In this document: piece after piece, positions 1 to 64,000 of the stretch
How positions within the stretch are numbered: the first letter of the stretch is position 1
Layout of the letters: every line of letters begins with the position of its first letter
Origin: Chara braunii
Lineage: Eukaryota; Plantae; Charophyceae
DNA: 64,000 nt
Direction: 5' to 3'
Assembly: GCA_003427395.1 (NCBI GenBank)
Contig: BFEA01000015.1
Span: 6,154,978 to 6,218,977, forward strand
Notes under the pieces: generated by a model
Databases searched by the model: none
What the model saw: only the letters and a program-made list of their open reading frames with translations
Told to the model about the DNA's origin: nothing
Translations under genes and position numbers: made by a program

Positions 1-22
1 TGCCTAAATCGATGCATTCAAT

Positions 23-1113
23 TTGAAAGCGACCGGGTTACTGAAGGATAGTATGAGGGAAGTTGACAAGTGGGTTGTTGAATGGATACTGGAATGGTAT
101 CAGGCGAAAGGGAAAACTATGGTAACGGTGAAGAGACGAGGAAAAGGATTATCCTTTGCACAAAAGGATGGGTTGGATACTTGGATGAGAGTTGGGTTCG
201 ATGAAATCCGAGCAATGGTGGATTTTGAGCTTAAACATACCTACGTCGTTGCCTCGGGGAGGTTGATCAAGCAACAGGTTGGCATACCAATGGGGAAGAA
301 CGACCATTTCGTCAAAATCGACATTTTTTATTTTTTGAACGAAATTGAAACTGAGTTTTTTGGCCGAAAACTTGTCAAAATTTGCTGTTCTTGAGGGTCC
401 AGCGTTTGTAAAACGATGGACCCTCAGGAACAACAATTTTTGACGAGTTTTCGGCAAAAAAACTCAGTTTCAATTTCGTTCAAAAAATAAAAGATGTCCA
501 TTTTGACAAAATGGCAGTTGAAGAGCAGTAGTCCCCCATTGGCATGCATCTTGTGTGCTATGAATGAATGCATATTTTTGAGAAGTTTGGGGAAGGATCG
601 GAACTTGGTCAGAGGTGTGAGATTGATGGATGATGTGAGTATTTCACTTGGTGTCCGGAGAGGAATGGGGAACGACAGAAGAAGGAGATCATGAGTCGGT
701 TTGACCATGCGTACGATGAACAATTAACTCTGAAGAGAACGGATGATGGGATGGGCAGCTGGGAATTTCTGGGGACTAAGGTTGAAATACGGAATAACAA
801 AGTGACTTGTCAGATGTTTCCTAAGAACATGGAGTCTGTTTGGGCGGAAGGAGATTTTACTTTTCGTACGCTACAGGACTTTGACTCGTATTCATCTGCA
901 CGACAGAAGAAAGCAGTGATTACGAGCACATTGTATCGAATTCTGCAGATGACTTCGAATGACGATTTGGCGGGACTGGGGCTAATTACACTGAAACGAC
1001 AACTGTGTCTGCAGAACTATCCAGGGAAGATGTTTAATGACTGCCTGTGGAAGTTCATTAAGGAAAAATCCCCCACTTGGGAAAAGTGGGGGAACAGTCT
1101 ATGTAGCTGGTAA
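23..1113 (+). pseudogene. Penelope-like retroelement reverse transcriptase, C-terminal part (5' part outside window), split by a MITE and frameshifted
   Basis: Motifs QQVGIPMG[K]..SSSPPLA, RLMDD, WEFLG and the thumb segment DSYSSARQKKAVITSTLYR are spread over ORFs 23-394, 494-694 and 691-1113. Confidence 0.8.
299..519. mobile_element. 221-bp fold-back MITE with 4-bp TSD GAAG
   Basis: Whole element is an imperfect palindrome (aacgaccatttcgtcaaaat...attttgacaaaatggcagtt). GAAG lies at 295-298 and 520-523. Removing the element restores GIPMGKSSSPPLA. Confidence 0.9.
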
Positions 1114-2366
1114 TATAAAGGATTGGTACCAGCGTTGTCTAGAACAGTGGGCCCGGTGGCCTGGTAAATAACGACTTCATAACTAAGGGACCAAGGAAGG
1201 GTACGGTCCTAGGAGTAGTACCCGACAGGAACTTTCAAGACGCGGGACTAGACTCGGTCGGAAAAAACTTTTCGGACTGAAGCGCTGTGACGCCCCAACC
1301 TCACGCCCAGCGCGACTTCCTGATCGAAGTGGAATGTGGGCCTGGAAGTGCGAAAAGGGGTGTGCCAAGGATTTCTGGGAAAGTGGGGGAGTCTTAGGGG
1401 TATGAATGCAATTAGGTGAATAAGGGGCGCGTGCGCAAGGGACTCAAGGCCNNNNNNNNNNNNNNNNNNNNNNNNNNNNNNNNNNNNNNNNNNNNNNNNN
1501 NNNNNNNNNNNNNNNNNNNNNNNNNNNNNNNNNNNNNNNNNNNNNNNNNNNNNNNNNNNNNNNNNNNNNNNNNNNNNNNNNNNNNNNNNNNNNNNNNNNN
1601 NNNNNNNNNNNNNNNNNNNNNNNNNNNNNNNNNNNNNNNNNNNNNNNNNNNNNNNNNNNNNNNNNNNNNNNNNNNNNNNNNNNNNNNNNNNNNNNNNNNN
1701 NNNNNNNNNNNNNNNNNNNNNNNNNNNNNNNNNNNNNNNNNNNNNNNNNNNNNNNNNNNNNNNNNNNNNNNNNNNNNNNNNNNNNNNNNNNNNNNNNNNN
1801 NNNNNNNNNNNNNNNNNNNNNNNNNNNNNNNNNNNNNNNNNNNNNNNNNNNNNNNNNNNNNNNNNNNNNNNNNNNNNNNNNNNNNNNNNNNNNNNNNNNN
1901 NNNNNNNNNNNNNNNNNNNNNNNNNNNNNNNNNNNNNNNNNNNNNNNNNNNNNNNNNNNNNNNNNNNNNNNNNNNNNNNNNNNNNNNNNNNNNNNNNNNN
2001 NNNNNNNNNNNNNNNNNNNNNNNNNNNNNNNNNNNNNNNNNNNNNNNNNNNNNNNNNNNNNNNNNNNNNNNNNNNNNNNNNNNNNNNNNNNNNNNNNNNN
2101 NNNNNNNNNNNNNNNNNNNNNNNNNNNNNNNNNNNNNNNNNNNNNNNNNNNNNNNNNNNNNNNNNNNNNNNNNNNNNNNNNNNNNNNNNNNNNNNNNNNN
2201 NNNNNNNNNNNNNNNNNNNNNNNNNNAGAACAAAATCGCTACCGGGGCCAAATTCCTATCCCATTTACAACTGCATCAGGTGCAGGCAAAGATTCGACAG
2301 AAAGATAAACGATTAATCATGACATCCATACATCCGCTTACTCAACAACATACACATAATGCAATC

Positions 2367-2934
2367 AAGGAGCTTCTACATATTCCATTCCTTGAAATGC
2401 AGTAAAAACTAAAGCTAGAATAATAGTGGCTAATATGTCATAAAGGGCTTGTTATTTTAAACCAGCTAATATAGCATGATGAACCCAAGTTACAGCAGCT
2501 CCAGATGAAAGTAGAATAAGAGTATTTAGAAAGGGGATTCCCCAAGGATCTAACACATCAATACCTTTTGGAGGCCAAATAACTCCTATTTCTACGGTAG
2601 GCGCCAGTCTTGAATGAAAGAAAGCCCAAAAAAAAGCTACAAAAAAAATTACTTCTGACACAATGAACACAATCATACCATAACGAAGTTCCACTTGAAC
2701 CACTGATGTATGATATCCTTCGTAGGTGGATTCACGTATTACATCACGCCACCATACAAACATGGTATACAAAATCATTCCTAAACCTAAACTAAGGCAC
2801 AACGTACCTCCTGTATAAGAATGCATGTACATAACACCACCAATGGTACTTGCCAAAGCTCCCAGTGAACCAAGAATAGGCCATGGACTTGGATCAACTA
2901 AATGATAAGGATGCTTTTGAGAACTCATACTCAT
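2367..2934 (-). pseudogene. cox3: Mitochondrial cytochrome c oxidase subunit 3 fragment
   Basis: [14 protein letters not shown]...WWRDVIRE...[17 protein letters not shown]; in-frame TAA at 2452-2454, then QALYDILATIILALVFTAFQGMEYVEAP. Confidence 0.97.
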
Positions 2935-2953
2935 TGCTTCGCTCCTTTGTTTT

Positions 2954-3030
2954 TTAGTATAATTTATTAGACACCCAATAAACATAATCATTGAAAGAGA
3001 CAACTTCCACTACAATAGGCATAAAGGCAT
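2954..3030 (-). pseudogene. cox2: Mitochondrial cox2 3' end
   Basis: Manual translation [25 protein letters not shown], directly upstream of cox3. Confidence 0.9.
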
Positions 3031-3032
3031 GA

Positions 3033-3113
3033 GGTCTTATTATAACCAAGATTAGCGATGTAACTCCAACGCCACATAACGGATGTCGTCCTCCTAAGAA
3101 ACGTCGCGTATAA
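3033..3113 (+). pseudogene. rps11: Mitochondrial rps11 3' end
   Basis: Manual translation GLIITKISDVTPTPHNGCRPPKKRRV*. Confidence 0.92.
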
Positions 3114-3261
3114 TATTATATCATCGCTTCTGAGGATTGGCAGAGGCACGAACGAAGGAAGTGCTGGCGAGCCTCTGCCGCATTGATTTTGACAAAATCG
3201 GCGATTTGGGTAATCAACGATAAATGGTCTTTGTTTTGATACAAACAAAAAGAAGATGGCT

Positions 3262-3406
3262 ATGTTAGAAGGTGCAAAATTAATTGGAGCGGGCTGTGCA
3301 ACAATTGCATTAGCTGGAGCCGGTGTAGGTATTGGAAACATGTTTAGTTCTTTGATTCATTCTGTTGCACGAAATCCTTCATTGGCGAAGCAACTATTTG
3401 GTTATG
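3262..3406 (+). pseudogene. atp9: Mitochondrial atp9 exon 1 (145 nt) followed by a group II intron 5' end
   Basis: [26 protein letters not shown]...[13 protein letters not shown]; GTGCG intron 5' consensus starts at 3407. Confidence 0.95.
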
Positions 3407-3948
3407 GTGCGCCATGCGTAAGAGGACACCTGAAGTGTTGCGCCCTCGTCGACATATTATCTGGCTTACAGTGGGTAGAACGCAAAGTAAGATAAGCGAT
3501 TGATTACATAATCGAGCAAAGAAGGAAATAAAACTTATGCTCCGTGAGGTTTCAGTAAGCTAGAGCAATCAATGAATTCAATCCCACCGGGCCATCGTCA
3601 ATTTTCAATTCCCATTAGCGNAGGGTTCAGTCTAGATAAGAGCTGGGATGGTTGGATTTGGCCGGCGGCGTATTATCTTGTTTACTTACCCACTCTCTAG
3701 ACTCAATTATATCTAGAGAGAGAAAGAAGAAAGTCCATCTCTCATTTCTCAATCACAAGAGATGAAGATAAAGTCCAAAAAACATCCTGAGGTTCGAATA
3801 TGAGCCTCGTAATCTCGCTATGTGCTGGAACACCGCGGAAGGTACGAAGTACGAAGTCCTTCTTCGCTTAGATTTCTAAGCGAATGCCATACATTGGGAC
3901 AAGTAGGTTATCAGCAGGAAACCACAAAAAAGAACCAACGACCCAATA

Positions 3949-4028
3949 GATAGGGTAAGCAGTGTGTGTAATCTGACTAAGTTTCCCTCCGAACCGTGCG
4001 TGCAAGATTTCCAAGCACACGGCTCTCC
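3949..4028 (-). ncRNA. Group II intron domains V-VI fragment
   Basis: Minus strand reads GAGCCGTGTGCTTGGAAATCTTGCACGCACGGTTCGGAGGG...ACCCTAT (domain V consensus and AY end). Confidence 0.85.
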
Positions 4029-4165
4029 ATCAGTTTGGCAAGACTACTGACTGTTTCTCTTCCATTTTCATGTACTATGGAAACTTTGACGCCACACTTC
4101 GTGCCGGCACACGGACAAAAAAGTTGAAGGCGTTCCCGAATTTTCTTGGTAGAGGCAACTTCGTT

Positions 4166-4288
4166 GGGGTCTTACCGTCTAGTCACTGGTACTCCGCATC
4201 TTCACGGAGAATTCAATTTCACTGAGCCCATGTTGGAGACAGCAGGGCAGTCGTTACACCATTCGTGCAGGTCGCTACTTATGCGACA
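4166..4288 (-). rRNA. rnl: Mitochondrial LSU rRNA fragment (NUMT, non-functional)
   Basis: Reverse complement of a conserved LSU segment: catcttcacggagaattcaatttcact...ttacaccattcgtgcaggtcg. Confidence 0.9.
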
Positions 4289-4333
4289 CAATTATGTTAA
4301 TTGAAATAAACTTCGAACATTATTTCAACCGAA

Positions 4334-4543
4334 GCCTTTGCAATATTTTTGTCCATTTTTGTTTTTTATGCACCTAACGTATTGGCACATCCTGACAATT
4401 ACATACCTGCGAATCCTATGTCAACTCCAGCTCACATAGTGCCAGAATAATATTTTTTACCTATTTATGCAATTCTTCGTAGTATACCGAATAAATTAGG
4501 AGGTGTTGCTGCAATAGGTCTTGTCTTTGTTTCACTATTTGCT
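4334..4543 (+). pseudogene. cob: Mitochondrial apocytochrome b fragment
   Basis: [39 protein letters not shown]; the PEWY Trp codon is now TAA. Confidence 0.95.
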
Positions 4544-6855
4544 TCTCTCACGGAGGTCCTTAGTTAGCGACTGTAAGTAAGCCTGCAGAGGCTTGGCAAC
4601 TGCGACCTGGATGGATACCATATGAATTATCAATCAAATCTGTGTTCTCCATAGGACCCTTTGTGATGTCTGGCATCAATCACTACTATGGTCCCTCCAT
4701 CGCCCCCAGTGTTTGCACTTTCGGGCGATCCTGAATTCCAACCAATTGCGAACTTGGGATCCTTAGGTGTCCCCACATCTTGGATCTGCTGCCTGCAGAC
4801 AGTCTGNACGCTTTCTCCTGTGCGAACCCTCTACGTCCGAGTTCGTTACCGTTGACAGAAGTGGATTGCATTTCAAGGAATGGAATATGTAGAAGCTCGA
4901 GACGGAAATCGCAAGGACAAGTGTGAGCAAAACCCCAAGTCCAGATTCCAGAAAGGCGAAACGAAAATAAGAACGGGCAAACCGCCCGGAGCCGCAATCA
5001 AAATTTGTATACACAGATAGGGAGGGGGAAGAGACAAAGAAACCACAAATCCGCGTCCATCGACCTCAACTCTCTCCTCCTCTCTCTCTTCTCTGATGTG
5101 GACAGTCCGTCGTCACGCACCAACCCACGAACTTCAAGTCGTCACCCCGCTTAGTCCTCCCACACCCGTCACATTCGCCCGTGCCCACAGTCCGTCGTGG
5201 CCCACGTCAATCCCGCACGTTTGGCATCAGCCCGTCAGGTCACCCAACTCCTACTCGACTCACCTCTTACTTCACTTGTGTGTCGATCCTTCCTGATCGC
5301 GCGACCCCGAGCTTCCAACAACGGGTTAAGAGAGCTAACTAATCGCGCAGCCGGAATTTATAACGTGCATGCATGCGCAAAGAACACGGAATTACAAGGA
5401 CTTAGAAGAGGGGATGGGGGAGGAGTTTGCCTGCGTCTGCATGGTCGGCTCGTGGCGTGGGGGACGTAGCCGCTCTCCACGCATCGATCCGATCATGCAG
5501 ACCACGGCTACCAAAAGTGCAGTGAAAGAAGGAGAAGGAGGGCGAGAGAAACAAGTTGCAAGAAGAAAGATACAGTTACAATGGCGCCCGCCCAAAATTA
5601 CAGTTACACACACGATTAAGGGCGCCTACTAATTGAAGTACTGTTGCAGCCGCATGAAGATGCGCGTAGACAAAAGGCGACGCGCGGCAAGAAAAATCCT
5701 AATTACTGAATTCTTGAATTCTTATCTAATGTGAAGGAGCAAAAAGCACGAACTTCAGGGGGAAAGTCCGAAATTCTGAGAGCCATCGGGGCTCGACAAA
5801 ATTCGAAAAAGACTCAAAAGAAAATTCAAAAAGAACGAAGCAGATTCCCGCACGATGTCCACACCCAAAAGGTCGAAACTGAAATGAAAGAAACGTCGTC
5901 AACATTTATTAATCGCTCGCGAGGTGGCGCGCCAGCCATCCCGCCGACCAATCAATCAACCGGCCATCCCAGGACACACCCAGCTCCGAACCCAGCCATT
6001 CGGCGAAAGAGACGAAAAAGCAAGGACACTGATGCAATTTTCCACCGATCCCGATCTCCCGCAATTGGTCCAACCTTCCCAGCTTAGGACCCCTCGTTGC
6101 AACCGCGCAAAAAGTCGCGCATTACAGAAAGTGGTTCGTCACATATGTGACGCCCAGGGGGTTCCAAAATTAGCAAGCTCCTGCTTGCTTGTCGACACGT
6201 GTCAATTTCTCTAATCGATCGACACGCGGAGCTCGTGCCACCTACCGTATGAACGAGTGTGGATGTCTTCTAGTGTGACAGATACAGCTCTAGCTACTAA
6301 CTCCTCAGGAAAGGCCCTTGACAATCCAAGGAGGGGATTACGCGTCGTCACCTGGACACGTGTCAATCAACCATGCATCAGTGACCGCAGGGGAGGGGAA
6401 AAGGAAGCCGGTACATAGCGGCATGGCGGGGTGGAGGGTTTATGGGTAGCGGGGGCAGGAGACTTTCCATTCCGGCCACAGTCTCCGGGAGCTTTTGATA
6501 AGGAACAATGCGATGAAAACGGGGGAATCGGTTGCCAGTGCGAGGGAGGGATGCAAGATAGTCGGGATAGAGGGTGGTGAGAGTTCGGAAGAGTGCCGCG
6601 CGGAAGCGATCGCGGTCTTCGCATGCGGGGATGGTCCCCGTTATCACGCAATAAACCTCGATCATATTGTGGCCTCGCCACGCGGCACTAAGGAGTAAGA
6701 CATGGAGGCAGAAGGCCGGGACGACGCATCGGATGGAGAGGTGGGGATGCACTACTATAGCGAGGCGAGCAGCGTAGAAGTGGTGAAAGGTGCCGCGAGG
6801 GAACGGATTGGAGGGGAACGTGACGGGGGTGGTGAGTTGGCGGAGGGTGAGGTAA

Positions 6856-8444
6856 TCAAGGGGACGGCGGGAGAGTGATCGGGGACGAAGGCCAATCGCC
6901 CGTATCGGTACGTCGACGAACTGGGGGACGGGTTGGGGAGGAGGGGGATCGGCTCCGTCGCCACGCTGATGGGGTCGGAGTCGTGGCCGCGAGGTCGCCA
7001 TCTTCAAGTCGGGACGGCTCCGGATCTCGGTTTGGGTCGTCGTGGATGTGCAGACTCGCCGCGCTCGCGAGTTCTAACTCCTTCTTCCCGGCCGTGATCT
7101 CTTCTCTTTTGCGGGCCGCCTCGGGATCTTCAGCCTCTGTGCCCGTACGCAGTGCTTCTTCCGGCACAACTTCCCACTCCGATCCAGCAGGCCTCTCTTC
7201 GTGCTCCTCTTCTCCTTCCTCGTCTTCTTCTTCTTCTTCGCTCTGTTCCCCCTCGCTATGCTCGCTATAGCTTCCTTCTTCGGGGGTTTCGTCCTCTTCG
7301 CCGAGCACTTTGTCGCTATCCCCGCCTTCTTCCCGCGCGTTTTCTCCTTCGTCACTCCAGGTGCTCTCTTCTTCCTCCTCTTCTTCTCGGATGGCAGCAA
7401 ACTGCTCCGCTGTAGGGTACCTAAAGAAGGCAGGATCGAGAGCCGTCCAGGGATCCAAATATTGTTGCTGCGACGGCGGGATGCGTTCTGCGGCTCCCTC
7501 TACGCAAGCCGACCACTGAAGGTAAGGTGTCAATGTGCGAGAGAGCACGTGGGGAACCGGATGCTCGTCGTCTTGGGCGACGATGTCGAGAGGGAGATCA
7601 TCCGCCAGCTGCGCTACAGGGATCGTGAGCTCTTGCGCGATAAGTTCCCGATGACCGGGCCGCACTGTTCCAAATAAAAACGTGAGAAGCTCTCCCTCCA
7701 TGCTGGTGCGCCGGGCCTGGATAAACAACAACTCCAGACGCTCTATGCGAGGTGGGTGCGCTCCGTCCTTGGTCCACGTCAGCCGCACCTCGATCAAACA
7801 CAATGAAAGCTCGACGAAATCCTAGGGCCACAAGGACCAATGGGGAGGATGAAGAGGGGGGGCAGTAAGAGGCTTTAGGCAATAGGAAAGGCGAGGATGG
7901 ACGTCAGACTGCCAGAAGGTGGGAAAGGTGGAGGAGAGATTAAAAACAGAGATCGGGGAGGGACTCATTGGGGACGCGGAAAGGGAACGAGGGCGGGAAG
8001 CTCCACCTGCGGATCGCGCTGATACATCCGAAGGCCGTCGTACTCGATTGCCCGTGATGGCACAATCGTGTCCCCATGGCGAGCCAGAAACTGAGTCCAC
8101 TCGGCGACCAGATCGTTCGCCCACATATGCAGTGATGCCTTCACCGTCGAATGTCGTAAGGGGAGGAGCGTGGAGAGATCGCCGCTGAAGTTGACGACGA
8201 CTGATATGCGACTGACACCTGGCGCCGCTCGCTGATGAACTACTACAGCCTCGGCTAGTACCACCGCATCAGCCCTGCCTTCGATCCTGAACACCGCTGC
8301 TGCATACACGCCCTCCGTGCAGAAGAAGTGCGCGAGCCGCCGAAGATCTGGATTGAGGCGGGGGTGATGGACTTGTCGAATCATCAGTCGATTATGGGGC
8401 ACAAGCAATGCTTCGCTAAGGGCTCTCTCCTCCAGAAAACTCAT
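6856..8444 (-). CDS. Additional sense ORFs downstream of pol (7965-8444 and acidic 6856-7803), unknown function
   Basis: ORF track shows 159 aa and 315 aa ORFs; the second has an E-rich tract. Both lie between integrase and the 3' LTR. Confidence 0.45.
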
Positions 8445-10064
8445 GGCGATGGCGAAGGTGACGGGGTGGTAGAGAGGGAGGGAGAAGAAGAGGGAGATGC
8501 CGGAGAGATAAGATCGCCGTCGTCGGCTTCCTCTGAGGGAGAGGCCGATGGAGAAGGAGATGGAGCGGAGGGGAGGAGGCGAAGATAGGACACGTGGTGC
8601 GTGATCGGACGAGCCGATCGACTGCTGGAGACCTCAAGAGCGAGACGCACGGTGTCCATGCCGTTAGGCCCGAGTTCGATCACGCGATATCGCCCGAAGA
8701 ATCGTGGCGCTAGCTTACCCTGGCGAGCACATTTCCTTACCTGCACCACGTCCCCTAATTTGTACTGGGTCCGTGGACCCGCGTTCCCATTTCGGGCCTC
8801 ATAGCTACAGACTTGTCGGTCTTGGGCCAATTGGGTCATTCTTTGTCGTTTTTCGGGCTAGCCTGGGCAGGGACTGTTCCATTAACTCTAAGTGTCGTTT
8901 GGCCTTGTCCTGAGTCGTGGCCCTGGTGGGCCGTCGGCTCAGTGAGGATTCATCTGGGAGGCTTGGTATCAAAACACAAGCGACGCTATTAGTCCTTAAT
9001 TGGAAGGGGCTCAACCCTGTTGATTAGTGGGGCGTTCCGCGATGGACCGCCAGGATGTGGTCGACGATGTCGGGCCAGGGCCTCGGATCCCGTGCCGCGA
9101 AGTTTCGTCGCAATGCTGTCTTTATCATTCGGTTGGCGTTTTCTACCAGCCCATTGAATTGCGACATATGGGGTGCAGTATTCCGTATGGCAACACCATG
9201 TAGGACCAGATTCCTTAGCACTTCTCCCCTGAATTCAGCCCCGTTGTCGGTCAGGATCTCTTCTGTATGCTGGTGCATCCCAAGGAAACGGTTGACGTGT
9301 CGTGCGATTTTTGTGGCTTGCCGCGTGCGACAAGGGTACGGCTCGATCCATTTCGATAAATGGTCGACAAATACCAATAGGACTGAATATTCATAACTAT
9401 TAGGGCCAGGGGGCACCACTATGTCGGTAGTGTCCATGCTGACTCTTTGAAATGGCCGTTCAACTACCGTTGGCACTATCGACCTTGGCGGCTGAATCGG
9501 CGCTTTATCAGCGGCACAGACTTGACAGTTGGCGACGATATATTTCACATCGTCGCGGATATTGGACAAGTACCACTCATTTTTGTCGATAGTGGACTCC
9601 ATGATTCGCACGGCGAAATGATTCCCAATTTCTTCGTGCGCTGTCTTAACCCAGTCATACCGCATAAACGGATACGGCACAACCATCCAAATCCCACAGC
9701 CATCCGTCTTCCGTTTTTCCAACCTACCTTCTACCCATCGATAATCTCGAGCCCTTTCGTTGGCCCTCCTCCGATCTTCCTTGGTGAAATCCTGGAGGGG
9801 GTTACCTACTAGGGTGGCAATTAAAGCAATGTTTGTCCAAACTTCGACCCTTCTAAACTTCCGGATCTTCTCCATTCCTTCTAACGTGGCATCCAAAAAG
9901 CGAGCCTCGGTCGGAATCTTGTCAGTCCGACACAAGGGGCACAACCACGGTTTACTATTGTTTCTGTATTGGATGCACGAGCCATGGGCTCGTGCGACAC
10001 ACTGTCGACAATCTATCCAGTCCACATACCCTTCTCCGTTGGGACGCATGGGGACGAAATACAC
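8441..10064 (-). pseudogene. PHD finger plus Gypsy integrase, frameshifted
   Basis: WIDCRQC..AHGSC..WLCPLC; HHCC zinc finger (AHEEIGNHF...CQVC); catalytic D,D,E in VSMDT, LTDNGAEF, NGLVENAN; C-terminal KLAPRFFGRYRV (GPY/F-like). Confidence 0.9.
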
Positions 10065-10279
10065 GTGGGAAATTGCTTAACAAAAATAACAAAATTTCTC
10101 AGGAAGGGAGAGGACAGACGAGGAAGAGAGGGGGGAAAGAGGGGTAGTGGGGTTACCTCCATCACCCATTGCCATCACCCTGCTTTTTGCCACGTGGAAA
10201 AACTGCCACTTGTCCGTATTTCGGCTCGTTTGTGAATTCCGGTTCCTTCCACGGTGTGATTTCCTCGCCCTTCGACACT

Positions 10280-12260
10280 TTAGCAGGTCGATGCAGACGT
10301 GTCAGTCCATCCGTGTTGCCATGTCTCTCCGTTTTCCGATGAACGATATCGAAATCCTACTCCTGTAGTTGTACCGCCCATCGGCCAATCATGCCCATGT
10401 AGTTGGTGAGCTTCTTCAAAGCTAGCAGAGGCTCGTGATCCGTCACGAGGCGAAACTTCGGTCCGTAGAGATACGGATGGAAGTGTTGGATTCCCCAAAC
10501 TACCGCATAGCACTCGCCTTGAGGTGCTGAGTCATTCCGGCGTTCGTCAGGCACTGTGAGTAACGTGCACTCGATGACGTGTTCACGACCATCGTTCCCC
10601 TTCTGCGCTAAAATAACGGAAATGGCTTCCGGTTGCCAGTCCATAATGAGGATAAACTGCTTGGAGGGGTCCGGTCAGATCAAAATAGGAGCCGTCGCCA
10701 AGGCGTCTTTGAGGGTCGCGAAGGCCTGCTGGCACTCCGCGTCCCAGCTGAGAGGCTGGTCCTTCCATAGCAGATTTGTTAATGGTCGTGCAATCGCGGC
10801 AAAGCCCTTGATGAAGGGTCGATAGTACGACGCTAACCCCAAGAAGGCTCGAACCTGCGTCAGTGACATGGGAACCGGGGCTTCTTTCACTGCCGCAACC
10901 TTTCTTGAGTCCGGTCGTAGTCCTCCACGTGTCACGACGTAGCCCAAGAACGAGATTTCTAAGAGGAAAAATTTGCTCTTCTCGAGCGCAATCTTGAACC
11001 CAGCGTCTCTCAACGCGCCCAATGTCCATTCGATATGTTGCGTGTGCCCGTGATAGGTTTCCGAATAGACCAGGATATCGTCCATGTACACGATCACACA
11101 AAAGTTAATCATCCCTTGTGTCAGCCGTGTCTTGTTGACGAAATTCTGGAACGTCATGTTCATCGCTCGCTGAAACGTGGCAGGCGTGTTGCAAATACCC
11201 ATCGGACATCGAACCCATTGCCACGTACCTTCAAACAGTATGAAGGCCATCTTCGGCCGATCTTCCTCCTTTACCAGAATGTGATGGAAGTCATGCCGAA
11301 TATCAAACTTGCTAAAATAATTAGCGCATCCAATCGCATCCAACAAATCATCAATCAGGGGGAGGGGGTACACATCTTTGATCGTGATCTCATTCAGCTT
11401 GCGATAATCAATGTAAATGCGAATCGCTCCGTTTTTCTTCGGTACTAACACTACGGGAAATGACGAAGGTCCGGTGGCGGGTTCAATCCAGCCGCTGGCT
11501 TCGAACTCCCGAATTCGTTTGAGGGCCTTTTTGTGTTCAATCAAGGAATACCGGTAAGGTTTGCAATGAATTGGGGAGTGATTTCCTGTCTGAATTTCAT
11601 GTTGGATTAATAACGACAAGCCAATGTCAGTGTCTGTCACACTAATCGCTCCTTGGTATTCTGTTAGAATGCCTGCAATCACCCGGCTGGTCAGTTGCAT
11701 CGTTCTCGCTATCGTTTTGGGCGGTGGGTAGTAAACGCGCTGTCGTATTAATTTCAAGATCTCCGGATCATCTTCATCACTGCTATCCGCATCATTTGTC
11801 GAGGATTCTTCGTCCGCGGATTTTTCCCAAGAGATCATACGAAGGGTTCCAGCAAACATTGGCGAGACTTGGGGGACCGTGTTAATGGTAGTACGGAGGG
11901 TCAATCGCATGGGCACGCCGTAGGGTTTTCCTCCGGTATTTCGGAGGATAATCGATCTTCGTTCGAAATCCAAGTTCGCTCGTAGGGCCACAAGAGCGGG
12001 AAGTCCGAAAAGAACGTCGTACGTATTAACATCTAGTACTACGACATCCCCAAGCGCGTGCACTTTTCCTAACCGGAAAGCGACATTGGTCATTCTTCCC
12101 ACGGTCTTGATCTTTTCTTCATCTGCCGAAACGAGCTGATCTTTCTCAGTGAGCATGATCAGATCGTTTTTCCATCCTGCTTTCTTGACTACTTCTAACG
12201 AAATAGCCAAAACGGTCGCTCCTGAATCAATGATTGTGTTATATGGAATTCCCTAAATTT
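10280..12260 (-). pseudogene. Gypsy pol: aspartic protease, RT, RNase H (frameshifted)
   Basis: IIDSGAT near 12215-12235; IDYRKLN, YPLP, PMGICNTPATFQR, YMDD, FLG; RNase H segments DWQPEAIS, ECYAVVWGI, TDH. Confidence 0.95.
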
Positions 12261-12282
12261 CAATATCGCATTTTGCGGACTT

Positions 12283-13872
12283 TCACGGGATGACTTTAAT
12301 CCGCAGAAAATGGTCGTCTTTCTGGATTAATCCTACCCGTATCGGATCCGAAATGCCTGTCGGATTTTCTTCGAGTGTGGGGCTTTTAGTGTTTGCGTTC
12401 GGTACTCGGGCCAGAGCGAATCGTTTTCGGTTCGCTTCGCAGTGCTGCAACATCCGCTCGTTGGATTGTTCAGAGATCGAAAGCAAATGACCGATTGGAA
12501 GTGGAATCCGATGGTCCAAGGCTCGGACGATGTTTAATACATCGATTTCTCCCGTGACGAAAGTGGGTCCTCCTGATTCAATTTCCCCTGGAGAGGGTCG
12601 CCATTCTGCCACTTCCCTTTGTTCTTGCGCTGGCCTGATTGTTCCGATCATTCCTAGCCCATGATATCCAAGCGATACATACTGATCTAACGGGATTAGT
12701 TCGGCTGCCTCTTCCGTGGTGGCTAGGGCACTTCCCCCACCCTCTACTTCTTCCATTAAAGCTCTGACTCGTCCTGGTCCGTTAGCGATGGGGGCCGTTG
12801 CCATTGGTGTGACCCCAATCCGCTGTTTCGGGGGTCGGTGGGGACAGTCTTGGGCCAAATGCCCTGGCTGATGACAGGCATAACAGACATTCAGATTATT
12901 CGCGGCTCCCCCAAGAGCAGGTGTCGGACCCAATCCTTGCTGCATCGGAGGGGCACACACCACAATGGGCCGCATGTTCCTCATCATGGCCTCTAGCCGA
13001 GCGTTGTGCTCTCGCTGCTCCTTTTTGCTTTCCTGGATTAGACTAATCAATGTTTGGGTTAGTTCGAATATGGCCGCTGATTCGTTCGATCGTACGGGAG
13101 CCTCAATCGGTGGCGGGGGTGGCGCCTTTACGGGTGCGGGTATCACAGGAGCGGAGGTGCTCGGAATCTCACTGAGGGTTAGTCGTTTGGGGCCTATCTG
13201 TTCCATATAGGTGACAGGTCCTGATACAACCCCCATATTTTCAAACTTGTTTTGTAACGCAGCCAGCTCAGCTCTCGCTCGTGCGAGTTCGGTCGAATCT
13301 CCTTCTCTAGGATAATCTTCTCCTTCCAGGAAATTCGCTGCGAACTTCCGTTCCATTTCCTCCGCAGCAGCCATGATTTGTTGTAGCATGTGAGTGATGG
13401 GGGAGAATGGCTTTCGCAACTTAACCCTTATTGTTCGGCTGCGAAACCCATCAATGAACAAATCTCTCCCTACCTGCTCACCTCGCTCAGTTTTTACAAA
13501 CATTCTGTAGAACCGGTTTCGATATTCTGCCACGGATTCGAGAGGTTTTTGCACTCGGTCCTTGATCATGTACAGTGCTTGCTCGGGGTGAACATAATCA
13601 AATCGATTCATGAAATCCCGTTCGAAGGTCGGGAGATCAACCCACACGTAGGTACTGAACCAATGATGAGCGTCTCCTCCCATTCGAGCCGGAATGTTGA
13701 TCTGTGCTTCGTTATCCTCGTACTGCTGTGCTCTAAGCGTGGCCAGCCACGCTCCTGCAAGATGGTGCACCAGATCAAATAGATAGAGATCAGGTGGCGT
13801 TATGGGAGCCCGGGCACATGGGGCGGGTTGATTTGGTGGATTAGCATTCTGTTGCGCTTTTGGGTTTTGCAC
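12283..13872 (-). CDS. Gypsy gag
   Basis: Retrotransposon gag-like core (QKPLESVAEY...FIDGF) and CCHC knuckle CYACHQPGHLAQDC. Confidence 0.88.
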   Translation of the reverse strand: MQNPKAQQNANPPNQPAPCARAPITPPDLYLFDLVHHLAGAWLATLRAQQYEDNEAQINIPARMGGDAHHWFSTYVWVDLPTFERDFMNRFDYVHPEQALYMIKDRVQKPLESVAEYRNRFYRMFVKTERGEQVGRDLFIDGFRSRTIRVKLRKPFSPITHMLQQIMAAAEEMERKFAANFLEGEDYPREGDSTELARARAELAALQNKFENMGVVSGPVTYMEQIGPKRLTLSEIPSTSAPVIPAPVKAPPPPPIEAPVRSNESAAIFELTQTLISLIQESKKEQREHNARLEAMMRNMRPIVVCAPPMQQGLGPTPALGGAANNLNVCYACHQPGHLAQDCPHRPPKQRIGVTPMATAPIANGPGRVRALMEEVEGGGSALATTEEAAELIPLDQYVSLGYHGLGMIGTIRPAQEQREVAEWRPSPGEIESGGPTFVTGEIDVLNIVRALDHRIPLPIGHLLSISEQSNERMLQHCEANRKRFALARVPNANTKSPTLEENPTGISDPIRVGLIQKDDHFLRIKVIP

Positions 13873-14034
13873 ATTGGCAGCTATATTGGCTGCTCGTCGG
13901 TTAGCCGATCTGCTTCGGGTGACGATAGGGTCGCGTCTATGCGCGTTCCAAGGGCGAGGTCGCCCTCGGTTAGCTAGATCGCCTAATTACCGTGCTATCA
14001 ATCCTAAGACCTAGCCACGTGTCGGGCTCCCATG

Positions 14035-16380
14035 CCAACCTCACGCCCAGCGCGACTTCCTGATCGGAGTAGGATGTGGGCCTGGAAGTGCGAAAAGGGG
14101 TATGCCAAGGATTTCTGGGAAAGTGGGGGAGTCTTAGGGGTATGAATGCAATTAGGCGAATAAGGGGCGCGTGCGCAAGGGACTCAAGGCCCAATGGGGC
14201 CTGGGTACTCTGGGCGACGACTTACGGGGAAGTCCCTCCGCGGAGGAGGTGGTCCCGAAAAGTTGCGCCGTCGGAGGCCACCACGCGGCGCAGGCCACTG
14301 CGTGTTTGAGTTGGGCCTTCGGAATTCCGGGGTTCTCCGGAACAACGCTAAGTTGATGATACGGGAGAAGAAGGCGAAAAGGACGAAAATTGGTGGTGAT
14401 GACGACAAATCCCGGGTGGATGAAGTAGGAGGTATGGTCAGGGGAAGGGAAATCAGAGCACCGGGGGTTGCTAAGGGTGGCGCAGTGGAATTCTCGAGGA
14501 CAAAGTCGATTCTCCGCGTGACAGGGGTATCGCTGCCTTAGGAGTTCGTTTATCCAAGGGGTGAAATAATCCGGGTCGTAGGATGAGTCTGAGCTCCANN
14601 NNNNNNNNNNNNNNNNNNNNNNNNNNNNNNNNNNNNNNNNNNNNNNNNNNNNNNNNNNNNNNNNNNNNNNNNNNNNNNNNNNNNNNNNNNNNNNNNNNNN
14701 NNNNNNNNNNNNNNNNNNNNNNNNNNNNNNNNNNNNNNNNNNNNNNNNNNNNNNNNNNNNNNNNNNNNNNNNNNNNNNNNNNNNNNNNNNNNNNNNNNNN
14801 NNNNNNNNNNNNNNNNNNNNNNNNNNNNNNNNNNNNNNNNNNNNNNNNNNNNNNNNNNNNNNNNNNNNNNNNNNNNNNNNNNNNNNNNNNNNNNNNNNNN
14901 NNNNNNNNNNNNNNNNNNNNNNNNNNNNNNNNNNNNNNNNNNNNNNNNNNNNNNNNNNNNNNNNNNNNNNNNNNNNNNNNNNNNNNNNNNNNNNNNNNNN
15001 NNNNNNNNNNNNNNNNNNNNNNNNNNNNNNNNNNNNNNNNNNNNNNNNNNNNNNNNNNNNNNNNNNNNNNNNNNNNNNNNNNNNNNNNNNNNNNNNNNNN
15101 NNNNNNNNAGAACAAAATCGCTACCGGGGCCAAATTCCTATCCCATTTACAACTGCATCAGGTGCAGGCAAAGATTCGACAGAAAGATAAACGATTAATC
15201 ATGGCATCCGTACATCCGCTCACTCAGCAACATACACATAATGCAATCGAGACAGAAATGGCAAGGACAAGTGTGAGCAAAAACCCAAGTGACCAAGTCC
15301 AGATTCCAGAAAGCCGAATCGAAAACAAGAACGGGCAAACCGCCCGGAGCCGCAATCAAAATTTATATACACAGGTAGGGAGGGGGAAGAGACAAAGAAA
15401 CAACAAATCCGCGTCCATCGACCTCAACTCTTTCCTCCTCTCTCTCTTCTCCGATGCGGACAGTCCGTCCTCACGCACCAACCCATGAAGTCGTCACCCC
15501 GCTTAGTCCTCCCGCATCCGTCAGATTCGCCCGAGCCCACAGTCCGTCGTGACCCACGTCAATCCCTCGCGTTTGGCACCATTCCTTCGGGTCGCCCAAC
15601 TCCTACTCTACTCACCTCTTACTTCGCTCGTGTGCCGATCCTTCCTGATCGCGCGACCCCGAGCTTCCAACAACGGGTTAAGAGAGCTAACTAATCGCGC
15701 AGCCGGAATTTATAGCGTGCATGCATGCGCGAAGAACACGGAATTACAAGGACTTAAAAGAGGGGACGGGGGAGGAGTTTGCCTGCGTCTGCATGGTCGG
15801 CTCGCGGCGTGGGGGACGTAGCCGCTCTCCACGCATCGATCCAATCATGCAGACCGTGGCTACCAAAAGCGCAGCGAAAGAAGGAGAAGGAGGGCGGGAG
15901 AAACAAGGTGCAAGAAGAAAGATACATTTACAATGGCGCCCGCCCAAAATTACAGTTACACACACGATTAAGGGCGCCTACTAATCGAAGTACCGTTGCA
16001 GCCCCATGAAGATGCGCGTAGACAAAAGGCACCGCGCGGCAAGAAAAATCCTAATTACTGAATTCCTGAATTCCTATCTAATGTGAAGGAGAAAAAAGCA
16101 CGAATTTCAGGGGGAAAGTCCGAAATTCCGAGAGCCATCGGGGCTCGACAAAATTCGAAAAAGACTCAAAAGAAAATTCAAAAAGAACGAAGCAGATTCC
16201 CGCGTGATGTCCGCGCCCAAAAGGTCGAAACTGAAACGAAAGAAACGTCGTCAAAATTTATTAATCGCACGTGCGGTGGTGCGCCAACCATCCCGCCGAC
16301 CAATCAATCAACCGGCCATCCCAGGACACACCCAGCTCCGAACCCAGCCATTCGGCGAAAGAGACGAAAAAGCAAGGACA
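14035..16380 (-). repeat. 5' LTR, lacking both canonical termini (contains a gap)
   Basis: Direct repeat of 1295-6029 minus the NUMT; cut at 16380 by the long-TIR element. Confidence 0.8.
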
Positions 16381-19300
16381 CCCCCGCCATGGAGAACCCA
16401 TACAATGAAGTATCCCTCCCTGTGAGTCTATGATCCGTCTATTGTTAAAAGAGGCTGTTGAAATACCTCTTCCTGTATGTTTTGGGGGACCTTATCAGAA
16501 AGAGGCAATCTGCGTTAATTCTTAAAGCACAATTACAGCATAGATAGGCCTGCAAGTGTCAGCATGAAACCCTCATCGCTTCGGTGGCCGCCGATTTTAT
16601 TTTTAACGGTGCCCCTGGTGGTGAGGCGCCTCCGAGTTTTGTTTGTGGCAACAAAAACTTTATGCAAGGCTGGGGCCGTGTACTAGCGGTTTAAGGAGGT
16701 TGGGGCAAAATGAATCCTTGCACAAGTTCACTCTTGCTACTATACGATCCTGATCATTGGTAATTTTCAACAAATGAGTGTGTCCCGCAGGATGGACAGA
16801 CGAAGAGCGATCTTCTAACCATATGAAGGGGTCAGTACCAGCTGGAAGTATGGGGTGTCAGTATCGCAATCTGTTCTAACGCCAACACCTTCCAAGGAAC
16901 TTGTGGGTTAAAACGTAATTGCTTAATCCATTGAACTTACAAGGTCATAACATGTGTGGTTGGGTCCAATATACCTAGGCCCCTTTTAGGGTGAGACTTG
17001 AAATGCTAATTGCCTTCCCACTCTGCTGATCACATTTTTGCATTCATAATTGTCACGCCATAGATATGCAACCACTTATCTTTGCAAGGGTTGCGGGGCT
17101 ATTGTATCCAAGGCCCAAATTGATGATTTGTACCACAGTGTGACTAGGATTACATTATTGATCAAAAGCGTTATACCTATTAGGGAGATGTGTTTGTCCT
17201 TCCATAGTGTCATCTTGGGCAACGATGGTAAGTTCCACTCTCATTGCTGCAGTTGCCTCCGAGTCGGCAGTTGATCCCCAGGTTTCCCCAGTGCAATCGA
17301 TGCTATATTAATCCGAGTGTTGGATAATGTCGGCGATCATGCCCTTCAGCCAATGCAGCTCCTTAGTAGTGTTAGGCCTCTCATTCGACTCTGATTGAAA
17401 AAGGCCCCAACTTTTATAAGTTCAATACCTCCCTACTTAAACTTTCGTCCCTTAAAACCCTGAAAAAAACTTTTGGCATTATTGGGAATCGCTGAGGGTC
17501 AGCGCCGCCTCAACGATGGATTGGTTTAATGAAGGAGTGTCGTAGTTGGGGGACCGGATTAAAAAATTTCCATTAATCATGCGAGGGGGAAAAAAACAAT
17601 ACTAGACAATCTGCTGAAAGAACTGGAACGTTAGGATGTCAAACTGTAGTCCGAACCTTTGGATGACACGACTTATCACAGACTATATGTCACCAGAGAA
17701 CAACTAAAGTAGTACAGACATATTTGGTCGGTCAAGCTGAGGTGTGGCATATTCAGGCGCGCATAAGGGAACAAGACACAAAGGGAACGGTGGCGAAAAC
17801 CTTTTACAGAAAGGTTAAAGCCAGGGCTAGGCAAGCAGCGGTATCTTCCCTCAACCATCCTTTCGATTGCTCTCTTCCCAATGCCACTAATGCATACTCC
17901 ATTGTCGACTACGAAACGCAATATTACCAAAGGTTTTACGCCTCTCAACAAAGGTTGGCAGAAGCAAGAGAATCAATGTTACAACGCCTGCCATTGCTGC
18001 CAACAATGTTGTCAACAACCCAACGTGAATTGTTGGACGTTCTACTGTCCACATACGAGCTGTTAGAAGCCTTGAGGGGAATGGAAGATGAAAAGACCCC
18101 GAGCCTGGACTCTTTTCCAAAAGAGTTATGACTAAAAAACAAGGTCACCTTCCAAGACAACATCGTGGCATATGTACACCCAGTCAAGTTCGAGGGATCC
18201 TTTCGGGGGTTAATTTCTCAGGGGGTGATCACGCTGTTGTACAAAAAAGGGGATAAAACTGATGTTAGGAAGTACAGGTCAATTACGCTTCCCCCCTTAC
18301 CTTACAAAATGGTATCTAAAGCACTCACTAACCGCTTGCTCCCACATATGAAACATTCGATCTTCCAGGATCAAACAAGATTTATGCCCCAACGCAACAT
18401 CCAGGATAACGTGCTCCTTGTAAACGAAACAATAAAATACGCCAAAAAGAAGCCACTATTTTGTTCATAGACTTTGAAAAGGCCTACGACTACATGGAAT
18501 GGGACTTCATCGATGTCGTTCTGCGAAAAATGAACTTCGGCGATTCCTTCAGAGCATGGGTGTCTATCACTCACAAGTCCACCACAACGTACATTATGGT
18601 CAATGACCACCTCTACCCTCCATTCGCCCTTCAAAGATCGGTGAGACAAGGGGACCCAGTGAACCCCCTCCTCTTTGTGCTAGTTATGGAAGCACTTGCG
18701 ACAATGATCCGGGCTAATCCGGACATTGAATGCATTGACATCCCGTAATTACCGTCGCGGTTAGTGCAAGTGACATCCCCATTCGCAGATGATCTGACGG
18801 TCCTCATTAATGCCTCAGAGGCATATCTAAGAGCGCTGACGGATACAATTTAGACATTTGTTGTAGCAGCGGACATGAAGGTTAACTGGGGAACCAAGAC
18901 AGAAGGATGGTGACTCTCTCCACAAGACACCCAACTCCCGCAGCACCCGTCAGTCAATTGGAGAAGGCGTGAAGAGACAATCATAATTTTGGGAATCCGC
19001 CTAACAGCAATGGGAACCCCACTAGACCATGGTCAGATACTAGTCCAAACAACCCTGCCAAGGTTGGCCAAATGAGATGGTCTCCCCACTTCATTGGTGG
19101 GAAGGGCATTAGCAATCAATAATGTCATTCTAACCACCGTATGGTACAAAACAACGTTCTGGCAGATCCCCAGGAAGCAATTGACGCATCTGCATGAGGC
19201 ACTGACAGCTTAGCTATGGAGAAACAACCATGCCCACACGAAATGCATCAAAAGGGTGGCATGGAAGCACATTACCCAACTGAAGGCGGTAGGGGGACTG

Positions 19301-20207
19301 GGTATCCTTGACCCAAGACACAGAATCAGAGCGCTGTTGTTTAAAATAATCACTCGCCTGCTGCTCGCTAACGACATCTCGTGGCTGCCCATCACTTGCA
19401 TCCAATTGTCAAACCTGCCCCCCCCCTCCCACCCGCACCACCCAATCCACCCTCTCACCTGGCTGGTCGATGCAGCATGGTCCTTACCAAGTCCTCCTCA
19501 GCATAAGAAGGATGGGCCGCCCCGTAACAGAGCCAGATGGGATCTTAAAAATGACCCTCTGTGGACCACAATGGTGGACCTGTGGCGACAGATGGGGCTA
19601 ACCCAAAAGCCCCCCCCCCTCAGATGGTATGAACTATGTAGATAGCCACTGTTCGGGAACCCGCACGTCACTTTCGTTGTCCGGCGGCTCTCACTGGCTC
19701 ACATGGGTGCAAAATGGGATTTTTACTCTGGGGGATTTGTGGGACACTCACACCCGAACATTGAAATTGCCACAACAGTTGCAGCCCATTTTTCAAAATG
19801 TTCAAAGATTCCAAGACAAACAGCAGCAACTGCATTCAACAATACAACTACAGTGGGTGGCCATCCTACAACAAGTACCGTCAGGACTAGGTGATTCAAT
19901 CCAGTCAAAACCAAATCCCCATGACTATCTACGTAGTACTTAATGGCACTCAAGAAGGTCTGCGGCTCCATGCCTTCGAACCGGACGTGCCAGAGGCCAG
20001 ATGGCCCCCCCTAAAGAGAGCCCCCGACCTAGACTGCACAAGGCCAGAAGAAGGACTCACAAGAATAAGCGTGGTGGGGTCCGAAGACACGGGTTTTTAT
20101 GCATACGAGATGTCTAACCCGGTGGGGGCCCTCCCCTTCGACCCTGATCAGTGGGAGTGGAAGGGCCGCAACCCAATCCCAATCTGGCAATACACAGTTA
20201 GATATAA

Positions 20208-20402
20208 GGGGAAACTACACGGTAGTCACAAAAACGAGTTATATTTGCAGTATGGGCCAAAATACCGTTTGCAATTGCAGTTCGGGCAATGTATACAACC
20301 CAGCTTTCTGGCCAGGTAGGGTGCCCGAAGTACAATTGCAAACTGTATCTTGCCCCAATATGCAATTATAACTTTTTTTTGTGACTCCCGCATAGTTACC
20401 CC
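20208..20402. mobile_element. Mutator-like MITE with 9-bp TSD TAGATATAA
   Basis: TSD at 20199-20207 and 20403-20411; long TIRs starting GGGG and ending CCCC. Confidence 0.88.
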
Positions 20403-21062
20403 TAGATATAAACAATTGCATAACCGCATGCAATCGACTTCGGTAGTCCAAAATAGATGGAGAAGGGACTCGCCGGTGGCAGAAGAAAACTTACGCCACA
20501 TCCCATGGGTCACCCATGCTCATATTATGCCAACCTCCCACAAGGCCCTACAGTGGCAAATTATACATCAATGCCTTCCGACCTCGGACTGGGTGACAGC
20601 GAGGTCCAACGTGGAACAGACAGGGGTTTCGTCCCCCATCTGCTCCCATTGCGGGCCCGATGCTCCTCAACGAAGGGCAGATCTTGAACACTGCCTTTTG
20701 GCATGTCCAATGGCAATAAAGATACGTCAGTGGTGGGACGCAATGTGGCACGCCCTTACAGGATCAGTATTTCACTGGGACATAGCCCTCATCCTTCTAG
20801 GGAAACGGAAAAGCATCCCACAGACTTGACACCGTTCCAAAGAAACATGTTTAAACACATGAGGATGACTGTCCTGATGGTCATATGGCGAATGAGGTGC
20901 TCGTCGGAGCGACAAGAAAGGACGTTAGGCTATCACCAAGCCAAAGCGAAACTCGTAGAAATTGTCCCGGCTAACTTGGTCAAAGCTGGTAGAAAACTGA
21001 TGGAAGAGGTAGCAGGAACTCCGGATAGAGAGAAAAAACAACAGGCTATCTCAGCATTTAAA

Positions 21063-21261
21063 CCACCAGTACTTGGCCTAGTTATCGGCCGCGGGCGATT
21101 CCTGTTAACGCGCCGGTAGTTGCGCGCTTCGGGACACCGAACCGTAATGGCTGGATGCGCCAGCCAAAATCAAAACGAAACGGTGCCCCGGCGGCTCGGC
21201 AAAACTTGGCTTGCAGGGGGTATCCCAGCTTGGCATCAATAGTTGGGCCAAGTACTGGTGG
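21063..21261. mobile_element. MITE with TIR CCACCAGTACTTGGCC at a duplicated TTTAAA/TTAA target (piggyBac-like)
   Basis: Perfect 16-bp TIR; TTTAAA at 21057-21062 and 21262-21267. Excision restores LINE ORF2 SAFKERWLDP. Confidence 0.85.
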
Positions 21262-21868
21262 TTTAAAGAGCGCTGGCTTGACCCCCACAGCAAGATGGCC
21301 GAAGTCCAGGAGACTGGAAAGCTTATCTGGAAAAATTGGGCGGTGCTCGAAGACCAATGGCCCTTCCGGCACCCAGACTGCTTCTCTCTCAACGATTCAA
21401 GTTCTATTGCATTTCATTGCATTGCACCGCTAATCATCTCCTATCAGTCCTATGATAGACGATATGTTTCACATGTTATGTAGGGGAAAGGTGTGGGTAG
21501 AGGGTTGGGAAGGGTTAAAAAGTCTGACAAGGAAACGATCAAAAGGGGGGTTGCCGGACAGGGTTGGGTTGACAGACAAGGGGTGCTTCAGGATGGGATG
21601 GGTGTTACTAGCCGCTCCAGGGGACAATGGAGTCCCAGACCAGTAAGACAAACAACCATGGCCCTGGGAAACAATGACCAACAACTGCTGAGCTACAAGA
21701 TGTATCAATGAGACGTTGGACCCGGTTTCCAGCAGGTGTTGCTCCCCACCAATGGATGGAGCAGCCCAACAGTCAAGCCCGCAATCCTGGCGGTTATTTT
21801 ACCACCGCTGGGATAGAGGGCTGACACAAGGTCTTTAAAATAAATAAATAAATAAACAGATAAATAAG

Positions 21869-22146
21869 GTAGGCTACCAGTCGGGCCGCCTGGGTCACCC
21901 CATTGTCCTGGACGTCCCAGCTGTGCAAGGACTAGGGAAGGTCCTAGCAAAACAATAAATATCAAAAAAATCCGAAAAACAACTATGTTATGCATAAAAA
22001 TAAACTGAACAACTTTTGCCGTAGGGTCACATCGAAATTCTTTACCATATTTAAAATAAAAAATAAAGTTAAAACAAAAAAAATATTTTTTTATTACTTT
22101 TTTGGCCCAGGTGGGCAAGTGTCCCCGGGCCACTCTGGTAACCTAG
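21869..22146. mobile_element. MITE with 8-bp TSD TAAATAAG inserted in the LINE tail
   Basis: TIR gtaggctaccag / ctggtaacctag; TSD at 21861-21868 and 22147-22154. The A-rich context weakens the TSD call. Confidence 0.65.
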
Positions 22147-22319
22147 TAAATAAGTAAATAAATAAATAAATAAAAAAGAAAAAATTTACACAATGGATGG
22201 GCCAGGTATTTTATCTAGAGGTCTGAAAATTCGGATGTTGGTCTTAAAGGGAATGCCACTCCTTTTTTTTCCTTCCTCTGTGACCTGCAGCAGGGGACTT
22301 TTTTTTCCTTTTAGTGAGC

Positions 22320-22356
<37 letters not shown>

Positions 22357-24785
22357 AGCCGAGGACCGGGCCCGGCGTCTCTTATATTTCAAAAAGCCAG
22401 GAAACAAGCCTGGCATCCCTCACAAAAGGTAGGTGGCCCCATCGAAGGGCGAGACATCACCGGTCAAACCCTAAGATCGGACCACTATGTTAAGGCTAAC
22501 CCTAAGATCCATGAATCTTTTGTCAATACTAGCAAAGTACTATTTCTAACACCAAGCCTGCGGAATCCTATTCTCTATGTCTGCAATCCCGCAAACTTAA
22601 TTTCCATTAGCTGCAAACCCCAATCGTCCAACCATAATTTTCACTGATTCAACCACACGGTAGGTTCGATAACAACAACTAGTTTCTATAGGCCAACAAA
22701 ATCAGCAAGCCAACATAAACCTATTCGCATTGCTACCTGCAATCCCGCAAACCTCATTCCCCATGGGTGCAAAAGTCAGGTGTCCAACCCTAGTTTTCAC
22801 CAACCATAAATTGACAATCACCTACAATTCCACAATCTAATTATTTTCTTTACATAACCATATTCCTCGTCCAAGGCAAACACAATTTCTTCAATCGTTC
22901 AAAACATAATTCCTATTGTCTGCAAGGAATACAGAAGGCAGCAGACGTAAAACAAGCCCTAGTTTCAACAACAAAATACTAGCAAATTACTATTTCTATC
23001 ACCGCAGGCCACCCACAATTGCTCATAGGCAGGATAACCCCGCAGCATCTCCATATCAAGGACCGAAGGACTAAGCCCTCGATCGGTTCCATCGGGTGTG
23101 AATCGGTTATAATCCAGCTGAAACTTTGGCAAATCGCAATGCTCGGATCCCGCTCGTCGAATGTCCACACATCTGCCACCATCCTTCCACGTTCGAACAG
23201 GATTACTAACCCCATTCAGCCGGGACTGGCCCATGGCAAGGGCTCTTCAGACCCTCTTGCAGCGTGTCCCACTTAGTGCCCACACACTCGATCCCCCACA
23301 CTCCCACCACCCCAGCAACAAGCTCTGGCAAAGCACCACCATCTTCTTGAAAGCACCAATCCCCCGTTGCCCAAGCACCGCCCCCGACGGCGCCGACACT
23401 GAGACAGTGTCGCGACATCAACAAAAATTCGAAACAGGCGCCCCGCGCCCGACGCCCCGGCCAGCTTACGCAGCGCTGCGCTAACGCTAACACTTTGGGC
23501 ATTACCACCGTGGTGAGCTCTTGCCAATGCACACTGTCACAACTTTTTTTTTTTTTTTTTTTTGATAGAGTTCTAACTTCTTAGGCGAATTCCTTGGTGA
23601 AGAAGTAGCAAATCAGAGTAAGGTCTGATCCATCGCAATCACATAGCCAATCACGCATGTCATGCACAATACTGCAAATATGTGAACAATCTCGAAACTG
23701 GTCTTCGTATGTCCATCCTGCGGGAGACACTCATTTGTTGAAAATTACCAATGATCAGGATCGTATAGTAGCAAGAGTGAACTTGTGCAAGGATTCATTT
23801 TGGCCCAACCTCCTTAAACCGCTAGTACACGGCCCCAGCCTTGCATAAAGTTTTTGTCGCCACAAACAAAACTCGGAGGCGCCTCACCACCAGGGGCACC
23901 GTTAAAAATAAAAATCGGCGGCCACCGAAGCGATGAGGGTTTCATGCTGACACTTGCAGGCCTATCTATGCTGTAATTGTGCTTCAAGAATTAACGCAGA
24001 TTGCCTCTTTCTGATAAGGTCCCCCAAAACATACAGGAAGAGGTATTTCAACAGCCTCTTTTGACAATAGACGGATCATAGACTCACAGGGAGGGATACT
24101 TCGTTGTATGGGTTCATGCTGACACCTGCGGGCCTATGTGTGGTGTAATTGTGCTTTAAGAATTAACGCAGATTGCCTCTTTCCGATAAGGTCCCCCAAA
24201 ACATACAGGAAGAGGTATTTCAACAGCCTCTTTTAACAATAGACGGATCATAGACTCACAGGGAGGGATACTTCATTGTATGGGTTCTCTATGGCGGGGG
24301 AAGGTGAAGAATGAAGTTCTAAGAGTTGGAGATATTTAGTGCAGGGACGCAAATGATTGGTGGTCCTTCCTAGATATCCAACCTCGTCTTCGGTATTGTC
24401 ATAACTTATTGCAACATGGAGACCTTGATCAAGATGATCCCTTTGGACTGGATCTGAGTTCTTCGGAGATGACCCACATTGCAAATCAGTGATTGGGTGA
24501 CCATACAAGATCACCAAAGCCAGGTAGGTAATGTGGTAGAAATACACCGGATAGGGAAGTCCTCCTTTCCATATTTACACTGTGTTAAGATTATGCACTG
24601 AGAGAATTTCATCCAAAGGAGAGCAGATGTTTATCTCCTTACCAAGTATATATCAGAATATTAAAAACTAAGGATCAATGCTTACTCTTCCGGTTTACCA
24701 CATCAATTGATAATTTGGTCTTAGATCCTATTGGCTGCACTTTGACTAGTTCAGTGGGTCATGGAGGCGGTATACTTAATCCTTA

Positions 24786-25123
24786 AGCAACCATTTTGTC
24801 AAAGTGCCATTTTGAAAATGAACTTTTTTTTTTTTTGAACGAATTGAAACCGATTCAATTGACCTAAAAAATATTAAAATTTTTAGCTAATGAGGATTTG
24901 GCGTTCTTAAAACGTTGTACCCCCTGGACTTCAGTTACGTCCAGATATATAAGAACGTCGGACTCGCTGCACTCCAGCTAAGTGCAGAAACATTTAGGGG
25001 GTACGACATTTTAAGAATGTCAGACCCTAAAAAACTAAAAACTAAGATATTTTTCTTGCCAATTTAGTCGGTTTGAATTTCGTTCGAAAAATAAAAAACG
25101 TTTATTTTGATGCAATGGTTATT
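24786..25123. mobile_element. Decayed fold-back MITE related to 299-519
   Basis: Ends agcaaccattttgtcaaa / ttttgatgcaatggttatt; flanks ctta / ttta; inner inverted aaaacgttgtacccc / ggggtacgacatttt. Confidence 0.75.
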
Positions 25124-25253
25124 TTTACAAAACTTGTAAGTTAAATCAACATACTGAATGCTCGGACCTAACGTGCACCTGGAAGATTAAGTGGATGACA
25201 GGTGGATGCGTTATCTTAATATTAGCAAAGAGACCATGCATCTTACTATAAAG

Positions 25254-25787
25254 CTATGTAGAAAATCCGGATATCGGGCAGGCCATTTTATCCGGAATTT
25301 TCAATCCGGATGAAAATTCCGGATTAATTCCGGATAAATTCCGGATATGGAAAAATCCGGCCCTGTGCAAAACATTTTTTTTACCGAAAAAAAAAAAAAA
25401 AAATTCAAAAAATTCTGGAAAAAACGTATGTTGTTTACATCAACGATACAAACAACTTTTGGCCTGAGGCCATTGTTGATATCTCAACAGATAAGAAGAT
25501 AAAAATATAAAACAGAAAAAGAAAATAATATTTGGATAAAAAATTATAAAACGAATCAAGCATCCCCCCTCTAAACCCCTTCATTCAACCCTTCCATGAC
25601 TTATCAAGCTTTTTATGAAATTGGAACATAGTTCTATTGTATTTTGCATTCGCAATATTACTTTTTTTTTTTTTTTTTTTTTTTGGCTATTTTTTTAATC
25701 ATCCGGATTTCCGGATAATCCTAGCCCCCGATAATCCGGCCAGATAATCCGACCAGATTATCCGGCCAGGTATGCCATGCTACATAG
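25254..25787. mobile_element. Non-autonomous TIR element with 8-bp TSD CTATAAAG and ATCCGG subterminal repeats
   Basis: TIR CTATGTAG / CTACATAG; TSD at 25246-25253 and 25788-25795. Confidence 0.8.
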
Positions 25788-26654
25788 CTATAAAGGGTTT
25801 GGTACCTTAGAGGTAGAAACAAATAAGATAGTATCTCTACAATGACAGTTGAATTATCACTGTTTACCTACTTATGACTAGATTATTGAAAATTTTTCTA
25901 TTAGACAAATGGGATTTACTTTACCGTCGTGCAAGTTTTGTTCAACTGCGTTCCCAGCCCGTTTTGAGCATATTTTTCCTCAATTTTTTAGGGGTAGTTG
26001 CTTATGAAGGTGGTGGGACAAGATTTGGAACTAGTTGGGAATATCACAGAAGTGTTCATGGGAATGTCGAGCACTGCGTTTTGAAACATGGCAACCACTT
26101 TAGATGGGTACATTTACGCAAAACCTCTTTAAATATAGTAAAAGGGCTATCATCCGAGCTCTTTGGAGACAAAGATATACTCAACAAGCACTTCGGGAAA
26201 ACTGGATCAAGACAAACGTTGATTTTGCAAAATTGTGGAATCCTTCTTCCAAAAACTAGTTTTCAGCAAAACACAGTTAGACCTATGATTTACGTGTCAC
26301 CATAGCATCACTAAAAACATGTTTCCAACAAACCATAGAAACTTAGGAGAACAAACATCAACATAAAAATAGTTATTCGAAAACTTTGGAAGACATCCAT
26401 CAGTATGGTGCAAATGATAGATAAACCCAGTAGACAACATACACAAGGAAATAGAGAGTCATGGCTCACTGCTTGTTTTCCAGAAACAAATATTGTAGCG
26501 CATTTATTTTATTTACAGCCTTTAAGTGTTTGAATTGTGCAACAGGCACAAGAGCAAAGGAGCCAATTATTAAATGTCACCATCAAACCTCTACATAAGC
26601 AAGTGCAAATATCCCGGTACCTCCTCCGCCTCTGCCCTCTTCCTATAGTCGCCC

Positions 26655-28850
26655 CCATGATTCAATTACATATTCAAGTCTCGCCTATGTACATAATCGA
26701 CACGATTATGTAATCAATTCGATTACGGGGAAGATGGCAAAGATGGGGGAGATAGCGGTAGCGACGGAGGAGATGGCAGCAACGGGGCTGATGGCGGCAG
26801 CAGAAGGGGAGATGGTGGCGGTAGAGGAGGGGATAGTGAAGATGGAAAAGATAGCGGTGGGGGGGATCCTCGTTGTCGTCACGATCTTCCCCACTGCTAC
26901 TACTACCAGCCCCACCTCCACCACCTCCCTCTCTGCCATCTCTCCTTCCACCAACGTCGTCTTCCTTGCTGCCACCATCTCCCCTTTTGCTACGGCGTCC
27001 CCCCCTCTGCCCTTCCCTCCTTCGTCTTCGTTATCTTCCCTGTTGTCGCTGCCATAGCGGTGGCGCCACAAATGTAGGTGGTGGGGACGATGGAGGTGGT
27101 GGGGGAGGATGGCGGCGAGGGAGATGGAAGCGGCGGCGGGGAAGATGGTAGTAGGGGGAGATGGTGGAGATGGAGGAGATGGCCAGACTCTGCCAGAGCA
27201 CCTGCATCTCCCTTGCTGCTACCTCCATTTCCCTTGTCGTCGCTGCCATCTTCCCTGCTACCCACCTTCACCGTCATCTTCCTCTTTGTGTCGTCTTTCC
27301 CTACACACCCATTATCTTCCCCGCCTTTACCGTCTTTCTCGGTGCCGCCACCATTTTCCCCCCTTATCATCATTTCACCCTTTGCGGTGGCAACAGGGGA
27401 GATGGCGGGCACGATGGAGATGGTTGAGGCGGAGGGGAAGACGGTGGAGGCAAAGGACGACATGGAGGGGTGGTGGCAGGGAGATGGCTTAGGGGGAGAT
27501 GATGCCCTTGAGGGAGATCGTGTTTGTGTGTGCGTGTGTATGTTATCGCCACAGAGCTTCACTTCACACCACATGTGAGAAAGAAATCAATTACATAATG
27601 AGTTTCATTTTTACAGAAGGCATGTTGAAATATAATCGATTACATAATCAATCGTATTTCAGTGTATGCCAAATAAAATCGACTACGTAACCGGTTTTGT
27701 TTTCAGCAACATTTATATTAAATATATATATGTTGTATGGCGCAAGCAACATTTGCATAAGCGCCATCATGAACATCTTATTCAATTCTTGAGAAAAATG
27801 AATAAAAAATAAAAAACAAACAATGGGGAGAAAAGAAGAGGTTAGCACCCTCAACTATCCTTGTTTGTTTTTCGTCTTTCATTGTTTCGCCAAGATTTGA
27901 ATAAGAATTATGGGATGGCGCACGCAAATGTTGCTTGTATGAGACGCTCAATGACATATATTATTTTCATATTTTTTGGAGATTCCTTTTCTTTTTTTTC
28001 CCCTGCTTGCGTGATTTTATTACATAATCGATTCGGCAGGCGGAAGAAAAAAAAAACAAGCAAACATCCTTAATTTCTCACTCAAATCTTTGAAAAATAA
28101 TTAAAAAAACAAAAAACAAACCATAGGCAAAAAACAAAAGCATCTCCCAACCCCATTGTTTGTTTTTCGTTCCCCCTCCCCCCCCTCCCCCCCGGAGATT
28201 GAATAAAAATTTTGGGATAGCGCTTAAGCAAATGTTGCTTGTATTGACATGCTGCACAATATATGTTTTTTTTAACTTTTTTAGATTTTTGGGATTTTTT
28301 TTTTTTTTTTTTGAGACTGCATGCTTCGATTACGTAATAACGACGGGTGATGAAAGATGGCGGAGGGCGGAGGGCAAGAAGCGGCAGAAGGCGGAAAGTG
28401 GTGGAGGGGGGAAAGTGACACAAAGCGGAAAGCAACGCACATCTGAAAGCAGTGCACCACGGGAAGCGAAGGAGGGCGATGGTTGAAAGCAGTGGAGGGC
28501 GGAAAGTAGTGGAGGCTAGTGGTGATGGCGGGGGGTAACGATGGAGGATAGAGGGCGGGAAGCGACGGAGGATGCTTGGCGGAGAGTGAAAAGAGGAGGG
28601 TGGAAAGTGGCGGGTGATGACGGCAGGAGATGACAGAGGGCGATTCACTGATTGATCGACGATTCGATTACGTAATTAAATAGGTTACATAATCGGATCG
28701 ATGACATACTTGAATCGACTACGCAATCGATTCAGTTGTAATCGATTCAATTACGTAATCGATTCGATTACGTAATCAAATCGATAATTATTCGATGACT
28801 TAATCGATTTGATTACGCAATTGAGTCGAACATGTAATCGCTTATGACTA
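26655..28850. repeat. Region of ATCGATTACGTAAT motif arrays with inverted GA-rich blocks, probably a non-autonomous DNA element
   Basis: Motif clusters at 26660-26730, 27585-27690 and 28650-28845; inverted block 27740-27800 versus 27885-27940. Confidence 0.5.
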
Positions 28851-31689
28851 CCACCCCCTGCCAGTGCCAACCCTCCGTCTTCTACCACTCCGCCCTCTCT
28901 CTGACTTCTTTGATCTCTTTCCCCCATCGTCCATGAGTCCCACTAGCAAAGAGGGTCGGATAAATATCCTGAATCTAGACGTGTTTTAAGCAGAGATGTA
29001 GAAAAGCAGTTCAATCTCAAAATTCTGCACCTTTCCACAAACATAATTGAATTTAATTACTATTACAATATTAATTACTTTCTAGAAATTAAATATGTTA
29101 GCTATTCGAGGAGTTTCCTGCATACATTAGAGTTTTCTATTTCTAGTCACCTAGAAAGTAAGGCAACGAAATTACCTTAGGCGAAAACAATACGCGTTCT
29201 TGCACCTCATGTCACCATGAGGATTGAACCATATCATCACTATTGATAGTTTCCGTGCATCTGGCATATGACCTATGAGGACCGATAGAGACGTGCATCG
29301 AGTGCCTCACCATAAAAAACATTTCACGCAGACCCAAGTATTTTAAATAAGTTCAGATTCAGTTGTTCAATCCAATCCTCTTTGCTAGTGGAGCCTCACC
29401 CTTATGCATCTGAGTTGATATGGGTTGGAATGGTTGGTTGGCGGGTGTGCTTGACCTTGGTTCATTTCAGCTTGATCTAAGTCATTTTTTTTTCCAAGGA
29501 TTTAGGTTGAATAGTAAGAACATAAGCTTGTAATACAGCAACACCTAACTCTAATACAGTTAATGCGAAAACAATTAGAAAAGGTGCAAGATCTTCTCTG
29601 GTATGCAGGTTGCGGTTTACTAAGATTTAAAGTTTAGATTTGTCACCTAGCATACGGGTCAAGAGGTATAATTTCCAGTCTTTTACTGCCAAATACTCGA
29701 TTCATGTGATGTCATGATATGTTCCATACGGATGCTAGACCCATTTCCAGCAGGTGATGCTCCCCACCAAGTTGCCTCAAACAGAGGAAAAGAAAACAAA
29801 AAAGCGGCACCACACCACTTGTTGTTGTCGTATCTGCGCGAGTCTGCTTCCTGCCATAATATTGTGTTTGGAGTTTATGAATGATTTTCTATTTTGCTGG
29901 AGATTTTTCAGTCTTTTCAGTTTATTTTATTTTGGTTTTAGATTTAGATACACGTTCTTGAGTATTTATTTTTTATTTTATTTAAAAAATATAGTCTTCT
30001 CTCAATTTCACCTCACACTACCTACCTGCCACTACTCCTAATTGTAGGCATACGGGAAACCCCGTAGCATCCAAAACTGTGTACTTGAGTATTGGACATA
30101 GTATGGTTCTTCAGTCTGTGTGAAACGCTTTTTGGAGTGTGTTGGAGATTTTTCAGTCTGTTCAGTTTAGTTTATTTTGATTTTGGATTTAGATTCACGT
30201 TTTTTAGTATTGGACATATAATGGTCCCCGGGTCTTCGTTGTCTCATGGAGCTGCTAGTGACACCCTTCCTCTCTTGGAGCCCCTTTATGTATTTGTCGA
30301 GCCCTGTTCAACAACACCCTTATAGTATGTGTGGCCCATTTGAATGCCTAAAACCCTATACCCTCTTCAACCTCATGCACATGACCTTCATAAGCCTTGA
30401 AGCCTGAAGTGCAAACTGCAGGGCTCGCCTTCCAAGAGTGAGATTTTGCAGGTAGATCTGCTGTTGTAGCCTAATTACTTGCCTATTTGACAGCGTAAGG
30501 TGAATGACAGTAAACTCAAGTTTCAAGAGACGCACTCAACAGGTAGACAGGCAGTAGCCTAGTGTGTGTGGCTAGTCAGGCTAGGGTCATTTGATGCAGG
30601 ACCTTGGGGTGGGACCTCGTGGTGGTTGCTTCGACTTTCCTTCTGATCTCCCATACCGCCTGTGAAGAAGTACCCGAGTCTTAGTCTTAATCATATCTGC
30701 ACTGTTATGTGGTCACGGATGCAACAGAAGCCCAAAGCCAGAACTTATGAGATGCATAATAATAGCCCTTGAGTCACTTTGTTCTCGAGTGAAAGCATCT
30801 TCGGAGGTTGTCATATTCGTTGCTCCCTTCTAAGTCCTAACCGTATTTTGTAACCCTATCGAGGGGTCTGGTCCTTAATAGTTGCTCCTTGTTGCATGTG
30901 GAACTCAGATTCTCCTCCGGTAACTGATGTATCTTACTATTTTAACTGTCCCTCTCCCGGTCAATTATAGCACACCAGGTTACGATGTGTTTCTCTCGGC
31001 ACGATGCGTTTCTCTCGGCCCCTGTACCAAGAGGCGCATAGTTGCCTGGACGTCTTCTGGATCCCCTGAGATGTCGTTCGTAACTGAAGTGGACGTCTTC
31101 TGGATCCCTCTAAGATGTTGTTTTTAGCGGTCGGTCAGGGAGCTGCCAATGCAGGATGAGGGATGACCTGGGTGGCGAGTGGCTAAGCTGGGCCAGGGCG
31201 GTGAAGGGATAGGTTGAAAAGGGTAATCGGGGGCAGGAAAGGAGGGTGCAGGGTTGGATGGTAGCAGTGAGGGGGAGGGAGGCATGAGGCGGCTGGAGAG
31301 TCCTCTGGGAAAGTGGAGGGCTGGGGGNNNNNNNNNNNNNNNNNNNNNNNNNNNNNNNNNNNNNNNNNNNNNNNNNNNNNNNNNNNNNNNNNNNNNNNNN
31401 NNNNNNNNNNNNNNNNNNNNNNNNNNNNNNNNNNNNNNNNNNNNNNNNNNNNNNNNNNNNNNNNNNNNNNNNNNNNNNNNNNNNNNNNNNNNNNNNNNNN
31501 NNNNNNNNNNNNNNNNNNNNNNNNNNNNNNNNNNNNNNNNNNNNNNNNNNNNNNNNNNNNNNNNNNNNNNNNNNNNNNNNNNNNNNNNNNNNNNNNNNNN
31601 NNNNNNGGGGGGGGGATTGTGACCAGGAAGAGTGGAGGGGGCAAGACCCAACCCCCACGGGCCGAACTCGCTCTCCTGGGGTCTAGCAT

Positions 31690-34600
31690 ACTTATGTTAG
31701 CACACTTTTGGGCTGACCTGGTGGTGGCGTCGGGAATGACTCGGTTGATCTGTAAGTCCATAGCCTGTCTTGTGTCGCCCACTTCTTCCATGTCAGCCTT
31801 CCGTCGTTCTGCACCTCAGCCATTTCAAGTTTGTGATTCAGGTCTATCCATTTTGCTGCGAAGGCCGCTATCAGTTTTTGTCTGTTGTCTTGGTCAGGAC
31901 TCAAGGGTTGTACCTACCTTTTTTATTAGGTTTTTACTAGCTTTCGGCATATTTGCCCTGATCACCTCAAGAAGCTCGGCCTTGGCTTGATGAAATCCAA
32001 AGGCCTCGTCTTGGCGCTCGCTGCTCTGCTGAACACCTCATCCTCCAGATGACCATGAGAATGACAAGTCTCATGTACTTGAAAAAGTTGTATTGGAAGG
32101 GTGTCCAAGTGGGGAGGAAACTTCTTTTTTTCCCCAGTAGAATGAGGGCAATGTTCCATGGAAACGGTGAGTCTGTTAGGTTACCCCACATCACATCCCA
32201 CCATTGCCAAACATGCACTGCCATGGGATATGCCAACGGCCAGTGTTCCAGGTCAGCCCGTCTACGTTGTGCACCCTCTCCGCAGCGGGAGCATATGGGT
32301 GATATGACTCCTGTTTGTTCCAAGTTAGTGCGTGAGGTTATCCTGTCCGGTGTCGGGAGGCAGTGGTGTATAATTTGCCACTGCAACGCCCCATGTGATG
32401 TTGGCATTATATGAGCATATGTGGACCAGGGGATATGGTGTAGTTCCCCATGTTTCAACGGTGAATCCCGCATCCATCATGTTTGGATCACCGGAGTGGA
32501 GGATTGTGGTTTAGGCGCGTGTTTGTAACCCCCTCGTATAGCCAGATTGGCATGGGTTTCCGACCTTTCCAAACCCATTCGTCTGGTTCAAACACGAGCG
32601 CGGCCACTGGGGTAGACATTTCATAGGCAAAGTAGCCAGTGTCACCGTTACCCACCACCCTTACCCTAATCAAATCTCCCACAGGGTACATTCTGGCTAG
32701 TTTGGGGTCCCTTTTCAGGCAAGCCCACCTCGCCCCCGGGACATTTAGTTCATATGCACGGAGGTGTGCTACTTGCCGTGTGCAGCGAGCCACCCTAAAG
32801 ATGGTCATGGGGATGGGGTTTCGGGTGCTCTTCGTTACCCAATCCAGACTGCAGATCATGGAACCCTCTTGTAGGGCAGCCACCCACGAAGGCGGAATTG
32901 CGCTATGGATGAGGTCCAGCTTATACTGAGTTTTTCTGATGTACTTTAGGTTTGGTTGCAATTGCTGCACAGTCTGCCATGCACCCCTCTGGCTATCCCA
33001 GAGATCCCCAATACAGTATAAGTCGTTCCTCACCCATGTGAGCCAGTGGGAATTGGCAGTCAGGGAGAGCAGCGAACCTGTTTCGTCACATACACCGGGG
33101 TTGCCAAACAGTGGCTGCCGCCATATCTCTTGCCACCTCAAAGGAGGCGGATTCTTGGCCGGGCCCATTTCCCTCCACAATTGCAATATCGCAGTCCACC
33201 ACGGGTCATATTTAAGATCTCATCTTACACTGTTGTGAACTGTTCCGTTGATCTTATGGTGTGAGGGACCCGGCACAGTCCAAACCTTGTTTGTTAGCCA
33301 TTGGAGGGGGTGGACTGGGGCTTCAGGGTGGGAGGGAGGGACCACTGTCTTTAGGCATTTCGTTAGCTTGTGATACTTTCTCCATAAGTACGTTGACAGC
33401 GCTGCTCGGAGATGCAGACTAGGAAGATGCTTTTTTGGAATTTCCCAAAAGGTCATTTTATACTAGATAGTAGACAATACAACGTTGTTTATGGCCAACG
33501 CTCTCCCAACCAGCGATATGTGGAGACGATCTCACTTAGCCAGTCTTTGTAGTGCCATTTGTACAAGTGTCTGGTCATGATATCTTGGGGCACCTTTAGC
33601 CGTAAGGTGGATCCCAAAAAAAATTATGGCTTCTTGCCTTGGGCGCCAATTAACCAGCGGCTGTTGCGGTGGTTGGGTGTCCCACGAGGCAAGCCACTAT
33701 CCTTCTGTCTTTGTCCTTCAATTAACCTTCATATCCGTTGCAACCACAAATGTTTGGATAGTGTCAGTTAGTGTTTGTAAAGACGCCACCGAGGCCCGAA
33801 TGAGGACCGTGAAGTCATCAGCAAACAAGGACGTCAAAGGCACCATATGGGGGGCTAGTTCAGGAATGTCAATGTGGTTTATGGCCGGGTTGCTTCTGAT
33901 CGTTGCCGCCAGTGCCTCCATGACCAGTACGAAGAGTAGAGGGGTCACCAGGTCCCCTTGCCTAATCGATCTCTGCAATGGGAATGGAGGGGATAAGTGT
34001 CCATTAACCATGATATTTGTGGTTGTTGACCTGTGCATGATGGATACCCATGCTCTGAAGTTATCCCCAAAGTTCATTTTGAGCAGACGATAGTCCAGGA
34101 AGTCCCAATCCACACGGTCAAATGCTTTTCCAAAGTCTATGAACAGGACGGCGACTTCCTTATGGTGCTGTCTAGCGTACTTTATAGTTTCATTCACTAG
34201 GAGGACATTATCCTGTATGTTCCTTTGCGGCATGAACCCAATCCGATCTTGAAAGATGTTGAAAGATGAGGTGGTTCATATGAGGGAGCAGTCGGTTGGT
34301 AAGGGCTTTGGAGACCATATTATGTGGGAGCGGAAGGAGTGTGATCGGACGGTAGTTCCAGATATCTTCCTTATCTCCTTTCTTATACAGCAACGTAGTT
34401 ACTTCTTGACTAATCAGTCCTTCGAAGGTTCCTTCCTTTTGCACTGCGTTAACATAGGACTCAATGCTCCCTTGAAATATGTTCCAGTGTTGGAGCCAGA
34501 ACTCCTTGGGAAAAGAGTCCAATCCTGGGGTCTTTTCGCCCTCCATCCCTTTCAGGGCTTCTAGTAGTTCGTCTATGGTTGATGGTTCTTCGAGCTGCTG

Positions 34601-35125
34601 ACTTTGTTGTGAGGACAGCATTGTTGGGAGGTGTTGGAGCATCGTGTGTCTTGCTACGGCAACGTGCCGGGCTCCCCATCGGTCCGACTCTGAAGCATAC
34701 AGCTTTTGGTAGAACCGGGCAGGGTAGTCCACTATGGTATATGCTTTGGTCGCTTTTGGAAGGGAATGGTCAAAGGGGTGGGGAAGAGAAGATACTGATG
34801 CCTGCCTTGCTCTTGCTTTGGCCTTTCGAAAGAATGTCTTTGCCACCGTCCCATCCGTGTCTTGTTTTCTTATTCGGGCTTGGATGCGCCATGCTTCGGC
34901 CTGTCAGTGAGCGTCAAGATAGAATTGAAGATGATCTCTTGCCGCTAAGATAGAATCTTTGGGATAGCCAGAGCCTTGCAGTCTGTGGTAGCGGTAGGCC
35001 GTATCATCCAAGGGATCAGATTGCAGTTTATTGTCCCAATTCTCTAATTCCTTCAGAAATTTGTCCAGTATAGCCTTGCGTTCTCGCGCATGGAAGATAG
35101 AGAATCTTTTAATTCTATCTCTCAA
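31690..35125 (-). mobile_element. Second L1/Tx1-like LINE ORF2 pseudogene, same family as 17270-21860
   Basis: KTPGLDSF, NYRPITLL, FIDFGKAFDRV, RQGD, LFADD, CSRC...EH. Confidence 0.92.
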
Positions 35126-35458
35126 TTACTGGCCTCAGCCTATTAGGGGGAGTGGTATGAGCATCCTTCCCTAGTAGGCCTCCCGCTGGTCGCTCCGTTC
35201 TATAGGCGGGGAGCCGCACCTGTGGAAACCAGGTCTAGCATCCCAGATACACTTACCGGGACCATTACCCTGCTTCGGCTGCTGAGTTCTGAGAACAACT
35301 GAGTGGGCCCTGATGCCTCTTCACCCTACTACTAGGTGCCTGGCCGATGCTTTCGCCTGGCTGTGTGCTTCTCTGGTCCCACGTCTTCAGTAGTACACCC
35401 TTCAGTGTAGCATCCCTGGTCGCACTGCTCAAGGCTGCAATTTTTTTAAATATTTATT

Positions 35459-35491
<33 letters not shown>

Positions 35492-36049
35492 TTTTGGTGT
35501 GTGTGTGTGGCTACATCTTCAGCGCATCCAGTCACATCTTGGATGGCTCTTTTAGGGTCATGTAACTATCTCATGTGGGTGGCTGCAAAAATGCGCTACC
35601 ATCTTATGGGAAAGGGTTGTTGCAGTGAGGTGTGTCGTTGGGGGCCGTGATGGGTGGGAAGGGAGAGGGGGGAGAGAGAAAGGTGCTGGCCATGTGCTGG
35701 CATCTCAACTGTTTGTTTTTGTTGCAGTACGTCAGGGCCCAGTGGGGACCACCACAGCACAAACTCATGTGAAACATCCTGGACTGTGACTAGTGGGGGC
35801 CATCACACGCATGCTTGCGATAAGAAAGGACGTTGCCCAGCCACAGTATCCGATGAGCAAACGCAAAGACCCTATCTTCAGAACATTTTTTTGCTTTCTT
35901 TTGAAATTTTCTTCCCCTGAGAAAATGTGGGCCCACTGTGCTGAAGACTTGGTATGCAGTTTGACCAGGTTCTCTGTACCTCGAATGACCAGTATAATGT
36001 ATGCAGAGGTAAATTTAAAGGGGTCAGAAAAGAAGCTGGAGATTGTGTG

Positions 36050-36740
36050 TAAAAAAAAAAAAAGCCCTTGTGTATGCCCTCTATCCCGGCGGTGGTAAGA
36101 GAACCGTCCCGGCCGGATGCTAGGTGCGCTGATAAGAGCAGACACCTCTAGCGTCGCCAGGGAGGCTCCATCTATTGGTGGGGAGCGGCACCTGCTGGAA
36201 ATCGGGTCCAGCGTCCCTGGGAATTGAGGGTTTCTCTGTCGGGCTGCTCCATCTATTGGTGGGGAGCGGCACCTGCTTGAAACCGGGTCCAGCGTCCCAT
36301 TGATACATCTTATAACACAGAGATTGCTGTTTGTTATTTTCCCGGGGCTGTGGCCTTTCCTCTTTTCAGCCCGGGGCTCCGTTGTCCCATGAGGTTCTCA
36401 CTAGCAAAGAGGCTTGGATTTGGTGCCTGAATCCTTTGCTAGTGGGACCTTGCTCCTGGGGCCAGCTACTGGGTGCACTGTTGAGGGGATTGGAAAAGCA
36501 AAATAAGTGATTTAGAAACCTAAAGAAATGGTAGTAGAAGCTCTTCCCCCGATTTTTTGAAAAGCAGGTCAGGAAAACGAAGCGCATCTGGCACAGTGTG
36601 TGTGCATGGCCGGTGCATGCAGCAATGCGTTGAAAACCGTGGCGGCAGACAGAACAACCGTGGACACGAAGACCACTGTCAAAGTTCCGTCGCCTGGTAC
36701 CTGGCCTACCCATCACTGGGCTTTTGCCTGACGGCCAGCG
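36050..36740 (-). mobile_element. LINE 3'-end fragment with duplicated 3' UTR motif
   Basis: Two reverse-complement copies of the gggacgctggaccc...ggagc motif (36160-36300) and the ttaccaccgccgggatag terminal segment. Confidence 0.65.
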
Positions 36741-36759
36741 CCCCCCCCCTCCCCCAAAC

Positions 36760-36797
36760 CTGTCTCTTATACACATCTAGATGTGTATAAGAGACAG
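36760..36797. other. Nextera mate-pair junction adapter (assembly artefact)
   Basis: Exact CTGTCTCTTATACACATCT+AGATGTGTATAAGAGACAG (two Tn5 mosaic ends) next to a gap. Confidence 0.98.
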
Positions 36798-37993
36798 ACA
36801 TTATCCGGCCAGGTATGCCATGCTACATAGCTANNNNNNNNNNNNNNNNNNNNNNNNNNNNNNNNNNNNNNNNNNNNNNNNNNNCGGGACACCCCCCCCC
36901 TCTCCCGGACGCCCCTTCCACCCCACCCACAGCACACTTGTGGAACGACTGGCCGGCCCCCATGTCCTCCCTCCTGAGGCATTGCCCTGCCCTATTCTGC
37001 CAAGCTCAAGACCTGGCCAGGCCGCAAGCAGAATTGGAATGTACAATACCCCCGGCCGCAGACATGGGAGCCAAACAGTCAGAAGAAGGCCTGCTGCACC
37101 TCAACCGGAGCAAGCAGCAGGGAATGGATGAACGGGACACTGATTGAGGCCCCAGCATGAAGGACGCAATGATTGGGCCGCCCCATGGGGATACTTCGTA
37201 ACTCTCTTGATACTTCGTACTCTTTGATACTTCACACTCTCTTGGTACTTTGTACTCTCTTGATACTTCGTACTCTTTAGCACCCCAGGACGATTCATAC
37301 TCTCTGGATACTTATTGTTTCCACCCTTCCCGAAGCTCTCTATTTGCAGTTAAACACAAGTGCAATTTACATTACAGGGATGCTGGACCCGCTTTCCAGC
37401 AGGTGCTGCTCCCCACCAATAGATGGAGCCTTTCAATGCAGAGCCAAAAAAAACAAAAAGGGGGCAACGGCTTGTGGGTCACAACCCACGTTTCAAATGG
37501 GCAAAAAAAACAAGCGTTGGCAGGACCGTGGCCACCCCAGTTCAGAAAGGAAATAAAAACAATTGGCGGCATTTCAGACATTGCCCCTGTTTGCGAAAGC
37601 ACATTTGTCATTTTCTGGACCCTTTTTTTTGTTCTTTTTATTTTGTTTTGTTTCTCATTTTTTTTTGTTTCATCATTACGCGGGGTCATGCCCCTTTCCA
37701 CTTCCACGGCCGTTTCCAGCCTCTCAACTTTCCAGATCGCATGGCCAAGAAGGCCGCGTGCTTCTCTCTTTGAGCCCCTGTTTCCCTTTTAATCGTGAAG
37801 GTGCAGACCTGAGTTCGATGGAAGCGAGGCTGTAGAAGCAATTCCTTGGATCATTGCGCGATGCCTTCTCCACACGGGCCCCCTTTTTTTTCCGGGTAAC
37901 TTCACTCGCCGCTACCAAGGGAATCCTCGTTGGTTTCTCTTCCTCCGTTTAGTTATATGCTTAAATTGGGCGGTTTCGCCCGCCCGCCCTGAC

Positions 37994-38111
37994 TGCACTA
38001 CGGGGCAAGATACAGTTTGCAATTGCACTTCCGGCATTCTACCTGGCCAGAAAGCTGGGTTGTATACATTGCCCCAACTGCAATTTGAAACTGTATCTTG
38101 GCCCGTAGTGC
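37994..38111 (-). repeat. Internal fold-back core related to the MITE at 20208-20402
   Basis: Shares caagatacagtttgcaattg...cctggccagaaagctgggttgtatacattgccc in reverse orientation. Confidence 0.75.
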
Positions 38112-38149
38112 TAGTAGTCCCTTCTTTTCTTCTTTTTTTCCATTTCGGT

Positions 38150-38368
38150 TGTGCCCTAGACATCTCGGGCATGGCCTAGACATTCCGCCATGGCCCAGCC
38201 ACGGCTGTAGCCTAGACATCTCGGTCATGGCCCAGCCACGGGCATAGCGTACCTTCTTCCCCCCAATACAACGCACGGCCCGGCCACGGGGATGGCCTGG
38301 ACATCTCAGCCGTGGCCCAGCGACGGGCGTGGCCTTGACATCTCGGCCTTGGCCTGGACATCTAGGCC
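38150..38368. repeat. Minisatellite, unit ~ggcctagacatctcggccatggcccagccacg
   Basis: About six degenerate tandem copies are visible. Confidence 0.75.
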
Positions 38369-38546
38369 GTTGTATTTATTTTTTGGTATTCCGCAGAAAT
38401 GAACAACAACAAATTAAAAAGAACACCCCCCCCCAAAAAAAAAAAACATTGGATACAGAATCTGGCGAACGTGTGAGAGTGCACCCTCTGTGAGGGGGTC
38501 ATAGCCCCGCAGTCATCATGGCAGTCGAACAAAAAAAAGAACAACG

Positions 38547-38587
<41 letters not shown>

Positions 38588-38825
38588 CCAAGATACGCCT
38601 GACACTGGTTGACAAGGCTTTATCTGCTGTTACCAACTGGGATCCTGATACACCTACCAGTAATGTTTTTTTTGCCTTTTAGAACTTGGCCCCTGGCAAT
38701 TCTGCCCGTGCCTGTTTTTTTCTGCCCATTTTGAACTACAGATGTGACCCACAAGCAGTTCCCCTTTTCTTTTTTTTGTGAAAGCTTCAGTGCAGGCGAG
38801 ACACTTACTGAGGTGACAGGTGCTT

Positions 38826-38865
<40 letters not shown>

Positions 38866-39414
38866 GCCCAGGTTTTTGTAGAGGTGGGATACTAGACGGA
38901 TGGCAGTCACGCACAGTACTCGGCCACTCGGTTGTCCAGATGAACCCCTCTGAAGACCCCACCCACCCTTCCTCTCATCTTTTTGCCCTGGGGCACCCAC
39001 ACCCCCCTGTCCTACCCTAGTGTTAACCACCCAGGACCATCACCGGGGCTGGAAACGACCTGTGCAGGAAAAGAAAAACCGGGGAAACAAAAAAAAAGAG
39101 CCGGCACGGGCTTCCTTTTGGTTGGCCACCACTAGCGATTTTGCTCCAGCGGCATTAGCCCCGAAAGTTGCAGCTGCATGCAAGCCGCATTTTTTATCCT
39201 TTGGCTGGGTAACCTACTGGAAAACCTATTCATCGTGCGCGGTCCTACTGGGGGGGCTGCTCTTATCACCCTCCAAAATAGGGTCTGCAGTCTTTAAAAA
39301 ACAAAACAAAACAAAAAACATTAATTGAGAAGAAGAAGAAGGATAAATAGGAATTCTCTGGGGCTAGAAACGGCCTATGCAGGAAAAGAAAAAGCGGGAA
39401 AACAAAGAAAAAGA

Positions 39415-41255
39415 GTCGCATCGCCCATCTGCTCCTACTGTGGGTCCTCCAGCCAGCAGATAGCAGAACTGGAACATTGCTTGCTCTACTGCCCAATGGC
39501 ACGACAAATATGGCAGTGGTGGACGGCCGCCTGGCACCACCTTACAACTGTGGAGTTCCCATGGGATCACATGGCAATTCTGTTTGGCAGCTTTGTCAAA
39601 GCCCTGCCCCTGCAGACCCCTTTCCAACTAAACCTTTTCAAGTATACAAGGCTGGAAATTCTCACGGTGACATGGCGAACCCGGTGCTCACAGGAACGAA
39701 AACAACACACCTTTGGCTTCCTCCAAGCAAAACAACACATTATCGAAACCATAAGGACGAATATCCAAAGAGTTTGAGAACAGTTGAAGAATGTGATAGC
39801 AGAAATAACTGACGCCACACAAAAGTCCCAGCAACTAGCCTTATTTCAGGAAATATGGTTGGATCCTGGAAAACGAATCGGTGAATTGCACGACGACCAA
39901 CTCCTGCACTGGAAGTCGTGGTGGCAGGATGAACTCCGGTGGAAACGACGTCCTCTCTCCTTCTTCAGCCGCCCTATACCGGGCCAACCGATCACAGGAC
40001 TCCAGACTACCTGCCAGCCTCCCCTGCAGGAAACAAACGTCACACCATCCCACCGCTCCCCATCTGGATCGCAAGAGGGTTCACAGGCAGTGGCCCGNNN
40101 NNNNNNNNNNNNNNNNNNNNNNNNNNNNNNNNNNNNNNNNNNNNNNNNNNNNNNNNNNNNNNNNNNNNNNNNNNNNNNNNNNNNNNNNNNNNNNNNNNNN
40201 NNNNNNNNNNNNNNNNNNNNNNNNNNNNNNNNNNNNNNNNNNNNNNNNNNNNNNNNNNNNNNNNNNNNNNNNNNNNNNNNNNNNNNNNNNNNNNNNNNNN
40301 NNNNNNNNNNNNNNNNNNNNNNNNNNNNNNNNNNNNNNNNNNNNNNNNNNNNNNNNNNNNNNNNNNNNNNNNNNNNNNNNNNNNNNNNNNNNNNNNNNNN
40401 NNNNNNNNNNNNNNNNNNNNNNNNNNNNNNNNNNNNNNNNNNNNNNNNNNNNNNNNNNNNNNNNNNNNNNNNNNNNNNNNNNNNNNNNNNNNNNNNNNNN
40501 NNNNNNNNNNNNNNNNNNNNNNNNNNNNNNNNNNNNNNNNNNNNNNNNNNNNNNNNNNNNNNNNNNNNNNNNNNNNNNNNNNNNNNNNNNNNNNNNNNNN
40601 NNNNNNNNNNNNNNNNNNNNNNNNNNNNNNNNNNNNNNNNNNNNNNNNNNNNNNNNNNNNNNNNNNNNNNNNNNNNNNNNNNNNNNNNNNNNNNNNNNNN
40701 NNNNNNNNNNNNNNNNNNNNNNNNNNNNNNNNNNNNNNNNNNNNNNNNNNNNNNNNNNNNNNNNNNNNNNNNNNNNNNNNNNAGTCATGAGACTTGTGTA
40801 CACCAACATTCAATAGTCTTTTTAACCACCTTGGGCCTTACGCAGTTGGACCTCGCAAAGGGCATTCCTTGCAGGTGGATCCAGCAGGTCACCGTCGTTT
40901 ACTGTTGTTAGAGCCCGCCATGGGGTTCGAGTATCAGGGGGGCTGCTGAACTAGGGCTGGGCTAACAGATAAGGTGGTGCTCCAAGAATGGAAGGGGGAC
41001 AATAGCAGCTCCAAGGGATAACGGAGCCCCGGGAAGAGACAACAATCACCATAGTCCTAGGAAACAACAAACACCAATATCTTTGTATTGTAAGATGTAT
41101 CAATGGGACGCTGGACCCGGTTTCCGGCAGATGCCGCTCCCCACCAATAAATGGAGCAGCTCGACAGATAAGCCCTCAATTCTGACGGTTCTCTTACCAC
41201 CGCCAGGATAAACGGATATTGTAAGGGCTATTAAAAAAAAATAATAAAAAAAAAT
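39415..41255 (+). mobile_element. Third LINE 3' portion (zinc-finger C-terminus, gap, 3' UTR, poly-A)
   Basis: SPICSYCG...LEHCLLYCP, TPFQLNLFKY; 3' UTR motif at 41095-41230 followed by an A-rich tail. Continuity across the gap is assumed. Confidence 0.75.
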
Positions 41256-43981
41256 TGAAGCAGTGTGCAAGCCACAACTGTGAAAAAACAACTGGGAAAT
41301 ATACTGGTGACTTAACCTTTGTCTACCCCTACTGACCGCTTTCACTGTGGGTATAGCTTCCGACCTCCATGGACTTTGTGGACCAAAAAAAAAAAAAAAA
41401 AAAAAAAGTTGGCACGGGCTTGCTTTTTGGTTGGGCAGCACTAGCCATTTTGCTCCGGAGGCCTAGCCACGAAAGTTGCAGCTGCATGCAAGCCACATAT
41501 TTTATCCTTTCGCTGGGAAACATACTGGAAAACCTATTCATTGTCCGCGGTCCTATTGAGGGGGCTTCTCTTATCACCCTCCAAAATAGGATCGAAAGTC
41601 TTTGAAAAACAGAGCGAAACAAAAAGCATTAACTGACAAGAAGAAGAAGGATAAAGAGGAAAACGGGAAATAATTGAGGAATACATCTATCGAGGAGGAG
41701 ACGAATCCATGTTAGGTATGGTGGGGAAACCTCGCGCCCGATGCTTCTTCTGATGGGAATAGGTTGTCGGCCTTCGAAAGTGCAAGAAAGGTGGTGCGCC
41801 CTGGCTTTTAGGAACGATGGGGTTGGAATTCCAGGCCCGGACGGGAATCCCATGCATCAGTTCCAAAGCGATTTTCATCCAGGGGTTGGGAAGGGAGAGA
41901 CGATAACAAAAGATCATCGAATTTACCAGAACATCAATTAAAAAATTAACTGGTTGAGAAAAAATAAAGGAAAGAATGAATCTCACATGCTCACAGACGC
42001 ACAAAATTTCAAAAATCTCTTGCAAATGACTATGACATCGCTGGCGCCTTCGCTTTCCAGTGCGAAACAGTGCGGGCGTACAAATGGAGTCGCAGGGATT
42101 GACAATGGCTGGGAAGAGAGAGATTCACAAGGACACTGACATCTCTTGCAGAGTTTGGCAGAGGTGGGAGGCCATGAGCCCTACATTCGTGGTCTCCTTT
42201 CTATCTGTTGGTTGTGCAAGCAAAACCTTGCTGGTGATAATGAGTATAATGGGACAGCCGGGGTGGCGGTCCCATAACCCTGGAGAAGGAGAAGGAAGGG
42301 ATGAGGAAGAAGATGGAGATGACAATGGAGTTGCAAGGGACCGATGCAGCACAACCATAGACTCAACACACATGTACTCCAAAAATGTGTAAGTAAAGAA
42401 TGAATCGAAATACAAATTGCAGCTGGGGTATACGCCCAGCAGACCGACTGGACAAGACGTGACTGGTACCAACAACGGTACCAAACGAGATTGGAATGAA
42501 TAGGCACACAACCTGTGGGGTCTGGCCAAACAACCGAAAATACAAAAAGCCAAGTAGCGAACATAGCCCCGACTATAGGTCGTGGTGAATAGAGGATTGT
42601 TGCACAATCCTCAGACATGTAGTGGGTCGCAAAAGCCATAAACATGCTATCCGCCAAAAGCAACGGAACTTTGCAAATAATAAAGCTACGGAGCAAGTTC
42701 CATGCATAATTCATGCGATGCAGGCTAAGCTACATAATGTCATAAAGAAAAGTATATGCGTGATATACACATCCTAACTAGCACAAGAAATGAAATGTGT
42801 CATAATACTATCCTAAAGTTATGGAGCCAATTGCCTCAATGTTGAAAGGGAAAAAAATATAGCAATATATCATAGGAGAATGTCTTTTTGCCGAACCACC
42901 GGGGTGGGATGGTCTCAGAGGGGTTGAATGCAGCCTAAGAACTAAAACTCCTAGGGGCAGTCATACACAAAAGTGGGATAGTCATCATGCTCAAGGTGGG
43001 AGGGAACACAACGAAACCAATAAGCCTAACATATATCATCAAGGCGGGTAATGCTCGACAAATGGGTAATACCATGCAGAATCTACCATGAAAGGCGAGC
43101 CTGAAATGTAATGAAATACCTAACGAAAGGTGGCCGGAACTAGGGTAATGAATGTGGTGCGTGAGGGGATCAAACATATAAATCACCGATTTAGAAAGAG
43201 CTAGAATCGGAGGATGAAAGTCATAATAACGCTACGGATCTCATTGCCTATACGCTACCGATGGACAATACAACCCAGGGGGAATTAGCTAGGGGAAGGC
43301 AAGGAGAACCATCATACAACACACAAAAGGGAATGCACAAGATAGGTTGGTGGCGTGAAGGAGTCATGTCGAAAGTAGTTGAAGCGGATGAAGTTGTTGA
43401 AGTTATCGAAATAGTCGATGATGTCGATGAAGTGTGAGTGATGTTGAACCAGGGCCACAAAACGTTGACATACTGAAGTAGAGTTGATGATGGAGTACAT
43501 GAAGACGTGAGCCAGTGAGAAGATAGGTAGGTAATGAGAGTGTCAGTCGTCATAACGCGTAAGGTAACGACGGGAGTGCTATGGACGCGCGGAGACATCC
43601 GTCTACCGCCGAAGAACGACTTCAAAAGGGGCAGACCCGTTCTCGACGATATCCTTAGTTGGAGAAAAAGAATGAGGGTCAGTCAGTTGAGAAGGACCAT
43701 ACGTCTCGACACGATGAAGACGATCATATGCATGCATAAAAGTCGTGGTCTGTTGCAAGTGCTCTAGGGGCTCCCTAGTAGCCTTCTCGTTAGGATAACC
43801 CTTCAAACACTAAAGTACTCGATGCGTGGAGGGGTATCGTAGGTAATTTGGCGAGATACTATGTCAGAGACGACGAACTTCGTGTGACCATATACCATGA
43901 TAGGTGGAAAACACGCGTAAGGGCATCCGACGAACCGTTCGGACGATCTGTGATATGGACGCATCAAGGAGACGTGATAAG

Positions 43982-44408
43982 CTGCGTAGCACGACGAACG
44001 TGTTCGTGCCCCTTCACGTTCGGGTGAACGTGCTCGCGCGAACAGCTCGCGAACATGTTCGGACGAACATAATTGTTTTTTGCAAAAAAAATATAAACTC
44101 CGACGAAACAGTTTGTCACAGCCCCTCGTTTGTTGTCGTCTTCTCCCTCTCTGCCTACGGTTTACCGGGCAGTTCTATTTGACGATATATATATTATTTT
44201 TTTGATTTTAAAATTTTAACTCATGATTGGCTACGAATTTGAACATGACAACAAGGCAAACGTTGCTTGTATTGTTATTTTACATAACATTTTTTTTTTT
44301 CAGATTTTTCTGAGAACGTTTTTTTAATATATATTTTTATGTTCGCGTTCGGAGGGTTTTGGGCGTTTGTTCGCGTTCGCCGCCGAACACGAACACGGTG
44401 CTACGTAG
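43982..44408. mobile_element. Non-autonomous TIR element with 8-bp TSD GTGATAAG and CGAAC/GTTCG subterminal repeats
   Basis: TIR CTGCGTAGCAC / GTGCTACGTAG; TSD at 43974-43981 and 44409-44416. Confidence 0.88.
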
Positions 44409-44499
44409 GTGATAAGCATCATATAACTAAGTATGTCAAAGATTAACAGAAAAAAATTCCAAAATTAAATAATCATTCTATAGTAAAATTGCATTCTAA

Positions 44500-44890
44500 A
44501 TTTCAAATTTTCATTCCATCTTTAAAAATGTCATTCCAATTTTAAAATTTCCCGTCTAACTTGAAAACTTTCCTTCCAAGAATGGGGTATCCCTTCTTAT
44601 TTGAACTGCATGCTAGAGATGGAATAAAAGTCTGGATGAGTTCATGAAATATTTTAATTGGACTGTCATTCTAAGTAAGGATTTCCAATCATAAAAAAAC
44701 TAATTCAATCCAAATTAGAAGATATTTGTTGTAGTAGAATGAAAGTTTAATTAAAATATTTCATAAACTCGTCAAGACTTCCATTCCATTTTGAACAAAT
44801 AGATGTAGTTGGAAGGGAAAACTCATACTTAGACGGGAACTTATAAAATAAAACTGTAAATTTTAGAATTTGACGAACTTTGAAATGATA
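44500..44890. repeat. AT-rich fold-back element (decayed MITE)
   Basis: ttcccgtctaa (~44550) versus ttagacgggaa (~44830); tcatgaaatattttaatt versus aattaaaatatttcata. Confidence 0.6.
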
Positions 44891-46309
44891 ATTTACAAAT
44901 ATGAAGATTTTTTTTTTTTTTTAAATGTTTTTTTAACTTTAATTTATCATGAAAATAGTCAAACAACTTAACATGGAAGCTACCGATCTATCGACAATAT
45001 CAGAACTGATGACTTGAAGGATGCACCATGCACTGAAGAAGCGACGCCTGAACTTGCGAAGTGTATAAGCTACAAGTTGCAAGTGGCGGGCATCAACGAA
45101 CAATCATCACTGAATTTAAATGAATGATTCATTCACGATCGGTTCTCATTCCAGTGTGCGAGACGGCTATACTCTTGCGTGTGTAGTAAAAATAAATCCA
45201 TATGCTCGACCGACTCGTCAAGGGAGAGGCAATAAGTGTCAGGGTGCAATTGCGAGGGTGATGATAGCCAATGTCACTGGAGTATGGCGAAGTCCCCATA
45301 GCTGGTGAAACACCATGGTTGTAAGCAATCTCTGCATGAGCTAAGTGTAAGTCTCACTGTCGATCATCCGTAACAACCTTTCGGAGGATATTAACGATAG
45401 TTTTGGTGGTAACCTCAGTCTGACCATCCGTCTAAGGATGGTAAAACGACGAGAAGCAGAGTTGGGATTTGTATATGTCGTGTAGGCATCGCGAAAACAT
45501 ATTGGTGAAGCACGGGTCATGGTCAAAGGAATGGTCTGATACCGCCACAATTTCGTATAGATGTCGCAAAAATCAAGGCAGTAACAGTGTTGAGTGCAAA
45601 ATGCAGTGATTATCAAATCATCAATGGTGGTGACCGAGATGGTGTAGAGTTGTATAAGGTCCTGATTTTGGTCAGGATGACGAGACAAGATCATAGTATT
45701 TCGAAGCGAGAGCGGGGTAAACTCAAATATCACGGGGGACTCCGGCGACCCTTACCGGTACCTACTACAGATACTAGACCCCACTCAGTGACTAGACCCC
45801 CCAAGTCATCCCAAGAGACTCTAGACCCTAGGTCCAGACACCGTAGGCGCCGGAGCGACTTATTTTCGTCCTGCCCTTACCCTAGGGCATAAGCCTTATA
45901 TAATATGCCCGAAGGTTGTGTGTGCTCTGTGAATCAATGTATCGAGATGTATATGCAGCATCATGTGTATATTTCAAAGCGAGAACGGGGTAAGTTGGAC
46001 AAGAACCCCCCCAAGGTTCGGACCAAGCTCGAACCCGTGACCTTGTAGCATGTAATCAAGTGAGTCTATCATGTGAACAACTAGCGGAAATGGCATGAAC
46101 GTGTGATATGCCCGACCCGGGAGATCGACAGAACACCCAAGACCAGCGCCTTCCAAGCAACCCATGTGAAACCCAGAACCAACATTCAACACCATGAACA
46201 ACCCTTGGGTGGTGCGCAGGCAGTGTCTGTAACAGTACCATGCGTCAGCCCAAGGGAGTGTATGTCCATCCGTGCGTCATTCTAACGCCTTGTCGGTGTC
46301 CATGCGCAA

Positions 46310-46395
46310 GGCTGCAATTGAGTTTTGAACCCACAACCTCATACCACAATGCGCATTTCCAACCGGTGCTCTAACCACTGAGCCACATCAACAGA
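46310..46395 (-). repeat. tRNA-derived (SINE-like) head with Pol III A and B boxes
   Basis: Minus strand TGGCTCAGTGGTTAGAGCA...GGTTCAAAAC; no clean cloverleaf or anticodon arm. Confidence 0.55.
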
Positions 46396-48119
46396 GCTAA
46401 CTGTTCTAAGGTATACTAGTGGGGGCTGCTCATATCACCAACACTAGTGACCCCCGGGACGGCCTCTGTTTTGAAAAAAGATTTGATTTACAGAACTCCA
46501 CGGATAGACCTTCCTGCACCAAGAGAGGTAGAAAGCTATGTTTGCAGGGGTTCCCTGTAGAGCCTTAGGAGAGTGGTAGGTAGGTTTTGAAAACTGCAAC
46601 AGAAAAAATGTCGAGCGATTTTCGGTGATTTTCAACATAGGAGTTTGGTTTTGTATGTATTTCATCTGTTGATATGCCTTATAATATGAAGACCAACGTT
46701 GAACAATGTTGATTGACAAAAGGTCAACAACATCTCAACATTGCTTCAACAAGATTTCAACAAGATTTCAACATGTCTCAACATATGCTAAACACTACCC
46801 GAGTTCCCTCTCTACAGAGTTAGGTACACAATGACAATTTAATGGAACCTGTCTCAATTTTCGTAGTTGGTTTACTTGGTGTACATACATGGAAGTTTTT
46901 TCTGCATTGAGAGACATTTGTACAACAATTATTTTAGATGTCATGAAACATTATGGTTGTTTTGCAATATTTTGACAGTATGACCAAATGATTGTGAGTT
47001 TGATTTACATGTAATTCATGACCGTGTGACTTTTTTGATAAAGGTTTTGATATTTGACTTAAAGTTTGCGCAGCCGTGGACAGGATAAACTATTGTTCAT
47101 AACCTGAAATAATATAGTATATATAATGTACATATATATATATATATATATATATGAGAAAACTAGGGCATTATGCCATGATGTAGAAAGACCGGAGGAT
47201 TGCTGCGCTAGCGCTAGCGCCCCGACGCCTGCAGACCGGTAGGACCGGTTCCCCCGGCTCGACTAGCGCCTGGGGAGGTAAGCTCCCTGGCTGCTAGGCC
47301 TGTGCGCGCGTCCGGCAGTAGCGCGTGGCTCTTCGATTGCCACGTGGCATCTGCTGTAAGGATGTGCATGTCCGCGACGCTCGGGCAGGGGTAGCGCCAA
47401 CACTGAAGACCGACGACGAATTGTAATATGTGATGCAACAATTTGGGTGAGGGATGAAGATGGTAAGGGAGCTACAACATGGAGCAATTCGACTACAGAT
47501 ACACTTGGCGATAATGAAGATGATGTCTCGCTTACAGAAGATGCTGAAGATGAGCAAGATAATGATTGCGATGTGCTCCACAATTTTACAAATATATGCG
47601 CTATGTGTGACATCGGGAAGACGAGCTGTGTTGTTGCTGTGTGTGAGTGTGATGAATATGAGGGAGGGGGGAGAACAAAGGTGGGCTAACTTGATGGACT
47701 GTCCTACCAGGTTGAGGAGGAGAGTGCAGTTGGCGATGGAGAGAGGGAATATCCCGGTGATGATGAGGGGGGGGGAGAAGAAAGGTGGGCTAACTTGATG
47801 GCACTGTCTTACCAAGTTGTGGAGGAGAGTGCAGTTGGCGATGGGGAGAGGGAATATGTCGCTGATGACGCAGGTGAGTGGGAGGTCAGGGATGAGAGTG
47901 CAGTTGGCGATGGGGGGGGGGGGAAATGTGCCACTAACGACGCAGGTGAGTGGGAAGGGGAGTGGGGGTTATTGGCAACGGTGGAAATGGCGGCAGCGGC
48001 AGCAGCGACGGCAACAGTCACAATAACAACAACATCTACAATAACAATATGGGAGGTGGAGCAGGGGTTGGCAGAGGAGAGGCAAGGAATGGGCGGGATT
48101 GGCGAGAAGGGTGGGATGG

Positions 48120-48216
48120 TCGACAACAACAATGACAATAACAACAATGACAACAACAACGGCAGCTTGCGGCGAATGGTTGAACTGGGTGAGATAGGAG
48201 TGAAGGAGGATAACAT

Positions 48217-48247
<31 letters not shown>

Positions 48248-48430
48248 AACAACAACAACGACGACGACGACAATACCAACGCGATGGAGGAGAGGGGAGA
48301 GAATGCTGACAACAACGACAACAACGACAACAACAACAACAACAACAACAACAAAGTTGGCAAAAACAACGAGATGGTTGAGATAGGAGAGGATGCTGAC
48401 AATAACAACAGCAACAAAAACAACAATGAC
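48120..48430 (+). repeat. (AAC)n microsatellite region
   Basis: Direct reading of the sequence. Confidence 0.95.
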
Positions 48431-49554
48431 GAAGGTGAGTAGGGATAAGAGCTTGGCAGGGAGTAGGACAGTGTTGGAGTGCTTTGGAAGGGTTTGCCAG
48501 GGATTTCAAGGGTTTTTGAGCATTTGTAGGACCTATGAGAAGTCAACGGACTGAAGAAGGACGACATCAGAAGCAAGGAAAAAGACGGAGGATATAGACA
48601 CAAAACGAGAAGGAAGGCGTCTGAAATTCAGGGAGCAGCGAAGACAACGAACTAGCGAAAGACAACCAGGTAAAGAAGAACGACAACTGTCGCAACAAAT
48701 ACGAAGGAAGGAACAGATACAAGACGAGAAGGCGGCAGGTTCGCGACGACGAGGGCGCAAACCGTCGATCGTCACCCAGGGATACGAGAGGAGAAAGTGA
48801 CCGTGACGACGCGCGGGAAAGGAACAGGACCACCAGGTTGGAAGGAAGCTTCGGCGGGAGGGTGGCAAGGAGTGGCGGCGCCGAGCCGTGAGGGCAAGTA
48901 GGCTGACAGGTGAGAGGGCGGCGGTACCGAGACAGTGAGGGGGTCCGCAGGTTGGGAGAACCATCTAGGTTCAAGTGGATTAAGACTCATGATGGTCAGA
49001 AGGAAAGCGCACAGACGGGCGGAAAGGAAGACGAGGGCGACAAGAGAACAACAAAAAGGATGAAGTTGATGTGGCGACTCGGCTGATAGAGGGGTGACGC
49101 AAAGAACTCTGCCCAAATCTCGAGGGGGTCGGATGATACCGAAGGAAAAGGAAAACATGCGTGCAAGGAGAAACAGAGGAAAGGGATAAGGAAGCAAGAC
49201 AGTAACACAGAGGAAGAGGACAGAACCAAAACAACAGCAAGTGGAAAGGAAATAGGGGACACAGACGAAGATCAGAGAACAGCAAAACGGAGGAGAGAGC
49301 TAGGGGCATCGACGGAAGAGCAGAGGACATCCTTGGTACATCCCCCTCTGGGGCCCCGGGTGGTTTTTTACTACTCGGTGGAGGGGGGGCCGGGCATCGA
49401 AGGAAAGAGGGGGACACATCACGCCTGGTAAGCACAAAAACAACCAACCCCTCCGACACCCCGTTGGAAAAAAAAAAAAAAAAAAAAAAAGTTAAAAAAA
49501 ACAAAATAAAAAACCCTAATTAACCAAGAGGCGTGGGCGAATTCAATCAGGATC

Positions 49555-52485
49555 ATGGCCCCGACGTGGAAAAAAAAGCAAAAATTGCCAGCAATGATCT
49601 TCTTCCAGGGAGCCATGAGGCACCATGCAGCACAAAGCCTCTCGGCACAATCAGGGACACAGTCGAAGGCCAGCTCATCCACGATGACTGCTGGAGCTAA
49701 GCCACAGACACAACAAACGCACGGGGAAACCCAACTCCAACATGCACACGGGGTAGAGGGTCATCCACAGTCCCAACAGACAGAAGTGAGGGAAGGCAGT
49801 CAAGGGCAACCAAGATCCCAACAGAACCTGCAAGAAACTGNNNNNNNNNNNNNNNNNNNNNNNNNNNNNNNNNNNNNNNNNNNNNNNNNNNNNNNNNNNN
49901 NNNNNNNNNNNNNNNNNNNNNNNNNNNNNNNNNNNNNNNNNNNNNNNNNNNNNNNNNNNNNNNNNNNNNNNNNNNNNNNNNNNNNNNNNNNNNNNNNNNN
50001 NNNNNNNNNNNNNNNNNNNNNNNNNNNNNNNNNNNNNNNNNNNNNNNNNNNNNNNNNNNNNNNNNNNNNNNNNNNNNNNNNNNNNNNNNNCACGGGGTAG
50101 AGGGTCATCCACAGTCCCAACAGACAGAAGTGAGGGAAGGCAGTCAAGGGCAACCAAGATCCCAACAGAACCTGCAAGAAACTGACACACGCACCTGGGC
50201 ACAAAGAGTCAAGAGACCTTTCAGCCAAGAAAAGCTAAATATTAAAAGACAGTCCAGAGGTGAGTCAAAAGAAGAGAACCTGGCGATCCTCCTAGGCAGG
50301 CTGACTTCAGCCAGTGCGTTTTTTTATGACAAGGCTCCTCACAGCATCGGAGAAATTGGTGAGGGAGCGAGGGGGGAAAAAAGTCATGATCACACACCTC
50401 CAGGAAGCGGGCCTGGAGGTGAGGGACAGGATCTACACAGAACACGCAACCAACTAAGTGTTTCACGACGATGCGAGCTACAAGTCTACGAACGACAAGA
50501 TTGGATGGATCAGGAAGAAATTGGAGGCGTTAAAAGGAAATAAGGAAATCGCAGCAGATTCATTCCTCATCCACCCGGTTTCGAAAACAATCTTTACGGT
50601 GCTCAGCATGTGCACAGAAGATAAAAAAACGATGGACAGATGGAGGAAGATACGCTGTGATAGATCTGAAGTCCGACTTTACCCGTGGTCCCCCCAAAAA
50701 CGTGCCACACCGGAGGAGCGGAGAGACAAACTGATGGCGGACTACTTTTATGTTGAATTTCATCATATTCCCATCGAAATTCAAGCAATGTTTGTACAGG
50801 ATTTCGGAGAGAGATTCAATATTATTGACTTTATAGACCCCCTTCCTCGTTATGGAAGGGACGACTATATGATGTTGGCACTAGACTATCCTCCAAACCA
50901 GCCGTTCTCATTGGACGATGTGATACCATATTGGGTAGTTGACCAGGAATATAAGGTCTACACCGCACACAAACTTAGACCGTGGTGCATGAAATGCAAG
51001 GCATACAGCCACCTATGCACCGAACAGGTTTGCTCGCAACACCTAGGCAGGAAAGCGAGGATCACAAGGAGACTGACTCGGGACCCTTTCAAAATAGACA
51101 GTTGAAGAACACTCGACCCCGGACAGGAAGGCTGGGTCTTCATAGACCAGGAGGAGGATGGAAAGACGAAGGGGTGGATATCGGAAAGACAAACAAAACT
51201 GGAATGGAGCACTAAACCGCTCGAGGAGTGGGTATCTCCGAAGCCGGTGGAGGTACACGTGAGTGCCTCAACAGATACACCCAAGAAAAACTTTGGGACG
51301 TTGGCTGCACAAGAAAAAGTGAAACAGAATGAACAAAATAGGTACGACGACAGGGCTGTGGGAAAAGGAAAGGAAAAAGAGCCAGATCCAGAACAGTATA
51401 TGGACATCAACTCACTCTCAATAGATGTCCGACCAGGGGGGGCCGGGCCAGATGGATGGGGGGTCATCCAAGCAAATCAGCACCGAAAACCGGTTTGGGC
51501 CACTTGAGGTGGAAGAAGGGGAGGGAGAGGAGAAAGTGGAAGACTTGGGGGACGACAATGCAGGCCTGATGGAGCTAAGGAAGACGAAGAAAAGAACGCG
51601 GAAAAACAAAAAAAAGAACCAGGACGAAGAACTAGGAACCGTGGAAGAGGAAAATCAGGATCAGGCTAAGAAAATGACTGAACATGCAAAGTCGGCAGAA
51701 AGCCGAGATCCATTCAAAGAAGTCTTTGGATCTCGTCCAATGGACTGGGATGCATCCCCCCTAGCGCACCCCTCACCCTTACCTCCCCCACCGGACGTTA
51801 TCATGTCTGAGTGTTTCCCAGAAAGAACCGATGAGTCTAAAAGTGACAACGGAAAAAACTCAGGGGAGGGAGTCGAACACACAGCAGGCTTAGCAGACCA
51901 AGCCCAGGCTACAGTAGAGACGAAATTGATGGAGGTGACAGACTGGCTGATATTGCGATTGCAGGAGAGGCACCCGGAGAAGACAACTGAATTCTGGGAC
52001 AAATCCTACGTAGAACTTTTCGACCTGCTGGACTCACGCCCCAGTTTGAAAGAAGTTCTGCAAAACGGGGTACCACAAAAGATCCACTTTGCAAGGATCA
52101 TGCAAAAATTTTTGGCAAAAATCCTAGCAGGATTCTCATGCCCGCAGGCCGACGAAGAAGAAAGCGGAACAACAAAAGAGACAAAACAGGCCGCTACACA
52201 CACCCCACACACCCCAGTCCCCCACAAAGATATCACGCCCCCCCCCTACCGCAGGCCCCAGAATCATCAGCAGAGGGGGAAGGGATGCAACAAGATGGGG
52301 AACAGAGGACAAGACTGAAAAATAAAGGGAAAGTAAAGGACGAAATAACAACTAAGCGAAAGCGACTGAGGCACCTGGCGGAGAGAGGACAACATGAGCA
52401 CAAACTTTCCACAGAGGGAGTCTTGGTTCTTCCGATCAGAAAGAAGGAAGGAAAAAGGGAATTGGGCATGACTAAGGCAGTGGGA
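49555..52485 (+). pseudogene. LINE ORF1-like (gag-like) pseudogene, cut at 52486 by another element
   Basis: TWAQRVK motif, knuckle CMKCKAYSHLCTEQVC and a long charged low-complexity tail. Sequence character changes abruptly at 52486. Confidence 0.6.
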
Positions 52486-52583
52486 AGCAGCGATTTCGTT
52501 AAAACGGACATTTTTTAATTTTTGCGCGAAATTGAAAGTCCTTTTTTTGCGATTTTTTGTATGTAATTTATTAAGTATGTTAT

Positions 52584-52721
52584 GGGGTAAGGGGGTAAGG
52601 GGGTAAAGGGGTAAGGGGTAAAGGGGTAAGGGGTAAGGGGTAAGGGGTAAGGGGTAAGGGGTAAGGGGTAAGGGATAAGGGATAAGGGGTAATATGGGTA
52701 AGGGGTAAGGGGTAAGGGGTA
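52584..52721 (+). repeat. (GGGGTAA)n tandem repeat
   Basis: Roughly 19 partly degenerate units. Confidence 0.95.
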
Positions 52722-52923
52722 GCAATGGTACGAGCTCAACAAAGTAACACAGTAATGGTGTTCAATCGGGCATGTTGCGCTGTTTCTTTGTTAAATACAT
52801 CCGAACATATTCATGGGTGTCTATCTACTATAGCTGATAAACTCTTTACATTTGCACAATATGAACAAGTGATTTTCTTTGATAATGTCGTCTATCATAT
52901 GTCCTTTGTTGCACAAGTCACCC

Positions 52924-53781
52924 CTACTTCGGTGTGACAAGTACATCTAAAGCGATCCGTCCCCTTATATCCTGGATGTCGTCGAAAGAGAAGTTGAACG
53001 GCGGGAGAAATCCTCTTGCCAATAGTGACGCGTATGTTAGCATAAACACACCGCATTCGTTAATGTCGCGTTGTCTAGGAATGCCTGACACATTCCATAT
53101 ATGGTTGAAATCTTTTGTATCTACCACCTTACCCTGTTCAACTGATCTTTCGAACAAAAATCTTTCGAAACCACCTGTCACTTTCCTTGCGAATTCTTTG
53201 TCAGGGGTAAGTGAGTCGTAGTACTCTATTTTCTGGCGTCTCAAGTCCGCTATTACTAGTGTCCAATGGTTGGACATCCGAACATGGAATAAAGCTATTA
53301 TTAAGTCTACGTCGCCCACATCGATATCTGTCATCCACTTTCGCACTGCGCTATATTTGTATTGCATATCGTCATCGAACAATTTCGTGAAGAAGAAGGA
53401 ACTAAAAATTGTTGTTATCGGGATGCGCCCTTTTCCTTCTACTACAGTTCCGTCTTGTCCACTGTTACACTCGCGATGGCTTATCCGACACATGTTGTCA
53501 AGCCTAACGAGGTTCAAATAAAAGTTAACTATTTCGTTGTTCAACCATTTGTCTTGAAGCAATACCAAGCTCAAATCATGCCCGGTTAGTGTTAGTTCTT
53601 CTTTTGTTGCCCCGTTGTACGTGGATGTCCAGACCGTTCGGTTCTCCACTTGCACTGAATCTCGTAAACGTTGTACCGCGGCCTTCTCCTTCTCCGACAA
53701 TTTATCCGTTGCTAAGTGGATCGTCCATCTCTGTTTGCATCTTCGTACTTCTTCTATGTTCCGTCTTTCTGCACATGACAA
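52924..53781 (-). CDS. Ulp1/SENP-family (peptidase C48) SUMO protease domain
   Basis: WLNNEIVNFY, FSSFFFTKL, NHW, YYDSL, PRQRDINECGVF: the His-Asp-Cys triad and oxyanion Gln are present. Confidence 0.93.
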   Translation of the reverse strand: MSCAERRNIEEVRRCKQRWTIHLATDKLSEKEKAAVQRLRDSVQVENRTVWTSTYNGATKEELTLTGHDLSLVLLQDKWLNNEIVNFYLNLVRLDNMCRISHRECNSGQDGTVVEGKGRIPITTIFSSFFFTKLFDDDMQYKYSAVRKWMTDIDVGDVDLIIALFHVRMSNHWTLVIADLRRQKIEYYDSLTPDKEFARKVTGGFERFLFERSVEQGKVVDTKDFNHIWNVSGIPRQRDINECGVFMLTYASLLARGFLPPFNFSFDDIQDIRGRIALDVLVTPK

Positions 53782-54248
53782 TGCATTATGCGTCAGCGTA
53801 AGATATCAATATTGGGGCTTGCCATATTTGCATGCCCGAAACGGCCTTCAAAATTTCAATTGCTAAATCCTGCCAACATGATACTATAACGAGTATACAT
53901 AAACACCCCGACCTCCACCCTTCCGCGTAATATATCGATCAATGAAGCTTATCGCAATCTATGGTGGTTATCGGTAACCCTGCTTCCATCTGTTCACTGT
54001 TGATCATGTTCATTACTATTGGTAAAATTTTCAAAATAAGTTCATAATATTCATAGTACGCTACAAGATGGCACAACAAGTTCTCAGAAATCTTAGGTGT
54101 CATTTGCACATGACAGGCAAAGTGCCCCATATAGTGCATTTTCATATGCCTTCATTATAAAACTGTACCAAGCACGTGCACACAATTTAGTCCACACACA
54201 CAGAACCTTGCGCTGCTAACGAGTCAACCTCTGCGTTCTCAAACCCAG

Positions 54249-54269
54249 ACACACACATACACACACACA

Positions 54270-54343
<74 letters not shown>

Positions 54344-54358
54344 NNNNNNNNNNNNNNN

Positions 54359-54410
<52 letters not shown>
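54249..54410 (+). repeat. (CA)n microsatellite
   Basis: Direct reading of the sequence. Confidence 0.98.
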
Positions 54411-54414
<4 letters not shown>

Positions 54415-54476
54415 AATCTACGTATAGATATGGGTCACCCTCTATGAACGGTAGTGTAATTTCGAGAACTGCACTG

Positions 54477-57400
54477 TCACAATAACACTTCCAATAACAC
54501 AAGAGTATAACCTATAACGTGTAGACACCATTCCTGTCTCACATAGTTTTCAAACCTACCGAGTTGCGACAACACATCTATATAACCTGAACTGTGAAAA
54601 CGTCCAATCACTGGCCTCGTCGACCATCTCAGTTGTTGCACGTCCTTTTCGTGGTCACCTTCAACTCTTGGCGTATTGTTGTCATCTTTTTGTTCCTTCT
54701 CTTGGATCATATCCTCGTTCGTACTCTCCGATGTCATATCTATTATGGAAATGTGTTCGCGGGATCCCTCACCTTTCGTTGCCTGCTCTGTTGTTGTTGC
54801 CAAATCCTCTTGTGGCACCTTCACCGCCTGACTTTCATCATCCTGGCCATCATCGGTCTCCATCATCTCAGATACGCCTTGCCTCGCCGCCATTGTCACT
54901 ACAAGAGACCCGAAAGATCCAACGTTTGTTGTCCCATCGTTGACCCCCCCTGTTGGCTGCTCTGTCAATGCGCCCGACTCCATGTCATCGTCGTCTTTGC
55001 GTATCATTGTGGAATCCCCAATTGCGATTCTCGGAGTGCTTTGTTGAGCATATGCTTGCTGCTGTTCATCCTTCGCAGGCTGGATCCCCTCTGGCAATCG
55101 GAATGATGGTGTTAGATGTGATAACGTCCTGAGTCTTCAGAGAGTTGATGCTATCGTTTCCTTGTACTGCTGAAGCCAGTTCGATTTTCCAATTGATGGA
55201 GCCGTACGATACACTTGATGCAAGGTCGTAGAACTTTGTGCTGAATTCTAGCTTTTTGTTCGCACGCAGATGCTCGAACAAAGCTTTCCCCTTTGCCGCT
55301 ATAGCTTCCTCGCTTGCACCGGCGTTTTCTTCCAAAACTCGCCGAAAAATTTGCGTTTTCGTCACGCTGTGCCATATCGCAGAGTCCTTTTTTTCCTTGA
55401 CGACCCACCCTCGGTCTCTTGTCTTCACAGCCATCTGCCACTTGCTTGCAAACACACACGGTTCGAACACACCCTCATGCCAGAGAATATGATGACCCCA
55501 ATCCTCCTCCGATGACTCTTTGTACTTGTCCTGCAGCAAGTATGACACTGAAGGGTCTGGGGCAAAGCCTTGAGGCAACGGTCTTCCTGGCACGAGCTTC
55601 GGCGTGAGTGCTGCCATATCCAACTCTTCGTCTTCATCGGTGTCCATGGACATGAGTGTTCGTTGCTCGGCCTGCGGTGCATGTGTCGATGATGGCCCAG
55701 CTGTCGGCGGGGCCATTGCACACCCATTCTCTCCTCCCCCTGTGTTGCCCTGTGAGTTAATTATCCCCTCACTCGCACCCACCGGGTTTGTTGGTACACC
55801 ATTCCTTTCTCCCCTTCTAGTCATTCTTGTTTCCACATTTCCCTCACTCGCACGTGTTGCTCCCATACTCGAACTCGCCTTCTCTGCAGGTCCGTTGGTG
55901 CTCCCTTGCGGCTCCTCGCCACGCGCTCCCTCCGCCGCACCTCGTGCCGCGCGCGACGGGATGTCCAGGTCGGAGTCTGACGTGTCTTCGTCGCAATCGA
56001 TGTTGTTGAAGTTGCCGGCTTTACGTGCCAAGTCTGCATAGCCCCGGCTTGACAGTGCTCTTTTCTTCATATTGAAATACAGATGCTCACAACGTGCGAC
56101 AAACATGTGGAAAGCACCCATGTGCGAGCCATGGAGTTGGCTTTTCCTGATGACGTAGTCGTTACCAACCGCCGACTGTGGAGCGTCACCGAACAAGTAA
56201 GCCCACACTTTCTCCCTCTTTCTACCGAGCTTATAGTATATGTCCCGGTCCTTCCCGCCATGAATCTCATCAGGACCACCTAAACGCCTCGGCACCTTCC
56301 TCGCCTTGCGTCAGGGATGCGGTCGCGTTCCTCGGTTCATTTTTCGTCGGTGAGGCCGTTTTTGCTGTATCTTTCCAAGATGGTCGTATAACCGATGAAG
56401 AAGTCAACGTTCCACTCTTCCTTTGACCTCCCCTCGACCTTCAACAATATGTAGTTGAACATACAGACTATATATCTCTCACCCCGAATATATTTTACCA
56501 GGTCCGCCATGTTGCATCTACCACGAGGTACCGTACGTGATGTCACGATGACATCACCACGCGTTATGTGATGCAGCGCCACTTGCTTCTCTCTCGCTGT
56601 CATATCACCAAACAACTTAAAGATTGAGGGCGTCAAGTCCAGTATAGACATTGTTGCGCCTTGCGACCCCTTTCTGGCCTTGATGCAGTGGTACAAGACT
56701 TTTTTGTCGGAGTTGTCATTGAGGAAGTATTGCCCAGGCAGCCTTCCTTCCACTTTCCGCGGCAGATCGACGTATCTCACACCGTCGATTCTTGGCAATA
56801 GTCTTTTCTCGTACATGCCAAAGAATTTGTCTACCAGTGGCCATACCGTCTCGCCGCACTGCGCAAGATTCATGTATCCGCGCATCTTGTTCGTCCAGTC
56901 CTTGCAGTAGTCGTTCTCCAGGGACAAGTTCATGAGACCGGAGTCAGGTGTAATTTTGCAGGCGGCGTTCATGAATGCTTCCCACTTCTTTTTCCGTTCC
57001 ATTCCCTCGACGTCATTCGGGGACATGGTGCCCGGAGGACGGATCCGGTCTTTCCTCTTATCCCAAAATCTTCTGATTTGTCGCACAGACGACGAAAACG
57101 ATCTCGGGATGGAACGCTCCTCCCTCGTGTTGTCGAATGTCGAGACATACGGATATCCTCTCTTTTTGTCGTCTTCAAAGTAGACAACGCGTACGTGAGA
57201 GTACGACCTCAAGCCGTACACTTTCTCGGCCGGTGACTTGTCCTTAATGAGTATGTTCATTGCCTCAGCCGTGTGCTGGCCAGCAACAGCATACCAGTGG
57301 TATGTATGAGCCAGTGCGACGTCGAATTCCTTCGGTGCGATCCGTCTGCCTTGAGAGCCGTCCCCGTTCGGTACGATGGGAGCCAGGATGAAAGTCATGA

Positions 57401-59042
57401 TATCCCACTTCCCGTTGGTTTCCTTAGCCTCATAATGGATCGCATCCTATATGGACTGTACCAACGTTTTGTCCAATGTTCTATGGTTGAAGAGGATGTC
57501 ACCTTCAAGAATTGGCAAGATCTTCGTTACATCCACTTGAATGTGTTCCCGATTCTTCTTCGCAAACCCATCCTCATCGAACTCCAAAAAGAAGCACCGT
57601 GTTGTGTCGATGGCGTCATAACGGGTGTCAGCGGAAGGTTGTGTCGGTTCCGACGGAGCCCTTGGAGCAACCCCTTCGGCGTCCTCTCCGGAGTCACCCT
57701 CATCGACCATCTGCTTTCTTTTCAGTGGACGTTTCTCCGCTTTTGTCGTCCTGGTTGACGCCTTCCCTTTGCGGTTCTTCACGTTTTCTGCGACCGCCTC
57801 TTGAGAAGCTCTGAGTGTCTCTCGAGATGCAGCGACAGTGAGTCTCTTCGCAGCGCGTTTATCCGCCATCGCCGTTTGACTTATTGAAGAATGCCGCTTC
57901 CTTTTGTGCACACTGCCCTCCGACCAATCTCCTGTTCCCTCATCGACCTCCACATCAGGTGACGCTTCTTGCCCTCTATCCTCATCATCGCCAGGATAGG
58001 CATCATCGTTTTCTCCATCGCCCCCATAGTCCCCCTCGTCGTGTTGTCGAGACTCCCCGTCATCGCAGTCGTGCATAGATTCCTCACGATCCTCTCCCTC
58101 TCTCTCTCTCTCCCTTTTCTCCTCTTCGACATCGTCCTCTTCGACCCCACATTCCTCATCGTCGACGGCATGATTACCCTGCGGATGCTGATCAACACCA
58201 ATCCCAGGATCATCCTCCGTTTCCTCGTCCGATCCTTCGCTTATCTCCTGCGGGGCAGCCCTTCCCCGTATGCACCACCATAGTCTTTCTGGCGGGTAGT
58301 AGACGAAGCAGTTGACAAGGCCTTCCTTCTGTATGTAATGACAGGGGTGCCTTCGTCTTGCCGGGTGGACGGCTGAGACGGTCCTGCACATTCCCTCTGG
58401 TGGGTCGATTCCACAGGAGGACCACGAGCCCCTTCGTCAGGATGATGACGAGGCTGGGTCCGTTTGTTGCGGCGCCGGCTTCCACCCGCCGACGTCTGCT
58501 GTGTTGGAAAACAAAGTGGCGTCATCTGTCTCTCCCTCTTTGCTATGCCGGGGAGATCCTTGTCCGGCGTGTCAAAAGGCACGAGTGTCGAATGCATACA
58601 ATGCCCGGCCTGTACCGTGGGATTGTTTCCGGATTTCCTGTACCCGTTCGTTTTGGCGAGGAATTTCACAGGGCCAAGCATCATCAACACACTCCCGTCT
58701 TCTTTCGGGGAGACATCGAAGGCTTTCATAGTAATCGCCTTACCTCCATACCCCTTGAGAAAATTGTAATCAAGGCTGACTTTATTGTCGACCTTCGCAT
58801 GGTCCCCTCCCTATTCTTCGTACACCGTTGTGAGGAAAAACCTCCTGAACTTCCGTCCATGCCCGTCCGCCCTCTCATCCTCGGATTTAATAATCCCTCC
58901 AACACAGAACCAGTTGTCACCCGTGGCGGTCTTCAGAAACAAAGCAGCCCCACATCCTGCCTCGTGTAGGCCCCCCACCCAATCAAGGGCCCACTCCCTA
59001 TCTCTACACATTGAGCAGATCTTATAGACTCTCTTTTCCTGG
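54477..59042 (-). pseudogene. Long decayed ORF with acidic linkers and a ParB/Srx(DGQHR)-like segment
   Basis: Consecutive minus-strand ORFs; 57447-58391 and 56337-57398 share a frame across one stop. Motifs FNHRTLDKTLVQSI and WYAVAGQHTAEA. Confidence 0.55.
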
Positions 59043-59065
59043 ACAGTAGATGCTCTCAATGCGAA

Positions 59066-59841
59066 ACGAGCGGGGGTACGGCGTTTCGAGAACATCGCAC
59101 CCCCGCTCCCTTCCCCCCCCACCGCGAATCGGCGGGGGTATGGCGTTTTCAAAATGTCGTACCCCTTCGGCTCTGTCCACATACAGGGCCTAGGGGGTAC
59201 GGCTCTGTTACGATAACACCGCACCCCCGTTCCCTCCCCCCGCCTCGAACCGGAGAGGGTACTGCGTTCTCGAACCTCCGGACCCCCTCCGGTTCCCGGG
59301 AAGCGAAAGGAGCGGGGGTGGAACGCCGTACCCCCCGCTCCCTCCCTCGCTGACAACCGGAGGGGGGGTACGACGTTTTCAAAACGCCGTACCCCCTCCG
59401 GTTCCCGGCGGGGGAGGGAGCGGGGGTACGGCGTTTCGAGAACGCTGTACCCCCGCTCCCTCCCCCGCCGAGATCCGGATGGGTACAGCGTTTTCAAAAT
59501 GCCGTACCCCCACTCCCTCCCCCGCCGAGAACCGGATGGGTACGCCGGACCCCCTCCGGTTCCCGGGAAGCGAAAGGAGCGGGGGTACGGTGTTCCGAGA
59601 ACGCCGTACCCCCGCTCCCTCCCTAGCTGACAACCGGAGGAGGAGTACGGCGTTTTCAAAACGCCGTACCCTCTCCCGTTCTCGGCGGGGGAGGGAGCGA
59701 CGGAGCGGGGGTACGGCGTTCCGAAAATGTCGTACCCCCGCTCCCTTCCCCGCCGTCAACAAGAGGGGGTACGGCGTTCCGAAAACGCCGTATCCCCACC
59801 GGTTATCGGCGGGGGCTGGAGCGGGGGCATGGCGGGCCGGA
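59066..59841. repeat. Array of ~33-bp palindromes GGGGGTACGGCGTTTTCAAAACGCCGTACCCCC with GC-rich spacers
   Basis: About ten copies are visible before the gap. Confidence 0.9.
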
Positions 59842-60082
59842 NNNNNNNNNNNNNNNNNNNNNNNNNNNNNNNNNNNNNNNNNNNNNNNNNNNNNNNNNNN
59901 NNNNNNNNNNNNNNNNNNNNNNNNNNNNNNNNNNNNNNNNNNNNNNNNNNNNNNNNNNNNNNNNNNNNNNNNNNNNNNNNNNNNNNNNNNNNNNNNNNNN
60001 NNNNNNNNNNNNNNNNNNNNNNNNNNNNNNNNNNNNNNNNNNNNNNNNNNNNNNNNNNNNNNNNNNNNNNNNNNNNNNNNNN

Positions 60083-63000
60083 AATAAAAAAAGTGCACAT
60101 TTTTAATATTTTTCGAAAAAAAAAAGGTGGGGAGATTCGCGAATCTCCCCCCACCTCATTTCCCCACCAATCACCTAGCCAATGGTGGGGAAAGTGACGA
60201 TCTACCAACCAATCAAGAGATGAGACCTTCTGTCACATTTTTCAAAAAAAAAAAGGTGGGGGGAGATTCCCTACCTTTTTCCCCCACCAATTATCTAGCA
60301 AATGATGGGGAAAGTGACGATCTACCAACCAATTATAAAATTACACATTTTTAACATTTTTCGAACAAAAAAAAAGGTGGCCCCACCTCATTTCCCCACC
60401 AATCATCTAGCCAATGGTGGGGAAAGTGACGATCTACCAAACAATCAAGGGATAAGATCTTTTTTGACATTTTTCGAAAAAAAAAAAGGTGGGGGGAGAA
60501 TCGCGAATCTCCCCCCACCTTATTTCCCCACGAATCATCTACTAGCCAATAGTGGAGAAAGTGACGATCTACGAACCAATCAAGGGATGAGACCTTTTTT
60601 CACGTTTTCTGGAAAAAAAAAAGGTGGTGGGAGATTCGCCCACGTTTTTCCCCCACCAATCATCTACGCGATGGTGGGGAAAGTGACAATCTACCAACCA
60701 ATCAAAAAAATGCACATTTTTGACATTTTTCGAAAAAAAAAAGGTGGGGAGATTTGCGAATATCCCCCCACCTAATTTCCCCACCAATCACCTAGACAAT
60801 GGTGGGGGAAGTGACGATCTATGAACCAATCAACGGATGAGACATTTTTTCACATTTTCCGAAAAAAAAAAAAGGGGGGGGGAGATTCGCGCCCCCCACG
60901 TTTTCCCCCAACCAATCATCTAGCCAATGGTGGGGAAAGTGGCGATCTACCAACGTTTTTCCCCCACCAATCATCTAGCCAATGGTGGGGAGAGTGACGA
61001 TGTACCAACCAATCAAAAAAGTGCACATTTTTGACATTTTTCGAAAAACAAAAGGAGGGGAGATTCGCGAATCTCCCCCCACCTCATTTCCCCACCAATC
61101 ACCTAGCCAATGGTAGGGAAAGTGACGATCTACCAACCAATCAAGGGATGAGACCTTTTGTCACATTTTTCAAAAAAAAAAAGGTGCTAGCCAATGGTTG
61201 GGAAAGTGACGATCTACCAACCAATCAAAAAATTACACATTTTTGACATTTTTCGAACAAAAAAAAAGGTGGGGTTTCCCCACCAATCATCTAGCCAATG
61301 GTGGGGAAAGTGACGATCTACCAAACAATCAAGGCATGAGACATTTTTTGACATTTTTCGAAAAACAAAAAGGTGGGGCGAGAATCACGAACCTCCCCCC
61401 ACCTTATTTCCCCACCAATCATCTACTAGCCAATAGTGGGGAAAGTGACGATCAACGAACCAATCAAGGGATGTGACCTTTTTTCACATTTCCGAAAAAG
61501 AAAAGGTGGGGGGAGATTCGCGAATCTCCCCCCACGTTTTTCCCTCACCAATCATCTACGCGATGGTGGGGAAAGTGACGATCTGCCAACCAATCAAAAA
61601 AATGCACATTTTTGACATTTTTCGAAAAAATAAAGGTGGGGAGAATTGCGAATCTCCCCCCACCTTATTTCCCCACCAATTATGTACTAGCCAATGGTGG
61701 GGAAAGTGACGATCTACGAACCAATCAAGAGATGAGACCTTTTTTCACATTTTCTGAAAAAAAAAAAGTAGATTCCCCACGTTTTTCCCCCAACAATCAT
61801 CTACGCGATGGTGGGGAAAGTGACGATTACCAACCAATAAAAAAAGTGCACATTTTTAATATTTTTCGAAAAAAAAAAGGTGGGGAGATTCGCGAATCTC
61901 CCCCCACCTCATTTCCCCACCAATNCCAACCAATAAAAAAAGTGCACATTTTTAATATTTTTCGAAAAAAAAAAGGTGGGGAGATTCGCGAATCTCCCCC
62001 CACCTCATTTCCCCACCAATCACCTAGCCAATGGTGGGGAAAGTGACGATCTATGAACCAATCAAGGGATGAGACCTTTTTTCACATTTTCCGGAAGAAA
62101 AAAGGTGAGGGGAGATTCTCCCCCCACGTTTTTCCCCCACCAATCATCTAGCCAATGGTGGGGAAAGTGACGATCTACCAACCAATCAAAAAAGTGCACA
62201 TTTTTGACATTTTTCGAAAAACAAAAGGTGGGGAGATTCGCAAATCTCCCCCCACCTCATTTCCCCACCAATCACATAGCCAATGGTGGGGAAAGTGACG
62301 ATCTACGAACCAATCAAGGGATGAGACCTTTTGTCACATTTTTCTGAAAAAAAAAAGGTGGGGGGAGATTCGCGAATCTTGCCCCACCTTTTTCCCCCAA
62401 CAATCATCTACGCGATGGTGGGGAAAGTGACGATCTACACCTTTTTCCCCCACCAATCATCTAGCCAATGGTGAGGAAAGTGACGATCTACCAACCAATC
62501 TGAAAATTACACATTTTTGACATTTTTCGAACAAAAAAAAAGGTGGCCCCCACCTCATTTCCCCACCAATCACTGAGCCAATGGTGGGGAAAGTGACGAT
62601 CTACCAAACAATCAAGGGATGAGACCTTTTTTGACATTTTTCGAAAAAAAAAAGGTGGGGGGAGAATCGCGAATCTCCCCCCACCTTATTTCCCCACCAA
62701 TCATCTACTAGCCAATGGTGGGGAAAGTGACGATCTACGAACGAATCATGCGATGAGACCTTTTTTCACAATTTTTGAAAAAAAAAAAGGTCGGCGGAGA
62801 TTCGTGAATCTCCCCCCACGTTTTTCCCCCAACAATCATCTACGCGATGATGGGGAAAGTGATGATCTACCAACCAATCAAAAAAGTGCACATTTTTGAT
62901 ATTTTTCGAAAAAAAAAAAGGTGGGGAGATTCGCGAATCTCCAATAACCTAGCCAATGGTAGGGAAAGTGACGATCTGCCAACCAATCAAGGGATGAGAC

Positions 63001-63290
63001 CTTTTTTCACACTTTTCGAAAAAAAAGGTGGGGGGAGATTCGCGAATCTCCCCCCACGTTTTTCCCCCAACAATCATCTAGCCAATGGTGGGGAAAGTGA
63101 CGATCTACCAACCAATCAAAAAATTACACATTTTTGACATATTTTGGGGGGAAAAAAAAGGTGGGGGGAGATTCGCAAATCTCCCCCTACCTGATTTCCC
63201 CACCTATCATTTACCCTATGGTGGGGAAAGTGACGATTTACCAACCAATCAATAAATGACACATTTTTGACATTTTGCAGAAAAAAAAAA
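60083..63290. repeat. ~100-bp satellite-like tandem array with internal palindromes
   Basis: Repeated ccccaccaatcatctagccaatggtggggaaagtgacgatcta and gagattcgcgaatctc. Confidence 0.95.
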
Positions 63291-64000
63291 GTGGGGGGAG
63301 AGAAAAGGGGAGACCTTCCCATCCCACATACCTTTGCCAGTCATTGTGGAATCAACTGAGGGCACAACGCTGCTCTCCTCTTCGTGTTGATGTTCTCTAC
63401 CGCTTTCCTTTCCAATTATCCTCCTCTTATCGACTCATCCAGCACCGATGCCTCTCTTCTCACATGTTCATCTCTCTTCTATCATCTCCTTCTCTTCTCC
63501 TCTCTAGCCGTCCTCCAACGAAGAACAAGAACCGTGTAGCACGATAGAATCGAGACCAAGCACACGATATGAAGCGCAAGCTGCGCTGCGCAGGTTTCAA
63601 GGAGGAAGGAGGACAAGAGGAAGTGTGGCCGAAATCGGCGGTAGCAGCGGCGGAGAAGAGGCCGGTGACTATCCAAAGAGGCCGGTACTCAGCAAAAAAG
63701 AGGCCAGCACCAGCCCCGAAGAGGTCGGTACCAACCTTGAAAGAGGACGGTACCCCCCAAAAAAAAAATGCAGGCAGGTACCAACGAAAACAATGCCGTT
63801 ACCAACGAAAAAGAGGCCGGCACCCTTTTTTTTTTTTTCCGTTCATCACGCGGGCCTGACGCAGGAAACGTCCGGCTTACCAGCACCGGCTTGCAGAACA
63901 CCAACCTCGGCGCACAGCACACGCCACTTTGCTGCAGTGTCATTCGCGAGTGTGCACCTGTGCTCGAACGCGACGTCCGCCTGCCCGCGACTGCCTCCGC

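Follow-up and report, generated by a model that had tools for sequence, protein, structure and literature searches.

Cargo-side part of a probable giant Sola1-superfamily transposon with Ulp1 and ParB-like genes in Chara braunii

SUMO-type proteases of the C48 family occur as cargo of large transposons with terminal inverted repeats (TIRs), and the Ulp1-carrying transposons of plants include Kaonashi-type MULEs and CACTA elements. We know of no ParB-like partner gene in these elements. The first descriptions of giant algal transposons with ParB-like cargo date from 2025 and concern one brown and one red alga (PMC12477816; 10.1101/2025.02.11.637652). The brown algal element Sola1-1_Ec32 is given as 21.5 kb long, with AACCG-CGGTT termini, a 4-bp target duplication (TSD) and a ParB-like cargo gene on the opposite strand (PMC12477816). 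The authors describing the red algal gene PAG3 propose that its protein binds its own transposon (10.1101/2025.02.11.637652).

Here we analyse a window of 64,000 nucleotides from Chara braunii. With a probability of about 0.85, the region from position 52486 to at least 64000 represents the cargo-side part of a dead giant cut-and-paste DNA transposon of the Sola1 superfamily, about 25 kb or more in length. Since a similar design was already published in 2025 for two algae, one brown and one red, the Chara element counts as a variant and does not constitute a new class. The window copy is both dead and partial, and its value lies in adding a further member to the family and in linking the family to MITEs.

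Extent and termini of the element

Collinearity between the window and L001, a paralogue from C. braunii, extends from 52488 to 64000, with 90-100% identity in the unique parts. Similarity to L001 begins exactly at 52486, and the flanks outside this point differ, which bears out the transposon end placed there by the original prediction. The range given in the same prediction stops at 59841. This position is the edge of a 241-N gap (59842-60082) and no end of the element, which collinearity with L001 carries on to at least 64000. In the unique spacer at 63302-64000, which heads off the window toward the opposite-strand transposase gene, this collinearity reaches position 4821 of L001. The flank upstream of 52486, formerly labelled a LINE ORF1, returned no Pfam hit, and a search of the window, L001 and L002 for an empty site found no second copy of the flank 50400-52485. 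The window as a whole is very repeat-rich: besides the MITEs it contains an LTR retrotransposon at 6-14 kb, and its assembly has many gaps.

The TIR on the Ulp1 side (52486-52545, forward strand) starts with AGCAGCGATTTCG, and the family consensus starts with AAC. About 55-60 bp of this terminus are conserved with the ends of L003 and L004, the transposase-side end of L002 and the ends of the MITEs; an A(A/G)C start is common to the termini of the window copy, L001, L002, L003, L004 and the MITEs. In L002 the same terminus recurs in inverted orientation ~3.8 kb beyond the transposase ORF, and constitutes the inverted partner.

Two related MITEs lie in the window. The first (299-519) is a 221-bp near-perfect inverted repeat with the family termini and an array-type palindrome at its centre, flanked by GAAG/GAAG. 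The second (24786-25123) contains two array-type palindromes and is flanked by CTTA/TTTA. Both pairs of flanks had been predicted, as had the alignment of the 52486 terminus with both ends of the two MITEs, which holds over the full conserved stretch. Among four family MITEs, the 4-bp TSD is perfect in two (GAAG/GAAG and CAAA/CAAA) and matches in 3 of 4 positions in the third (CTTA/TTTA); the remaining one shows no duplication (flanks AAAT/GAAC). The earlier view of the element as a large cargo-carrying TIR transposon, related to the MITEs and making 4-bp duplications, is supported. In the case of the window copy, both the second end and the transposase fall outside the window, and the evidence on the TIR pair, the TSD and the transposase comes from the other copies and the MITEs.

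Behind the terminus lies a subterminal (GGGGTAA)n tract (52584-52721, forward strand), also anticipated, which TRF resolves into 18.9 copies; it is identical in L001, and a remnant occupies the same place in L003. A telomere-like nature of the tract was rejected: its unit cannot be obtained by permuting TTTAGGG or TTAGGG, and in both L001 and L003 the tract is a constant internal component of the element.

Cargo genes and palindrome arrays

The gene nearest to the terminus is a Ulp1/SENP-type C48 cysteine protease ORF (52924-53781, reverse strand), uninterrupted over 285 codons. It matches PF02902 with E=2e-19 and 70.8 bits, against a gathering cut-off of 20.7, and aligns with SENP1 (E=1.5e-20) with the catalytic His, Asp, Gln and Cys in place, in agreement with the intact catalytic residues noted originally. 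Its amino acid identity is 93% to L001, 52-54% to L003 and L004, and 31% to L005. The dN/dS of the protease against L001 is 0.38, and the values of 0.4-0.6 obtained between these two close copies, both of them dead, reflect few changes. The ORF starts without an ATG, and may have an upstream exon or have lost its N-terminus.

The two cargo genes are separated by a non-coding spacer with an (AC)n microsatellite (54249-54414), which contains a 15-N assembly gap (54344-54358). No real reading frame crosses this gap, its two sides are collinear with L001, and the ungapped sister copy L003 displays the same order of both cargo genes, ~1.1 kb apart; the gap therefore most likely hides repeat units only.

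The second cargo gene is a decayed large accessory gene of about 1,315 codons (55066-59011, reverse strand), delimited with the ORF list and tblastn and collinear with C. braunii GBG83370.1. Two in-frame stops (58811-58813 and 57447-57449) and two frameshifts (near 58250-58265 and 56310-56316) interrupt it, and they make the window copy unable to produce the accessory protein. A decayed ORF of ~4.5 kb had been reported here: the decay stands, while the length does not, the gene running from 59011 to 55066, or about 3.95 kb. A phmmer search found 88 relatives (cluster representatives). The source was looked up for 20 of them and is C. braunii in 19, that is, in all those that the database names. 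For genome annotation, dozens of C. braunii 'hypothetical proteins' would accordingly be classed as transposon cargo genes.

Pieces of the accessory gene and its full-length relatives gave nothing relevant in Pfam, NCBIfam and PADLOC scans. Searches of PDB sequences were blank for single pieces and for the family profile, as was a Protein Atlas search with a 409-aa piece, and none of the sequence profiles (Pfam, NCBIfam, PADLOC, PDB) recognises a ParB-like domain. The fold was modelled on the uninterrupted orthologous ORF of L001 (L001:11331-12551; pLDDT 85.8). In a VIA structure search against the PDB, the top 19 matches of this model are all ParB, Noc, KorB, PadC, SbnI or Srx structures with Z from 8.0 to 3.3, followed by an unrelated one at 3.1; the match to 6sdk has Z 7.3 and an rmsd of 2.9 over 95 residues. 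The top eight matches of an independent wide structure search likewise belong to the ParB/Srx superfamily (Z 6.5 to 4.1; next 3.5), and Foldseek assigns the L001 model to ParB with a probability of 0.94. With Z-scores that are middling, at most 8, the structure searches support a ParB/Srx fold for the N-terminal part of the accessory protein as modelled, and with it the ParB-like character first ascribed to the long ORF.

Mapped from L001 by alignment, the putative ParB/Srx-fold domain with its motif YAVAGQHT lies at 57119-57602 (reverse strand) in the window copy, where it is cut by the stop at 57447-57449. The model of the window's own 353-aa piece found no match in Foldseek or in the wide VIA search; this piece starts after the in-frame stop and therefore lacks half of the ParB domain. 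The signature arginine of GxxR/DGQHR is absent and replaced by T or N, the motif reading AGQHT in the window, DGQHT in L001 and GQHNAxAAR in the family consensus. PF01555 (N6/N4 DNA methyltransferase) had no hit in 28 family members, and the catalytic (D/N/S)PP(Y/F/W/H) motif is absent from 39 of 39 aligned members. A language-model search with residues 480-1300 of P0027 returned PF01555 clusters only, at sub-threshold scores of 0.75-0.77, which serve as a lead only.

The palindrome array predicted next to the long ORF is present. In array 1 (59073-59796), a pattern scan identified a 31-bp palindrome (GGGGTACGGCG, 9 bases, CGCCGTACCCC) that is repeated 11 times at a spacing of ~59 bp; shuffled sequences yield a mean of 0.1. 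The array begins 60 bp upstream of the accessory gene ATG, and the N gap at 59842-60082 truncates it. L001 has 12 copies of the palindrome at the equivalent position. Palindromes differ between sister families: those of the window family are of the GTAC type, and L003 and L004 carry at the equivalent place a variant with GTCC replacing GTAC. TRF resolved array 2 (60083-63301; 3.2 kb) into ~25 tandem repeats that are 112-135 bp long and contain short palindromes of their own; this array belongs to the same element, being collinear with L001 8821-5516. Within the whole window, palindrome-dense 1-kb bins are found only at 59-63 kb, upstream of the ParB-like gene.

The arrangement of these parts is conserved. 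L003 displays, in order, the transposase (reverse strand), the arrays, the ParB-like gene (forward), Ulp1 (forward) and the terminus, and in L004 and L005 the ParB-like gene is likewise followed by Ulp1. Even copies that have diverged to ~30% protein identity retain the order of ParB-like gene, Ulp1 and terminus (about 49% in L003 and L004, about 30% in L005). On the metagenome contig L006, a Peptidase_C48 gene comes after an uninterrupted homologue of 1,419 aa. In L001 and L003 the ParB-like gene lies on the strand opposite the transposase. The order shared by L001, L003, L004, L005 and L006 supports the initial assignment of the Ulp1 and ParB-like genes to the element.

The life cycle of such an element might proceed as follows. 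The transposase would cut at the AAC ends and insert the element with a 4-bp staggered cut; the DDE transposase gene and the second end of the window copy would be found beyond the window, the gene on the other strand. By analogy with ParB on parS, the ParB-fold protein may dock on the palindromes of its own element. In concert with the protease, it could influence the chromatin of the element or its SUMO-dependent silencing, or help to assemble the transposition complex, and MITEs that keep only the ends and one or two palindromes might use these proteins in trans. More specifically, the ParB-fold protein and the palindromes could form a family-specific self-recognition pair that brings Ulp1 to the element chromatin and strips SUMO-dependent silencing, with the palindrome-keeping MITEs hijacking the system. 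We put this forward tentatively, as a possible function rather than a probable one. If true, a close algal relative of land plants would possess an anti-silencing system that is encoded by a transposon and addressed by sequence. The ParB-fold domain and the 31-bp palindrome provide a concrete candidate pair for binding tests.

Alternatively, the Sola1 transposon may have captured useless host-gene fragments as Pack-type cargo, its palindromes being ordinary subterminal transposase-binding repeats. The genes of both the window copy and L001 contain stops, and the function of the cargo genes is a prediction from sequence; yet both genes have been kept together and in order down to 30% protein identity, in a family of 88 cluster representatives, and the catalytic residues of Ulp1 are intact. 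Large TIR elements commonly have arrays of subterminal repeats to which the transposase binds, and MITEs retain the palindromes though they encode nothing, whereas the arrays of the Chara element adjoin the ParB-like gene, away from the termini, and their palindrome changes between sister families. Comparable ParB-like designs have moreover been reported independently in red algal transposons, with arrays, and in brown algal ones. Taken together, these observations make captured fragments an unlikely account of the cargo.

Transposase and assignment to Sola1

The window contains no transposase, as originally stated. In L001, the interval 242-1066 (reverse strand) matches the DUF7869 DDE transposase with E=4.5e-60, on the strand opposite to the cargo genes, and DUF7869 transposases are also encoded by L002 and L003. 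In a by-eye comparison with the printed sequence of the Sola1-1_Ec32 transposase (PMC12477816 supplement), the Chara transposase core is collinear motif by motif, and the motifs in common include C-x-I-D-G-x-x-Q, VQxDNxxxxNKN and GHTHxxID. The assignment to Sola1 rests on the Pfam DUF family and on this motif comparison. The family displays the features by which Sola1 is recognised, namely a homologous transposase (in L001, L002 and L003), a 4-bp TSD (in the MITEs) and TIRs of the AAC type. It departs from MULEs, CACTA and Zisupton elements in its linked DUF7869/Sola1-like transposase and in a TSD of 4 bp as against 9, 2-3 and 8 bp.

The original prediction held that the element represents an unclassified TIR family and that A(A/G)C ends together with a TSD of 4 bp fit no known superfamily. 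Neither claim survives: the DUF7869 DDE transposase encoded by L001, L002 and L003 matches that of Sola1-1_Ec32, and the Sola superfamily, in which Sola1-1_Ec32 has both features, had been overlooked. The prediction had itself named a known, ordinary transposase as grounds for its rejection, and the one found answers to this in spirit, being of Sola1 rather than MULE or CACTA type. A new TIR superfamily with a transposase of a kind not yet described could draw on the lack of a transposase in the window, on the lack of Pfam hits in the accessory gene and on the misfit of 4-bp non-TTAA duplications and A(A/G)C ends with MULE, CACTA and Zisupton; it is rendered very improbable by the paralogous and sister copies, which carry the DUF7869 transposase inside the same termini, and by the match of its core to an element with AAC termini and a 4-bp TSD. 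A chance pile-up of a half-MITE, a stray Ulp1 pseudogene, the ORF of another element and satellite DNA, conceivable in a very repeat-rich window with assembly gaps inside the finding, has a negligible probability and is contradicted by synteny conserved across copies, L001 (91-100% identity) having the same parts with identical order and orientation, and the order being kept in L003, L004 and L005 and in part on the metagenome contig.

Comparison with known systems

Read as a dead giant Sola1 transposon, the locus belongs to a large diversified Chara family that extends the ParB-cargo transposon design to the streptophyte lineage. In the Chara version of this design the constant partner is a SUMO protease, and a recognisable methylase motif is missing. 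With respect to the protease, it differs from the Ulp1-carrying MULE and CACTA elements, which belong to different transposase superfamilies and produce a TSD of 9 bp or 3 bp, as against 4 bp in Chara.

The Chara element resembles Sola1-1_Ec32 of Ectocarpus (Genome Biol 2025, PMC12477816) in being a giant Sola1 with AAC-type termini, a 4-bp TSD and the same transposase core motifs, and in carrying a large accessory gene with a ParB-like domain opposite the transposase strand. The accessory proteins diverge beyond this domain: the one of Sola1-1_Ec32 has 1,104 aa and a recognisable DNA methyltransferase domain, whereas the Chara family has neither a Pfam methyltransferase hit nor the motif. A Ulp1 gene and palindrome arrays are present in the Chara element, and neither is reported for Sola1-1_Ec32 in the text consulted; the length of its TIR is given as 282 bp, compared to about 55-60 conserved bp in Chara (PMC12477816).

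The second close counterpart is PAG3, carried by Plavaka of the red alga Bostrychia moritziana (10.1101/2025.02.11.637652; Curr Biol 2025). In both cases the N-terminal ParB-like domain is found by remote methods only, 7BNR being the best HHpred hit of PAG3 and the top structural match of the Chara domain, and in both cases tandem inverted-repeat arrays adjoin the gene. The carriers and partners differ. PAG3 resides in a Plavaka/EnSpm element, the Chara gene in a Sola1; the second domain of PAG3 is a putative 2OG oxygenase, and its partners are PAG1 and PAG2 (N6-methyltransferase plus SET), in place of Ulp1 in Chara (10.1101/2025.02.11.637652).

More distant parallels are found in bacteria. 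Unlike bacterial ParB, the Chara protein is encoded by a eukaryotic transposon gene, has the signature arginine replaced (GQHT/GQHN) and contains no ParB HTH recognisable by sequence. With bacterial ParB/parS, KorB and Noc it shares the predicted ParB/Srx fold of the N-terminal domain and the clustering of short, parS-like palindromes next to the gene.

Boundary and extent of the element

The terminus of the element starts at 52486 with AGCAGCGATTTCGTTAAAACGGAC and is followed by a (GGGGTAA) tract of 18.9 copies (52584-52721). From 52488 to 64000 the window is collinear with a close paralogous copy in C. braunii (L001; BFEA01000437.1, the genomic locus of the protein P0002), the unique parts being 90-100% identical. 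The flanks outside the terminus are unrelated, reading ...GGGA then AGCAGCG in the window and ...TTTC then AACAGCG in L001. Because similarity to L001 starts at the predicted terminus and the flanks differ, 52486 is a true boundary of the element. The other end, originally predicted at 59841, has to be given up: 59842-60082 is an assembly gap of 241 N, and the element goes on to the end of the window through a second tandem array (about 25 units of 112-135 bp, 60083-63301) and a unique spacer.

Over the element's first 256 bp, which take in all of the (GGGGTAA)n tract, the window (52488-52743) and L001 (23767-24022) share 100% identity, the copies being otherwise 91-96% identical; gene conversion or a collapsed-repeat assembly artefact may account for this. 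The interrupted flank (51425-52518, plus strand) carries a 297-codon acidic/basic ORF, after which the frame is broken by stops. This ORF, named a LINE ORF1 in the original prediction, has no Pfam match, and no second copy of the flank was found in the window, in L001 or in a further copy, L002. Elsewhere, the window contains a Ty3/Gypsy-type LTR retrotransposon on the minus strand (6300-13900), with zf-CCHC (12286-13872, minus), RVT_1 (10678-12210, minus) and Integrase_H2C2 plus rve (9027-10064, minus) ORFs.

Accessory genes and conserved gene order

An uninterrupted ORF at 52924-53781 (minus) matches Peptidase_C48 (PF02902, E=2e-19) and, when aligned to human SENP1, retains the catalytic His, Asp, Gln and Cys, as expected of the predicted intact Ulp1 protease. 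Its dN/dS against L001 is 0.38, a value based on few changes between two dead copies. The frame opens right after the stop codon 53782-53784 and runs for about 95 codons without an ATG; two further copies, L003 and L004, conserve the first 60 codons of this frame. Conservation of this ATG-less start suggests a spliced upstream exon.

The large accessory gene is a chain of minus-strand ORF pieces from an ATG at 59011 to a stop at 55066 (ORF list and tblastn), and tblastn aligns the window from 59053 to 55309 collinearly with GBG83370.1 (P0002, 1,318 aa). In-frame stops at 58811-58813 and 57447-57449 and frameshifts near 58250-58265 and 56310-56316 confirm the decay of the predicted ORF, and the limits 59011 and 55066 replace its supposed length of ~4.5 kb. 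A 206-codon ORF at 54477-55097 was rejected as coding: it lies past the conserved region, and comparison with the paralogue gives it a dN/dS of 1.0. For the 353-aa piece (56340-57398, minus), phmmer against 1.84 billion representatives retrieved 88 relatives, the best with 83-89% identity; among 20 whose source was checked, 19 are listed as Chara braunii 'hypothetical proteins' and one derives from a JGI metagenome, which points to C. braunii or a species very near to it as the origin of the window. Two annotated C. braunii gene models (P0001, P0007) fuse the ParB-like gene to LINE endonuclease/RT or protein kinase domains, and are probably chimeric models across nested repeats.

The spacer between the two genes contains an (AC)n microsatellite (54249-54414) with a 15-N gap (54344-54358) inside it. 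The gap likely hides nothing of substance, and no reading frame depends on it, because in the ORF list only dinucleotide-repeat translations cross it, both its sides match L001 in the same order, and the distance between the genes is 1.28 kb in the window against ~1.1 kb in the ungapped sister copy L003, which has the same gene order. In L001 the stretch from the large gene to Ulp1 (15580-22348) includes, besides two N gaps, 1.7 kb (20063-21767) without a counterpart in the window; this is an insertion or else a product of faulty scaffolding at the microsatellite that is also gapped in the window.

Beyond the equivalent of window position 64000, L001 has at 242-1066, on the opposite strand, an ORF with a DUF7869 match (E=4.5e-60). 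L003 unites the components on one stretch of DNA: the DUF7869 ORF (minus), arrays, the large gene (plus, ~49% protein identity), Ulp1 (plus) and the terminus, 290 bp past Ulp1. L004 has the order large gene, Ulp1, terminus; L005 (~30% identity) has large gene, then Ulp1. A metagenome contig of 7.7 kb (L006; JGI 3300064063, Ga0598241_0004250) encodes a 1,419-aa uninterrupted homologue (~28-30% identity) and then, on the same strand, a 376-aa Peptidase_C48 gene; no other relative seen comes from outside Chara, and no other lacks stops. L002, anchored on a 75%-identical transposase, carries the same terminus inverted, ~3.8 kb past the transposase ORF. The dN/dS of the conserved large-gene pieces against L001 is 0.54-0.67, with small counts and both copies dead; the joint persistence of the two genes down to 30% identity is the stronger argument for constraint.

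Predicted fold of the large gene product

The ParB-like domain of the original prediction was supported by structure search on an L001 model and not by sequence methods: Pfam (the pieces and 28 relatives), NCBIfam, PADLOC, and sequence and profile searches of the PDB returned no ParB-like domain. A model of the window's 353-aa piece, which begins past an in-frame stop, had no fold match. In L001 no stop breaks the orthologous stretch, and a model of it was built with 39 family sequences (pLDDT 85.8). Foldseek placed ParB, Noc, sulfiredoxin, KorB and PadC on top, but weakly (best E=7e-3, probability 0.94). In a VIA search, independent of Foldseek, the top eight rows were all ParB/Srx-superfamily chains (Z 6.5-4.1; next 3.5), and in a second VIA look 19 ParB, Noc, KorB, PadC, SbnI and Srx rows (Z 8.0-3.3) ranked ahead of any unrelated chain, of which the first had 3.1. 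B. subtilis ParB 6sdk gave the cleanest match, with Z 7.3 and an rmsd of 2.9 A across 95 residues (32-176 of the model). The Z scores are middling, but the list of matches is coherent and specific, and we accept a predicted ParB/Srx fold at ~57119-57602. The signature motif reads AGQHT in the window, DGQHT in L001 and GQHN in the family consensus, and the usual arginine is absent.

The region of the L001 model past this domain had no structural match. The Ectocarpus precedent (PMC12477816) leads to the expectation of a methyltransferase-like domain in the accessory gene. PF01555 had 0 matches in the 28 family members scanned, and the (D/N/S)PP(Y/F/W/H) motif is absent from all 39 aligned members. 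In a language-model search with residues 480-1300 of the relative P0027, PF01555 clusters alone came up, at 0.75-0.77, under the level that counts.

Palindromes, termini and placement in Sola1

The palindrome array predicted behind the terminus is real: 11 palindromes (GGGGTACGGCG, 9 bases, CGCCGTACCCC), ~59 bp apart, occupy 59073-59796, against 0.1 in shuffles, beginning 60 bp upstream of the large-gene ATG. Outside 59-63 kb, no 1-kb bin of the 64-kb window is dense in palindromes. At the equivalent site L001 has 12 palindromes, with one more near the transposase, and L003 and L004 have a variant of the GGGGGTCCGGCGTTCC type. The predicted kinship of the MITEs with the 52486 terminus likewise stands, ~55-60 bp being conserved among the Ulp1-side ends, the L002 transposase-side end and the MITE ends. 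Target duplications were examined on four MITEs with family ends, whose flanks are GAAG/GAAG (window 299-519), CTTA/TTTA (window 24786-25123), CAAA/CAAA (L002 16771-17066) and without a match (L002 20213-20537). The first window MITE has a GTCC-type palindrome at its centre and the second two of GTAC type. Since both contain palindromes, the coding-free derivatives keep ends and palindromes, which fits a cis-acting role, whichever protein binds them.

Sola1-1_Ec32 of Ectocarpus is described (PMC12477816) as a 21.5-kb element whose termini read AACCG-CGGTT, whose TIR measures 282 bp and whose TSD is 4 bp; supplement file 2 gives the sequence of its transposase. Compared by eye, the L001 ORF and this transposase have core motifs alike in order and wording: C-x-(I/M)-D-G-x-x-Q, VQxDNxxxxNKNxY and GHTHxxIDxxFS. 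In combination with AAC-type ends and target duplications of 4 bp, these motifs place the family in Sola1. The large TIR element with MITE relatives thus remains from the original interpretation; its 'unclassified' status does not, as the statement that no known superfamily fits was made without considering Sola.

The Bostrychia protein PAG3, a Plavaka accessory protein, has an N-terminal ParB-like domain detected by HHpred only, its gene is adjoined by tandem inverted-repeat arrays, and its authors propose that it binds and modifies its own transposon (bioRxiv 10.1101/2025.02.11.637652). Its best HHpred match in that report, 7BNR, is also the top row of our structural search with the Chara domain. 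The concept is therefore already published. Neither the Chara family nor its constant pairing with Ulp1 nor the absence of a methylase motif was found in the searchable literature, whose limited coverage makes this no proof of absence. The element belongs to a giant Sola1 family as a decayed and partial copy, and is a variant of the design published in 2025.
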